Origin: Elsinoe ampelina
Lineage: Eukaryota
Assembly (NCBI GenBank): GCA_010093995.1
Contig: ML992503.1
Location: 1,479,234 to 1,543,233, forward strand
DNA length: 64,000 nucleotides
Direction: 5' to 3'
The notes under the pieces are model-generated. The model did not search any database, was not told the DNA's origin, and worked only from the letters and a program-made list of their open reading frames with translations. Shown piece after piece: positions 1 to 64,000 of this stretch. Numbering within the stretch: the stretch's first letter is position 1; the number at the start of each line of letters is the position of its first letter. The translations under genes and the position numbers were made by a program.

Positions 1-441
1 GGTGGTAGTAACGGCCAGAGCTCGTTCATCCAATTCTTCGATGCCGTACTCGGTGTCGTGCATGAAAAGACGCAGGATTTTCACCAGGAGATGAGACGGT
101 ACATGCCAGGGCCTCATGCCAGGTTCCTCAACGAGGTCTGTGAGGTGGCCAATATCCGGGAGTACGTCGAGAGCCGGCCCAGGGATGGGGAGCTTACGCT
201 TGCATTCAACGATGCGGTCGCAAGTCTTACTGTGTTCCGGAACAAGCATCTCAACTTGGTGTCGAGGTACATTATAGTACCGAGCAGGCAGCCGAAGCCG
301 GTAGGCAAATCAGTCAGACAGGACCTGGCTACTGCATGCTCCACGATCGTCAGCGGCCAAGAGCTCGTCGGAACCGGAGGTACCAAGCTGCTTCCTTTCC
401 TCAAGCAGACAAGAGACGATACAGCTTCGACGTCGGTGTGA
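1..441 (+). CDS. Indoleamine 2,3-dioxygenase (IDO/BNA2 family), 3' part; gene starts before the window
   Basis: Frame open from base 1: GGSNGQSSFIQFFDAVLGV, EMRRYMPGPHARFL, FRNKHLNLVSRYII, GTGGTKLLPFLKQTRDDT are typical IDO C-terminal motifs. Confidence 0.9.
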   Translation, partial: GGSNGQSSFIQFFDAVLGVVHEKTQDFHQEMRRYMPGPHARFLNEVCEVANIREYVESRPRDGELTLAFNDAVASLTVFRNKHLNLVSRYIIVPSRQPKPVGKSVRQDLATACSTIVSGQELVGTGGTKLLPFLKQTRDDTASTSV

Positions 442-549
442 TGGATATCGTCAAGTAGAAAGATTCGAGTCGTTTCCTCAAGCAGACAAGAGACGATACA
501 GCTGCGACATCGGTGTGATGGATATCGTCAAGTAGAAAGATTCGAGTCG
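396..549. repeat. 77-bp direct tandem duplication covering the IDO stop codon and proximal 3' UTR
   Basis: 396-472 and 473-549 are identical apart from 2 substitutions (gcttcgacgtcgg vs gctgcgacatcgg). Confidence 0.95.
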
Positions 550-593
550 TACCAAGTGCTGGTTACGATCTCTAGAATATACTGTGTCGCTTC

Positions 594-2818
594 TCAAGTC
601 ACATCCCCATTCAAAAGCGTAGCTGCACCATCATCAATCGAGAAGAACGAATCTTCGAAGGCAAAACCGAAGTTCGGTCCTGTTGGTCGCAGAAAGTCTT
701 GTAGCGTCTGGTCATCTTCGGCGCTCCAGGGGAAAGACAGCGGGTTCATAGGTGTCGTCTGCTGATTTGGCAGCGCAGTAGCAGATTGATCGAGCTCAAA
801 GGCTGCATCTGCTGCTGCTGCCGGCCCAAACCCATTAGCAGCGGCTGCCGGACTCGCGGTCTGTGTGGTGAAAGTTAAACCGAAAAGTTCGGACGACGCT
901 TGCTTCAGTTTATGCCTGAAATCCGGCTCTCGATTGCGGATGTAGCTGCTGGTCACATCAACAAGCGTTTGCACGATACTCGAGTATTGGCGTGCGTGCG
1001 GGTCGACTTTTCCAAAGTGTTGGAGGCACTGTACTGATGCCCTAGTTGGCTCTTCTAGGACAAGACCATGACGACCTAACATACCCAGTCCTAAAGTGAG
1101 GGAGGATGCGAACAGCCAAGAACTTTTCTCGTTAGTCAAAGATGTCGTTGGTGGGGGAACGGAGATACCTACACCACACCTGGTGCTAGAGAGGGAACTT
1201 TCTCCGCACTGATGAGGTCCTGGATGATATTGACGAGCGTAATAGCAGCATCGATGGCTCCATCTGCAAACTTCTTCTTGTTCCGCTCTTCATATTGGGT
1301 GGTCGGTGCTCTTGCCTGTGACGTGCCCAACGAGTCGTAAACGTCGTAGATTAAGAAAGGCCGAGCAAGAAGAGTGATACTGTACAGATATGTGCTTACT
1401 ACTTGCAACGCACCGGTAGAGTCTCCTTCTACACCCGGTGTAGGCCTCTCTTCTCCAAGTAGTTCCATAAGCGGCTCTAGCCACGTCGAGGCCCATGCTT
1501 TCAGTTGATTGGAAACGAAGTGAGCGACCTTGACAGAAATATGTTTCCTGCTGTAGACTTGGACAACGACTTGCTCCAGGATGTCAGAAAGCGACAAATT
1601 AGCTTCAAGCAGATTGACAGGTGTCCCGGCTGTCTTAGCGGCTGCTCTGCGATGGGTGTCGTCGGCATCCGATATACCAGGCGGGCGGCCCAAGAGACAG
1701 CTGATGAACAAGTCAAAGACTCGCAGACTTCTCCAGATACGATTCCTGGATCGTCAGTCAAGGTCGCGTTGTCTCCAGCGTACATACCGTAAGGCCTTCA
1801 AAGGCAGTTCAAAAGAAGCATTGACTTCTGCGCGGTGCAGCCCTATTGCATATGCCGACCGAGCTGCCAGTGCTGGAAGAGCTTAGTTGCCGAGTAGATG
1901 GAAGCCGGAGGGCGACTCACAAAAGAAGAGGTAGGCCGCATTCGGCTTGAATGCTCGAAGCATGTACAGCGCCATCAGAGTGTGACCCTGCACCACTTGA
2001 ATGCTCATGTTTTCGCAAAAGTCGTTCTGTATGATGGCCTTGGAATGCTCGAACCAGACTATGGCTCTATCATCTGCAGTCTCCTGTGCACCGATTGCGA
2101 GGATTAGATAGAATACTGCTGAGGTAAGGTCCTTCAGATCTTGTGCACCAGCAGACCAGGCGTCCATCTCGGAGCTGATCAGGGACGGATCGAATATATC
2201 CACCATGCCACTCGAAGCCATCCGATACTGAGACAGCAGGAGAGAAGCCGTTGAAAGGTCGACCTCCGGAAGGGACGATCCAGATCTCGTAGGGTTTGGC
2301 CTTCCAAGCTCGTCCGTCATTTGTGTCTGACAAACCCTTGCGAAGCGAGCATGAGGGTCTAAATCTGTGGTGATAAATTGTCGAACCGCGCGTAGGAAGG
2401 ACAGAGGAGCACAGTCTCCAATGAAGACGGCTTTGCCATCGGCATCGCGAAGCAACTGCCCTGCGAGGGGTACTGCTGTCTCATTTCCGAGATGACTTGT
2501 CATTTCATTGCTGGCGATGGTGCATCTTCGTGGCCCGTTGCTGCCGGCCCAATCGTTAGTCCTGTCATTGGCCTGATCTCGTCTAGGACTGCTTGTCCGA
2601 GCAGGTCCTGGAGTGTGATGCGTGGAGTTTGGCGTTCGAGGACCATTGTGCTGTTGCTGGTCGGAGGCGACAAAGGTGCATGTGTCGGACAGATCTCGTC
2701 GAGCACAGTATGTGCAAGGCCAATTGCCATCACACTTGACTTTCCTGGACCGACAGAGGTTGCAGGCTTGATTCACTCTGTCAAACCGGCGTCGCTTCCG
2801 AGATGCGTCTTCGGCCAT
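594..2818 (-). CDS. Zn(II)2Cys6 fungal transcription factor with middle homology region, multi-exon
   Basis: ACNLCRSRKVKCDGNWPCTYCARRDLSDTC binuclear cluster, FIGDCAPLSFL, FISCLLGRPP; ORFs 1883-2818, 1169-1711 and 594-1139 are joinable through GT-AG introns. Confidence 0.9.
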
Positions 2819-3130
2819 AGGGGCGGCACGTCCTGTCTATGAAGGGTCATATGTAGACGGACACCTTTTCAGATGAAGTTACTGACGTCCCGATGCATTC
2901 CGAGTCAAGTCATTGCTATTGTCAATTGTTGTTGCTGGCATATGAGCAAGAAGTGGTCATGTCCACACGGAGCCGCATCGGGTGTTCCGTCCTCAACCTC
3001 GGATATTGAGAAGCTTCAGCTTCACTCAACTTTTTTCCAACCTGAGCATCATAAGCCATTGACCGCCCACAAGTACTTGTAGCAAATCCAAAAACCGAGA
3101 GGATATCCGCGCTCCTCAGCTCTCTACACA

Positions 3131-3955
3131 ATGGCTGACAGACCTACCACCCCAGCTCAGCCTCGGCAGCAGAGCACTGTAGTCAAATCATTCCTGGTGC
3201 TGTACAATAGTGTGTCAGCGATCCTCTGGGCAGCTGTCCTTGGAAGAGTAGTGCTTCTCTATGCACTGAGGGGTCAATGGAAGGTCTTCTTTGGAGTTGG
3301 CGAGTTCGTCAAGTGGACGCAGACACTGGCTTGGGCGGAGGTTATGTTCAGCCTTACTGGTAGGTCACATCTTCAACATTGTAAAGAGGGAGGGATGAAT
3401 GCGTCAATGGTGCTCGGAACTACATAAATTGCATGGACGGGCGAACAACGTCACTGACGAGCATTCCCAGGACTTGTTCGAGCCCCCCTTTTCACGACAG
3501 CGATGCAGGTCGCTTCCCGACTCTTCCTCGTTTGGGGCGTGATCGAACCATTCCAGGCAGACACAGTCTTCAGCGTGGGATATTCGACAATGCTTCTCGC
3601 ATGGAGTATCACAGAGGTCATTCGATACACGTTCTTCGCCATCAACATTGGGACAGGTGAAGTACCAGGGTGGCTGCTGTGGCTGAGGTACAACACCTTC
3701 TTCGTCCTGTACCCCATCGGCATCAGCAGCGAGTGCTGGATGATCATTCTCTCGATTGGACCGGCATATGCTGCAAATCCCTTGGCGGCATATGTTCTCC
3801 TCGCTGTCCTCGTCATTTACGTGCCAGGTAAGCTGTTTTGTCCCCATTCAGTGGAGTCGTGCTGACAGTCTCCAGGCTCTTACATTCTCTACACCCATAT
3901 GATGAAGCAACGATCCAAAGTCTTCAAGGGGAAGGCGCCAGCGAAGACGCAATAA
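3131..3955 (+). CDS. PHS1: Very-long-chain 3-hydroxyacyl-CoA dehydratase (PTPLA/PHS1), 3 exons
   Basis: MQVASRLFLVWGV, WSITEVIRY, LRYNTFFVLYPIGISSE and LYTHMMKQR motifs; introns about 3360-3470 and 3828-3875. Confidence 0.93.
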
Positions 3956-3992
3956 GATTCTGTTTGACCCTGTCTATAGTCTTCCGTCATGC

Positions 3993-5162
3993 TTAAGCTT
4001 GCTCCTGGAGCTTCACCGGGCTTCCGTTGCTGTTCAATAGAGCTTCCAACTGGGATGGTTAGCAGTGTCGATACAACCGTGCATCACGACTCACCACTTC
4101 CAGATCTCCGAGTGCTTCTTGTGGAGTCTGTCTGGGATCCGGCTTTCCTTCTTCAATGCCCTTCGCCCAGACCTGTACCTCCTCGGTCACACCGCTTGAC
4201 TTCGGGAACTGCTCGGTCCGCTTATTGCCGTCTTCCACCACAAGGACGGATTCCCATTCGACCTCAACCCGGCCCTTCTCACAACAGACAACCCATGCAG
4301 CACCTTCATCGGTCGATCCGAAGCTGAGATCGATCGTACCAATTCCGCCACTCTGGAGCCTGGCAGCACCAACTATAGTATCAACAGGTGGCAAGTGCTC
4401 CTGTGCCTGGTTGGAGAATCCAGTCACTTCCGTGATGGCAGCTTGCTTCCCTAGTGCTATTCTGATGCCAGCAATGAAGTGCACACCTCCATCTAGCAAG
4501 AATCCACCCTGATTCTCCGGCTTCTTGCGCCATTCGGTCTCATAGTACTTCGCACCAGGCTTGACGAATGCACTAAGCCTCAATCTGAAACTGAGGACTT
4601 TACCAAGCTTCTGCACCTGTTCGCCCGCATACACGAAGCGTCGCAGAATTCGGAATTGCTCCGCAACTGCCCATTGTGGTGGGTTGGACAAAGACTTGTA
4701 GTGGGATATCAAATCCCGAGCGGTCGACAGACTGGGACCTACGGGTTTCTCTGAGAGGATATGCTTGCCTGCATCCAAGCATTGCTTCGTGATCTCAGGT
4801 TGGGTAATGATTGGTAATGCGATCATCACGGCTTTGACGTCGTCCCGAGCCAGAAGCGCAGATAGAGACTTGGCCTCATTGCTGTCCGAGGAGTAGATCT
4901 CGATGTCAGAGAGGGAAGCTTCCGAGACCAGCTTGTTCGCAGATGCAGCGGAGCGAGAGAAGATCGCTTTCAACGATAGTGCAGGAGTGGCGAGGACTGC
5001 AGGCTGGTGAAGTTAGCATAGTGATAGTCATTGTGTTGTTAGACTCACGAGATGTTCCTCGCGGACGAAAATGCCTGCTCCAGGTCAGCAAGATTTATAT
5101 CATGCCAATAATTTGCCACCATGAAACTCACCACTTCCCAAGATAGCTACTCCGATAGACAT
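3993..5162 (-). CDS. Gfo/Idh/MocA family oxidoreductase, multi-exon
   Basis: N-terminal MSIGVAILGSG|IFVREEHL, GKHILSEKP, GGFLLDGGVH. Confidence 0.88.
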
Positions 5163-5734
5163 GCTTGCAGTGATGCTTTGTAGGTTGCGAGTAGGGAACG
5201 ATCTGTGAGATCTCGATGTTCTCTACTGGGAGATATTGGTAGCACTTCGATACTTCATTGCAGGAGAGTATCAATAGAAGAGCAATGCAAAACAGCATCG
5301 TTGGGGTTTAGCCTGAATCCCCACTCATCGGAAGTGGAGACGGCTTATACTTGCCTACCATGGCGTCACGGTCGCTCTGTCTCGTCAAGTATTTACCAGA
5401 TGCAATGGCGTGCTGAAACAAGGTGACAACAAGCCGGGATGTCACAGCTGTGTGTCTATGTACTCGGGTGTGGTATAGGAGGGTAAATAGAAGTCAAGGG
5501 CTGTTACATGTCCGGGAGACTCCGAAGCTCTTCCCTGACGTCGGATCGGTCTTGGCAAGAGCTTTTTCCAATCTGAAGCTTCATCAAGTGAACATTTTAC
5601 CTGCCGCATCAATATCTCTTCCCAGTCAAGCCTTTCACAGTTCCGTCCCCGTCACAGATTGCATTACAAACCTCCCCAGCATCCCCTCCGCGTAGCACCT
5701 CCACCACCACCGACAAATCCCCACACCAACCACA

Positions 5735-6213
5735 ATGGTCAAGCTCGAAGAAGTCCTCGACGAGTCCTTCCGCGAAGACCAACCCGGCCCGCGCGACGAC
5801 GAAGACTGGGACACCGACAGCGGCACGCCCCCCCCTTTCCCCCCATCCCTCTCCAGCCCACTAACCCCGTCCCAGCATCCGACGCCTCCTCCATCGCCTC
5901 GGACATCGACGAAGACGAATCCCTCCTCGACCGCCTCGTAGCCCTCAAGGACATCATCCCGCCCACGGCCCGCAAGAACATCGCCGCATCTTTCGACTCC
6001 GCTTCGTCGCTGGTCAAATCGGGGATCAGTATCGGGGGCAAGACGCTTTGGGTCGTGAGCACGAGTGTGCTGCTGGTGGGTGTGCCGTGGGCGTTGGCAT
6101 TGGCGGAGGAGCAGCAGATGGAGATGATGGAGAGGGAGATGAAGGCGCAGGAGAGGGCGGGGGAGATGTTGACGCAGCAGCAGGGTGGGGTGGAGGGGAA
6201 GGCGGCTTTGTAG
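5735..6213 (+). CDS. TOM22: Mitochondrial import receptor Tom22, 2 exons (probable GC-AG intron 5823-5875)
   Basis: Acidic N-terminus MVKLEEV, ESLLDRLVALKDIIPP, TM segment GKTLWVVSTSVLLVGVPWALALAEEQQ. Confidence 0.93.
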
Positions 6214-6519
6214 GAGATGACGGAGGGTGGGTTGGACTGAGAGCGTGAGGAGTGGAGATTGAGGCTTTGAAGGAGCAGGCTGCGGATGTGGGTCTTGATA
6301 AGGACATGGAGGGATTGAGGTAGCTGAGGTGAAGAAGTGGCTCAGCAGATGTCATATATTTGTACAACACTTTCGATCACCGACAGTCGGGAGGTCGACG
6401 GCATCTTTCTCAGCTCTGTAAATGTGATAATCGATATCCTGATGCTAATCATATCATAATCTGTCCCGCGCTTAGATTCAAATCACATCACGCTCGTCAC
6501 TGTCACGGCTTCTCTCCGA

Positions 6520-9103
6520 CTACTTCGCCCCCTTGACCACACCCTCCAGATAATCCATCAGGAAACCCCTGGCCTCCACCGGCGTACCAGGACTCTTGGG
6601 CCCTGTCTCTCCAGCGAGGCTACCATGTCGCGCAACACCTCCCAGGCTACCTTGTCGACTCATTCCCGTAACGCTGCTGCTGGACCCCATCCTCGCTCGC
6701 TCGGAACCGATAGCGCCAGGTGGTCCTGGTGGTTGATTCTGCGACGTCGATCTGGAGAGGACTTGTGGTGGCACGAAGGAGGTAGCTGCGTTATTCGAAG
6801 AGGCACCGAAGGATGAGGTCGGAGATGCGAGCGGTGGCGTAGGCTGCTGCTTTGTGGGCTGTGACTGGGCGAAGAGGGAGAGGAGGGCGTTGCGTTGAGA
6901 CTGCGCTGGCGCTTTGGGTGGTGGGGCAGACGTGGCCGGCTCGGGTGATATCTTCGATGCTATGGGAGGTGGATCGCCACGTCTCAGAATTTGAGGTTGG
7001 TAGCTGGGTCTCGCTGTGCCATTTGCGGGACCTGTTGGGATAGGCTTCTCACGCGGCGATGTAGGCGGTTTTGATGCTGATGCTGGTCGTTGGAGAATCG
7101 TGAGCGGCTGCTGCGGCATCGATGGCTTACCTCTTGACACGGGTCGGGATATTTGGTCAGTCCTTGCAGGCCCTGGCCTTGACAAGATCTTTGTCGGCTG
7201 TTGTGGTGATGGAAGAGGACTGGTAGCTGCTTGTGCGAGCTTGGCCTTGGGAGCTATTGGCGTGCTCCCCAGTGTCGGGAAATTGTCATTGTCCATGCTC
7301 GGCACTGGTGCAGATGGCTTGCGATTCGCGGTCTTCGTCTTCGGAAGCGTCCGAGTGATCATGCTCATGGCTGAGGAACGTCGAGGTCCAGTAGGTGGTG
7401 GTTTCGGCTTGAAAGCATCGGTTTCTGGTGTAGCAGCTGTGGGGGCCGTTCGGTCCATGGCAACATTGGGGGCGGCGGCCGGCGGAGAGGGAGACGCGAT
7501 GGGCGCTTTGAAGAGATCAAGAAGAGAATTCTGCTGTGCATTTCGCGGTGGTGGATTTTGGCGCACCGTCTGAAGCAAGTCAGGATTCGTCGCAGGCTTT
7601 ACAGCTCCTGGTCCAGTCTTGAAGGCGTTGAGCAGGTTCATAGCATGATTGTTCAGTCGTGGTGGTGGCAGACTGGATGATGGAGGCGGGTCGGGTACTT
7701 GCGATGGATGAGCGACTTGTTGTTGGGTCTGATGTTGTTGCTGCACGAATTGAGGAAGCTGTTGATGCTGCGTCTGGCCAGGCTGGTGTTGGAACATGCG
7801 CAGCAAGTTTGACCGGTCAGACAGTCCGCTGAGCTGTCCCTGGAATGCTATATCTTGCTGAGCTGAATGCGCCTGTAGTTGTCCCAGACCTTGTTGGGAT
7901 GGAAATTGAGGTGGTGGTTGAGCTCGAGAGAAAGGAGATTCGTGGACGTGCGAGATATGCGGACTTTGAGGTTGTTGAGGCTGACCGAGGATCTGCTCCA
8001 TCGGAGTGATTGGTATCTCAGAAGGCTGTCGTTGAAACTGCTGCTGTGGCCTGCTAGCGCTCCCATTTAGCATCGCCAGCAATTGCGAGGCCTGTTGCTG
8101 ATTCGTTGGCATCTGAGACTGCTGTGCTGTTACTGGTACAGGCTGAAGGGCCTGCACACTCAATAACCTCTTCAGTTCAGCCGCTGGGTCATGCAAACCA
8201 GGTTGTGGCGTGCTGATCTCTGGTAATTGACTCGGCTGCTCTTCCACATAAGCTTCTGATGGCATCTCCTCAGTCTCATCTTCCTGCAAAAGATCCATCT
8301 TCCTCTGCTTGACGATCCATTTCTTCAGGGGTTGCAGAAATGGTGCCACCATGTAGAACTTGTTTGGATTGTATGCCTCGCCACCGTCGCTTTGATGACC
8401 CTGCCTGTTCTTCTTGAGTGTCGGCAGGTCATTCAAACGGTACCACTGGATCTTGCTAATCTCCTTTCTTGTCTTTGGCTCGAAATGGGTGTCCATAGGC
8501 ACATTCCTGAAGACGAAGAGCCTCATGTTCTGGTCCCTCATGGTGATGTCAATTGCCTTCACCTCACCACGATCAGGTACCAGGCCTGCCTCGCTGATGT
8601 CAAAGCCAGTTTCCTCCCATACCTCTCTTACTGCACAATCCAGATCGTCCTCGTCCTTATTGATCTTGCCCCTCGGGAACGACCAGCTTGCGCTCTTGCT
8701 CCACCCCTTCACAAGCAACACATGGTCCATCTCCGGATTGAGCATGATGGCTCCACGTACAGGCACACGTGTCTTGTAGCCCAGGAACTCCTGGTAAGCG
8801 GCCAGATGTTGCTCATCGGAGAAGCTCGACGTGAGCGGGCAATGTCCCAGAATCTTCAGGCTGAATTGTTTGAGGTTCATCGATGGTAGTGTCGGGTCTA
8901 TTGGCCGTATGAAGTCCTCGTAGAACCATTGTGCCTCTTCGATTTGGAAGCATATTCGAGCTACGCTTTCGAGTTCTTCTTGTGGTAAATTTATGATAAA
9001 ACGGACACATAGGTCATCCAGCCCTGCCATCAATCAGTGCTCTACGACTTCTGCGCCTTGTCGTATCCGTACAATCAACTAGCTGCATCTTCGATTCTTG
9101 CAT
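6520..9103 (-). CDS. DCP2: mRNA decapping enzyme Dcp2 (Box A + Nudix + long disordered tail)
   Basis: MQESKMQLVDW|LDDLCVRFIINLPQEEL, Nudix box WSFPRGKINKDEDDLDCAVREVWEETG; short intron about 9024-9072. Confidence 0.95.
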
Positions 9104-9575
9104 ATTGTCCTGTGTCGCATATCATGTCCGCGGGGCTGAGAGCTGGTATCGCGTTGCGGGTGCCAGCGAGGACCGCGAGGCTGGAGGAGGCACCAGTGAA
9201 AACTGTGCAGTGAGGGTTCGATGCTGAGATCTGGGTCTGTATAGCAGAATCTCACGCGACGAAAGATGAGATGACCCAATAACTACCAGAGGGTGAAGTG
9301 TAGGTGGTAGTACACCTGAGAAGATCGACGTCACTGCGCTGGTGCGAACTCTAAAATTTGTTCGGGTCTTCAACTCTCAACGACTCATCTTCTTTCTTCT
9401 CACATTCAACAACGCGCTGATACTACCAGGAAGACCCGATCTGCTATTGATCGTGTCGGAATCCGCGTATCTGCGGTGCCCTTGCACTAATTCTGGTGGT
9501 ACCTTTACCCGCAAGATCGGTAGGCGCATTTGAAGAGAAGCAGTTGTTCAAGCCTTTTCATTAGAGTCTGGTAGT

Positions 9576-10964
9576 ATGCCGTCGGACGATTTGGAGTCGC
9601 ATGCGCGCTCCACACAAGACTACTATGCGCTCCTAGAGATTGCTGAAGGCGCCACAGAATCCGAGATCCGCAAGGCGTACAGACGAACGGCTCTCAAATA
9701 CCATCCGGACAAGAATGCAGGCAACGCAGCTGCTGTGGACAAGTTCCACCTACTCTCTGTCGCCAATGACGTGCTCTCCGACCCACACGCAAAGGCGATT
9801 TACGATTCTGGTAGACAGGCTAGGAGGGAGAAGGAACTGCGGGAGCAAGCGTATGGCGACGAGCGGAGAAGAATGAAGGAGGACCTGGAGCGCAAGGAGC
9901 GTGGTGGCAAGCGGACCCGGGAGGAGGATGAGGAGTATGAGAAGCAGCAGGCGGAGCTTCGAAGGTTGCAGGCGGATGGCGCAAGACGTCGCTACGAGAG
10001 GCAGGAGAAGCTGCGAAAGGAGCAGGAAGACGCGCTCAAGGCAGAGGAGGCCGAGCAGATGGAGCTTGATGACGAGCCGGCAGATGTCCCTGAGATGGAA
10101 AGGGCAGTCAAGGTCAAGTGGGAACGGGACGGGGAGGGTCAGAACATCGACAAAGACTCGCTGGCCAAAATGTTCGAGCGGTTTGGGAAGGTCGATATGG
10201 TGGTAGTTCTCAAGGACAAGACGAAGACGAAAAAGGGCACAGACACCAAGCGCGTGCTCGGAACAGCGACAGTCGTCTTCGTGTCGATGGCGAGCGCACA
10301 TGCAGCTGTTGAGGATAGCGCCGCACTGGAATTTGCATCACTGGACAGTGTCACCTGGGCCAAAGGAGAGGAACCCCAAGTCATCAAGGATCTACGAAAC
10401 AGATCGAACGGATCTCCCAGGCCAAATACCACCAGGTCCAACGACGGTGGTAGTACAGGGACAGCTCCGTCGCGACCAAGCAAGGACGACATTACCCGGA
10501 TCCGCTTGAGACTGGCCGCGCAACGTCGGAAGGCTGAAAAGGATGCAGATGCGAACCATGACACCCCCGAAAGACTATCTTCTGCCTCTGGAAATGCTGG
10601 TAGGTCGCCTCCACGTACTACCAGGATGGACGCAACCGACAGCTCAGCAGGCGGTCTCCGCAAGATGCCCTCCCTCGGATCGTTCAAAGCTGATAGTTTT
10701 ACTCCCAAGAAACTAGTAGCTTTATCGACACCGAAACCGGCCCATCGCCGAATGGCTGAAATGGAAGACGAAGAAGCTGGCGGCGGGCTGCGCAAGGTGC
10801 CGTCTTTTGCGTCCTTCAAAGCACATATGACGCCCAAGAACCCCTCGACGAATAGCCCGTTCGCGAGTCCTGCCCTTGATCAGGCCAGGAAAGATAAAGC
10901 AAGGGAAGAAGAGAGAAGGCGTCTGTTCGAGGAGCTACGCCAGCAGGAGGCAGATGATGAATGA
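9576..10964 (+). CDS. CWC23: DnaJ + RRM spliceosome co-chaperone Cwc23/Cwf23
   Basis: J-domain with HPD (ALKYHPDKN), charged coiled coil, RRM-like VKVKW...MFERFGKVD. Confidence 0.85.
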   Translation: MPSDDLESHARSTQDYYALLEIAEGATESEIRKAYRRTALKYHPDKNAGNAAAVDKFHLLSVANDVLSDPHAKAIYDSGRQARREKELREQAYGDERRRMKEDLERKERGGKRTREEDEEYEKQQAELRRLQADGARRRYERQEKLRKEQEDALKAEEAEQMELDDEPADVPEMERAVKVKWERDGEGQNIDKDSLAKMFERFGKVDMVVVLKDKTKTKKGTDTKRVLGTATVVFVSMASAHAAVEDSAALEFASLDSVTWAKGEEPQVIKDLRNRSNGSPRPNTTRSNDGGSTGTAPSRPSKDDITRIRLRLAAQRRKAEKDADANHDTPERLSSASGNAGRSPPRTTRMDATDSSAGGLRKMPSLGSFKADSFTPKKLVALSTPKPAHRRMAEMEDEEAGGGLRKVPSFASFKAHMTPKNPSTNSPFASPALDQARKDKAREEERRRLFEELRQQEADDE

Positions 10965-11173
10965 ACACTACCAGAAGGGACTGGTGGCATGACTTTCGTA
11001 GCGCATGATACCCCAAGAATATCACGAGTCAATGCAGAGATATTACCAGACCTTTCTGTCCTTGACAAGGGACCGCAAATGGCCGCATGTCCGCCAGGTA
11101 GTTTCAAATCGAAAGAGCTACCATAATCGCGCCACGAATTCACTGAAAGTGACATGATATTCATTAGGTACAT

Positions 11174-11751
11174 TCACAACTTGGCCCCCTCCTTCACCAA
11201 AAGCTTCCCCAACCCCTCCTTCATCGTCACCCCCATCCCATCCTTGCGCGGCCGCCTCGTCTCGCTATCCACAAAAACATGCACAAACTCACCCACCGCC
11301 TTGACCTCATCCGACCCTTGCTCGAAGACGCCGATCTCGTGCGTCACGCTCGAGTGGCCTAGCTTCTTGACCCGAAGGCAGAGGTCCACAACGGCAGGAA
11401 ACGAGATGGGGCCGAAGTAGTCGCAGTGGGAGTGGACTACTAGGCCGATGTAAGGTGATGTGGGCGGATGTAAGGCGCAGTGCTTGATTAGGTATGTGTT
11501 GACTACGCTGTCGAAGAGGAAGTAGTAGATGCTGTTGTTTAGGTGGTCGTACATGTCGTTGTCGGACCTGGGGGGTTAGCTTTGGTTGCAATGTGGATCC
11601 AATGAACAGAGTCGTGGACACGTAGTGAGCACAGTCACTCGGAATTCGAGGTAAATAAAGAAACGAGGCATGCGACTTACCATCTCGTCCGATACTCCAG
11701 CGTGAAGCCGTAGTCACTCCGCCGCCGTTTCTTGAGCTCATCTTGTGACAT
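11174..11751 (-). CDS. Hotdog-fold (4HBT-like) thioesterase, 2 exons
   Basis: LEYRTRW|SDNDMYDHLNNSIYYFLFDS, GEFVHVFVD; ends in AKL, a PTS1-like signal. Confidence 0.88.
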
Positions 11752-12212
11752 GGCGGTGCTCAGCCTCGGGTGATCAATGGAAGTTCCCTTGCAGGCCTTA
11801 AGACGATTGATGCGTATATACCAAGGAGATTGAGTTCGTCGACATGTTTGGAGTGAAAGAGAGGAAGTTGACAAGGACCGAGCATACATGCCTCGGCTCA
11901 ATGTGTCTCCCGTTTAGGTCTAGCGTGGTTGGAGGCATAGGCATCTTCTCGCCTTTTGCTCACTGGTAATCACATTTTGCAGCATGATTATCCATGCGTC
12001 TGCGTATGGGCGAGACTCTGGTCGCGAAGTTGTGCTTTTCTCAGCCAGATTGCTTTGCGGTGTCGCTTTTGAGCTTGACTAATAGGTATCGTACACGCCC
12101 TTTGCACCGTTCAGTGAGTCACTACCTTTCTATATATACATGATCTTCCAACCCGTCACATGAACGGTCGAAGACCTCCAGAGAAGAACAACTCCGTGGA
12201 ATAGTAGCCGCA

Positions 12213-13094
12213 ATGGCTCCACCAGGAGAGATCGTCTACCTTCCGAATACCGAAACATACAATCTCTGGGCCTCAACCTACGACACAGACGGCAACATCC
12301 TCCAAGCCATCGACAACCATCAGATCCTGCATGACTTGTTCCCCTTGGTCCTGAAAGGCCTCATCGGTACCAACGCCACGACTCTGAACATCACAGACCT
12401 CGGCGCCGGAACAGGCCGAGCATCTTTGGCTTTCCTCGCCGCCTTGACGCAGCGACTACAGGACGGGGCTGTCGATGCACCGCTCACGATACATCTGACT
12501 TTGCTCGACTCGTCGAGCGAGATGCTGGCTCTTGCTCAGTCCAAGCTGCTTGCAGCCATAGCTTCTCTGCCTACCAGTCTGCAGGTCAGCATATCGCCTA
12601 CCTTCAAGGAATTTGACATTTCATCGCCTCATCCTCCAGACGTGGCTCAAGCAGATCTAGTCTTTTCGACCCTCGTGCTAGAGCATCTGCCCATAGCTAC
12701 GTTCTTCACCGCTGTATCAGCAGCCACCAAATCCAGTGGGCAAGCAATCGTGACGAACATGCATTCAGCCATGGGTAAAACAGCTCTGAACACCAGCTGG
12801 ACCCCAGGTGCAGAAGGCGCTGCCTCGACCACTGGCGCAGGGTTCAAAGACGCAGAAGGAAGGAAAGTCAGAGCTGCAGAGAGCTGGGGTCACGATGAGG
12901 ACGAAGTGGAAAGTGTAGCGAGAGACCATGGGCTGGTCATGCTGGGTCACCGCGAGGAGGTGTGTGTGACACCACAGATGCTCGAAGGCGACGGTGATGG
13001 TGTCGGTGGCGGCAGGGGTATCAAGCTGGGCGAGAGGGGGAGGAAATGGATCGGTACCAACGTATGGACAGGCTGGACGTTTAGGAAGACATGA
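12213..13094 (+). CDS. Class I SAM-dependent methyltransferase
   Basis: YNLWASTYDTDGNILQAID, motif I DLGAGTGR, LVFSTLVLEH. Confidence 0.85.
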   Translation: MAPPGEIVYLPNTETYNLWASTYDTDGNILQAIDNHQILHDLFPLVLKGLIGTNATTLNITDLGAGTGRASLAFLAALTQRLQDGAVDAPLTIHLTLLDSSSEMLALAQSKLLAAIASLPTSLQVSISPTFKEFDISSPHPPDVAQADLVFSTLVLEHLPIATFFTAVSAATKSSGQAIVTNMHSAMGKTALNTSWTPGAEGAASTTGAGFKDAEGRKVRAAESWGHDEDEVESVARDHGLVMLGHREEVCVTPQMLEGDGDGVGGGRGIKLGERGRKWIGTNVWTGWTFRKT

Positions 13095-13789
13095 AGATTG
13101 CAACCATCTCCATTCCTTTTTCCTTTTTATGCTCCCCCACCCCTACTCACCCTTGCCCATACCTGCCATCACAGATCGGTCAGGACAGCGGTCACAACTC
13201 CCACACCCCCACCGTTTCAGGACCTGCACGACATACACCGCTCCTCTGCACCCGGACCCACGCGTCTCCACCGCTGCCGCAGGAGAAAGGGACGTGATGC
13301 TTCGGGGGTGAAACACCCGCTGAAGTCTCATGCGGCCACGGCTGCGCGAGCATGCGAGGTGCATGACGAATGTTTCGAGCTGTTCGGGGGACTATAGCTG
13401 GACAATATCAATGATGATATACATGTCGTTGCGAGCCCTGATGATGTGCATCTTCCACGGAGAGACACATGTCGTGGAGCAGACGTGCGCCGCCAGGGCA
13501 GACATCTCACACACACAAACAAGGTTAGGGCAAATCATCGATCGCGAGAGTCAGTTAGATTACACAATATTCAATATCTTGGTCACAGAAAAAGCGTATC
13601 GCATATAATAAGAGTTCATTACGTCGTCACAATGCTACAATGTATTTACGAGAAACAGTACGTTTGCTGTCCCTTCTCTGCCCAAAGCCAATATGTGCAT
13701 GCGTGCCCAACCCTCGCCCTAAACGCCATGTCGCAGCGTGAACAGCGTTCGAGAACCAGTTCCCCCATGTGAAAGCAATCAAGATATTT

Positions 13790-14338
13790 TTAGTGTCCGT
13801 ATTTGTGCTTCTTCTTGTTCTTCAGCGCCTCTTCTGCCTTGTGGCCTAGGAAGGCGCCCGCGACTGTCCCGAGGAACCCGTGGTTGCCGTGCTTGTTGCC
13901 CATGTGGTGGCCGCCTATGCCGCCTGCGATGGCGCCCATAAGGCCGCGGTCGCCGGGTTGGCCGTGGGCGGGGTCGGAGGCGCCGTATTGTGGGTTGGCG
14001 CCGTAGGTGCCTGACTGCTGCTGGTTGGGGGTCTGGCCGTATTGTGGTTGCGGGGGTGGGGAGGAGTAGCCTTGTTGTGGGTATTGTTGATGTTGCTGAG
14101 GATATTGCTGATATTGCTGCTGCTGGTTGTAATCGTACTGAGGTTGGTGGGAGCGTTGGTAGCCGCCTGTCGCTGGGGGACCGTATTGCTGGGACTGGTC
14201 GCCGTAGGTGGGGGCGGGCGGAGGCGCGTAGGCGTTTTGCTGAGGGTATGGAGAACCTTGATAGCCGCCTTGCTGAGGATATTGGCCGTACTGGCCCTGC
14301 GGCTGTTGTTGCTGCTGATTATAGTCGTAGTAAGACAT
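13790..14338 (-). CDS. Q/Y/P/G-rich protein with C-terminal glycine zipper
   Basis: Low-complexity N-terminus; DRGLMGAIAGGIGG...GFLGTVAGAFLGHKAEE glycine-zipper hairpin. Confidence 0.8.
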   Translation of the reverse strand: MSYYDYNQQQQQPQGQYGQYPQQGGYQGSPYPQQNAYAPPPAPTYGDQSQQYGPPATGGYQRSHQPQYDYNQQQQYQQYPQQHQQYPQQGYSSPPPQPQYGQTPNQQQSGTYGANPQYGASDPAHGQPGDRGLMGAIAGGIGGHHMGNKHGNHGFLGTVAGAFLGHKAEEALKNKKKHKYGH

Positions 14339-16000
14339 GATGCGGAAGTCGCGGAAGTTGTGTTCGGTGATTTGGTAGTAGGGCTGGATGAAGTCGCCGA
14401 AAACGTGTGAAATCTAGCGAGTGGTTGAAGCAGATGTGTGGTTTGTGTTTGGTGAAAAACGGTAGGATGCCAGGCGAGAAGACTCTTATATCGGACGGGT
14501 GGTGAGGCGAAGAGGCGTGAGATGGACGAATGACGAAGATGTAAGCCGCCTCGGAAGTGCCTTTTGGAGGGGCGGAGTCGGCGAAGTCGGAGCCAAATCG
14601 ACCGCAAAGAGTGAGGCGCAGAGAATTCGTCGTCGTTTTTGGCTTCTTTCCGCCCACACAGCCTCCATCAACTGCCGTTCATCCAATCACGCTACCAATC
14701 CTTCGCCCAGCCACTGGCCCTGTCGAGCTGGGGATGCTTTCGCATTGCCAATTCGTTGGATGGAGCTGCGGCTGCTCGGGTGAACGATTGTCTTGGACTA
14801 CGAAAGGCCACGCATTTTGCACCGTCCGAGTATAACACTGCCGCATAGGCACCGAGTATCGATCTTCATTCTAGTCAGGAACGCGCATTTCTTTGCGAGA
14901 CACTCTTTACCGTTCTTGACTCGTGGCCTCTCGTTCTGCGGCGTGGTCGGTGACAGAGTTTAAGCAGGGCTTGCACGGGAACCTCTTTGAGCTTCATCAC
15001 TTTGATCGATCTTGGTCGGTGCAGTGTGAGACTGGAACACCTGCATGGAATATACAAGGCATAGGGCTTCTTAGCACCGTGGCTTGACCGCGAATGCTCT
15101 AGGTCTACGCCTGGCGTCCACCGTCACCTCCACGACGGTCTCGTCCTTGTTTTCCATCCCAAGCCATCGTCACACGACATTCGACATGAACTGTTTCGGG
15201 AGATCGACCGTGAACGACTCCAGAGAGTCCAGACAAGCAAATTTGTGGATAGAAGAGGCGCACAGGCGTCACCAAGTTTGTTTCATTCGTCCGAACCTCA
15301 AACAGGACCGACCCTGTTTGATTGTCATTGATTGGCGCCCGGCCTGACGATGAAACGATCCGCACGGGAGAGAACTAAGAGCACTGCTCAGTTGGTTCCC
15401 CCCAGAGCATCACTCGCCGCACCTGCATCTCGTGCCAAATGGCGGTCCATGGTACACGCAAAAGTACACAGACACGAACAAATAGCCCTCGTTGTATTTA
15501 TGGCATTGATCGCCGTGAGAAGCCCACTCGCGTCCGTCATCTCCTCAGGTAGGACTACTTTTTATCCTCTTGACCTCACTTCTCCCTTCCGGCAGCCGGT
15601 CTGCATCCTCACGAGTTTCCTTATTGTTGGCTGGTTCCGGTATTGTCATGAACATCCTGTTGGCCTGAAAATCCTACAACTGTCGCTCACCATCTACCGA
15701 AATCCTTCGACTGTCACTCGCTATATACAGACCTCATCTGTGTATGGTCAGCTTTTGTTTTCAACGCTCCTGGAGGGCTGAACTCACAACCCTATGGCAT
15801 CTTTGTCAAGGTCAGTATTGTATCGTCGTTGACACGAACAAAGACTAACAAAGACTAGTCCTGAGGATGATCTACCCACAGTAGCATTATCATCTCTCGT
15901 ACAACCAGAACCCACCACTCGCGCCGCATCAATACCTGTCGCTTCAGTCACTGCGACTCCGATATCAAGTCCACCACCACCGCCATCGTCTTCACCTTCC

Positions 16001-17154
16001 ATGTCCCCAGATAATGTCAAACTAATAATAGCGTCCTCTGTTGTTGGTGAGTAAATCCTGCGAGTCAAATCCGCTTCGCACTGACCAGACTAGGCGGCCT
16101 CGTTTTGATATCCTTCTTGGTTTACGTCGGAGTTCGTCTTTTCCGTGGCGATGACATTGCCGACGTCCTCAAGCTCCGCCGGCGGCCTGCCGCTGTCCAC
16201 CTCGACGACGATGAAGCCCCTCCCTCCATCACCTTCGGAGAAGGTGCCTTCATCCACTGCACACAACGATACTCAGTCAGATCCTATCGTTACCCGTCCC
16301 GCCTCTCCATGCTCTCCACCAAGAGCCGCCGTGAGGCGTCACGATCGTCAAACACACTTAAATCCCCAACCTCACCTTACAAGCAATACACCGAGCAATA
16401 CCTCGTCCGACCACCATCTGCCAAGCGCCCCTCCGCGAGTCGCAACAACACCGATCCACTTCCACAGGTCCCCACAACCCCCGACAGTGGCAAAGTGATG
16501 AACTCATTCTTGTTCAATGCCTCTAGTGATACTACACTAGCCAAGCCAGAGATGGCGCAATTCCGGACAGGATCTTCCGGGTCGTCGTCGCCGATGACCC
16601 CGACCACGCCTCATGGTGCACCTGAAGTCGTCGGTCTGCCAACAAGCAATGCTCATCGCCGACTGACCATCACTGAGCGCCCCATCACTCCCCATGGGGG
16701 CCCCAACCGCAAGTCCTCCCGATTTACAGAAGACGACAAGGAGCGCTGGTCCTGGACCAACAGCGAAGCGCCATCGACGCCAAAATACAAGCTTGAACGT
16801 GCACCCAGCACGGATCCCAGCGGTCCCCGAGTGGTGATGGAGCGGATCGATGAGGACGGGGCCGACCTCACTCGGACAAAGTCATCAACTTCTCGACCAA
16901 AATCATCACACGACAAGCGCAAGAGCGTTCGCGACAAGGAGCGAGAGAAGGAGCTCGAGCGGAACCTCAAGAGCGCCATGCGATCCAGTGAAGTCCCAGT
17001 GGAGGGACGTAAAGGTCGACGATTGAGCAAAGCAGCACACCAGCATACCCACGCTCGCGTGCCTAGCCTCACACAGATCATTCGCAATCTGAGCGTCAAT
17101 GAGCAGAAGGGGGATGAGGAAGTCATGTTGAAGGACAGGAAGCCCGGTGCTTGA
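16001..17154 (+). CDS. Single-pass membrane protein with S/P/T-rich cytoplasmic tail; 5' exons uncertain
   Basis: 349-aa ORF; hydrophobic segment spans an intron (LIIASSVVG|GLVLISFLVYVGV), intron about 16047-16093. Confidence 0.6.
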
Positions 17155-17264
17155 GGAAAGTCGGAAAATAGCGTTGGATTCTTTTGCTTGCATGCTTGTC
17201 AGCTTGATACCCCACCCATCGTCTAGAACGGGCCTTTAGTAGACCAGGAAAAGATAATTTATTA

Positions 17265-18581
17265 TTACCCTCCTACCACACCTCCCTCTCCTCTATCCAG
17301 CGTCTTCCCCCCCGTGTCCACATCATCAACCTCCAACACTACCAACGAAGCAGCACACCCCTCCATCTCCTTGATCTCCACCACCCTAAACCCCGCCCTC
17401 CCCACCAGCACCATTCACTCCCCCCTCCCCCTCTCCCTCGCCCCAAACATCACCATCATCAAAACATCCATATTCCTCCCCAGCCTTTTCTTCACCCAAT
17501 CCCCTTGCTCCCCGCCCCCCTCATCCTTCACAACATCAAACACCACCACCCTCCCTCCTGGTCGTAACACCGGCCTCACCCCCTCCAGTATCCTCCCCGC
17601 CTCCTCGTCAGGCCAATCATGCAGTATAAACCTCAGCACCACCACGTCCACCCCCGCCATCTGGTTCCGCGCCAGGAAGTCCTGCTCCTGAAACTCCACC
17701 CTCCCCTGCACCTCCAGGGGTAGGTTCGCTCTCCCCTCGGCCACAGGGAGGGGGAGGTCCTGCACCACCACCCTGCCGATATTGGGGAAGGAGCGCGCCA
17801 AAGCCACGCCCAGCGCGCCGGTGTTGCCGCCTAGATCGAGCACCGTGGAGCCGGCGGGGAGGGAGGCGAAGGGGTAGTTGGCCAGGATGTGCGAGAGGGA
17901 GAAGGCGGGGTTGGCTTGGAAGCCTTGCATCAGGAGGGAGTAGGTCGCTGACCAGGTGGGGGAGGTGGAGGCCCATGTCGCGGAGTTGAGGGGGGTGGAG
18001 AAGGCGAGGTTGAAGGCTGTTTTGGGAGGGGGAGGGGAGGGGTTGGAGGAGGGTGGTGCGGTGGGGGAGGGAGAGGTGATGGTCGCTTTGGTGGCTTCGA
18101 CTTGGTGGAAGGAGGCGAAGAGGTTGATCTCGAGTTGGTAGCGGAGGGTGCCGCGTGCGATGTCGCTGGTGGCGACGTGGTGGGAGAGAGGGGAGTGGGT
18201 GATGCTGGTGGGACTGGTTTCGTGGAACCAGCCGCTTGTGGTGGCGAGGCGGATGATGCGGGTGAGGGTGTCGAGGGGAACGTTACGGGCTTTGGCGAGG
18301 TCGGTGTAGGTGATGCTGCCCTCGAGGGGGACGGCGGTGAAGATGTCGAAGTGGGAGAGCCATCGCAGGGCACACAGGGAGTAGATGGGGAGGTTTGTGT
18401 GGTGGAGGAGGGCTTCGGTGGGAGGGAGTAGGAGGAGTTGTAGTGAGTGGATCGCTGACAGGAGGTTGTTGCGGTCAGAAAGCAGATTGGGAGGTAGAGG
18501 GTGTGGATCAGGAGTTTTGAACGACGAAGCCAGGGCGGACGATGTTTTGTTGATGCTATCGACGAGGTCTTGGAACGACAT
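17265..18581 (-). pseudogene. O-methyltransferase (family 2) with in-frame TGA at 17415-17417
   Basis: VLDLGGNTG, VVQDLP, LRFILHDWPD, GARER; the frame continues after TGA with MVLVGRAGFRVVEI to TAA at 17265. Confidence 0.75.
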
Positions 18582-19923
18582 GGTGGTCTCAGCAGCACGA
18601 TGCTCGACTGGACTTGACCAGGAATGCTTGACCATCTGGGTGGTCCTGTTGTACAAAACGAGATGGAAAGTCAACCTACCCGCATACTCCACGCTTTTCT
18701 TTTGGTATCACCAACGCCATTTACACTGCTTCACCGCTGAGAGCTCAGCTCGACAATCACTTGCTCTCGTCAGATGGCTGTTGAGCATCGAACTGGTCTG
18801 TTGGCAGCTCCCAAAGACAGAAGGTGGTGCAAGTGACACCGTGCCTCGCTGAAGAAGCTGACAAAGGTCACTGCAGATCCAAGTCAATCCGTAACACTAC
18901 GAGCCGTCCGGAGCCTCACCGGACCGCTAATGGCGTGACGGAGACGAGAATGGTTTGACGGAGACGAGAATGGTTTGGCTGGTTTGCTGCTTGCTAGCGC
19001 CATGGCGCCATGGCGCTTCTGTTGTCTCCAGTGGCGAGTCAGACTTCATTTGCGACGTGTCAAGCTAGCAAATGAAATGTCGGCACGGAGGATCAGCTAC
19101 AGTCAGGCCGGCAGTGGTGATTGAGATAGATGGAGGTGGTTTGACAAGGCGAGACATGCACGCTTGACGTGTCCTCGAGCTTGACAGCTGAAACTCTATC
19201 TTCATCTACATGCCGGCTTCTGCATCCTTCCGGTATCATACAAGTCCACCAACATTCCAGCTGGAACCGTCTTGAACGCCATTATTCTGCTCATCGGTCT
19301 GCCGTGTCGCTACTAAAGCACCATCTGGACGGGCGGAAGAAGCCTTGACATGGTCCTGTTCTTTGCTTCGATTGCGTTCACACTGAGCTACGTGCCATGC
19401 ATCGCGGGACGGCTTAATCTGTCTCACTGAGACTCACGGCTGCCTCCTTTGTATCGACCTCCTTGACTCAGCGCAGCGAACGCTCTGGGCCGTGACCGGT
19501 CATCAGCATCTATATGATCCAGTGCGACTGCTGAGACTGCTCGAGGGAGGCCTCGCATCAACACCATCGAAGCCGCGATGGATCTCTCACCGGACGGCTA
19601 CCATGAAGGGAGAAAGGTGAATGCAGGGTCCAGATGGTGAGGGTGTTGTATCATGCACGCCAAGAGAGACCGCCACTTCGCCTGCAATATATTCTCAGCT
19701 CGTCACTGTCGATCGTCAATGATTGTACATCATCCCACAAACCAGCTACTCGTAGGCCGTACGTCCTTGACCGGTTCGTCTATTGGGGTCGGTGAGGATG
19801 CGTCCTAACAGCAGATGGAACGAGAGAGAGTGGCGATGACACTCCTCGGTCGTGGTAGGACCTTCTTTCTTTTCCGATTCCTTTCCGTACTTCGTGATTA
19901 TCGTATGCCCGTGTTCGTCTGCC

Positions 19924-21603
19924 ATTGCAGCTACAGGACCTCACCACGTCGCCCGAGAGTCTCCAGCAGCCACCGCGCTACCCAAGCCCTCCGAACCAGA
20001 CTCCGAAACAGTCTCCACCACCTCCACCACCCTCGACGAAGCCTACACCTTCCTCAAACCCGCCCACGTCTCCCCCGAAGCCGTCTCTCAAGTCGACATC
20101 AAAGCCCTCCACCGCCGCATCGATGCCCGCATCGTCCCCATCCTCCTACTAAGCTACACCTTCTTCTTCATCGACAAAGTCCTCATCAATGTACCCGTCA
20201 CCCTTTCCCTATCCCCTTCCCCCTCCCCCTCTTCCCCTCCCCTAATCCTTCTCTGACTGACCCCCCCAGTACGCCAACGTAATGAACCTCTCCCGCGACC
20301 TCGGCCTCAAAGGCAACGACTTCTCCAACGCCGCCACCACCTACGCAGTCGCCTACCTCATCGCCCAGCTCGGCCACGGGTACGCTCTCAATAAATCACC
20401 GGCCGCGAAATGGCTCTCCCTCAACATTGTGCTGTGGGGCATCACCACCGCAGGCACGGCTGGCGTCAAGGACAATGCTACATTGCAAGTGTCTCGCGTC
20501 TTCATCGGGGTTTTTGAAGGGGCTCTCGCGCCTTCGTGCTCTGTGGTTCTGAGTCAGTGGTATGATAAGCAGGGACAGGTGGTGCGGTTCGGGGCCTGGT
20601 TTCTGGGGTTGGGAGTAGGGCAGATCGTGGGCGGACTAATAAGTTTTAGGTTCTAGCATGTGTCTGGCACCGGGTTGGCGGGGTGGAGGATCATGTTGCT
20701 TAGTACTAGAGTGGCGACGGTGGTTGTAGGGGTGGCGGCGGGGCGGTTGGTGCCGGATAGTCCGATGGGGGCGGGGCTTTTGAGCGATGTTGAGAAGGCG
20801 GCGGTGTTGAGGAGTGTGGAGAGTAATCGGACTGGGGTGGTGGGGAGGCAGTTCAAGGTTGGGCAGTTGGTGGAGATGGCGAGGGATGTGCAGGTTTGGT
20901 TGTTGACTTGTATGGTCGTTCTGGTAGGTCCGCCTGTTCTCTACATGGTGTGAGAGCTGATTGAGGGATGCAGACTTGTACCCCGTCTGGTGTCATCTCG
21001 ACCTACTCGGCGACTCTGATCCGCTCTTTTGGCTTCTCTCCCAAAGCTTCTGTGCTGCTGAACATCCCTGGTGGTGCTGTCGCTGTGATTTGGACGGTAG
21101 TAGCTCACGTTGGTGCCCGCCAGACCAACACACGATGGCTATGGGTCGTCTTCTGCTGTGCCCCTGGCATCCTCGGTGGCGCCCTCATGTCATTCACCCC
21201 TCGAGCGAACCGCGCCGCTCTCTTGACAGGCATATACCTCGTCAACACTGTCGTCCCTGCGCTTCCACTTTCATACCAATGGGCTGCGGCGAACGTAGCT
21301 GGCATGATCAAGCGGCCGTTCACACTAAGCTTGTTGACAGCTGGGTTCAGCATTGGAAACATCATCGGCCCGCAGAGCTTTCAGGCCAAGGACGCACCGG
21401 ACTACCTTCCGGCTAAGATCACGGTGCTCTCTGTTATGGCTGGCGGTGGTGTTTGTGCTGTATTACTGAGGCTGCACTACGGCTGGGAGAATGCTCAGAG
21501 GGATAGGGCCGCTGGTGTTGCATCCGAGCACAGCACGACCGAGGTCGAGGTTTGGCGGAATCTGACCGACAAGGAGAACAGAGACTTCCGTTATGTCTAC
21601 TGA
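19924..21603 (+). pseudogene. MFS transporter of the allantoate permease (Dal5-like) family with in-frame TAG at 20654-20656
   Basis: RRIDARIVPILL, FFIDK, SRVFIGVFEG, GNIIGPQSF, NLTDKENRDFRYVY; same-frame ORFs split by TTC-TAG-CAT; no in-frame ATG in exon 1. Confidence 0.75.
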
Positions 21604-22182
21604 TGCAGCTTGTTCCATGCGCCAGCATCTGACACTTCACGAGGGTCTTAACACTGTATCTTGTCCTGCTGACTCATGTGGCTGTGTTCATGGCTCTTCC
21701 AGACTACCGCAGGTTTGCCACTCTACAGAGGCCGGTGATTCGACACGTTCACGATATTCCGATGGCTCCGATCTACACGGGGGCAAATCTTCATCTCATA
21801 TTGGCAAACTCAAATACTGAAAGCTATTCAAGCTGCGTCGTCTTTGCGGAACTCCCATGTTTCCGCTACCACATCCACAATCCCGATGCAAATGATTCAA
21901 CTGTAGATACAACATCCGAGCGGCGAACCCATGTCAGCATGAGGTCGTGTCCTGCCTCTCCAGTGGTATCGGGCTGATGTAAAAGACGAAAGAAAGATCC
22001 CATGTTGTGTCGTCTTAGAGAAGAGCCGTCCCAGGCTTATCTTGGAATGCAAGAGGTGCAAGGGGTGACGGAAGTGAAAAAACGTGGCCGAGTTCGTGTG
22101 CGGTGGAGAGACGAGCGACGCCAATAAGTCAGCGGCGAGCGTCACTGGTGTTGCGAGGGTCGAGCTGCCGCCTCGATGCTAG

Positions 22183-22910
22183 TTAGCACTGTGCGTGATT
22201 GTACTGGTCCTCCAGCTCCTTGATCCTTAGAAGGAGACTATCCCACTCAGCAAGGGCGGCTCGATGAGCATCTCGTGCAATCTGCAACTCTGCCTCCACG
22301 GCGGCCGTTTCGCGCATCAGCTCTAGGAAGCGTTCCTCATCGTCGACGTGGGTGGGGACAGACGCTATCTTGACTGTGGCGTCCATCTTTGCAATTCCGT
22401 CGGAAGCGAGGTCGTCGACCAAAGGCTGGAGACTGGTAGTGGTGGCTTTGTTGATGTTCTCGCCCGGCTTGACTTCTGTGACAGTGTCCTGGTCGAGCTT
22501 GGCTTCCACGGCTGTCAAGAGAGTCTGCGTATGGGTCTTGATGTCATTGAAGCGCTGTTCCATAGCTGCCTCCAGGGCCTGGAGAGCCTTCTCCTTCTTC
22601 TCGCGATCGTCGGCGACACTTTTGGTCAGAGCTATCAAGTTGTCCTCGATGTCGTGGGGGGAGTGATAGCGGAGAGGTTCAAAAGCGGGCGGGAGAAGAG
22701 CTTTTGAGCGTGATTTCCGAAGCATCGGGCTCGTGTAACACGCCTCCCGCAGTGCGACGTGACCAGACTGTCCAGAAGAGGGAATTTTTCAAGTCTCACG
22801 GTGGAGCCAAGTCCGATGTTACCGCAGGTGTTCGATCTCATGCCCTGACCGCTGCCTCGTTGCCCAGGAGAGGCGCTGGTCACCGAAGAATCCTTCTCAG
22901 GTGGCGACAT
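22183..22910 (-). CDS. Hypothetical coiled-coil protein; 5' exon uncertain
   Basis: 180-aa E/K/A-rich helical ORF 22183-22725, with a possible upstream exon from ATG 22910. Confidence 0.5.
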
Positions 22911-22996
22911 GTGACCAACAACCAGAACATGAGTTGTCTTCCCTCTCTTTCATACACCGAGTCTATGTTGCACACTTCGTTTCCTACAACCCTCAA

Positions 22997-24428
22997 TCAT
23001 TCCTCTTTCTCCCCCTCCAACGTCGCCTTCTCCATCACCGTCTCCAAATTCCCCAATACCCTCGCGCCCATCACCACCTCCTCGCCACCAACCACACTCG
23101 CCTTTTCCCCTTGCCCCTCGGGCGCCAAAGCCCACCTCGGCAACCCCGTCTCATACCCCCACGTCCCATCCTTACACTCATACCTCCTCGCGTGCAACCA
23201 GATCCCCAGCTCCCTCTCATCCGGATCCGTGTACAGCTCCGTCCCGCACACATCACATACTTCCCCGGACAACTTCTCCGCTTTCTTCTTGTTGTACTCG
23301 TCCACCATCTCGTCGTGCCATGCCGTCGCCATCGCTGCTTCCGTCTTGCCCATTCGACCGAGTCGTTCCATGATTGTCTCGTCGTCCGAGGCGGAGGTGC
23401 TCCATGCGCCGAGGTCGGGGCCGAAGACGCGCTGGTTGCTGTAGATCGGGTCGTTGGCGATCGGGTGGCTGAGGTATTGGAGGTGGACGCGGATCTGGTG
23501 GGTGCGGCCTGTGAGGGGCCGGGCGAAGACGATGCTGTAGCCGTCGCGGCGGCGGCCAGTGGAGGGGTCGACGTCAGTGGTGGCGGTGGCGGGTGGGTAG
23601 TAGGCTAGGCGCTCGAAGACGGTGCGGGCGGTCTTACCGTTGGCACGGACGCGGTTGAGGCCGAGTTTGGGACTGATTTGGAGGATGGGTTGTTCGCATA
23701 TTACTTCTTCCGAGGGGAATTCTCCTTTGACGCGGCAGACGTATTCTTTGCGGACGGTCCTGTCGGTGAGTTGCTGGGTCATGCGCATTGCTGCGTCTTT
23801 GTGTTTGGCGATGAACATGATTCCGCTTGTTAGTCTGTCCAGTCTGTTGCAGGGCAGAGGGTCGAAGCCTGACCCTCGTTCGTTACGTAGGATCTCTACC
23901 ACGGAATTGAAACGGTATCGGCCTGCAGGATGTACTGGAACGCCAGCGGGCTTATTGATGACGAGCAGATCCTCAGATTCGTGGACTATCGCTACGGGCT
24001 CAGCGGTCACAGGGGGTTCATGGCGGTGGGTTGTATGGGAGACCAAGTCGCCGTTCTTTAAGATCTGCGAGGGAGACGCCACGGGCTTGCCATTGATTTG
24101 AATAGCTCCCGTGAGCATACATTGTCGCTGGCGGGAATCAGCAGGAGAAATTGCCAAAGCAAGGGTATTGTACGTAGTATTCTACCGGTCTATCCCTAAA
24201 CTCATCTTCAAAGACTTCGAGCAATTCTCTGCCTCGCCAACGCTCTTTACACCAGGTATTGTATGTGAAGTGGTAGGGTGCGACACGTCGTAAGCCGTTC
24301 TCAAGGTAGTACGGCCGTGGCCAAGGATCGCAAGGTGTCACGGCGACTGCTGGGGGAGGAGGAAGGTCGTCATCCGGCTTCTTGTGTCTAAGGAGGGGAG
24401 AGGGCTGTTCAACCACCGTCAGGGCCAT
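22997..24428 (-). CDS. RluA-family pseudouridine synthase (Rib2/Pus9-like), 2 exons
   Basis: YNTWCKERWRGR, VINKPAGVPVHP, CNRLDRLTSG (catalytic Asp), PLTGRTHQIRVHLQYLSHPIANDPIY. Confidence 0.93.
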
Positions 24429-24918
24429 TGTGGCCAGGCGGCCCCTTCTGGCGAGGTAGGCTGCGACCTTGGGTGATGGAGCCAGCTGGAAGACCTCACG
24501 AAGCTGTGATTGTGAGGTCGGGACTGTCTACTGCGAGGCGAGTTGGTTGTTTGCGTTGGCGCAAAGTGAAGCTTTCGGGTCACAGAATTTTGGGACATGT
24601 CGTCAAAAGTCCCGGTTGAAGGGTCCCGGAAAGTTTGCCCAAGCCGAGGGGTTTCAACCACATCTCCCGGCTGGCATCTGAACATTGGAGTACGGAAAGC
24701 ATTGGACAAGACTGCTCATTCATCGTGAATATATCTAGTTCCTTCAACCATCTTGCGCTCTGTCCTTTGCACCACCGTCAATTACCTAAGGGTATCAAAA
24801 TCGAAGCTGACCGCCACTAGCAAGAAGGTGCTGTACTGTATCGTCCATCCGTTATCATCTCATCGTTTCACCTTCGATAGATCCGTAGTACTTCGGACAG
24901 GACCTTGTCGGTACAAAC

Positions 24919-27900
24919 CTAATTCTGTCCCTGCTGTCCTCCACCGTTGAGCAAAAGCTCTAGCATGTCATACTCTCCGACGCCCGGGCCGAACCCCGTC
25001 TGGGTCACATCTGCTCCGTAGCTGTTGAGAATTGGATCGAGTGGTAGCGCGAGCCAGTCCTGGAGGTTGCCATTCTCATCCACAAATCCGTCCTGTGCCC
25101 CATGCTGGCCGGTGGCATAGCCATTCGCATAGCCATTCAAGCTCGTCTGGGTGAAGCTAGGACTTGGTGGATTAGTGGGTGGCGGCATGACGTTGAAGGA
25201 TGCACCATTATCCTCAAAGTCGAATGCCTGTGTACTGATGCCATACAGTGGGTTGTTGTTGTTGTTGCCACCATTTGGATGCGAGCTCTCCCGACTGTGG
25301 CCGTTCGCAAAGCCTTGCACTGCGGGATGGCCAGCCCATGGTTGGGAATGGTTCAGTGAGGTTCGGAGCGCGGACGCCGATACCGGCTGGCTTGTTGGAA
25401 TACCTTGTGCGTCTGCGGGTGACTTGGAGGTTCCTCTCGAAAAGCCATTTGGTCCCATGCGGGTCATGCGGATGAAGCGAGCACGAATGCGGTCGGTGAG
25501 GGTGCGAAGGAGATCGGCGAAGCGCGAAGCGACGTGGACGTCATCAACGATGCAGGTCTGGAGAGCCTCAATAGTACGATCTAGGTAGCCAAGAGAAATG
25601 GCCACGTCGTCCTCAGTAGCACCGAGAGCAAAGGTTTTGAGCAGTATAATGGCGACCGAGATGATGCGGAAGTAGGTCCTGACTGGCGCATGTCGAAGGT
25701 GCTCTCCAGGGTACAGACCCTCGACTACCGATCTGAGCAAACGCCTGCAGCCATCTGTGACCTCGTTCACGTAGAAGCGATCGGAGCCGTAGCACTTTTC
25801 CAGGACTGATGCAGGGATAGATGCCCCTGATGCAAGAGCCTGGGCCATGCCTTGAGCAGCTTTGTTGGAATTGACCTCCTGCTTGGGCGTATTGCGGGTG
25901 CAGCGCTCGACCACTGCCTGCAGTCCCAGTGAGTTGAGGTAGACTCTGCAGTATTCGTAGTCGATCTCGAGGACGTGGCGCATCAAAGCGGGAACTACAA
26001 CATGTCAGTAAATTCTCAGGCACGATGCTATTGCACTTACTGTCTCGGGCATTGTCCATCGTCTGCCTCCACGACGTAAGCTGAGGGTAAAGCCCACGGA
26101 GCAGATCCTTGTATCGCCCGGTGCGGATGATGTCACGGGTATTGTCTCTGTTCGCGAAGAGCTCTTCATTGCCAGTCTTCATGATCGAAGCAATCTTGAG
26201 CCACAGATGAATGACAAGATCCTTTGGGTTCTTGGCATTATGAAGGTCGTAGATATGACTGAGTGCGGGCTCGCAGTAATTCTTTGGTAGCATGGATGTC
26301 AGACCAACCCTGCCACTTGTCTGCGTCATGTAGACCATCAGCAAGTCTTTGACATGCAGGCGTCGGTGCTCGTAAGCGATACGCTTCTCATCTGGAATGG
26401 TTGTTGACTTTGACAAGTGCCGTGCTGCGTTTTCGTCGAATACGCCGATCTCGAAGGCCAGAGACATTGCCATCGATAGCAGCATCCAGCATATTCGATC
26501 GCTCCTCCAGCAGGGCTCCAGCCAGGTATCCATACGTTGCCCGCCGATACCCTTCAGTGCATCGCCACTATCCTCTTGATCGCTGAAGACCGGTTGGACT
26601 TCTGGCATCATCAACTCCGAGTCATCGTCGTCCGGTGGGAAGTGCATACTACGCGGGTGCCATTCGGTGAGGAGCATGAGCGATTCGACACTTCCGAGAG
26701 TTCGCAGACCCTTTCGTCCGTACGGGACGATGTCGCATCCTTGCTGCTGACCCGTGACATATGTATTTGTGCCGAATTGCTCTTGACCCCAGACGAGACG
26801 ATTGATCATGCCCTCAAGATATGACCACAGCTTCTGATGAATAGCTGATGGACGTGATTGCGATCCGGCACCACCGAGCTTCATGTGACGAGAGGCGATT
26901 GTGAGGATAGTGACTGCCAACATGGGCTCCTCTTCCAGCATGCTCGCATGGCTCGAGAGGGAGGTGAAGTCCGGCATGACAATGGGCGTCAGGGGAGAGA
27001 GCTTAGTGTAAAAGTAATCGACATATTGGATAGCTTCGCGAGCGCTGAACCATCCAGAGCGGACGAACTTGAAACGCGACCATGCCTTGAGGGCGGATGT
27101 CAGCTCTGTCGCGGATGAGCTGGCGACAGATCCGTAGGTGATGGCGGGATCAATTTGGGGAATGCCGGGGGAGATGGCACTGAGTGGCGGCGGCATGCCA
27201 TTGCTAGTCATCCTGCGTCCGGAAACCGGGCTGATGGTGGGCATCTCGTGGGGGCTGCGTCCTTGCAAGACATCGGTTGGGCGAGATCCAGTGCTCGCGC
27301 TGCCAGCGCGGTGGTGCGTGGCTGCCTCGAGTAGCACATTCAACGCATCGTGTCCGCTATGTACCTCTGCATTCTGTAGTATAGCAGCAGTCTGCAGGCT
27401 GACCTGCTCGTCATCTTGGTCGTCTCTTGCTGAAGGATGTGAGGTGTGGGAGTTGGAATGTGGGAATGAGGGACGGTGCATCGGAGCTGGAGTCCTAGTG
27501 ATGCCACCGGGTGTGAGAGGGAAGGCAGAGAAGCCCCTCTGTGCTGTTTCTTCGTCCTCGCCCTTGAGTCTCTTGCGGCCACCCCGGACCTCAAACTCAT
27601 CCAGATCGACCTCTTCGTCAGCGCCGGAATCCGCGGGACGCTTCTTGCGACGTGTCGCGGAGAAGAAGCATTCTTTTGACTCGCGGCGGCACCTGTCGCA
27701 TGGCGGATCATGAGGATTGTCGACAGGGCCTAGATTGCAGCGGACCTGGTATTGTTAGACTAAGCCGAGGCGGTCAGGTTGGTTCTCTCACCTTGCGCTT
27801 GCGGCATGGTATGCAAGCTGCAGGGCAATCAGTCGTGTACTTCACCTACAGTGGGAAAGGGCAGTACCTTGATATGTCCTGGTATGAGCATTGCCAGCTG

Positions 27901-27967
27901 CGCCCGAAACCGGCGGACTCGACTGGCCGTCGAGCACGGCAAAGGAAGACTGTGTATCTGCGGCCAT
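24919..27967 (-). CDS. Zn(II)2Cys6 transcription factor, Aro80-like, multi-exon
   Basis: Spliced RTYQA|CIPCRKRK|VRCNLGPVDNPHDPPCDRCRRESKECFFS; LRTLGSVESLMLLTEWHPR; EYCRVYLNSLGLQAVV. Confidence 0.85.
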
Positions 27968-29537
27968 GTTGGAGGTATGCTTACGCCGGCGCAAAGCGCG
28001 CCGGAGACGGAGATCAGATTATTGCTCCAGAATGAGAGTGTTTGGGGTGTCGGAAGGTTGTTTCTGAAGGCTGAAGTGAGTCTGAAGTGAATTAGCGACC
28101 CAGTCTACGTAAACATGCGAAGCAGCAGGCAGTCGACAGCGAGATAGCAGGCGACGAGCAGATGGGCGTGGATTTGTGTGCGTTGAAGGTTTGGACGAGG
28201 GAAGGCGGCGATACGGGCAGACCCAATGGGGAAGCTGCCCGTCTGTTTCTGAGGCGGCCAGGGCAAACGCCAGGAAAAGGTCAACTTCACGCGGCCCCGG
28301 GCGTTCGTGTGCTGATTTTCAGGTCGATCGTCATTCGTCCTTCTGGTCGTCTTCCAGAATCATCAAAGATCACGCCTCCATCGCTTGTTCCTGGCAAGGC
28401 TCAACGCTCAAACTAGTGAGATATGACCCCAATTGGAGAAGCTCTTGTGTCATTGCTTGCGTAGGCGGTTTCCGTCGGCCTTCGATTGGGTCTTTCAACA
28501 GCCATGATCACATGCTGCAGCTACGCAAATTGATGATACGTCTCAAGGGGCTCGATACAGGAAGACAGGCACATGATGTTATCGGTCCGATGCATCACTC
28601 ATTCAGCACGTGGGGCGAGAAATGGCTCGACAAGAATCTGCAAAACAATAACCTGATACTGTATCCCCGCACACTCAAGGTTCAGTTGGTTGCTCCATCT
28701 CTGGTTCACAGTGCGGAAATCCTTTATTTATGACCAATATAAACAGCACAATCCGGTATGGTATCCGTGAGTCGCCGTGGTCCGGACAGTTTTCAAAGCC
28801 CTGAACCAGTTTCTAGACCTCAAGGCTCCATCGGTGGATTCGGTATCGGGTCGGGTCTTTCTTGACTCGCCCGCACCGCTCGTGGCGCCATCCATCAAAG
28901 TCTAAACGACTAGACCCATTTACGTGTGGGTCCGCAGCCTCGATGGTACTTGATTGTAGGATACTGCAATCTTCTGGCATGGCATGTCCATCACAAGAGG
29001 CGTTCTCAGACTAGTGACCTGCCCCAAAGCAGGCTGCCCAATGCTGTGCCCTGACGTCGATAGGGTCTTCATGTTTCCTCCCATCTTGACTGACCAAGAC
29101 GCTCTCCAGCCGTGATAGCAGACTGCACAGGCGTTTGCTTGTTGGCCATACTGCGCGCTTGCGATGTTTGTGAAACTCCTTATAGCAGCACAAGTCTCAT
29201 AAGAAGACAAAACGGCCTGCGAGATTCGTATTCAACAAGACCACGAACTTCGGAATGAGGAGGCCCCTTGTCGATGTGGTCTTCGACCAGCCTTCCAGGG
29301 AAGCATCCTCATCAGTCCCATAGTACGTGTTGGATCGCATCATGTCGCCGCCCAGACGTCGTGAGTCTTGGCTCCCTTTCACAGAGGCTCTGGAAGGCCA
29401 GGGCCACGCAAGTCGAGCTTTACGTTCCACCGCCTTTCACGGCGCGATCTTCAATCACCTCTGTCTCTCCTTCCTGACACCTTTTTACCATCAACTCAAT
29501 CCGGCGGCCAGACTTCTCCTCTCCCGACAGCATCTGC

Positions 29538-30095
29538 AATGTCTTCAACGTCACCTCCATCCAAACAGCCCACTTCCGACTCCAATGAGGAGCCGGAGCC
29601 CCAGTATGACTTTGTTTACCATCCAAGACTTTCCATGCTGACAGCCACTAGGACAACCAAGACCGAACAAGCGACAATCGAGATCGCGAAGGAAAAGAAC
29701 GAGATCCAAGACCTCCGAAGAGAGTTCGACACCCTACGCACCAGACTCATGGACATTCACGGCCAGATCCCACCTCCCAGGACCGGCCGCGGCCTACTCA
29801 CAAAGGGCAAAGGGTATTGAACACCACCATCGTCCTTCAAAGGCTGTCACTGACAATGCCCAGCAAGTCGACCTGGAAACGCAACCAGATCCAAGCTCTA
29901 GAGGCAGTCCGCAAGACACTCAAAGGCCTCAGTATCGCGACGAACTCAGTCGTTGCAATCCTTAAGAGGCGCGTGAACATGCTCGACGAGGAAGAAGCCA
30001 TTAGAGCCGAGAGACGAGAGGTCTTGCGCTTGACGGAGGAGCTTCATGGCCAGGTCACGGAGCTGTTGAAGACGGTGCATGCTGTGTCGGTCTAG
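29538..30095 (+). CDS. Hypothetical small protein, exon structure uncertain
   Basis: ATG 29538, intron-like GTATGA..CTGAC..TAG, helical C-terminal ORF 29817-30095. Confidence 0.3.
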
Positions 30096-30577
30096 GCCCA
30101 TCTTTGATGTTGAGTCACTACCGTTCAGGTATCAACCAGGTCGGATGTTGGAGATGTATCAGTCCAAGCCGCGGATTCAGCACGCCGCATCGATGGGGAT
30201 GGAGGTTGATGTTGTCCAGACGCAAGGTTGGGCAGGTTGTCCAACAAGCCATTTCACCATCTTCTGATAGACCCATTTAGCACTTCCATCAAAGCTCACA
30301 GTCGTTATGATGGTCTGCTCAGAACTCAAGCAGAATGAAATCGCCAATGTACCCTCCTGCCAAATATACTTTCCCTGCCCGGGGTAATTCCATGCGGCTC
30401 CGCACCAACCACATCTCCAACGTGGGGCAAATCGTGGGGCAAGTCCGCAACCCTCATCCCCCCCAAAAGCCACCCTCGATCCATAAAAACGGCCCTCATC
30501 CCAGACATGACTCCCACCACCCCTTCGTGTTCGTCACGGCCAAATCGCACCCCAGGTCCCCATCGAGTCCGCCCACC

Positions 30578-31555
30578 ATGACAGAGTACCACCCCCCCTC
30601 CCTCTCCCCCCTCAAAGACAAAGTCTGCGTCATCACAGGCGGCGCATCCGGCATGGCCGCCGACCTAGTCCGACTTTGCCACTCGGTCGGCGCCCATGTG
30701 TTTTTCGGGGACATCATCGTCCCCGCCGGCGAGGCTGTAGAAGCCGAGCTCAAAGCGCTAGGGCGTACGAACCACGCTCGCTTCGTGCCGTTCGACGCGG
30801 CGTCGTACAAAGACAACTTGCACCTGTTCGACGTGGCATTCCAGACTTGCGGGCGTGTTGACCATGCTGTTTCCGCGGCGGGGGTGACGGAGATGGGGGA
30901 TCTCACGGATCCGGGGTTGACCTTGGAGACGGTGAGGGAGGAGCCCCCTGCCAACTTGATGAAGGTGCTGGAGATCGATCTCACAGGCCCGTTGTACTTC
31001 TCCAGGGTGGCGAGTGTGTATCTCCGGCAGCCGGCGTTGAATGATAAGTCGAGCACGGCCGCAGCGGATAAGAGTCTGACTTTGGTGTCGAGTATTGCGG
31101 GGATTACGGAGGCGCCGGGGTTGCCGGTGTATTCGGCGGCGAAGCATGGGGTTGTGGGGTTGATGAGGAGTCTGAGGGTCACTTTGATGAAGGAACTGTT
31201 TGGGAGGATCAGGACGAATGCGATTTTGCCGTGGATGACGAAGACGAGGATGGTGAAGGGAGTGGAGAAGGGTTGGGCCGAGGCTGGGCTACCTACTAAT
31301 GAGCCTGTGGATGTTGCAAAGATCATGGCTGGTGGGTCGAACTTTTGTTTTTGTGATACTCAGCTGACTGTTCAAGGTGTCATGGCTGATGGAGAGTCTA
31401 ATGGCTTCTCGTTGTTTGTGGGTGGCGGCCGAGCATTCGAGACCGAGGCAGGTTACGATCGGACACAACCGCAATGGTTTGGAGAGATGACGGAAGTGTG
31501 GTTGAAAGGCCAGGAAGTCCTTGGGTCGGGCAATAACTGGCAAGCGAAGCCTTAA
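30578..31555 (+). CDS. Short-chain dehydrogenase/reductase
   Basis: VITGGASGM, YSAAK catalytic motif; probable in-frame 45-nt intron about 31332-31376. Confidence 0.9.
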   Translation: MTEYHPPSLSPLKDKVCVITGGASGMAADLVRLCHSVGAHVFFGDIIVPAGEAVEAELKALGRTNHARFVPFDAASYKDNLHLFDVAFQTCGRVDHAVSAAGVTEMGDLTDPGLTLETVREEPPANLMKVLEIDLTGPLYFSRVASVYLRQPALNDKSSTAAADKSLTLVSSIAGITEAPGLPVYSAAKHGVVGLMRSLRVTLMKELFGRIRTNAILPWMTKTRMVKGVEKGWAEAGLPTNEPVDVAKIMAGGSNFCFCDTQLTVQGVMADGESNGFSLFVGGGRAFETEAGYDRTQPQWFGEMTEVWLKGQEVLGSGNNWQAKP

Positions 31556-31570
31556 TAAACCCACGGTTTC

Positions 31571-32863
31571 TCATTCTACCCTCTTCTGCTGCTTCGGCGC
31601 GCGGATCCGTCCTCTGATCCAGTCAGGCACAAATGCCTTGACGCCGACCAGATCTTCTCCAGAACCAGCTTTCACAACAAACTTGTCAGTCTCGTCGAAC
31701 GTGCTTGGTTCGCTCGTGACGGTTAGGTCGGTCATCTGCTCAAGTCTGCACATAGCAAGGCCGACATTTCCAACGCCAGCGATCCATCGTCCAGGCTTGC
31801 CTCGCTTGCCGTCGATCTTGAAATCCTCCTCCGAGTTAGGAGATCCAAGGGACCAGGATGGATCATATTGTAGTCTTTGTGGCGGCTCGCTTGCTTTGTC
31901 GTACAACAACACCGGCAGTACTCTCCTCCTGACCACTCCGGTATGATGTGTCCGGATGGTCAGTTCTTGACCGACATAGCAGCCCTTCTTGAAATCAATG
32001 GCTCCCATGACGTCCAGGTTACTGCCCATAGGTAACGCTTGATCTCGCTGTATTTCGTTCTGACCCTCTGGTACCCCTCGAAGATAGCGTCTGATGTTGT
32101 ATTGATCCAGACTTGCTTCGTCGAGCCCTTCCAGCTCCGGCGCACCTTTCCAATTGTCGCCCGAAAGCAATACTCGCTTGCCTAATCCCGGTGCTCTTTG
32201 ATCCACCAAGCCGATGCTGTGGTCTTGGTCGCCTCCAGTACCACTGCCACTCTTCCCATTAAGTCCGTAGCTCGTCCATCTCTCCTCGCCTTCACGCCAC
32301 AAAGCGAGAGTACTCACCTCGCCATCCTCAATCCCTCGGAGCTTGACCTTACTCCTCAGCTTATGCCTCTTCAAGTGTTTTAGCAGCCCATCCTTCTCCG
32401 CACTATCCAGCTCGATCACGAATCCATCTTCTTCAGCTTTTGCTGGCTCTTGACTTCCACTTGTGGCCCCTCCCCCAATCAGTGCTTCCCAAGAAGAGCC
32501 AACGACAGGATACACAAACACCTCGTTGATCACCCTTCCTTGTGCCGTCAGGAAAGCGGAGTAGAAACCTTGCGAGATCGCCGCAACACTGCCGGGCGTC
32601 GATGGTGGAGGCGCGGAGGTCGGAAGAGGATGCACGGAAGTCGTGATCAGTCCGTGAAGAAACTTGGGTGCGTCCGCGCCAGAAACGTGTATCAGCGAGC
32701 GATTGTTGAGGTGTGCATAGCCGGATGTTGGCGGTGGTGGAGGATTTGCTTCCCTTGCGGAAGTGGTCGAGAATGCTGCTCGTTGGGTGCGTTTGTTTCG
32801 ACAGCTTGCACACACGTATTGACTCCTGTTTGCTATAAGTCGTGTGGCCGGTCTCGGGGGCAT
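31571..32863 (-). CDS. IBA57: Mitochondrial Fe-S assembly factor Iba57/Caf17 (YgfZ family)
   Basis: KGCYVGQELT signature, FLTAQGRV, Arg-rich presequence. Confidence 0.95.
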   Translation of the reverse strand: MPPRPATRLIANRSQYVCASCRNKRTQRAAFSTTSAREANPPPPPTSGYAHLNNRSLIHVSGADAPKFLHGLITTSVHPLPTSAPPPSTPGSVAAISQGFYSAFLTAQGRVINEVFVYPVVGSSWEALIGGGATSGSQEPAKAEEDGFVIELDSAEKDGLLKHLKRHKLRSKVKLRGIEDGEVSTLALWREGEERWTSYGLNGKSGSGTGGDQDHSIGLVDQRAPGLGKRVLLSGDNWKGAPELEGLDEASLDQYNIRRYLRGVPEGQNEIQRDQALPMGSNLDVMGAIDFKKGCYVGQELTIRTHHTGVVRRRVLPVLLYDKASEPPQRLQYDPSWSLGSPNSEEDFKIDGKRGKPGRWIAGVGNVGLAMCRLEQMTDLTVTSEPSTFDETDKFVVKAGSGEDLVGVKAFVPDWIRGRIRAPKQQKRVE

Positions 32864-33242
32864 TGTTTGGTGTTGTTGTTGTTGATGTAGATCGAATGCT
32901 GTTCACCTCAGCCGTGAGAAATCTTATGCTGGTCGACGTCATTTTGAAGGTCTTGGCCATATCAGGTCACCCACACGCTCTACAATCTCACAAACAGTTT
33001 CGATCACTCGGATACGTCCTTCAACTAATACAGAGCTGGGACCTGTGACACCGATGCGAACGTGGCGGTTCAGCCAAGCCGCATATACGAACGCCGCTCC
33101 GGCGTGGCAAAGTGAGTGATGATGAGCAAAGAGGTTTAGAAAGGCATCTATGTTTGTAGGGTATCAGATATGCTACTCAGCAAGACACACTTGCAAGATC
33201 CACCAAGCGGTCTCAATCAGGCCCACCATACGCTGTCCGTGT

Positions 33243-34581
33243 CTAGTTTGGCCTGGATCTCCTGCTCTTACCAGGTCGCTGCGTCTTGCCTTTCATCTTT
33301 TTGATCGAGAATGATCGAGTATCGGCGCTTGACTCAGCATCGTTGCTCTTCGCAAACCTCTTTTTTCCGCCGTAACCCCACTTATCGTTCTTCTTCTGCC
33401 TCTTTGCGCCCGGGGGACCGGTACCGCCACCCGCCTTACGGGCAGCCTTGTCCTTCTTCTCCGTCACGGCAGCATCTTCGAGCGCAACGTCGAACATGTC
33501 GTCCTCGTTCGCGTTGCCAATGGAGGCACCTGATCGTTCTGGATGGAGTCAGTACGCGCTTTGACGATCCGTAGTGGAAGCTGAACTCACTCTTCTTGAG
33601 CATCTTGATCTTGTCAAGCGTCTCCTTCTTTGCCTTGTCTCTCTCCTGCAGTTTCGCAATCTGTACCTGCTTGCCGAACTTCTTGAGGTCTCTTTGCTTC
33701 CTTGCTTCTGCCGCAGCCTTCTTGCTCGCCGCATCATCCACCAATTTCTTCTTGATCTTACCCATGTGCTCATCAGACTTGACCATCTCCGCGAAGTAGT
33801 CCGCTGGCCGAGAGAAGAGGACGCCTTCCTTCTTGAGTAAAGACCGCGCCTGAGTCACGGCTTCGAGCGATTGTTTGTAGAATGCCAGTTCTCGGCCAAG
33901 GTCGTCCTCGATATCTGCGATTATAGTTGGGGCTGATGAGACCACAGCTTGTGTGGCTGAAAAGGGAAGGGACGCTGGCAACGCTATCGACTTGTATGCC
34001 TTTGTAAGAGCCACGGTGTTGTTGATTGTGAGTCGTTGATGTGGTACCACATCTTCCTTCTCATCAGATGCCAGCGACTCAATGTCCGAGAGCGGGATGT
34101 CCTCATCGTCCTCCTCGTCCTCGTTGTCATCTTGTTCCGCATCGCCGTTCAACGCGTGGCCATTCGTTTTGGCAGTTGGTGTATTCAGGTCGTCTCCTTG
34201 ATCATCTTCCGAATCTGATGTGTCGCTGTCCTGGAGACGTGAGAGATCGAAGCCTGACTTCTCTAGCTCCTCATCCGCGGTCTCCCAATCCTCGGATCCA
34301 TCTGGAGATGGTATCTCATCATCCGAGACCTCCTCTGAGGCGGCCAGAGCATCCTTCTTTTGGCGTTTGGATTTTGGAGTCTTCTCGTCACGGGAAGCTT
34401 TCGGTGTGTGGAATTGGAGCTCTGTCTCGTCCCCCTCGACCTCGCTGCCATCCTCGGCGACTTCTGTCCGTGATCGCTTGCGTTTCAGAGCCTTCTTCTG
34501 CAATCGCTTCTGCTTCTCGAGTTTGTGATCGATACCCTTCTGACGATCTAGCGCGTCTTTCAGCTTAGCCCCTTTAGCCAT
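33243..34581 (-). CDS. EBP2: rRNA-processing protein Ebp2, 2 exons
   Basis: DDLGRELAFYKQSL, RPADYFAEMVKSDEHMGKIK, KKFGKQVQ, KWGYGGKKRFAKSND, RPGKSRR. Confidence 0.95.
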
Positions 34582-34701
34582 TCTTGTGTTCGAGGAAAAG
34601 TCGAAACCCTGTGTGGATGAGGATCTTGAGGTCGAAGAAATTCTCGGATCACAAAAATTTCCCCACACACACGACGCACGGGCCGAAAATCTATTTGCTT
34701 G

Positions 34702-34780
34702 CACCGTCATGCATACGGTAGCTTCCGCCAAAACAGTCAAAACAGTCAAAACGCTCAAAACCATCAAAACGCTTAAACCT
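34702..34780. repeat. Left TIR with about six 9-bp subterminal units (NNTCAAAAC-like)
   Basis: cgccaaaac agtcaaaac agtcaaaac gctcaaaac catcaaaac gcttaaacc; the same array occurs at 42561-42639. Confidence 0.9.
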
Positions 34781-35004
34781 AGCATTTGCTATTACACCAC
34801 CTCCCCGCGCACTACCTATACCACTTATTGCAATGATTCTTATTGCAATCGACAGCTCTTATGACGCTCTATTGTTTAATGTAAGTATTATTCTCTTATT
34901 ATATACCTTTAGTTTTTTGTAGCTTAGCGCTAGTATAAAAGCTAGGTGCGCTAGTTTTCTATACCTTCCTTCCTATTACCCCCTAATATACTACACTACT
35001 CGAT

Positions 35005-36603
35005 ATAGCTTTATAATCCGCTATAATTAAGGTAGATAGGCCTCTTATCGAGTACTAGTTACTATACAAGCGCTATAATTAGCCTAAAGTACTCTAGAGA
35101 CTATTAAGGCGTAGTTACACTCTATTACTTAGAATGCTCTAGCGCCTCTTATAAGGCTAGTAGCTCTCTACCTACCCTAAGGCACTAGTTAACTCCGAGG
35201 CTCTCTACTATAGTATTAAGAAGCTATTCTAGCTATGTATTAGCTAGTAAGAGACGCTAGAGGTATTAAAAGAGTAAGGCTTTGATATATTGTTAGGGAC
35301 GCTAAAGCGCCTATGTAAAGAGTTAGACCTTATCTATCGGATTAATCGAGAAGAGGACAAGGTTAAGTATAAGCGAATATAGTAGCTACTATAAAGCAAA
35401 TATAACACTAGTAATATTAAGGATTAGAGCCTTAGCTACCTTTACACCTATATAAGATAGAAGTATAGGATTATCGGGAGGTAATACGTGTTTGTAATGC
35501 GTTCGCTAGTTGGTTTACTAACTCTAACCTAGTCGGCGCCTTTACTGCGCCGTAATTACAATTAATCCCTTAGCGTTCTAGATTCGTAGTAACTAGCGGC
35601 CTGCTAGTTATAGCGTATAAGATGTGCTAGGGCTAAACTATACCTAGTCGATAGACGCCTATTACAAGCTTAAGGAGTATAGTATTAAGATTTATACTGT
35701 AATTAACAAATTTTCACGCTATATTATTTAGGCCTATATAGGCTTCTCGGCAAGGAAGGCTATATTAATTATAAAGTAGTACACTACTATTGCTGCCTTA
35801 TGTAGCCGGATTCCCCTCGAGATCCGCATAGATAGAGGGAGCAAGACTATAATAGTCTTATAAGTGTATCTCGACGCTTAGCGTTAGCTAAGTAGTCTCT
35901 CTTTAGAGGTAAATAAAGCCTTCTTATTCGGTATAAGTAAGTAGAATTAGTATATTAAATTATAGTAGGCCTAGCTTGCAAAGAGCACTATAAACCGCTA
36001 GCGAAGATAGTTTACTAAGCTAAAGAAGTTAAAGCGCTAGAAGCGTAATTTTATCGCTTACTAAGTCGCTCTTATAGCTATATATATGCCTATCCTTTGC
36101 GTAGAGATATAGCAATTCGTGTATTAATAGAACTATTACTACATCCGGAAGTAGCCGAGACAACCGTACACGATTATAGAAGTGCTAAGGCTCCTATATT
36201 ATTATCTAGAGGTAGTCGGTGTATAGAACTATACCGTTGCTATACTACCTAACTAATTCGACAATTTAGACTAGTATACTAGCGAATTCGGTAAGGTATA
36301 AGTGCTAATAGATATTTGTAGCTAATTAAGCACTAGATTATAAGTAATATCTACTCTCTAATACTCTTAATCTCTATACCTTAATCCTCTCTACCGCTGG
36401 CCTCTAGCCTTATAATAGTCGAGCAACTAATGCTTATAGTGTTAGACTCCACTAGAGAGCTTATTTTATGCTTCGTGATACACTAATTAAGCACGATTAA
36501 TAGTAGCGCTATTCTCTACTATTAGAGTACTAAAAACTAGATAATTCTCGAGGCTATTAATTACATATAGAAGTTGCCGAGCAAATCGCAAACGCTAAGT
36601 AAA
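35005..36603 (+). pseudogene. ORF1 of copy A: tandem HTH (Clr5-like) + IS3/rve-type DDE transposase, RIP-mutated, with introns
   Basis: Literal reading DVLGLNYT*SIDAYYKLKEYSIKIYTVINKFSRYII*AYIGFS...IRIDRGSKT...FLFGISK*N*YIKL**A*L; de-RIPed VPGPNYTWSID...EIYAVIDKFSRYIIW...RTDRGSET...FGTSKQNQRIESWW. D at 35654, D at 35831, inferred E at 35957. Confidence 0.85.
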
Positions 36604-36729
36604 CACACTATAAACATCTAACTTATGTATATTAAATCCTCTCTCTAATATACTAGAGCTTTCCTACTCTATTTTCTCTACGGTTTTTGCTTATTACTAC
36701 TATATTGTTTGTTTATTACTACTAGCGAG

Positions 36730-38340
36730 ATGCCGCTACCTTCTTAGGCACCTTTTTGCAAATATAAAGGCTCTAATTACGTAGTTAAATATAGACACCT
36801 CGCTAAGTGTCCTATTTGCTATAAGACTAATCTAAACTATTAATAAGTAAGTATAGCATTAACGCTAGAAGAGCCTTAGTGCTAACCTATATAGGCTAGT
36901 CTATCTCGCGCACTATCTAGTAGTCTAACTCGCGCGCTATCTTAGACTAACATAGACTAACTCGTAATTATAGCGGCGAATATAAAGCAATCTACAGCGC
37001 TAGCGCTAACCGTATATAGTAGTCTCTCGACTAAAGCTAATATAGCAAGGCGTGCTAGATACTAGAAGGGCAAAAAGGCTAAAGGCGTAGTAGCACAATT
37101 ACTACATATAGAATCTTTACTAGTCTCTTAGCGTTTGTATAAAGACTTGCTAAACAATTTACCTAACGAAGAAACTCCTAAAGGACTAAAGGCTAATAAA
37201 GAGCAAAGGATTAGACTTTACCTCTATAGCCTAATAATCGAGATAGAGTATAAGCTTAAGTATAGCATGCCTTATAAGAAGATTGTCTCTTAGCTAGAGC
37301 TAACTAAGTAGACGGACTAGATTACACTATTAGAGTTTAATACCGAATTACTAGAGAGTAACTACTAAAGAACGTTCTTCTTATTAAATTTAGTCTATAG
37401 TTACTGCCCTAATTCTACTATCTACGATCTAGAAATAGTAATACTACGCTTTACGAAGCGCTATTTTGCACTAATAGAGGACAATAAGGCTATACCTATT
37501 GCCGATAACGTCTTCTAGTAGCCGAGTATCTAGAAGATATTAGTTAGCCTCCTACGTAAGCTAAAATCGAAGTATACTACTATCGAGCATCTCCTTTATA
37601 TTATAATTAAATAAGCTAAGGACGACAAGTTAAAGGAACAGTAGAAGTATATAGAGTATCTATAGAGAGGGTTAGGATCTCCGAGTTACGCTATAAACGC
37701 TAATATAAACATAACAATATTCCTAGCTATAAATACTAAAGCGAATATTAAGGCTAATTCGTAGAATAAAAATCTTTTTATAGAGGACACTAACTTCTTG
37801 TTTTTGAATACTTCTAACGACATTAACGTTAAGCCGGAACCCTTATTAGTTAACAATAAGATTAAGGCCTTAATCGAGAAGTGCACATAGTAAGTTTTAG
37901 TAGCTAGGGCAAAGGGGAAGGAGAAGTAGCCTAGCTAGCTCGTTAACGGCAAGGAGACTATCGACCTTATAGAGTCTTTACTAGCCGCACCTACTGCCGC
38001 CGTGCTAGCTCTACTACTAGAGACTCTACGCTTCTAGCTTTGTACTAGGAGCCTTCTTATAAGTATACTAACTAGCATAGTTAGTAGTGTTAAGTCATTA
38101 ACTACATAGGACAATCTCTTTAACTTAGATAGTACTACCGAGCCTCTACTACCTTTTAACACCCCTTGGCAGCCATAGCGTATAGTGCTAAGTAAGGAGA
38201 CCCTTAGTAGGCTAATAAACTTACTACATAGCTCTCTCTTTAAAGCTAAGTTATCTATAGGATTAGAGTAAAGAATTAAGACTAAGGCAACCTCTAAGGA
38301 GCATTAAGAATAGCACAAGCAAGTTAACAAGCCTAAGTAA
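36730..38340 (+). pseudogene. ORF2 of copy A: unknown protein of about 500 aa with Cys/His N-terminus, RIP-mutated; 3' end approximate
   Basis: ATG 36730 (50812 in copy B), FC..HLAKCPIC, intron about 36847-36894, then a long frame whose stops in the part I translated are all TAG/TAA. Confidence 0.6.
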
Positions 38341-38499
38341 TTATATTAACCTTAAATACATAAGCAAACACGAAGTAATTACTTAGTTAAGGCTAGTAAG
38401 TGTTAAAAGACTATAGTTAATTTAACTAACTACACTCTCCGTAGTTATACTAGCTATAAGGCTAAAAGGCCTTATAAGTCTATACTAGGGTTATAGGCT

Positions 38500-39800
38500 T
38501 GCCTAAAAGGGTAAGGCGTAGTTTGACACCCTATATATATACTTCTTCTTACTAATAATTCTCTTCTAGTAAAAAACCTCTTTATAGAGAGGAGAGAGAA
38601 AGAGAGAGAAGGTAAGAGCCTCCTACGTAGCGGAGAGTATAAGCACTCTCTACTACATCCTACTATCTTACTATTAGGGTAGTAGGGTAGAGAGGGGAGA
38701 TACGAGAGGGAGTAGGGGTAGGGGTAGTAGTAGGGGTAGAGTTAGGGGTAAAGGTATTAGTTAGAGGTATACGAATTAGACAGTGCAAGTTAGATAGTAG
38801 TAGAACAGTTTATAGTACAAGCTAGATAGGTAGTAGACTAGTTTATAGTGTAAGCTAGACAGCAGTATACGAGTTAGACAGTAGTAACGAGTTAGATAGT
38901 AGTACGAGCTAGACGGTAGTAACAAGTTAGACAGCGGTATACGAGTTAGACAGTGTAAGGTAGATAGTGCAAGTAGGATCGCTAGTAGTTCGCTAAGTAA
39001 TTCGTAGTACATATAGTTACAATTTAATATTAACTAGAGAAGGCGATACAAAGGGGGTAAAATTATAGTCTATAAACTCTAGAAGAATATATAGGTATTA
39101 TGTTTGCTACTAGTTTATAGGCCTGTTTACAAGTTCTATAATTCTATCCCTTAGCTACTATAGCTTAGCCTTAGTAGCGAGCGTATTATTCTCTAGCGCC
39201 TCTACTCTCTACTTAAGCTCCTTAATATAGCCCGTAGTTACTAGCTTCTAATTCTCTAGCTCCTCCTTTATAAGCTAAGAGGCATACCCCTAGCAATAGT
39301 AGCGGCGGCAGTATGTATATAACTTAAACGGCTTATTAAGGAAGCAAGTACATAGCTCGTTTACCTTTATACACTATTCGTAGGCGTGTTTACTAATGCT
39401 ACCTTCGTCTATCTCTATAATACGGCTAATAGCGTCGTATATACGGAGCGTTATGAAGTTCTTACTACGCTTATTACCGCTAGTCTCGTAGGTATTAACG
39501 AGCTTAAACTAGTTTAACTCGGAGATAAACTAAAATCTAGCTAGATTCTTAGTCTTAGGGTAGTAGTATAAGTATGTAATAGGGTAGCTATACGAATCAG
39601 TAGCGAACACTAGCCTAAGGAGCTATAAAGACATATATGGCCTTAGAGTTGCTAGTTGTTTCCTTAGAGGTATCGGAGGTATAGGGATCGTTATTAATTA
39701 TAGCATCTAGCGCTTATAGATTGTATCTTCTAGAAGGCGAAGTTAGTAGCGAACTAGCTGCGAACATGCTATAATACATACTTAGTAGAAGTTGCTTTAG
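38500..39800 (-). pseudogene. ORF3 of copy A: Zn2Cys6-like cluster + coiled coil + repetitive tail, RIP-mutated; ends approximate
   Basis: 39382-39284 de-RIPs to CEQC-x6-C-x10-CTYC-x7-C, followed by heptads IKELKQRVEALENNTLATKAKLQQLRDRI; minus-strand intron signals near 39590-39640 and 39730-39780. Confidence 0.6.
38770..38975. repeat. Degenerate 14-21 bp tandem repeats (GAGTTAGACAGYAGTA-like) inside the transposon
   Basis: About 10 copies of agttagac/agctagac cores; also present at about 52855-53055 in copy B. Confidence 0.8.
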
Positions 39801-40319
39801 TGGTGTTAGCTATAGTAAATATTTAATTAAATTTAACAGGGTCGTAATAGTATAGTAGAGTTCTAATTAAACTATATAGTAACTATAAGCTTATATATAT
39901 TAAAGCTGCTATCATTGTTGCTAGTTTAAATAGTAACAATGGTGACAATAGTAATAATATAAAGACCTAAAAGCGGCAAGGAATAATAAACACCTACTAG
40001 ATTAAGCCTTACTCTTAGTAGCTTAAATAGAGGACAATAGAGATCTATTCTAACAGTATTTATAGTGCATTTGCCGCCGTAGTTGTATAATGTAGGCAAT
40101 ATTAAGGTGTTAGAGGTAGGAGTGCTAGCGGAGTACTAAGCACCTCGCTACCTAGCCGCTATAACACGCACTAATTACGCTAGTACTAAAATTAGCTCAA
40201 AAAAAATACTTAAAGTTAGAGGATGATAGAATAGATTAATCTAATCAATTTACTGTTAATTGTATATCAATATTGACAGAATTAAGGGAGTTAGAGGCCT
40301 CCAAACTTTGATGATTTAG

Positions 40320-40380
40320 GGATTTAAGTGTTTTAATGGTTTTGACGGTTTTGGCGGAAGCTACCGTATGCACGACCGTC
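40320..40380. repeat. Right TIR with about four 9-bp subterminal units
   Basis: gatttaagt gttttaatg gttttgacg gttttggcg gaagctaccgtatgcacgaccgtc; the same at about 54402-54462. Confidence 0.9.
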
Positions 40381-40467
40381 GCTTGACGCCGATCCGCCGA
40401 CCTCACGGCGCTCCCGTCCATGCTCGCTTCAACTGTTGCCCCCCTTCCCACATTTACTGCCTACATC

Positions 40468-40793
40468 ATGTCTTCAGGTAGTCCAAACAAGGCCAATGAG
40501 GTGAGGCGAGTCTTCTTCTTGTTCTGACGATGCTGACATGCGTGATCAGGGAACCGACTCTGCCCCCGCCGAGTTGACTGCTGTGGTCGAGGATCTTCTC
40601 AACCAACTCACAAACAAATTCTCTACCGTATCGTCTGAGATGCTATCCAAAAGTACTATGTGTTGCTCCATTTGGTCAAGGCTATCGTTGACGGTGATCA
40701 GTGGACGACATGTCCAAGCGACTAGACAACCTAGAAGCTATCATTCAGCAGAGCACCAATCAAAGCACAAACGAAGACGCCAAATCATCGTGA
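40468..40793 (+). CDS. Heat shock factor binding protein 1 (HSBP1) family, 3 exons
   Basis: ELTAVVEDLLNQLTNKFSTVSSEMLSK|MDDMSKRLDNLEA. Confidence 0.88.
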
Positions 40794-40885
40794 TCATTCA
40801 TTATGTGGCGCCATGATGGCTGAAATCCCAAGCTGGGACGACGTCAAATCCTGGGGTATCAAAAGTAAACTAGTGTCGTGACGAT

Positions 40886-42364
40886 CTAATATCGTCTTAC
40901 GATAGGCGCTGGAAAACCTCTACCACCAATCTCTTGAATCCTCTTCATCAATCGGTTCACTGGCTGACCCGGTGCTTCCATGCGCTTCACGAGCTGCATC
41001 CGGAGCTCTGCATCTTCGTCGTTGACGTGGACTCGGTAGTGCCCCTTGATCAACTTCTGGGAAGCTGGATCTGAGGCTGCATAGACTTTGTGCATGCATC
41101 CATCGAGCGGACATGACCAGGTGTCCCCTTCGCCGTTACCAGCCGTGTGCTCCTTTCGCAGCCGAACGGGTATGCTGCTCCCAAGACCGTTGAGATTCGG
41201 GATCATCAACTCTGAACTGTCTTCGCTCTCCTCGGAATCGTCATGACCCATGTCAATGCCTTCATCAACTACCTCTGCGCCGGCAGTCACATCGCCATCC
41301 TGCTTCGACACCAAGTCGCTAGCACGTCGAGCGCCCAACCGAATCTTGACAGGTGGTAGTTTCCGCTCCGGTCGTCGGTCAGACTGCGGCAGATCGGCAA
41401 GCTCGTCTACATTGTCATCCTCGGCTTCGATGGGAATGAACGTCGTCGATTTTGGTCTGAGGACTGATTTGCCCTTGTTTCCACGCGGCCGCTTCCCAGG
41501 TCGTTCGCTCTCGTCACTGTCGTGTGGCGTCTCTGTGCGGGGCGTCGAAGGTTCGTCCCTGGCCATCCGCCCTCTGCTTTTACCCGACCGTACCGACTCC
41601 CCCCTCTCCGATGGCTTGTCGTGATCGTCCCTCTTCCTTTTCGTGCCCGCCTTTGACCTTACTTTACCACCCTGCAATTGATTCTTCACGTCGTCAACAT
41701 CGTCTGGAAACGTTTCCACCAGCCACTCCCAGATCCCTGTCTTCTCCCATTCCACCTCCTCCTTCCCCTGAATCATGCTCTTGATCAAGAACCCTCTATG
41801 CTTAACAAACACGTTCCTCCCGATCTCCTCCCCAGCCAGCTGATTCGCCTGCGCATATCCCGCAAACACCTCCTCTGCACTCACATCACCACGCCGCCTT
41901 TTCCCCTTTCGACTTTTCGTCTCATTCACCCGACTATACACGTCCGCAGCGTAATATAGCGCCTCGATCGCCTCAATCATCGCATCGTAGATAGCCTTGT
42001 ACGCCCTCGACGGCCGCACAGTGAACCACCCCGCCTTGCCTGCGGCCCAAAGATCTATTCGTCCATCATCGTACTGCCCGTACGCGAACTGCCGCACCTG
42101 CGCAAGCTCAATCAGCTCCGCGCCGCCGGGTCGGATGCGCAGGTGTGCCAGATCGCGCGGGACCGAAGGCAGTTTGGCGCGGAGGAGGAGAGGGGCGTGG
42201 ATGTCGGCTGTGAGCAGGGAGGTGAAGGATGCTGGGTCGAAGGAGGCGCTGTCTCCCGGGAAGACTTCGACGGAGGAGAGCGTGAGGATGGGCCAGTCGT
42301 CGCTTGGGGTGGAGGGGTCGACGGGGCGGAGGAGCTGGGGTTCGGGGGTGAAGGCGGAGGCCAT
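40886..42364 (-). CDS. Putative RFTS (DNMT1 replication foci) domain + C-terminal zinc finger protein, Raf2/DIM-7-like
   Basis: DDWPILTLSSVEV, QFAYGQYDDGRIDLWAAGKAGWFTVRPSRAYKAIYDAM resemble the fungal RFTS domain; C-terminal WSCPLDGC...HYRVH; intact 492-aa ORF. Confidence 0.7.
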   Translation of the reverse strand: MASAFTPEPQLLRPVDPSTPSDDWPILTLSSVEVFPGDSASFDPASFTSLLTADIHAPLLLRAKLPSVPRDLAHLRIRPGGAELIELAQVRQFAYGQYDDGRIDLWAAGKAGWFTVRPSRAYKAIYDAMIEAIEALYYAADVYSRVNETKSRKGKRRRGDVSAEEVFAGYAQANQLAGEEIGRNVFVKHRGFLIKSMIQGKEEVEWEKTGIWEWLVETFPDDVDDVKNQLQGGKVRSKAGTKRKRDDHDKPSERGESVRSGKSRGRMARDEPSTPRTETPHDSDESERPGKRPRGNKGKSVLRPKSTTFIPIEAEDDNVDELADLPQSDRRPERKLPPVKIRLGARRASDLVSKQDGDVTAGAEVVDEGIDMGHDDSEESEDSSELMIPNLNGLGSSIPVRLRKEHTAGNGEGDTWSCPLDGCMHKVYAASDPASQKLIKGHYRVHVNDEDAELRMQLVKRMEAPGQPVNRLMKRIQEIGGRGFPAPIVRRY

Positions 42365-43497
42365 GGTTGGTCGTTCCGAAAGGCTTTGGCGAGACAGGAG
42401 AACGGCAGGTATTGATGGGATTCTCACGACATGGCAGAAATGGCAGCGTGAGTAGCAATGCCCTAGTTTCGCAGAGATGAATGCTCGAGTCAAAGGTGGT
42501 GAGTGAAACGCGAGAGTTGCGGCTCATTCCATCCCGCGCCCTTGACGCGCTTGTCTCGATCACCGTCATGCATACGGTAGCTTCCGCCAAAACAGTCAAA
42601 ACAGTCAAAACGCTTAAAACCATCAAAACGCTCAAACCCAGCATTTGCTATTACACCACCTCCCCGCGCACTACCTATACCACTTATTGCAATGATTCTT
42701 ATTGCAATCGACAGCTCTTATAACGCTCTATTGTTTGATGTAAGTATTATTCTCTTATTGTATACCTTTAGTTTTTTGTGGCTTGGCGCCGGTATAAAAG
42801 CTAGATGCACTAGTTTTCTATACCTTCCTTCCTATTACCCCCTAACATACTACACCACTTGATATAGCTTTACAATCCGCTATAATCGAGGTAGATAGGC
42901 CTCTTATTAAGTACTAGTTACTACATAAGTGCTATAATTAGCCTAAAGTACTCTAGAGGCTATTAAGGCGTAGTTACACCCTATTACTTAGAACGCTCTA
43001 GCGCCTCTTATAAGGCTAGTAGCTCTCTACCTACCCTAAGGCACTAGTTAACTCCGAGGCTCTCTACTATAGCATTAAGGAGCTATTCTAGCTACGTATT
43101 AGCTAGTAAGAGACGCTAGAGGTACTAAAAGAGTAAGGCTTTAATATATTATTAGGGACGCTAAAGCGCCTACGTAAAGAGTTAGGCCTTATCTATTAGA
43201 TTAATCGAGAAGAGGACAAGGTTAAGTATAAGCGAATATAGTAGCTACTATAAAGTAAATACAACGCTAGTAATATTAAGAATTAGAGCCTTAGCTACCT
43301 TTACACCTATATAAGGCAGAAGTATAGAATTGTTAGGAGGTAATACATGTTTGTAATGCGTTTACTAGTTAGTTTACTAACTCTAACCTAGTCGGCGCCT
43401 TTACTACGCTATAATTGTAATTAATCCCTTAGTGTTCTAGATTCGTAGTAACTAGTAGTCTACTAGTTATAGCGTGTAAGACGTGCTAGAGCTAAAC

Positions 43498-43699
43498 TGA
43501 TTACGACTAGCAAGATAGAAGGTTAATTACGTCTATTCGTTAAGATATTAAGAGTTAGAAGAAGAAGAAGAAAGCTAGTCTATAAAGTACATAAGATATC
43601 GAGAGTAGAGCGGCTAGAAGCCTAGGCCGCGAGCTAAGATCACGTGACCTCTCCGACCTAGATACTAACTAAATCCAGTTCGTAATTTATCTTGTATCA
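43498..43699 (-). repeat. 3' LTR of the Gypsy element
   Basis: TGAT...ATCA termini; polypurine tract on the minus strand immediately inside (plus-strand ctaccccccctct, 43700-43712). Confidence 0.95.
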
Positions 43700-46600
43700 C
43701 TACCCCCCCTCTTAATCGCGTTTACCCTTAAACACTATTATATAGATTAGTTAATCTACCTCGGACGAGGTTTATCTATATAAGAGTCTAGATAGTTATA
43801 TAGCACGTTAGCTACTCCTTTTAGATTATTAATTAGGTACTATGTTAGATCTTCTAGATAACCTTTCTAGCTTACTCGAGTAACTAGTCTATTCCGTAGC
43901 TTTCTTATGTCTATAACATTATTAACCTCGTACTTCTCCTTACCTTTAATAGCTACTAGTAGAGGCTCCTCGAAGGCTTATCCTAGTAAGGAGTTATTAG
44001 AGTGTTTAGTAAGTAGGTCGGCATAGAACATAGAGTAGATACGTTATAGTGCCTAAGGGAGCTCTAGCTTATATAAGAGCGCTAAGCGCTTCTCTAGAAT
44101 CTTATAAGGTCTAACCCTCTTTAGTAGTAGCTTAGAGTTCCCTTAAAGCCGGAGGTTCTTTGTCGATAACTATACTCTATTACTAGCTTCGAACTCCGTA
44201 GAAAGACGCCGCTTGTTTACTTATTTAACTATACGTAATTAAGCCTTTACGAGGTTTACCTTAGCGATCTTATAAGTGTCCTCTATCTACTTAGCTAGTG
44301 CGCGGATACTAGCTTTGTTTAGCTTAGCTCGTGTTAATATAGGCTCTACAGGAGGCTAGAAGCTTAGCCTCGGGTTATATCCCTTTATAACTTAGAATAG
44401 TAATAGTTTAGTACTCTCCGAAGAGTTAATATTAGTAGAGAACTTAGCCATCGGAAGGATTAGTAGCCAGTTTACGTATCGATAGCTATAGGTGCGAATA
44501 ACTCGCTTAAAATTGCAATTAGAAACCTCTAACTAGCCGTCTATCTAGGGGTATATAGTAGTAGACAGTTTAGCCGTGACCTTTAGGATCTAGTAGAGTC
44601 TCTTCTATACGTCGCTTACGAATTAGAGGCCTCGATCCGAAGTGATAGTATTAGGTAGACTATAAAGCTTCTATACGTATAAGAATAACAACTTAGCTGT
44701 CTTATACGCTAAGGTGCCTTCGTCTCTAGAGAAGTAGGGGATAAAGTGGCGCTCTTTAGATAGACAGTTAACTACGTAGAGGATAGTATTATAGCCGTCC
44801 ACAAGCGGTAAACTAGTAACGAAGTCTATTGTAATATGCTACTAAGGCTTTTCTAGTATCGGGAGTAGCAAGAGGAGGCTAGCTAGGAGGCTATAGCGAG
44901 CTTTAGAACGCTTATAGTTGTAGCAGTTAGCGACGAACCTTTTAATATTAGTGTTATACTCTAGGATATAGAAGGTGGATTTAATTATAGCTACGGTTTT
45001 AGCGGCTCTAGCGTGTATATAGTCCTTTAAGGTGTAAACTTCTTAAATAACCTTCGTAGCTATCGATAGTAGCACGAATAGTCGACCGGCAACCTAAAGC
45101 ATTCCGTTGTTAATCGCAATATCGGTCGATAGTAACTATTTCCGCTTAGGGAAGGCTCTTGTTATATAGTGGATGCTACGAGCTAACTTAAACTCTAGGT
45201 CTCTTAGGTTAGCTTTAGCTACCTCGTTAAAAAGGGGAGAAGGTAGTTTGTCCTTTAAGGTCGAGATAGAAGCGAGATAGTTATCTAATCTAGTAGCCGA
45301 AATAGATGTCGAACTAGGTAGTAAACTACGTACTAAACTAGATCGCGAATTAGATTCTAGTTCAGTAGTTAAACTAAGCTTGCTTATTTTTAGTTCGGCT
45401 TAAGCTAGTAATCTACCTTAGATACGACCTAGTTCTAATTCGTTAACGATGCGCTAGTCTAGGACTCTATATAGTAGCAGGGTTTAGCGTAGATTAGGGT
45501 CTTCCTTCGAGCGTAGCACGTTACTATTCCTTCTTATAAGTGCGTTAGCTTTGCTATTAGCAGCTCTAGGTCGATATATTATCTTAAAGTTAAACTGTGC
45601 TAGATAGAGAGCCTAGCGTACTTAGCGGCGTAATAGCTTCTAAGTCCTTATAAAGTGCATTAGAGACTAATAGTTAGTAAGGACGTAAATAGTCTTATTA
45701 GGCTAAGCACTTATAAGCTTAGGGGCCTATTCCTCGAAGGCTTAGACGATAGCTAGTAGCTCCTTATCGTAGATAGTATAGTTGCGTTCGGCTTCGCTTA
45801 TAGATTTACTAAAGAAGGTAATAGAGCGGAGTACATTAGAATCGTCGTACTAGGATAGAATACTAGTAGTAGTAGTGTCCGAAGCGTTAGTTTCGAGTAC
45901 TATCTACTTTAAGTAGTCGAAGTGCGCGAGAATCGAAGCACTAGTTATAGTATGCTTTATGTAGTTAAAAGCAGCAGTATACTTATTACTCTAGGGTACG
46001 GCGTCCTTCTTAAGTAGGTCGTTTAGCGGCTTAGCGATAGTACTAAATCCCTTAATAAAGTAGCGATAATAGCTGTAGAAGCTAATAAAGCTCCTAACTT
46101 AAGTAGTATTACTAGGGGCTAGCTACTTCTAGGCTTTAATAGCTTCTACCTTCTTAGGGTCTATCTAGATTCTATCTCGGCTAACAATAATACCGAGGTA
46201 CTTTACTTCCGTTAGGTAGAACTTGCTCTTCTTAATGTTAGTATTAAGGCCTAATTCGTAGAGTTGTTAGAGTACTAGCTTAATGTACTTAGCGTGCTCT
46301 CGGCAAGTGCTATCGGTGTAGATAAGAATGTCGTCAAGGTAGATCGACATAAAGCGCTCTAGTATATTAATGAAGTTATAATTTATAAATCTCTACTATA
46401 TAGCTAGGGCATTAGTGAGGCCGAAAGGCATTACTAGCTATTTGAAGTTGCCTATACATATAGAGAACGTAGTAAGATCTTTATAGTCGATAGAGTTATA
46501 GAGGTAGTAAAAGGCTTAATAGATGTCGATCTTACTAAACTACTTAGCCTTACTAACGCGAGTAAGCGTCTCTTTAATAAGTAGCAGCGGGTAGATATCT

Positions 46601-49513
46601 CGCTTAGTAACCTCGTTTAGGCCGCAGTAATCGACGTAGAGGCGAAGTTCTCTATTCGGCTTCTAGATAAAGAGGATAGGAGATAAATAGCTTATAGAGC
46701 TTAGGGTAATAAACCCCTTATCGAGGTGCTCTCGGATAAACTATTCTACTATATTAAGCTCCTCTAGTAACAGGCGGCGTAAGGGCTTAGTACGCGGAAG
46801 TTTAGCGCTATCCTTTAGAATAATACAGTTATTAAACTCTAGCCGGTGTAGTAGGAGAGTGTTAGATTACTCCTTAGAGAAGACGTTAGCGAATTTACGT
46901 AGCTCCGGTAGTAGAACCTCTATAGAGTCTAGCTCTAGTTCGGAAGCTAGACGGTAGTAGTCCTCGATATTCTTTATAGAGATAGTAAACACTTCGCAAT
47001 TATAATGCTTAGCTTGTAAGGCAAAGGCTATAGCGCCGATAAAGGCTATTATATAGTTCTTTCGAGGTTTAGCGTCACTTACATAGGTAGGTATGTAAGA
47101 GAACTTATACATTAGCTAGAAGCTATAGGAAACTAGCTTAAACTTCTTCTTATCTAGCTTGAAATTCGGCCTAAGTGCCGGCAGCTAAGATAGACAGGCA
47201 GATTCTAGCTCGGAAGCCGAACTAGAATATAGTCTACGAGCTAGACTACGGCTAAACTAGATCTAAACTAGTCGAGCTCCTAGATCTAAGCCGGGCTTAG
47301 ATCTAGATCCTAGCCCTCTAATTAGCTACGGCTGCTACTACTTAACGACAGCTAGGGAGAACTCTTCTTTATAAGTGACTTAGCTAAGCTTATAGTCGAT
47401 ATTAGCTCTATTAGCCTTAAGCTAGCCGAGCCTAAGAATAATGTCGAAACAGCTAATATCTATAATATAGAAAGTCGTAAGACTATTAAACTTACTAGAG
47501 ACGGTAGTAGTAAGGGGGATCTAATAAGTGACTTACTCTATTAGAACACCGTTATAGGCGTTAAGCTAGATAGAGTTAGCTAACGCTATAGGGCAACTAA
47601 AACTCTTAAGCTTATTAAGAACCTTGTAGTTAACTACGGCGCTAATAAGCGCGCTAGTGTCGATAAAGGCTTAGAGCGTAATAGTGCAGTTGTAGTTGTA
47701 TAGGTCGTGTATAGTGATAGGAGTTATAATAGCGGGAGTGTAGTAGCTAACGACGCTGTTTAGTAATTAAACTCCTCCGGATCTATCTCGAATTACTCTT
47801 CTTCCGCTAGAGGATAGGACTTATCCTCCGGCTAGTCGTTTCCCTAGCTAGATAGTTTAGCTAACTTATAATCTATCTTAGGGTCGAACTAGGACTAAAC
47901 TAGATCCGAACTAATGTTAAACTAAGGCTAGGATAGAGCGTGTGCACCTAATTTAGCGAGTCGATCCTAAAGGTATTAAATCTTAGTAGCCTCTATAGCA
48001 CTAATAGTGCAAGTAGAGTAAGTAGTAGTATAGGTAGCTTTCTCGGAGGCGCTAGCTATACACTTAGTAGAGATATAGCTAGGCCTGCCGCATGCGAAGT
48101 AGATAAGTGACTAGGGGGAGTAGAAAGGCTATAGAGCTCCTCTAGTTATAGGGCAAAGAGTAGTAGAAGCGGATATAGAATAAGCCACTCGAGTTAGGGC
48201 ACTAGTAGCGCGGTTTATAGCTAGCGTAGAGCGGAGGGCCTAAGTGCGCCTAGAGATAAGGTTACTCTACTAGATATTATAATTGGTAGTATAAGTCTTA
48301 GCGATAAAGGAGGTAAGGTCGTCTATGTCGAAATTAATAAGGGCAACGCGTAACTCGTTAGATATCTTCTAGCGTAGCTAGTAGAGCTACTCGTCCTTAG
48401 CGATCTTAGCGTAGAGAGCGTACTTGTTAAACTCGCTAATAAAGGAATTAAAAGAGGTATTACGCTAGAATAGGCTAGCGAACTAAGCGCGTGCTATAGC
48501 CTTACAGTTAGAGTCTTCGAAGCGCTAGGCTAAGAGGGCTAAGCCTTTACTAACGTTAATAGTGTTATCGCTAGCAGAGTCTATAATAAGGGTGTATACT
48601 TCTCTAGAGAGGCGTAAGTAGAGGTATACGAACTAGGTAGCCTCGGTAGAGAATCGGTTAGCGTTAGCACGTATCTTGTTCTTTATCTAGTGCTTAAAGA
48701 CCTTAAACTGCTCTAGGGTGCCGCTACTAAACATAGCTAGGTCTAGGATCTTTTCTAATAGGGTAGCGCCTCTAGTAGAAGAGGTTAGTATAGCGCGCTC
48801 TACTTCGGCCTTTAGCTAGGCTAGCTCGGCCTTAAGCTTATTAATGTTAGCAAGGTAGCGCGTAGCTTAGGTAGTAAGATTGTTAGTAGTACTATTAGAT
48901 GTATCTAGATCGGCTATAGCATTATCGAGCTAGTAGTGTAAATTAAGAGCGTCGGAACGTACTAAGTTACATATAATAACCTACTTGTTATAGGTGAACT
49001 CGACAAAGGCGAAGGCCTTACGTAGAGTAGTTATACTATCTATCTCTTATAGCCTCTTCTTAAGGTCGTCGTCGCTAAGGCAAATAAGATTGTAGTAAGC
49101 TAACTAGACTAGTTCGTTATTGTTGTTAGTAGGAGGTAGAGGAATATTACTTACGTAGTAGTCGTTGCTAGGGTTAGGGCAAGCTATGCTCGGCGAGGTT
49201 AGTTATGAATTTGTAGTATAAAAGTTAATACGTAACAAAGGGGATATCTAAAAAATTTAGCTAAAGGCCTACTTCCTTTAAGAGTCGTCTATAACTCGAC
49301 TTATTATCTTCTTCTTATATTTATAATATTGACCTACGCGGCAGTAGCGAGGATCTATTATAGTATATGCGGGAACTGTAGTTGTAATAGCTTCTTCTTT
49401 AATTCTTTAATTCTTTGTAAATAGTAGTTGTTAGAATTACGTAAGTAGTAGGAGAGCTAGATAGTTTAATAGCTCTATCGCTTAATTACGGGAGCTTCGA
49501 ACTCTTAATATAG

Positions 49514-49715
49514 TAATTACAACTAGCAAGATAGAAGGTTAATTGCGTCTATTCGTTAAGATATTAAGAGTTAGAAGAAGAAGAAGAAAGCTAGTCTATA
49601 AAGTATATAAGATATTAAGGGCAAAGTAGCTAGAAGCCTAGGCTACGAGCTAAAATTACGTAACCTCTCCGACCTAGATACTAACTAAATCCAGTTCGTA
49701 ATCTATCTCGTATTA
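49514..49715 (-). repeat. 5' LTR of the Gypsy element
   Basis: 202-bp direct repeat of 43498-43699; the differences seen are transitions (termini RIPed to TAAT...ATTA). Confidence 0.95.
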
Positions 49716-52700
49716 TAAACTATACCTAGTCGATAGACGCCTATTATAAGCTTAAGGAGTATAGTATCGAGATTTATGCCGTAATTAACAAATTTTTACG
49801 CTATATTATTTAGGCCTATATAGGCTTCTTAGTAAGGAAGGCTATGTTAATTATAAAGTAGTACACTACTATTACTACCTTATGTAGCTAGATCCCCCTC
49901 GAGATCTACACGGATAGAGAGAGCAAGACTATAATAGTCTTATAAGTGTATCTCGACGCTTAGCGTTAGCTAAGTAGTCTCTCTTTAGAGGTAGATAAAG
50001 CCTTCTTATTCGGCACGAGTAAGTAGAATTAGCGTATTAAATTATAGTAGGCCTAGCTTGTAAAGAGTACTATAAACCGCTAGCGAAGATAGTTTACTAA
50101 GCTAAAGAAGTTAAAGCGCTAAAAGCGTAATCTTATTACTTACCGAGTCGCTCTTATAGCTATATATATACCTATCCTTCGCGTAGAGGTATAGCAATTT
50201 ATATATTAATAGAACTATTACTACATCCAGAAGCAGCTAAGATAACTATATATAATTATAGGGGTACTAAGACTCCTATATTATTATCTAGAGGTAGTTA
50301 GCGTATAGGACTATACTATTACTATACTACCTAACTAATTCGACAATTTAGACTAGTATACTAGCGAATTCGGTAAGGTGCGAGTACTAATAGATATTTA
50401 TAGCTAATTAAGCACTAAATTACAAGTAATATCTACCCTCTAATACTCTTAATCTCTATACCTTAATCCTTTCTACTGCTAGCCTCTAGCCTTATAATAG
50501 TCGAGCAACTAATACTTATAGTGTTAGACTCCACTAGAGGGCTTATTTTATGCTTCGTAATATACTAATTAAGCACGATTAATAGTAGCGCTATTCTCTA
50601 CTATTAGAGTGCTAAAAACTAAATAATTCTTAAGGCTATTAATTGTGTATAGAAGTTGCCGAGCAAATCGTAAACGCCGAGTAAATACACTATAAACATC
50701 TAACTTATATATATTAAATCCCCTCTCTAATATACTAGGGCTTTTCTACTCTATTTTCTCTACGGTTTTTACTTATTACTACTATGTTATTTGTTTATTA
50801 CTACTAGCGAGATGCTACTACCTTCTTAGGCATCTTTTTACAAATATAAAGGCTCTAATTATATAGTTAAATATAGACACCTCGCTAAGTGTCCTATTTA
50901 CTATAAGACTAATCTAAACCATTAATAAGCAAGTATAGTATTAACGCTAGAAGAGCCTTAGTGCTAACCTATATAGGCTAGTCTATCTCGCGCACTATCT
51001 AGTAGTCTAACTTACGCGCTATCTTAGGCTAACATAGACTAACTTACAATTATAGTAGCGAATATAAAGCAATCTATAGCACTAGCGCTAACTGTATATA
51101 GTAGTCTCTCGACTAAAGCTAATACGGCAAGGCGTGCTAGATACTAGAAGGGCAAAAAGGCTAAAGGCGTAGTAGTACAATTACTACATGTAGGATCTTT
51201 ACTAGTCTCTTAGCGTTTATATAAGAACTTACCGAACAATTTGCCTAACGAAGAAACTCCTAAAGGACTAAAGGCTAATAAAGAGTAAAGGATTAGACTT
51301 TACCTCTACGGCCTAACAATCGAGATAGAGTATAAGCTTAAGTATAGTATACCTTATAAGAAGATTGTCTCTTAGCTAGAGCTAACTAAGTAGATAGACT
51401 AAATTACGCCGTCGGAGTTTAATACTAAATTACTAGAGAGTAACTACTAAAGAATGTCCTTCTTATTAAATTTAGTCTATAGTTACTGCTCTAATCCTAC
51501 TATCCGCGATCTAGAAATAGTAATACTACGCTTTACAAAGCGCTATTTTACACTAATAGAGGACGATAAGGCTATACCTATTACTAATAACGTCTTCTAG
51601 TAGCTAAGCATCTAGAAGATGTTAGTTAGCCTCCCGCGTAAGCTAAAATCGAAGCGTACTACTATTAAGTATCTCCTTTATATCGTAATTAAATAAGCTA
51701 AGAATAACAAGTCGAAGGAATAGTAGAAGTGTATAAAGTATCTATAGAGAGAGTTAGGATCTCCAAGTTACGCTATAAACGCTAATATAAATACAATAAT
51801 ATCCCTAGCTACGAATATCGAAGCGAATATTAAGGCTAATTTATAGAATAAAAATCTTTTTATAGAGGACACTAACTTCTTGTTTTTAAATACTTCTAAC
51901 AACATTAATATTAAGCTAGAACCCTTGTCGGTTAATAATAAGATTAAGGCCTTAATCGAGAAGCGCACATAGCAAGTTTTAGTAGCTAGAGCAAAGGGGA
52001 AGGAGAAGTAGCCTAGCTAGCTTGTCGATAGTAAGGAGACTATCGACCTTATAGAGTCTTTACTAGCTGCACCTGCTACTGCCGTGCCAGCTCTACTACT
52101 AGAGACTCTACGCTTCTAGCTTCGTACTAGAAGCCTTCTTATAAGTATACTAACTAGTATAGTCGGCAGTGTTAAGTCATTAACTATATAGAATAATCTC
52201 TTTAACTTAGATAGTACTACCGAGCCTCTATTACCTTTTAACACCCCTTGGCAGCTATAGCGTATAGTGCTAAGTAAGGAGACTCTCGGTAGGCTAATAA
52301 ACTTACTATATAGCTCTCTCTTTAAAGCTAAGTTATCTATAGGATTAGAGCAAAGAATTAAGACTAAGGCAACCTCTAAGGAGCATTAAGAATAGTACAA
52401 GTAAGTTGACAAGCCTAAGTAATTATATTAACCTTAAACACATAAGCGAATATAAAGCAATTACTTAGTTAAGGCTAGTAAGTGTTAAAAGACTATAGTT
52501 AATCTAACTAACTATACTCTCTATAGTTATACTAGCTATAAGGCTAAAAGGCCTTATAAGTCTATACTAGGGTTATAGGCTTGCCTAAAAGAGTAAGGCG
52601 TAGTTTAACACTCTATATATATACTTCTTCTTGCTAATAATTCTCTTCTAGTAAAAAACCTCTTTATAGAGGAGAAGGAGAAGGGAAGGGGGGGTAAGAG

Positions 52701-54614
52701 CCCCCTACGTAGCGGAGAGTATAAGCACTCTCTACTATATCCTACCGCCTTACTATTAGGGTAGTAGGGTAAAGAGGGGAAATGCGAGGGGGGGTAGGGG
52801 TAGAGGTAGTAGTAGAGGTAGAGTTAGAGGTAAAGGTGTTAGTTAGAGGTACACGAATTAGATAGTATAAGTTAAATAGTAGTAGAATAGTTCGTAGTAC
52901 AAGCTAGATAGGTAGTAGACTAGTTCGTAGTACAAGCTAGACGGCAGTATACGAGTTAGACAGTAGTAACGAGTTAGATAGTAGTACAAGCTAGACAGTA
53001 GTAACGAGTTAGATAGCAGTATACGAGTTAGATAGTGTAAGGTAGATAGTACAAGTAGAATCGCTAGTAGTTCGCTAAGTAATTCGTAGTACGTATAGTT
53101 ACGATTTAATATCGACTAGAGGAGGCAATATAAAGAGAGTAAAATTATAGTTTATAAACTCTAGGAGAATATATAGGTATTATATTCGCTACTAGTTTAT
53201 AGGCCTATTCGTAAGTTCCGCAATTCTATCCCTTAGCTACTATAGCTTAGCCTTAGTAGCAAGCGTATTATTCTCTAGCGCCTCTACTCTCTACTTAAGC
53301 TCCTTAATACGGCCTATAGTTACTAGCTTCTAATTCTCTAGCTTCTCCTTTGTAAGCTAAGGGGCATACCCCTAGCAATAGTAGCAGCGGTAGTATATAC
53401 ACGACTTAGACAGCTTATTAAGAAAGTAAGTACATAGCTCGTTTACCTTTATACACTATTTATAGGCGCGTTTACTAATGCCGCCTTTGTCTATCTCTAT
53501 AATACAGCTAATAGTGTTATATATATAGAGCGTTACAAAGTCCTTACTACGCTTATTACTACTAGTCTCGCAGGTGTTAACGAGCTTAAACTAGTTTAAC
53601 TCGGAGATAAACTAAAATCTAGCTAGATTCTTAGTCTTAGGGCAGTAGTATAAGTATATAATAGAGTAGCTATACGAATTAGTAGCGAATACTAGCCTAA
53701 GGAGCTACGAAGACATATACGGCCTTAGAGTTACTAGTCATTTTCTTAGAGGTATTAGAGGCATAGGGATTATTATTAATTATAGTGTCTAGCGCTTATA
53801 GATTATATCTTCTAGAAGGCAAAGTTAGTAGCGAACTAGCTATAAACATGCTATAATACATACTTAGTAGAGGTTGCTTTAGTAGTGTTAGCTATAGTAA
53901 ATATTTAATTAAATTTAACAGGGTTATAATAGTATAGTAGAGTTCTAATTAAACTATATAGTAACTATAAGCTTATATATATTAAAGCTGCTATTATTGT
54001 TGCTAGTTTAAATAGTGACAATAGTAATAATAGTGACAATATAAAGACCTAAAAGCAGTAAGGAACAATAAACACCTACCGGATTAAGCCTTACTCTTAG
54101 TAGCTTAAATAGAGAACAATAGAGATCTATTCTAATAGTATTCGTAGTGCATTCGCTGCTGTAGTTGCATGATATAGGCAATATCAAGGTGTTAGAGGTA
54201 GGAGTGCTAGCGGAGTGCTAAGCACCTTACTACCTAGCCGCTATAACACGCACTAATTACGCTAGCACTAAAATTAGCTTAAAAAAAATACTTAAAGTTA
54301 GAGGATGATAGAATAGATTAATCTAATCAATTTACTATTAATTGTATATCAATATTGACAGAATTAAGGGAGTTAGAGGCCTCCAAACTTTGATGATTTA
54401 GGGATTTAAGTGTTTTGATGGTTTTGACGGTTTTGGCGGAAGCTACCGTATGCACGACCGTCTCGATCAGGAAATTTTCCACCAAGGTCTTTTCAATCAG
54501 CTTTGTTAAACTTGATGGCAATAGCAGTAGCCTTTGTCGACCACATTACAAAGAACTTCAATCTATTTCATTCTCATCCGTAGCTTCCTGTTGATGACCT
54601 TCAAGCGTTTCGCC

Positions 54615-56028
54615 ATGTCTGCATCGTCGCAGGTGCTCGATGGCGTCTTCGGTAAGTCTCCTTCAAGTTTTGCTCACATTCTACCTGCTGTGGACGGCAC
54701 GTGAGCTTGCCTGAGACTGTCCAGGAGTCTTGTATCCTCACAGTACTCTCCAGAGCTGTTTTACGTCCTGGTACCATTCCTCGCATCACGTATCCTGACC
54801 GTTTCTAGCCGTCAACAAGCCCACCGGCATGACCTCGGCAGACATCTGTAATGAGGTGAAGTATAAGCTCAGCAAGTCTTCCCTCTTTGCTCCTGTTATG
54901 GAGGCACAGTCCTCGCAGCGAGATGACTTCAAGCGGCGTGGCCAGAGACTCTCCCGGAAGATGCGCCAGACCAAGCACGTCAAGATCGGCCATGGTGGCA
55001 CTCTAGATCCTGAGGCCTCTGGCGTGATCAGTTTCGGCGTTGGCGATGGGACAAAAGCTCTCAACCATCTGCAGAAGAACGCCAAGAAGGGGTACGAAGC
55101 AGTCATGGTCTTCGGTGTGGCGACAGACAGCTTCGACAGGGAAGGGAAAGTAGTAGGACGGAAGTCATGGGATGGAGTGACGAGGGACGTGGTGGAGGCT
55201 AGGCTCGCCGAGTTCAGGGGAAAGGTCATGCAACGTCCCAGCGTCTACAGTGCGCTCAGTCGCGGTGGCGTCAAGATGTACGAGTATGCTCGACAAGGCA
55301 AGGATATTCCGGAGCTAGAGAAGAGGGAGATGTTTGTGAGTGAGCTGGAAGTGGTCGATTGGATGGAAGGAGGCAAGCATGATTGGCGATGGCCTTCGGA
55401 AGAGATCGAGAAGGATCGCAAAGATGCATTCGTCAAAGCTCTGAGATTTGAAGAGATCGGCGGAGTCGAGGTCGTAGAAGGCAGTGAGAAGCAAGGTCTG
55501 GAGCATGACGAGTCGGAGAAGGGTAAGGGAAAGCGTAAAAGAGATGCGAACGGCTATCAGGACCAGAAAAGGTCGAAAGTGGCAGGGGACGATCAGCCCG
55601 AGGCACAGGATAAGGATGTATCATCACAAGACCGCGCAGAGGAGCACGATACTCTCGTTGACGACACTAGAGACGATCCTGCGGAGACTACACCAGCAGA
55701 GACTACACCAGCAGCTGCACAGCAAGACGAAGCGAAAGTGCAAGTGCCATGTCCAGCACCAGCACTCCGCATACGTATGGTCGTGTCTTCCGGCTTTTAC
55801 GTCCGCAGTCTCTGCCACGATCTAGGAGTTGCGGTGGGGTCGCTCGCTACCATGGTCGCACTGAACAGAACAAAGCAAGCTTGTTTCGAGCTTGGGGAGA
55901 ACGTGATCGATTACGAGGACTTCAGCAAGGGTGAAGACGTATGGGGCCCGAAAGTCGCCGCTCGGCTCAACGAGTGGCCCTCGCTGCATGCAAAATTGAA
56001 AGAGGACGAAGGACCTGCGGTCGAATGA
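54615..56028 (+). CDS. PUS4: tRNA pseudouridine-55 synthase (TruB/Pus4), 2 exons
   Basis: LDGVF|AVNKPTGMTSA, KIGHGGTLDPEASGV, QRPSVYSAL, SGFYVRSLCHDLG; intron about 54652-54808. Confidence 0.95.
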
Positions 56029-56311
56029 GGAACACTTCGCATACAGTGACGAGACCAGAGCATTCTTTCTTATCGTGTCTGCTATCGGTGCCAAAGCTAG
56101 CTACTAGCTGAACATTGTAAGCCTGGGGCACCGCCAAAGCATACGCCATGGCGTTTGCTAATCGATCAAGCACCGGCAGGATCGAGAATCGTCTACAAGA
56201 ACATCCCAGAGGCAAGCAGGATCGAGCAGACCCGCTGATGTACCACATCACCACTGGTGTGGTAAGCTGACCAGTCGGCTCCATATGGTAGGAAGGTGTA
56301 ATGCACCCAAC

Positions 56312-57214
56312 TCAATCCAAAGCCAGTTCTCCCTCTTGAAGCGGCGGCGACCCTTCGTGCGCTCTTCTCTCGGCTTGTCTCTCCCTCTCCGATCGAAGCG
56401 CTTCGGCCGATTCCACCAAACTGAAGTGTAGTCCTTGAGGGATAAGTGCTTCCATGATGCGGCTATTCTGGCTGGGGTGGATCAATTCTGGAAGTAGCAG
56501 CTGTTCAATGACCACCTTGATACCTCTGAGAATGCAAGAAAGGTCGCGGTCCTTCGAATCCCTCATCTGCTCAAATGCCAACAATGCGCGACGGAGATTG
56601 ACGACCGATGCGGCGCAACTGTGTGATTGGGCAGTCAGAGGACTATAGCGATTCTCTAGGCTGGAGATACTGGCCTTGATCTCACTCGTAAGGGTCTCGT
56701 GGTTTTGACGAGAATGCTGGAGCTCTTTGGAAATATGATCATCTGCCTCATCGAATCGCTCTGTGAGACGCTGGAAACGGGCTACAAGCTCTGTCTCTCG
56801 TTTCTCGAGGTCACAAACGCGCCCCTTGACTGCTGAAATGTCGGAAAAGCTAGATCCAGGAGTGAGGCCACCCCGCGTAAGCCTGTCGATGGTCTTTCGA
56901 TACTGGAAGAAGTCCTTCTCGATGTCTTGTATCTTCTGGTCCCTGGCTTCAATTCTCGCGTAGAGATCATTAATACCTCGATTGTGGGAATCCTCAATGC
57001 GCTTGATCTCAAGAGCATACATCGACTGGCAGTCACAAGCGATCTTGTCAGTCGCTTGTGAATCCACATCGATGAGTCCTGGATTTGAGGCTTCGCTCAT
57101 CAACGAGACGTTCCTGTGATGCGCAGACTCAACAGGTGGCACACTGAAGATGCATCGGATAGGAGTCAACCTGGAAGAATCAGTACGGTCCTTATCTATA
57201 CGCCGTCGGGACAC
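56312..57214 (-). CDS. Hypothetical coiled-coil protein; start uncertain
   Basis: 300-aa ORF with heptad-rich stretches, no recognisable motif. Confidence 0.55.
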   Translation of the reverse strand: MSRRRIDKDRTDSSRLTPIRCIFSVPPVESAHHRNVSLMSEASNPGLIDVDSQATDKIACDCQSMYALEIKRIEDSHNRGINDLYARIEARDQKIQDIEKDFFQYRKTIDRLTRGGLTPGSSFSDISAVKGRVCDLEKRETELVARFQRLTERFDEADDHISKELQHSRQNHETLTSEIKASISSLENRYSPLTAQSHSCAASVVNLRRALLAFEQMRDSKDRDLSCILRGIKVVIEQLLLPELIHPSQNSRIMEALIPQGLHFSLVESAEALRSERERQAERRAHEGSPPLQEGELALD

Positions 57215-57589
57215 TCACGACGATGTGCCGGCGCACGGTGTGTTCAGATGCGGATACGACATGGGTCTCTCGCTCATCGTCGTCGAAAGAGCTTGGAGTA
57301 CGTCTGAGTGGGTGTGCAATATAGAGGAAGGTGGAGATTAAGGGCCTTGTAAGTGGGAAGAATCACTGCAGCGCGATTTTTCGCGTAAATCAACAACTCT
57401 AGCCAATTTTACGTCATCCAGGTCACCTGACCGCAACCTCGCGGGAGTCTGCATGTCTCGAAATCTTTGATTGGATTTTCTCGAGACAGTCTCCCGGTCG
57501 TACGCAGGATATCTCAGGGGCAACAGGATTATACGTCCAAATTTCTTCCGCTATTGTCACATCGAGCTGTGCCCAATCAGACTGCGCTC

Positions 57590-57982
57590 ATGGTGAGTCC
57601 TGGTGGTATCTTGCGCAATGTTGATGCTGATTGGTTATAGGCTGCGTTTCGAGACGAGATCCTCAGCACGCATATCGTGGCACCCCTTGTTCTCTTCCCG
57701 ATCGAGCTTGTCAACAATCATCTGGATGATCACTACCTACCAGGCTACGGTATACCAGTTTATCCTGTCACTACTCCAAAGGGGCTCTTGTCGGTCGGTG
57801 TTGCCCATCGTCGAGCTCGATGTGGAACTATGGTGGCAGTCTTTGTGGTTTCCGGTCGCGGTATCGCCCTCATCCGTCGCGTTGACATGGCGAATGAGAT
57901 CATGGACATCATCCTGTCTTCTGCACTGGAATCACGTCCTGATCTTGGACATAGGTGTGTCTTTTGCGGTGGTCATCTGTAA
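57590..57982 (+). CDS. Small hypothetical protein (ATG-only first exon)
   Basis: ATG|GTGAGT..GCTGAT..TAG intron joined in frame to ORF 57677-57982; ends RCVFCGGHL. Confidence 0.35.
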
Positions 57983-58605
57983 GACCAACACACTGCATGC
58001 TATAATCCGTCTGACATCTCTAGTGGCGCCACGAACGCAATCTGACGAATTCTGAAGCGCAGGAACATGATTTTCGAACGAGTCAGCAGATCTGTGGCAT
58101 CATGAGGGCACCGAAAGTCACATGCCGCCAAGTTCACACGCCTCATCATTGAGAGAAAGCCTTATATATCCTTCAAGCACTGCAGAACAGCACGGAGGGG
58201 TCTCAGGTCTAGTGGCTCGAATCCATTGGCTTGCCAGTGTTCTCGTCGAACTGCGATGACGACCACTGTTCGAGTCTCGACGAGCACCGATTCGTTCGGA
58301 CTTGTTGAGGTGAGAATGGGGGGCTTCTCCGGTTTTTTTTCCCTCCCTTGGGCTCGAATACCTCGAGTCAAGGTCACCTTGCAGTACTAGAGCAATGAGC
58401 ATGTGCCATCACGTGTTTCACATCACATCGACATGGCCGCCTAACGCGGCTCAACCACGCGCGGCTCGCACTTCGTCTACATTAGCATCTTCCATCTCTC
58501 AACTACACCTTCTTTCCTTCATCTCACTCCATTCACGCGTCACCTTGTGAAAGTCATCTTTTTGCACCAAGCCCACTCCCACACAAACAAACAACCACCG
58601 TGATC

Positions 58606-58992
58606 ATGTTCCACTACCCCATCAACCGCTCCTCCTCCCCTGAGGACGTCGACATGGACGCTAACCCGAGTGATCTGCCTCGTGAAACCATTGACAATGT
58701 AAGGTCCCTCCCTTTGACCCACAGCACAGCTAAAATCCCCCAGCGTCCTCTCTCCGGCTCCACCCTCGCCCTGGCCGGCAACCCGGACGAGATCAAAGCC
58801 TGGCTCCACCGCGCGACCATCGAGCGTGGATGCCGCGTCAAGGGCCTGTGCCGTCTGTGCAAGTTTGGTGATTCGTCCGAGGGGCACATCATCGTGACAC
58901 CCGTGATCAAGTACCTGCTGCATGACTACTATGTCAAGAACGGGCTGGAGTGTCGTTTGGGGTGGGAGTGCCCTATGGGGTGCAAGCACTGA
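58606..58992 (+). CDS. Small hypothetical Cys-containing protein
   Basis: About 130-aa ORF with C-ending codon bias; probable in-frame intron about 58699-58743; CRLCK and CPMGCKH. Confidence 0.45.
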   Translation: MFHYPINRSSSPEDVDMDANPSDLPRETIDNVRSLPLTHSTAKIPQRPLSGSTLALAGNPDEIKAWLHRATIERGCRVKGLCRLCKFGDSSEGHIIVTPVIKYLLHDYYVKNGLECRLGWECPMGCKH

Positions 58993-59329
58993 GAGATGCG
59001 AGAGACAGAGAGGCATGATGGGTAGGGGGAGATGCTAGGATTGAAGATGAATGTGATAGGATCGAGAAGGGATGCACTCGAGTTTTGCCTTGAGACGATG
59101 ATGACCTACAGGCTGCGAACCTAGAGCCATTTGAGCATGTTTATGAGCTTGAGATACCCCAATGCCATAAAATCTGACCATCATGTCTGCTGTCTGAGCT
59201 TCGCGAGTGACCGTGACGGGAGTCACTCATGTCAATCATGAATTTACACTAACAGCATGATTGAATAGAATCATTCTCACTTCTCTACCATCGTCCCACT
59301 CTGTACAGCGTCCCACTCCCCCATTCACA

Positions 59330-59614
59330 ATGCTTACTAGCATCGATAACCTCGCCCTTGCACTGATGAAACTTTCATTACAAGCACGAAGCCGCAGACA
59401 TCGCACCGAGGACGACCAACACCTCATGACCGTTCTGACCGAGGCTCTCCACGTCCTGAAAACCTTCGTGGGACTCGATCAATGTGTCGACTGTCCCCAC
59501 TGCCAGGCCGGTGAGCCAGCAAGACCATTAGAAGTTGTGGTGCCAGAGATGGTGGTACTGTGCGAGCTACACAGCACCACACATGGTGGCAACGAGGAGG
59601 ACTCGAGCGTGTGA
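59330..59614 (+). CDS. Small hypothetical Cys-containing protein
   Basis: ATG in CACAATG context; CVDCPHC and LCELH. Confidence 0.3.
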   Translation: MLTSIDNLALALMKLSLQARSRRHRTEDDQHLMTVLTEALHVLKTFVGLDQCVDCPHCQAGEPARPLEVVVPEMVVLCELHSTTHGGNEEDSSV

Positions 59615-59923
59615 AAGCCTTGCTCACGGACAATGAAGAGGTCTGGACTCGAGTTTGGGGAGAATGAATGGACTCGACCCAAGGACAAGGGACGAAAGTA
59701 AGACAAAGGAGAAGAATGATAGAGCGACAGTAAACAAAGAGAGACACCTCACCTATCCTTGCTCGATATGATTGCCAAGCCCAGTGACTCGATCTGACCA
59801 CGTGGGTATTATATTCAAACATTACTACTATACCGATCCTTTGTTACGTATTCCCATATCCGTATGTGCATCCCCCAACTCCAACGCTATTGAGCAAGGT
59901 TTTTCATCCCTATCCACTCCCTC

Positions 59924-61150
59924 CTACGCCGAAACAGTCTCATTCCCCGTGGCATTGTACGCGCCCGGCCACCAAGCGATATCGACGTCGGCACTCGCGC
60001 TCGGCTTCCCAGCCACACCGGTAACATTCCTGTACGAGCAAGTGCCGCTCGAGAACGAGACGCCGTTGCAGCCCTTGACGCCATCGCAGCTGGTGAGGCA
60101 GGAGCTGAAGCTGTTGAGCTTTGCGCTGCTGAGCTCGGCGCCGCCCTGGAGCTCGTTGTCGCAGAGGAGGTTGTAGGCGACGCCGTTGCTGTCGTAGTAG
60201 GGTGAGCCTTGCTTGGCGAGGACCTCGCATGATTGGCCTTTTGGCTGGTTGGCGGCCGCGGTCTTGCAGGAGGCGGAGTTGGCGTTGGGTGCCTTGCTGG
60301 TTTGGTTGAAGTAGGCGACTATAGATTGGATCTTGACGGTGTTGGTGCCTTGAGGAGGACCTTTGGCCCAGGCGTTGCCGTTGGACCAGTTGTTCCAAAG
60401 GTAGAAGCCGGGTGTGGAGGGCACGTTCTGGTTGATTTGGTAGACGAGTTGGCCGTCGATGTAGAACATTGTCTTGCCGGGTACCCAGTCCATGCGGTAT
60501 TCGTGGAAGGCACTGGTCGCATCTGATGGGGAGGGGACACCGAAGCTGGTGACGGGCTGGCCGTAGCCGGTCTGCTCGTTCGTCAAGTGTAGGATGGCTG
60601 TGTCATCTGTCAGGAAGGCAATGTCGGCTTCCTGTGTGTCGTTGGAGTAGAATGAGAAGCCTATCACACTTGTCAGATCATCGCGTCGGCACGAATCGGG
60701 TCACTGACCATGCGTGGTACCAGCCACCGTGCTCGCCATTGCCACTGTCCTGACACTTCCGTAGAGAATATCCTTGGCCGCGGTCTGGATCTCAGCGGAC
60801 AGAATGGGATCTGCTTGCTGGCCGCCAGGTACTGTGAGTGCAGCGTATCCTCCTGATACCGCCACGTTATTGGCCATGAAGCGTCTGGCAAACGGAGCTG
60901 TTCCTGCAGCGATTGTGTTTGTGCTGACTGTGAGAGTGTTCGGAATAGCCTTGAGCTTTGTAAAGTCCACGTCGATGGCTTGTGTGAACGCTCCCAGGCC
61001 CTCGATTGTGTAAGTGCAGCCATTGAAGGTAGGCTTTGGTGATGTTTGAAGTGCCCTCCTGTGCAAGTTGGCCGGTCCTGATGATGGCGCGGCAGCGACT
61101 GATGCTGAAGCCAGCGCTGCTGCCAGCAGACCACTCTTGATCAGACACAT
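59924..61150 (-). CDS. Secreted GH16-like protein with C-terminal Cys-rich Apple/PAN-like module, 2 exons
   Basis: Signal peptide MCLIKSGLLAAALASASVAA; SAEIQT, ILYGSVRT, QEADIAFLT, FHEYRMDW, WNNWSNGN; tail SCLTSCDGVKGCNGVSFSSGTC. Confidence 0.88.
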
Positions 61151-62330
61151 TGTGGAATGCAAGGAGGGGGCCTGGTGAGTGTGGCGAAGGAGGAGATTGA
61201 CCAAAGATGCTAACGATAGCACAGCGTGTGTAGAGGCAAAAATAGCGAGGATCAACGCCTCGTAATATGAATATTAAGCCATGCTCACCTGAAATTAACA
61301 GAAGAATAACGGCTTGAGCATATGTCTCTGACCTTACCGCAAACCCAATCTGGGATACGCTCCAACGGTATAGTTCCCTCCAGACTCTACCGGTCGACGA
61401 GAGTCGCAGAACTTGAGCCGCAGACGGCTGAGATCCTAGCGAATGACTTATATGGATCCATACGACGGGCTCGATGATGAAGCAGTCCGCCTTTAGCAGG
61501 CTGATGGTCAGATCCGCGAGAAGGCGGCCAGATTAAGTGGCTCCAGTCAGACAAGTGGAAGATCGGCGTGGATCAGAAGTAAATCGACATCTACCTTGCT
61601 ATGGTATTCTAGCTAGGTTCCGTTCCTCGGACCGTACTTGGTTTGCTAATGAGCGTTGATGGTAAACGGCTGCGGCCGGGCAGAGATGAGCTGCCGTGTC
61701 CTTACGAGAACAGTAGAGAGAATTTCTTTTCGACGTGGTCGTTAGTTTCTCATACCTTATGGCAACGATTGATACTCAAGGAATTTTCGATGGAGTTGTG
61801 ATGGATGTCAAGAATGTTGATGATTTGGTGGCAAAGTCGACGAGTGTGAGGATGTGCATAGCAAAGGTGGAGGTGGTTCATCCTTACGAACACGCGGGTC
61901 AACGGTCTCCCGTCCCGAAGATATCTGAGACGACATCGTCTTAATATCCAATAAGCTTATTGGCGTGACCAATGCTACTTGTCCCAGCTCAACGGTCATG
62001 CCGGTAGATTCCTCTATCTGCCCAGCCATTGCCACAGTGACTCGCCCCACGGAGTCAGATTGACACGTTCCCCTCGGACACGGCTTGCTCTCTCCGGCCC
62101 AGCTAGTGCTATCGCAGGTGGGCTCGATGCCTCCCTTACACAAAAGACACTCCTTATCTGGCCTGCACGACCAAGCTTGAGTCTTGATCTTCCGATGCAA
62201 AACAAGAAGATCCAGGCATTGTCTGTAATTTCCTTTGCAACGCTGTTCTTCCGCACTCTCTCGATGGAGACATAGCCGGCCTCTTGGACCCTTCATAGAC
62301 GATTGAAGCTGTCTGAGAAGGCCACGACGA

Positions 62331-63297
62331 TCAGACATTCTTCATTAGATCGTCAATAGCCTTGGCCGCAAACCGCTTTCGTTCCTCCAACGGCATGTCA
62401 GCTCCTTGTTCTGCCTCGTCGTCAGTGAACGTCCAAAGGAATAGCTAGACAGACATACCTCTGATTGCCATAGCTTGCTGCATCAGCCCTTCAAGATTGT
62501 CAACCTCGAGATCTTCTCTGCTAGGTTCTGCATCGTCATCTTCGTCGTTCTCAGATAGAAGAGAAGCTTTTAAGCCCCAGAGCTCGGCATTCATCTGAGC
62601 TTGTTCATCTGCGAACGATCCGGCATTGTCTTCATCTTCGTCGATCCCTACTGTGGCATTCCAATCATTTGTCTCGACGGATTCTTTGATGCGGTCAAGT
62701 CCTTGAGCTTCGCCGAACTCGTTCTTCCCGGTAGCGTCCGCGTCGATAAATTCGAAGCCGTGATTCATGCACAGATCTTCCATCTCCTCTTTGGAAGAAG
62801 TGAGACTAGCTGGCTTTGCTGTCTGCGCTGACATGGCGACGGCTAGCTTCATGCCCTCCCAGTTGTAACCACAAGCTTTGTTAATGACTGACTCGATCGC
62901 TTCCATGCCTGCTCGGGCTTCGTCCTCGATCACACTCCGAGATTCCATAGACGATGGTGGCACTTTGTTGAAGCAGTAAATCCAGCCTCCGAGTGCTTCG
63001 ATGACCTCTCTAGCTTCAGGCTTGGAGAATTCCGCCTTCCATTGGTCCAAATCGACGATCTCATCGATCCACATTGGTATGTCGGCTGTATAGTATGGCG
63101 TCGTCAGATGCCACTCGTGGATACTGCCGGCTATAGATCCACTGGCGTCTTGTGTAGGCCGACTACCAGTCAGGTCTTCCCCACGTTAGCGTGATGTGCT
63201 TGAAGAGATCAGTGCAGACCTTACTCTTGATCAGGCCGATCAGATCACAATTTGGTCGGCCAACGACCAGCAGCCGTCGAGGGTGCTCGATATTCAT
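62331..63297 (-). CDS. IRC6: Adaptin-binding protein p34/Irc6 (AAGAB family), multi-exon
   Basis: HEWHLTTPYYTADIPMWIDEI, WKAEFSKPEAREVIEALGGWIYCF, NEFGEAQGLDRIKESVETNDW, LEERKRFAAKAI. Confidence 0.85.
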
Positions 63298-63649
63298 TGC
63301 GAGTGCTGTATCCACATCTCACTTGTTAATCAACGATGTAAGATCATGAAGCTGAAATCGTGAAAAAATATGCAGAGGTTGTGTTGTTGGTCCACTTGAC
63401 GCCTTTCGATGCACTTCAGCGTTCAGACGGACCAGCAAGGAGTCTTCGAGTCCTGATCGATACGCTCTTGTACGATACGCTGTCGTATGATAAATGCCAT
63501 CAGCGCGCAATCTCAAGGATGAGACAATGGGGAGCGGGTCCATAGGGAGATTGACAATCGATCACGTGACAACGCGGGGAAATCGCGTGTGAATCATGCT
63601 CAAGGACATTGCATAATCCGATCTCATTCAATTTGTATCCTCAATACCA

Positions 63650-64000
63650 ATGGCTACTCGAAGACGGTCAAAGCGGACGGCGGTATCAGAATCTGGCCCT
63701 TCTACCGACGCCATTTCATCAGACGGCCCACCATCTGCGAAGCGACCTCGGCACGAGTCACCATCAGTCTATCCCCACTATGACAAGGCCGACGTCTTCG
63801 TCCAGCTCGATGACACTTTGCTAGAGCTTCGTCTCGATGACTTGAAGCAACGGAGCGGATGGTTCAGTAACGTGCATCGCGATCGATTACCTCTCGGGTG
63901 CCGACTCAAGAAGGACGATAACCTCCATGGCGACCCTGAGGCCAGTAGCTTCAGCATGGAATGGCTTGACGTGAGTCACATCAGCGCGTGACGACAACCG
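63650..64000 (+). CDS. 5' part of a hypothetical gene running off the window
   Basis: ATG 63650, NLS-like KRPRH, ADVFVQL..LKQRSGWF (faintly BTB-like), donor GTGAGT at 63972. Confidence 0.45.

Follow-up and report, generated by a model that had tools for sequence, protein, structure and literature searches.

IS3EU/GingerRoot elements are poorly characterised, being described in the literature consulted mainly from Repbase entries and a few papers, and TA..TA ends together with a 6-bp target site duplication (TSD) serve as diagnostic features for classifying them. IS3EU has been in Repbase since 2012/2013 (Kojima 2023, PMC10045372), and fungal TET-bearing families have been described (Kojima 2025, PMC12730594). 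In both papers the termini are TA..TA (TAYGG..CCRTA in fungal families) and the TSD is 6 bp. A 64,000-bp stretch of an Elsinoe-like genome (the window) holds two copies of a mobile element with integrase-like transposase motifs, other termini and 5-bp TSDs, and the question is whether it represents a possibly unclassified family, as the initial annotation suggested, or a known one with unusual ends. The different termini and 6-bp TSD that this annotation had ascribed to IS3EU agree with the two papers (PMC10045372, PMC12730594).

Copy 1 spans 34702-40380 (5,679 bp) and is flanked by GCTTG on both sides (34697-34701 and 40381-40385, by direct reading). Copy 2 lies 2.2 kb away in the same orientation, spans 42561-54462 overall, and is flanked by TCGAT (42556-42560 and 54463-54467, also read directly). 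It is interrupted by a nested Ty3/Gypsy LTR retrotransposon on the minus strand (43498-49715, 6,218 bp; TSD TAAAC at 43493-43497 and 49716-49720), itself RIP-degraded; its two LTRs measure about 200 bp and share 91% identity, and its minus-strand read-through frame matches Pfam RVT_1, RT_RNaseH_2, Integrase_H2C2 and SH3_Tf2-1. This leaves a left part on the plus strand (42561-43497, element positions 1-937, 93% blastn identity to copy 1) and a plus-strand right part including the right terminal inverted repeat (TIR) (49721-54462, element positions 938-5679, 91.5%). The two colinear copies reported earlier are real, but copy 2 is colinear only once the retrotransposon, which had gone unmentioned, is removed; its end is 54462 and not 54461.

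The gap-free alignment of copy 1 with copy 2 covers 5,679 bp and contains 469 mismatches (91.7% identity); the homology stops exactly at perfect 5-bp direct repeats that are different for each copy. A 29-nt terminal probe has four matches in the window, which are the four termini (0 expected, 100 shuffles). Both copies moved as one 5,679-bp unit, each with its own 5-bp duplication, so that mobility as a unit, different TSDs (GCTTG and TCGAT, both perfect) and imperfect TIRs (83% complementary) were described correctly. The TSD length, 5 bp in 2/2 copies where IS3EU/GingerRoot has 6 bp, is provisional, being based on only two insertions. In DNA contigs of the host organism, 996 contigs fall on the element and the summed word depth is about 2,300-3,500 on it versus about 155-169 on the flanks. 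Two host contigs break exactly at 34701/34702; one of these may be copy 2, so the host organism holds at least one additional copy with the same outer left boundary.

Both copies are RIP-degraded, because all 469 differences between them are transitions (45% in CpG and 36% in CpA/TpG context). Across all host contigs matched to the window there are 766 transition versus 32 transversion sites, and the element differs from the flank both in the TA/AT RIP index (2.0 versus 0.55) and in GC content (36% versus 54%). The initial annotation obtained ORFs by de-RIPing; from the two copies, de-RIPing reopens none and raises GC to just 40%.

The left TIR of copy 1 (34702-34767, plus strand, inverted repeat I4) and the right TIR (40315-40380, minus strand), identified as an inverted repeat, by alignment of the four termini and by the terminal probe (4/4), have imperfect arms of 65 nt that are 83-86% complementary; at least 30 bp is the IS3EU/GingerRoot criterion. 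The left arm opens with a 12-bp outer extension CACCGTCATGCA (34702-34713), just inside which lies the canonical IS3EU-like terminus TACGG (34714-34718), and a subterminal array of 9-bp CAAAACAGT-like repeats follows at 34729-34777 (period 9, 4.7 copies by Tandem Repeats Finder). At the right end, 9-bp repeats at 40330-40357 precede the canonical CCGTA (40364-40368) and a 12-bp extension (40369-40380), and the arm terminates ...GCTACCGTA TGCACGACCGTC. TACGG followed by GCCAAAAC-type (GCCAAAA-type) repeats is as in published IS3EU termini. However, the mobile unit ends CACCGTC.../...GACCGTC, and in both copies TACGG..CCGTA is set back by 12 bp from either end, instead of TA..TA at the ends themselves.

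Inside the left TIR lies ORF1 (34834-36563, plus strand; limits approximate, with a putative first exon and ATG at 34834), a RIP-destroyed, spliced gene that homologue profile and Pfam identify as an IS3EU/GingerRoot-type (rva_4) DDE transposase with an HTH N-terminus. A profile from 14 homologues matches colinearly along the element across three frames (profile positions 17-155, iE 3e-9; 151-402, iE 7e-50; 401-468, iE 1e-3), with reversed controls at iE of at least 15. The profile-backed segments are 35083-35493 (frame 1), 35531-36289 (frame 2) and 36330-36527 (frame 3), and the introns, at approximately 35481-35532 and 36291-36336, show GT..AG and a TACTAAC branch site at positions common to relatives L004 and L063. 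Pfam rva_4 (PF24764) matches the window frame at E=6e-4. The catalytic spacing is D-x58-D-x41-E with invariant D, D and E columns; the ORF1 motifs and the D-x41-E spacing are those first noticed. In copy 1 there are 46 stop codons within the three segments and the catalytic E is now K. Judged by sequence, ORF1 was once a spliced gene for a DDE transposase some 500-530 aa long, in which an N-terminal HTH preceded an RNase-H-like core.

In a protein library, 281 proteins match ORF1 at E<=1e-3, and for 73 the match reaches E<=1e-10. The earlier description of an rve/IS3-like DDE enzyme of the 'Clr5 domain + integrase core' kind holds: rva_4 is present in 19/19 homologues tested and the Clr5 HTH in 12/58 relatives, and the Pfam scan of the relatives shows no zinc-finger family. 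Intact relatives are labelled hypothetical fungal proteins, in line with the remark that such proteins are usually annotated as host genes. Their similarity to IS3/IS481-type transposases, also proposed initially, is borne out at a weak, sub-threshold level by NCBIfam transpos_IS3 (E 1e-9 to 8e-8; 32-38 bits versus a cut-off of 160) and also by transpos_IS481.

Ten TIR-bounded relatives in metagenome contigs could be scored for their ends. All have TAYRG..CYRTA ends (one with a mismatched right end), and 4/10 have perfect 6-bp TSDs directly at the TA ends. Looking for 5-bp TSDs around homologous ORFs elsewhere, a check the annotation had put forward, yielded 5-bp TSDs or extended ends in 0/10 of these. 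Relatives L035 and L048 carry Tet_JBP genes, and 18 of the first 19 bases of L035 agree with the terminus published for IS3EU-1_TuIn (compared by eye). In a tree of relatives from public protein and metagenome sets, in which the placement of the window uses a RIP-distorted sequence of odd composition, the nearest loci (L002 and L073) are missing both ends.

Because the relatives' elements show TAYGG..CCRTA ends, 6-bp TSDs, TET/JBP genes and an IS3EU-1_TuIn-like terminus, we assign the predicted transposase to the described IS3EU/GingerRoot superfamily and not to a new one, an assignment made via rva_4 and the hallmarks of the relatives' elements and set against IS3EU/GingerRoot by published descriptions. 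The ORF1 family also has the integrase-like core, HTH-type N-terminus and lack of an HHCC finger that define the lineage. The label of a possibly unclassified family is unsupported as regards the kind of element: the same transposase family occurs in elements that bear IS3EU hallmarks, the element itself has the canonical IS3EU terminus 12 bp inside its ends, and multi-gene IS3EU-like ascomycete elements (REP9/Styx) are already published. The result also shows many 'hypothetical' Clr5/integrase-core proteins in the genomes of ascomycetes to be transposases of this superfamily.

The element shares with IS3EU the protein family, an HTH N-terminus without HHCC finger, TIRs of more than 30 bp with TACGG and GCCAAAA-type repeats, and, if its candidate ORFs count, extra genes beside the transposase. 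Unlike IS3EU, the unit ends CA.. / ..TC, 12 bp outside TACGG/CCGTA, and duplicates 5 bp of target (2/2 copies) instead of 6; no TET/JBP or alpha-kinase gene is detected in the window element. REP9/Styx of Zymoseptoria likewise comes from a Dothideomycete; it is a TIR element with several genes, one of them for an integrase-core transposase related to IS3EU, and it is a RIP target (PMC8232023 and PMC10853768). According to these papers, Styx is 7.9 kb long with four genes and 36-43-bp TIRs, is still active, and has 6-bp TSDs in 33/36 copies and 32 de novo insertions. In both elements new insertions tend to be close to older copies: about 51% of Styx copies lie within 150 kb of each other, and the window copies are 2.2 kb apart. 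The Styx accessory genes described there carry DUF3716, whereas the window element has neither a 6-bp TSD nor, by profile, DUF3716. GingerRoot (Selaginella and animals) groups with IS3EU at 99% bootstrap in PMC10045372, and its DDE core ..S.HNQ.IE..W (PMC6839031) resembles NQRIESWW in the relatives. However, its TSDs are 6 bp and its TIRs 100-150 bp long, its ends are mostly TA..TA, and the printed sequence has D-x35-E versus x41 here; PMC6839031 reports no fungal occurrence.

More distant systems agree in single features. Ginger2/TDD elements are integrase-like DDE DNA transposons and TDD-4 and TDD-5 make 5-bp TSDs (PMC2836005), but their TGTNR termini and H2C2 finger (PMC2836005) are absent here and the relatives have HTH/Clr5; TSD length alone agrees (4-5 bp in Ginger2/TDD), and we rejected this group. 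Among prokaryotic IS3 elements the IS2 subgroup makes 5-bp TSDs (PMC10045372). Unlike prokaryotic IS3/IS481, ORF1 is a eukaryotic, spliced gene without a two-ORF frameshift arrangement, and the IS3 family was rejected on the 32-38 bits and on ends that are not TG..CA. The CMCT clade (CACTA/Transib-like; CA..TG ends, 2-5-bp TSD) was rejected as well, since the left end is CAC but the right end is GTC, and the six read-through frames contain no CMC/Transib-type Pfam family at E<=1.

The initial description of a three-gene element is unsupported, because ORF2 and ORF3, frames with few stops, have no homologue or family match. The ORF2 candidate (36730-38661, plus strand, 644 codons, 38 stops) has a lower stop density than the other plus-strand frames, no Pfam match (E<=1), no homologue (E<=0.01) and no match among the accessory ORFs of related elements. 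The ORF3 candidate (39041-39880, minus strand, 280 codons, 23 stops), a read-through frame convergent with ORF1, contains a stretch rich in Cys and Tyr with a C-x2-C-x6-C-x10-C-x2-C-like pattern, then a heptad-like segment, and has no Pfam match or detectable homologue. A DUF3716 profile built from six related loci finds nothing in the window above reversed controls. Between the two candidates, purine-rich low-complexity GGGTAG-like repeats (38692-38900, plus strand; direct-repeat family D4 and element self-matches) explain why the minus strand shows 'ORFs' of 82-89 aa that contain no stops. By analogy with other fungal IS3EU-like elements, the ORF2 and ORF3 candidates may be lineage-specific passenger or accessory genes.

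Taken together, we think it likely that the copies are remnants of a family, now dead, of autonomous class II DNA transposons in an Elsinoe-like Dothideomycete, and that this family was cut at its outer ends with a 5-bp stagger. The transposase would have bound the 9-bp CAAAAC-containing subterminal repeat arrays in both TIRs, cleaved at CACCGTC.../...GACCGTC, the outer ends, 12 bp further out than the superfamily's ancestral TACGG..CCGTA termini, and joined these ends to the target with a 5-bp stagger, leaving 5-bp instead of the usual 6-bp TSDs. After transposition RIP damaged both copies, leaving dozens of stops, and a Gypsy element then inserted into copy 2. Against this explanation count the outer 12 bp, which are complementary at only 9/12 positions and differ at positions 1 and 4 by transversions, and therefore not through RIP, and the fact that no intact copy, empty site or transcript of the element was seen.

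It is unlikely, but worth weighing, that TACGG..CCGTA (or, extended by 6 bp, CGTGCATACGG..CCGTATGCACG) are the functional ends of what would be a canonical IS3EU element, and that the outer bases are captured flank, an old TSD (ACCGT or ACCGTC) and neighbouring bases carried along after one aberrant cleavage. The true enzyme stagger may then be either 5 or 6 bp, and the extension of 12 bp would be a historical accident, not a lineage trait. In each copy a direct repeat of ACCGT surrounds the inner 6-bp-extended element, on either side 6 bp outward of TACGG/CCGTA, which the simple model of outer-end cleavage does not explain; the intervening 6 bp are complementary except for one RIP-type change, the outer 7 bp match better as a direct (6/7) than as an inverted repeat (5/7), and the relatives' TSDs adjoin the TA ends directly. 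However, with roughly 36 offsets tried, chance alone gives a 5-mer repeat a few percent of the time, and the left end is near-palindromic (ACCGT-C-ATGCAT-ACGGT), which alone creates such repeats. Both copies and at least one further contig also use the same outer boundary with different flanks, so outer-end cleavage was repeated and not a single accident.

We regard it as improbable that the TSD is truly 6 bp, with the element running from the A at 34703 (42562 in copy 2) to the C at 40380 (54462) and a point mutation in the TSD of copy 1. Copy 2 does have TCGATC on both sides (42556-42561 and 54463-54468), and 6 bp is the published norm and is shown by 4/10 relatives. However, a sixth matching base, as in copy 2, arises by chance in one case out of four, copy 1 agrees at just 5/6 (GCTTGC/GCTTGA) and needs a C/A transversion, versus 0/469 transversions between the copies, and the ends become asymmetric, 11 versus 12 bp outside TACGG. 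There is only a slight chance that a different transposase, one that acts on CAC-type ends and staggers its cuts by 5 bp (for example CMCT/Transib-like, possibly ORF2), moved the element in trans, the IS3EU part being a passenger. The left end begins with CAC, 5-bp TSDs occur in the CMCT clade (PMC12730594) and ORF2 is large and without assigned identity, but the right end is ...GTC and not ...GTG, these ends lie only 12 bp outside an IS3EU-type TIR of which the subterminal repeats are part, and ORF2 gives no Pfam transposase signal (E<=1) although ORF1, just as damaged by RIP, does give one. Two copies 2.2 kb apart in the same orientation might suggest that an AT-rich block was duplicated locally without any transposon, but this can be dismissed, given that homology halts at the TIR ends, where each copy has its own perfect 5-bp repeat, host-contig depth is an order of magnitude above the flanks with hundreds of diverged contigs on the element, and a transposase gene lies inside.

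No new kind of mobile element is revealed. Complete boundaries are now available for one RIP-degraded family of an Elsinoe-like genome, and the outward-shifted ends and the 5-bp TSD are its sole unusual features. As for their origin, a Dothideomycete IS3EU sublineage might have shifted cleavage 12 bp outward and its cut stagger from 6 to 5 bp, with the nested ACCGT and near-palindromic left end as the fossil of a captured old target duplication and adjacent bases that became fixed as new ends, a reading that we put forward as speculative and rather doubtful. If true, it would provide a natural case study in the evolution of end recognition and TSD length in an integrase-like transposase superfamily. 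The IS3EU/GingerRoot definition would have to be widened for a lineage that has shifted ends and duplicates 5 bp, annotation pipelines keyed on TSD length could misfile such elements, and the lineage would offer a handle on how integrase-like transposases set the stagger.

The window contains one sequence in two copies, as found by repeat finding and blastn. Copy 1 (34702-40380) is flanked on both sides by the 5-bp TSD GCTTG, recognized by repeat finding, blastn and direct reading of the ends, and copy 2, placed by blastn in two pieces (42561-43497 and 49721-54462), is flanked on both sides by TCGAT. With the nested insert removed, the copies form a gapless 5,679-bp alignment and their homology ends exactly at the GCTTG and TCGAT repeats, which bears out the initial annotation of two colinear copies that moved as a unit and carry different 5-bp TSDs. 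The TIR arms are 65 nt long, 83-86% complementary and hold arrays of a CAAAAC-containing 9-bp repeat (4.7 units left, 3.1 units right). Searching the 64 kb with a 29-nt terminal probe recovers the four element ends and nothing else, and 100 shuffles give 0 matches. On the element map 996 DNA contigs of the same organism at a summed depth of approximately 15-20 times that of the flanks, which indicates many copies, though it is no copy count, and two DNA contigs diverge exactly before 34702, one of them possibly copy 2 itself.

The two copies share one orientation, and each occupies a short intergenic region next to housekeeping genes: copy 1 between the divergent Ebp2 (33436-34650, minus strand; protein 97% identical to Elsinoe ampelina and 92% to E. 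batatas) and HSBP1 (40468-41500, plus strand), and copy 2 a further 2.2 kb along, upstream of TruB (54799-56028, plus strand). This is reminiscent of the local clustering of copies reported for Styx of Zymoseptoria. By the identity of its Ebp2 protein, the host is an Elsinoe-like Dothideomycete. The RNA-like spliced contigs (X3-X5), which come from a second organism code, are restricted to the adjacent HSBP1 gene (40460-41500), with none on the element, although contigs cannot prove absent expression. On the HSBP1-like gene they are 100% identical to the window and span two 49-nt GT..AG introns (40499-40547 and 40653-40701). Far from the element, a 77-bp unit is tandemly duplicated at 393-546 with 96% identity. 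The insert in copy 2 (43498-49715, 6,218 bp, minus strand) is a RIP-degraded LTR retrotransposon with LTRs of approximately 200 bp that are 91% alike and a 5-bp TSD, TAAAC, at 43493-43497 and 49716-49720. Its Pfam domains (RVT_1, RNase H, Integrase_H2C2 and a Tf2-type SH3 domain) identify it as Ty3/Gypsy-type, and no further copy is present elsewhere within the window.

The element is heavily marked by RIP. The copies differ at 469 positions, every one a transition; the TA/AT index is 2.0 in the element and 0.55 in the flank, the (CA+TG)/(AC+GT) index is 0.4 versus 1.24, and GC content is 36% versus 54%. The transitions fall in CpG (213, 45%), CpA/TpG (170, 36%), CpC/GpG (61) and CpT/ApG (25) contexts, so that CpG leads CpA/TpG here, unlike in Neurospora, where RIP prefers CpA. 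The plus strand of copy 1 has no ORF of at least 70 aa, and those on the minus strand are confined to a purine-rich low-complexity stretch. De-RIPing had been said to give ORFs, but taking C/G at each position that distinguishes the copies left every ORF closed and raised GC only to 40%; hence, most RIP changes are shared or parallel.

ORF1 is the remnant of a DDE transposase with a spliced gene structure. Its frames were translated as read-through, with X at stops, and frame 2 yields a match to the Pfam model rva_4 (PF24764, 'integrase core domain') at E=6e-4 (19.9 bits, cut-off 26). A full HMMER scan with ORF1 among 1.84 billion representatives found 281 proteins at E<=1e-3, 73 of them at E<=1e-10; rva_4 is present in 19/19 tested matches, and Clr5 in 5 of these 19 at E<=0.01 (four above cut-off) and in 12 of 58 further relatives. 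A profile built from 14 full-length homologues aligns with three window frames in colinear order, at 35083-35493 (profile 17-155), 35531-36289 (151-402) and 36330-36527 (401-468), and reversed-sequence controls reach an iE of 15 at best. Both frame changes fall on GT..AG intervals, the first with a TACTAAC branch site, and both intron positions, in profile coordinates, are common to the relatives L004 and L063. The invariant catalytic columns D, D and E correspond to SID, IDRG and NQRIE, with a spacing of D-x58-D-x41-E; in copy 1 the catalytic E is now K, and 46 stops are spread across the three segments. ORF1, its motifs and the D-x41-E spacing were therefore correctly recognized from the sequence. 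Searched against PDB sequences, the homologue profile gave weak HTH matches only.

In the candidate ORF2 (36730-38661, frame 1, plus strand), 38 of the 644 codons are stops, a lower density than in the bona fide ORF1, and the candidate ORF3 (approximately 39041-39880, minus strand) has a Cys/Tyr-rich stretch with a heptad-like segment after it. Pfam on all read-through frames at E<=1 returned nothing besides rva_4, a word-indexed homologue search with ORF2 returned nothing at E<=0.01, and phmmer with ORFs from related elements as queries on the six window frames had ORF1 as its sole match. Aligning 1,043 ORFs of the related loci with the six frames by RIP-aware codon sets gave null scores too high (maximum 421) to be informative; above them stood only transposase ORFs and a single long ORF matching all frames. 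The accessory ORFs of related elements have no mutual likeness by blastp at 1e-3. DUF3716-type Cys-rich ORFs adjoin the rva_4 transposase in 6 of 80 metagenome loci encoding ORF1 relatives, convergent in L003, L004, L021, L025 and L027 and upstream in L073, which suggests that ascomycete IS3EU-like elements repeatedly carry a DUF3716 accessory gene, echoing the DUF3716 genes of REP9/Styx. A profile from these six loci finds nothing in the window, which rejects a DUF3716 identity for ORF3, and a Zn2Cys6-like spacing in ORF3 was seen by eye, without Pfam support. Hence, of the proposed three genes, ORF1 is confirmed by its profile, and ORF2 and ORF3, with no Pfam match, homologue or similarity to accessory or DUF3716 ORFs, stay a proposal.

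In the 80 loci, TIRs were sought around the transposase gene and ten elements were scorable. All ten start with TAYRG and end with CYRTA (one right end mismatched), and four (L031, L035, L048 and L061) have perfect 6-bp TSDs directly at these ends. For the other six, symmetric offsets from 0 to 35 were scanned and gave no TSD; the probable reason is that metagenome contigs containing repeats are chimeric. A 5-bp TSD occurs in none of the ten. Tet_JBP genes also occur in L035 and L048, in complete 7.5-kb elements (L035:261-7746 and L048:5572-13018) with an rva_4 transposase, TACGG..CCGTA ends and 6-bp TSDs; their gene order is unlike the transposase-TET-alpha-kinase order in PMC12730594, and Pfam finds no alpha-kinase domain in either. 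PMC10045372 and PMC12730594 describe IS3EU as having TA..TA ends and usually a 6-bp TSD, and fungal IS3EU families as having TAYGG..CCRTA ends, with TET/JBP passengers in rusts and Tuber; this agrees with the different termini and 6-bp TSD that the initial annotation gave for IS3EU. By eye, 18 of the first 19 bases of the L035 terminus equal those of IS3EU-1_TuIn of Tuber indicum in the PMC12730594 supplement. The DDE core motif S.HNQKIE..W is in print for GingerRoot, which forms one lineage with IS3EU at 99% bootstrap in PMC10045372. Judged by the relatives' ends, 6-bp TSDs, Tet_JBP genes, L035 terminus and this motif, the window transposase family is IS3EU/GingerRoot; it sits in elements with IS3EU hallmarks, and at the level of kind the label 'possibly unclassified' is not supported.

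The resemblance to IS3 and IS481 holds as weak similarity only, given that relatives score 32-38 bits against the NCBIfam IS3 and IS481 models, far under the respective cut-offs (160 and 224). The named relatives are proteins of Venturia, Usnea, Talaromyces, Penicillium, Aspergillus, Rachicladosporium, Peziza, Kalaharituber and Aureobasidium. Their annotations read hypothetical, 'integrase core domain-containing' or 'InsO family', in agreement with the remark that such proteins are usually annotated as host genes. Multi-gene Dothideomycete relatives are already in print: REP9/Styx has 7.9 kb, four genes, 36-43-bp TIRs, 6-bp TSDs in 33/36 copies and 32 de novo insertions in a pedigree. A FastTree phylogeny of 189 core sequences puts the window copies into a clade of 38 members (96% local support), a placement that is uncertain because the window rows are of odd composition. 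The clade includes a Rachicladosporium protein, L002 and L073, and none of the elements with known TSD; of L002 and L073, the nearest loci in the tree, neither has both ends. The window TIRs have no significant blastn-short match in the loci, and the whole element against the 80 loci gave nothing by blastn and nothing beyond the transposase by tblastx. Literature searches found nothing relevant on PF24764 or on Clr5 plus integrase transposons, and, judged by the titles listed, nothing on the window element among work on Elsinoe transposable elements or RIP.

The ends of the window element depart from this pattern. TACGG, followed by GCCAAAAC repeats as in published IS3EU termini, and its counterpart CCGTA lie 12 bp inside both ends, whereas in fungal IS3EU families TAYGG..CCRTA is terminal, and the IS3EU TSD is usually 6 bp. 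The outer 12 bp (CACCGTCATGCA left, TGCACGACCGTC right) are the same in both copies and 9/12 complementary, and the copy-specific 5-bp repeats lie outside them; hence, the mobile unit includes the 12 bp. A TSD of 6 bp instead of 5 is a possible reading, perfect in copy 2 and 5/6 in copy 1, but it requires a transversion, of which there are none among the 469 differences, and would turn the ends asymmetric. From the two insertions, 5 bp is the likelier length. No IS3EU family with a 5-bp TSD was found in the literature consulted, a point on which Repbase Reports and the figures and supplements of PMC10045372 and PMC8232023 may bear. The left end is near-palindromic (ACCGT-C-ATGCAT-ACGGT, 34702-34718; right 40364-40380; same in copy 2), and in both copies an ACCGT direct repeat flanks the inner element extended by 6 bp. 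The outer 7 bp are 6/7 alike as direct repeats versus 5/7 as inverted repeats. The ACCGT repeat and near-palindrome may have arisen by chance from a palindromic terminus, or be the fossil of a captured flank.

The data establish the boundaries, the TSDs of the two copies, RIP, and what ORF1 is and how its gene is built. We consider it likely that the element represents an extinct IS3EU-type family. Its transposase would have bound the subterminal 9-bp repeats, cleaved 12 bp outside the ancestral ends, possibly as a lineage trait, and inserted with a 5-bp stagger, and the candidate ORF2 and ORF3 may have had some role; later RIP would have killed all copies. The window element adds no new family of mechanisms.

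Follow-up and report, generated by a model that had tools for sequence, protein, structure and literature searches.

A RIP-ruined second gene, possibly for a Gal4-type zinc-cluster protein, in an integrase-type transposon of Elsinoe ampelina

Two inactivated copies of a Ginger-like element

The window analysed here, a stretch of 64,000 nucleotides from Elsinoe ampelina, has a GC content of ~54%, interrupted by three AT-rich islands of ~35% GC (35–40.5, 43–49 and 49–54.5 kb), which self-comparison resolves into two copies of one terminal inverted repeat (TIR) element, one of them split by a nested insert (Table 1). The element ends in CACCGTC on one side and, read on the opposite strand, in GACGGTC on the other, with subterminal 9-bp repeats (CAAAACNGT) in the TIRs of each copy; no internal TIRs or inverted repeats pointing to a separate nested element around ORF3 (described below) were found. 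The insertion in copy B, which disrupts this copy where its integrase core begins, is a Ty3/Gypsy retrotransposon with Pfam matches to RVT_1 (E = 6.5e-20), RT_RNaseH_2 (E = 4.1e-22), Integrase_H2C2 and SH3_Tf2-1, and is an observation separate from the second gene described below.

Table 1. Features of the element and its two copies, in window coordinates; rows for single cysteine positions give the codon in each copy (A, B)
Feature	Position	Strand	Evidence or detail
Copy A of TIR transposon	34702-40380	.	5,679 bp; self-BLAST, termini, TSD
TSD of copy A	34697-34701 and 40381-40385		GCTTG, 5 bp
Left TIR, copy A	34702-34762	+	~60 bp; CGG-N6-CCG at 34716-34727
Right TIR, copy A	40320-40380	-	CGG-N6-CCG at 40355-40366
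Integrase-type (rve clan) DDE transposase relic	35398-36253, core 35636-36152	+	Pfam rva_4 (PF24764); tblastx to L001-L005
ORF3 relic (second ORF)	39100-39682	-	about 180-195 codons (~190 aa)
Cys-rich motif	39284-39384	-	frame with codons starting 39418
Proposed Cys1	39382	-	A TAC, B TAT (Tyr in both)
Cys2	39373	-	A TGT, B TGT
Cys3	39352	-	A TGT, B TGT
Extra Cys, two residues after Cys3	39346	-	A TGC, B TAC
Cys4	39319	-	A TAT, B TGT
Cys5	39310	-	A TGC, B TAC
Proposed Cys6	39286	-	A TAT, B TAT (Tyr in both)
Leucine-zipper-like helix	39122-39226	-	five heptads; heptad scan, AF2, PDB sequence search
Copy B, left part	about 42561-43497/43498	.	self-BLAST
Nested Ty3/Gypsy LTR retrotransposon, inside copy B	43498-49715	-	6.2 kb; LTRs about 200 bp; TSD TAAAC
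Copy B, right part	49716-54462	.	self-BLAST
TSD of copy B	42556-42560 and 54463-54467		TCGAT, 5 bp
ORF3 relic in copy B	~53182-53764		A coordinate + 14082; Cys-rich part 53366-53466

Compared over 5,679 positions, copies A and B differ at 469, with zero indels and with the differences distributed over CpG (213), CpA (170), CpC (61) and CpT (25) contexts; because every one of them is a transition (C/T or G/A), they are read as the signature of repeat-induced point mutation (RIP), and thereby of a fungal host, and both copies are dead, RIP-inactivated elements. Further members of the family were drawn from contigs of a public sequencing run (X1; X2 is the same sample) that is possibly the source of the window (~70% of words present), in which 92 contig pieces match positions 38950-39600 at 80% likeness and at least seven contigs cross the cysteine motif. 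Since these sister copies vary at 144 places, 130 of them by transition, the family consists of many differently mutated copies; nothing from three other runs (X3, X7 and X10) aligned to the same stretch, and no RNA run was among those listed as sharing its words.

Scanning of all six frames against Pfam, in which stops were treated as X, found a single protein family in the element, the integrase-type rva_4. Scanned alone, copy A matches it at E = 9.6e-6 with a score of 25.9 bits, just 0.1 short of the cut-off (26), and copy B at E = 1.3e-4; rve itself reaches E = 0.26. A protein-level scan of metagenome contigs recovered five fungal loci (L001-L005) with related, also AT-rich elements, sharing 32–45% identity with the degraded query and 72–75% DNA identity in the core. 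By tblastx, conservation with these loci is confined to the transposase relic, of which the stretch upstream of the core, 35398-35493, is conserved with L003-L005. At their left ends the relatives open with GACGG and show CCGCC at positions 24–28, matching the right end of the present element on the other strand; in minus-strand orientation, the right TIR has both features at the same positions, like L001-L004. All five contigs end 0.3–1.7 kb past the core, before the region equivalent to the second gene, and their available parts, which do not reach that region, hold no Zn2Cys6-like or heptad stretch; a C/H/Y-rich match at position 5288 of L002 was rejected as low complexity. The TIR core gave 0 matches against the metagenome contigs, word-seeded protein searches with the integrase region at near and longer lengths gave none, and a PDB sequence search with the integrase stretch returned noise only.

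An rve-clan integrase-like transposase, TIRs of ~60 bp and a 5-bp TSD are features that the element shares with Ginger2/TDD: TSD lengths are given as 4 bp in Ginger1, 4–5 bp in Ginger2 and 6 bp in Polinton (PMC10045372), and Ginger2 is described as having TIRs of 45–297 bp, an H2C2 finger and termini of the form TGTNR, whereas autonomous Ginger1 elements encode a single transposase (PMC2836005). The present element is unlike this group, as described there, in its termini (CACCGTC... / ...GACCGTC instead of TGTNR), and also in its best Pfam match, which is rva_4 rather than rve; because the termini are not TGTNR, it is called Ginger-like here and is not filed as Ginger2.

A once-coding frame on the minus strand

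The second gene, ORF3, is a minus-strand frame with candidate ATG starts at 39682 and 39634 (the start being uncertain) and a TAA at 39100, in which a cysteine-rich part lies near residue 100 and a zipper-like helix at the C-terminus, the two separated by ~16 codons in the same frame. An initial annotation of this DNA had proposed an element-borne Gal4-like protein with a coiled coil at this place, and the minus-strand strings that it quoted occur exactly in copy A (codons from 39418) and in copy B (offset +14082). The frame is no longer open, being broken by nine stops from 39418 to 39104.

RIP turns CAG (Gln) and TGG (Trp) into TAG. All nine of these stops are TAG, against a background TAG share of 52.7% over six frames (P ~0.003), and the run of TAG-only stops extends to 12 of 12 between 39625 and 39109, bounded by TAA at 39700 and at 39100; for comparison, TAG:TAA counts are 17:4 in the bona fide integrase frame and 30:16 in the Gypsy pol frame. 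TGA is rare in every frame, and mapping of frames by freedom from TGA is thus uninformative.

Heptad periodicity was scored in windows of 35 residues, counting Leu, Ile, Val or Met at positions a and d, minus hydrophobic residues elsewhere, minus twice the number of Pro and Gly. The helix that the initial annotation had placed after the cysteine motif was borne out: the 35-residue segment that begins at 39226 has a score of 7 in the consensus of copies A and B (5 in raw copy A), which is the unique maximum among 11,150 windows in six frames, the next-best frame reaching 2. A score of 5 was reached in 0 of 200 shuffles of the whole element; when the local sequence was shuffled, a score of 7 was reached neither in 2,000 trials that kept the dinucleotides nor in 2,000 that permuted the codons and so kept the amino-acid composition. 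The core residues read I, V, T, L, I at a and L, L, T, L, L at d, with the TAG codons of the zipper all at non-core positions and no stop-free segment of 30 residues covering the zipper, and Tandem Repeats Finder detected no repeat able to mimic the periodicity between 39100 and 39420.

A PDB sequence search with the ORF3 peptide gave GCN4-zipper variants as best matches (E 0.1–0.3), along with MafB and SMC4, all of them helix-only and with no Zn2Cys6 chain among the matches. Structure prediction, proposed in the initial annotation as a check, was confident for the helix alone: AlphaFold2, given the peptide with stops read as X, returned a mean pLDDT of 56, with a helix at residues 60–105 (pLDDT 74–86) and residues 1–50 below 50.

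Because of the heptad statistics, the TAG-only stops and the extent of the TAG-only run, the frame is considered to have once been coding, and we hold with high confidence that it was a gene of the element. The stretch lies inside the TIRs of both copies, and the earlier claim of an element-borne protein stands to that extent: ORF3 is a real relic carried by the transposon, with a predicted product of ~190 aa that joins a Cys-rich domain to a leucine zipper. Coding history can in this way be recovered from RIP-ruined DNA without homologs, through heptad statistics and the type of stop codon.

The cysteine-rich segment and its relation to zinc clusters

The six proposed positions (Table 1) are spaced x2, x6, x10, x2 and x7, as the initial annotation had given them, and its codon readings proved accurate: Cys2, Cys3 and Cys5 are intact in copy A and Cys4 in copy B, and the codons at Cys1 and Cys6 stand one RIP step from Cys in both. 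The two-copy consensus thus holds Cys at four of six positions, flanked by Lys-Arg-Ala before position 1, Pro before Cys4 and Arg-Arg after Cys5. A relaxed six-position pattern allowing Cys or Tyr was searched for in all frames; with three or more genuine Cys required, copy A has a single match in its six frames, the nested Gypsy element has none, and ~1% of 300 dinucleotide shuffles contain one; with at least four Cys, as in the two-copy consensus, it occurs in 0.3% of shuffles.

Among the best 40 of the 144 variant places in the sister copies, TGT is found at Cys4 (39318 T>C, four contigs), TGC/TAC polymorphism at Cys5 (39309) and at the extra Cys (39345), and, two residues ahead of Cys1, a codon for Arg (39387 T>C, six contigs). 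The codon at 39295 was CGC (A>G in five sister contigs, within the same 40 places), and since the sister copies give Arg there, a misfit Cys was removed from the pattern. Alignment of more copies, suggested in the initial annotation for Cys1 and Cys6, therefore strengthened the inner positions, Cys4 and Cys5, and returned neither a T>C reversion at Cys1 (39381) or Cys6 (39285) nor any reversion at TAG codons among these best 40 places; the Cys-restoring letter at 39381 or 39285, if present, has a support below ~528 at a depth of ~1,450–1,700. Because the zipper TAG reversions are also absent from the best 40 places, and these TAGs must be RIP-derived if the heptad result has any meaning, the best 40 places are too few to weigh as evidence against Cys1 and Cys6. 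Cys2 to Cys5 are supported as cysteines, and Cys1 and Cys6 would be former cysteines changed through TGY>TAY, judging from their codons and positions.

The Zn2Cys6 cluster is defined by six Cys spaced C-x2-C-x6-C-x5-12-C-x2-C-x6-8-C, and in Gal4-type clusters the residues from Cys2 to Cys3, which make the contact with CGG, are rich in Lys and Arg. ORF3 is like the Gal4-type modules (Zn_clus, PF00172) in the spacing of positions 2–5, which is exact, with Tyr, one RIP step away, precisely at positions 1 and 6; in the Pro before Cys4, the Arg-Arg after Cys5 and the zipper that follows in frame, as in the family order; and, on the same side of the argument, in the Lys-Arg-Ala before position 1. 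It is unlike them in its two unconfirmed cysteines, its extra Cys and its paucity of basic residues between Cys2 and Cys3, where only one of six residues can be basic (Lys) with every RIP reversion allowed, and in its size of ~190 aa with no regulatory domain, encoded inside a transposon.

The lack of a profile match also counts against the Zn2Cys6 assignment. The search with Zn_clus that the initial annotation recommended went against it, with no match at E <= 10 on either copy (cut-off 21 bits, stops as X), nor at E <= 1 in the six-frame Pfam scan, and neither search matched any other zinc-finger family. The missing match is to be expected of a copy without two of its Cys, because even the intact Zn_clus domain of a host transcription factor at 1883-2836 (minus strand), the sole strict six-Cys match in the window, scores only 31.2 bits. 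A profile built from copies A and B and run with HMMER against 1.84 billion protein representatives revealed no Zn_clus homology; its sole match, a bacterial repeat protein (P0001), was dismissed as spurious, the heptad part having matched six times.

A RIP-aware Smith-Waterman alignment, in which each codon may take any residue reachable through the observed RIP contexts, placed the candidate in the top 8–9% of 282 blocks against the host Zn2Cys6 domain, which is not significant in a comparison of low power (one host domain, a permissive model that inflates the background, and best whole-element scores elsewhere). A word-seeded search with the host Zn2Cys6 region yielded one relative (P0003), too few for a Zn_clus profile. 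GATA-like and bZIP readings of the motif were dropped by eye, signature residues of those families being absent.

On sequence grounds the Cys-rich part is likely to have bound zinc in some fold, and its identification as a Zn2Cys6 binuclear cluster is plausible, with a chance that is about even or slightly better. The Gal4-like label of the initial annotation is accordingly retained in part: Cys2 to Cys5 and the zipper speak for it, while Tyr at Cys1 and Cys6 in both copies and the absent Zn_clus match do not.

Origin of the second gene and its possible role

Gal4, Ppr1 and Put3 use a Zn2Cys6 module that dimerises through a zipper and binds paired CGG half-sites. The explanation preferred overall, which has in our judgement about an even chance of being correct, is that ORF3 is the relic of a second gene of the element, most likely of Gal4 type and for an accessory factor. 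The stretch would then be what RIP has left of one of two genes in a TIR DNA transposon. The other gene, close to the left end and on the plus strand, encodes the integrase-type DDE transposase; ORF3 would be read inward on the minus strand from near the right end, and its product of ~190 residues would have a Cys-rich segment (putative Zn2Cys6) joined by a short linker to a leucine zipper of five heptads. By analogy, such a protein would dimerise through its zipper, the dimer could bind paired CGG half-sites in the element ends or elsewhere, and its likeliest role would be that of an accessory DNA-binding factor aiding or regulating the transposase; zinc binding, dimerisation, DNA binding and a part in transposition are all properties that we infer for it.

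A rather unlikely alternative accepts the ORF and its zipper as real and takes the Cys-rich segment for another zinc-binding or Cys/His motif, the Tyr residues descending from His (CAY>TAY) or being ancestral. Given the RIP contexts seen in this element, the codon ancestral to each TAY could have been one for Cys, His or Arg, and a TGY codon may itself descend from Arg CGY, as at 39295, because RIP here also acts at CpG; with Cys1 and Cys6 unsupported, few basic residues between Cys2 and Cys3, no Zn_clus match, an extra Cys after Cys3, and Cys1/Cys2 and Cys4/Cys5 pairs 17 residues apart, a four-ligand finger is conceivable. Against this reading stand the exact Zn2Cys6 spacing of Cys2–Cys5, Tyr precisely at the two missing positions, an order of cluster then zipper that is that of the Gal4 family, and the absence of any other zinc-finger family from the Pfam matches. 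Chance patterning in non-coding, RIP-mutated DNA rich in Tyr, Leu and stops would account for the nine in-frame stops and for the want of a Pfam or sequence homolog, and the motif was chosen post hoc; this reading is nevertheless very improbable, given a heptad register equalled in 0 of 200 and 0 of 4,000 shuffles, TAG-only stops (P ~0.003), a Cys pattern present in 0.3–1% of shuffles, and heptad, TAG and Cys signals that share a single frame and follow the order expected.

It is also unlikely that the relic is a passenger, the 5' part of a host Zn2Cys6 transcription-factor gene, for the DNA-binding domain and the dimerisation helix, captured and amplified by the element with no role in transposition. 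Zn2Cys6 genes do exist in the host genome, including the one in the window; the end of the relic directly follows the zipper, as would be expected had a first exon been captured; the relatives conserve the integrase region alone; and the literature searched is without any transposon-encoded Zn2Cys6 protein. Set against capture are the plausible start and stop codons of the relic itself and the fact that no similarity could be detected between it and the host factor at 1883-2836.

For an accessory factor of Gal4 type, possible sites are available in the element TIRs. The initial annotation had pointed to CGG and CCG triplets there, and these are present as CGG-N6-CCG in all four ends (34716, 40355, 42575 and 54437). 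With 14 occurrences in the window and an expectation of 10.9, the motif shows no enrichment, and it serves as a lead only, because the four ends copy one sequence and any spacing would have counted; binding of the TIRs by the ORF3 protein is accordingly put forward as a conjecture, and the further functions suggested in the initial annotation, steering of target choice and countering of silencing, are conjectural too.

Accessory DNA-binding proteins are known for a few DNA-transposon superfamilies; in PIF/Harbinger elements a Myb-like protein serves as such a factor. The analogy lies in a TIR element with a small separate DNA-binding protein beside a DDE transposase and carries no homology, the transposase superfamily, TSD and DNA-binding fold being unrelated. 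The literature searched, including passages of PMC10045372, PMC2836005 and PMC5751038, yielded no description of a transposon-encoded Zn2Cys6 protein, and the terms 'zinc' and 'Zn2Cys6' do not occur in the last.

Were the Gal4-type reading confirmed, an integrase-type fungal element would gain a second gene, and mobile DNA would be tied to the largest fold among fungal transcription factors, which would bear on how such factors multiply and how element ends are recognised. The boldest form of the proposal, a fungal integrase-type family with its own minimal Gal4-like protein dimerising on the CGG-N6-CCG of its TIRs as a cofactor or regulator, is distinctly unlikely on present evidence; if true, it would be the first use of the fungus-specific zinc cluster by a mobile element, and such elements could have been a vehicle for spreading or seeding Zn2Cys6 DNA-binding modules across fungal genomes.

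RIP context and the six-Cys pattern

Between copy A (34702-40380) and copy B of the transposon, 213 of the 469 differing sites lie in CpG and 170 in CpA, RIP at CpG thus being about as frequent as at CpA; because RIP in this genome hits CpG, Arg CGY codons can turn into Cys TGY codons. The strict six-Cys pattern has its sole match in the window in the host Zn2Cys6 exon, for which one close relative, the protein P0003, was recovered. The tandem-repeat array lies directly downstream of the ORF3 relic, and one sister-copy contig from the public sequencing run X1 has an in-frame 3-base deletion at 39303, within the Cys-rich motif.

Features in and related to the window
Feature	Position	Strand	Evidence or location
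Host Zn2Cys6 transcription-factor exon	1883-2836	minus	Strict six-Cys match; Zn_clus 31.2 bits
EBP2 rRNA-processing gene	33439-34581	minus	Pfam Ebp2, E 4.7e-63
Tandem-repeat array, units 33-35 bp (and 17-18 bp)	38782-38958		Inside transposon copy A
Ty3/Gypsy LTR retrotransposon	43498-49715	minus	Pfam RVT_1, RT_RNaseH_2, Integrase_H2C2, SH3_Tf2-1
Related elements with shared end motifs	L001 5228, L002 5225, L003 2219, L004 5279		Metagenome contigs

Transposon ends and metagenome relatives

The metagenome relatives (L001-L004) are RIP-like elements of two subfamilies. Their end motifs, GACGG at positions 1-5 and CCGCC at 24-28, recur in the window's transposon at 40353-40380, whereas the left end of the transposon reads CACCG in both copies, as opposed to GACGG in these relatives.

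Nested element and surroundings

The Ty3/Gypsy element, with a TAAAC target duplication and LTRs of ∼200 bp, interrupts copy B just where the integrase core of the transposase begins; the nested element itself also carries RIP mutations, and its four Pfam domains still score strongly. Copy A (from 34702) lies upstream of the EBP2 gene, ∼120 bp from its start codon, in the promoter region. In the GC-rich host part of the window, an 81 bp direct tandem duplication (96% identity) is present at 393-550.
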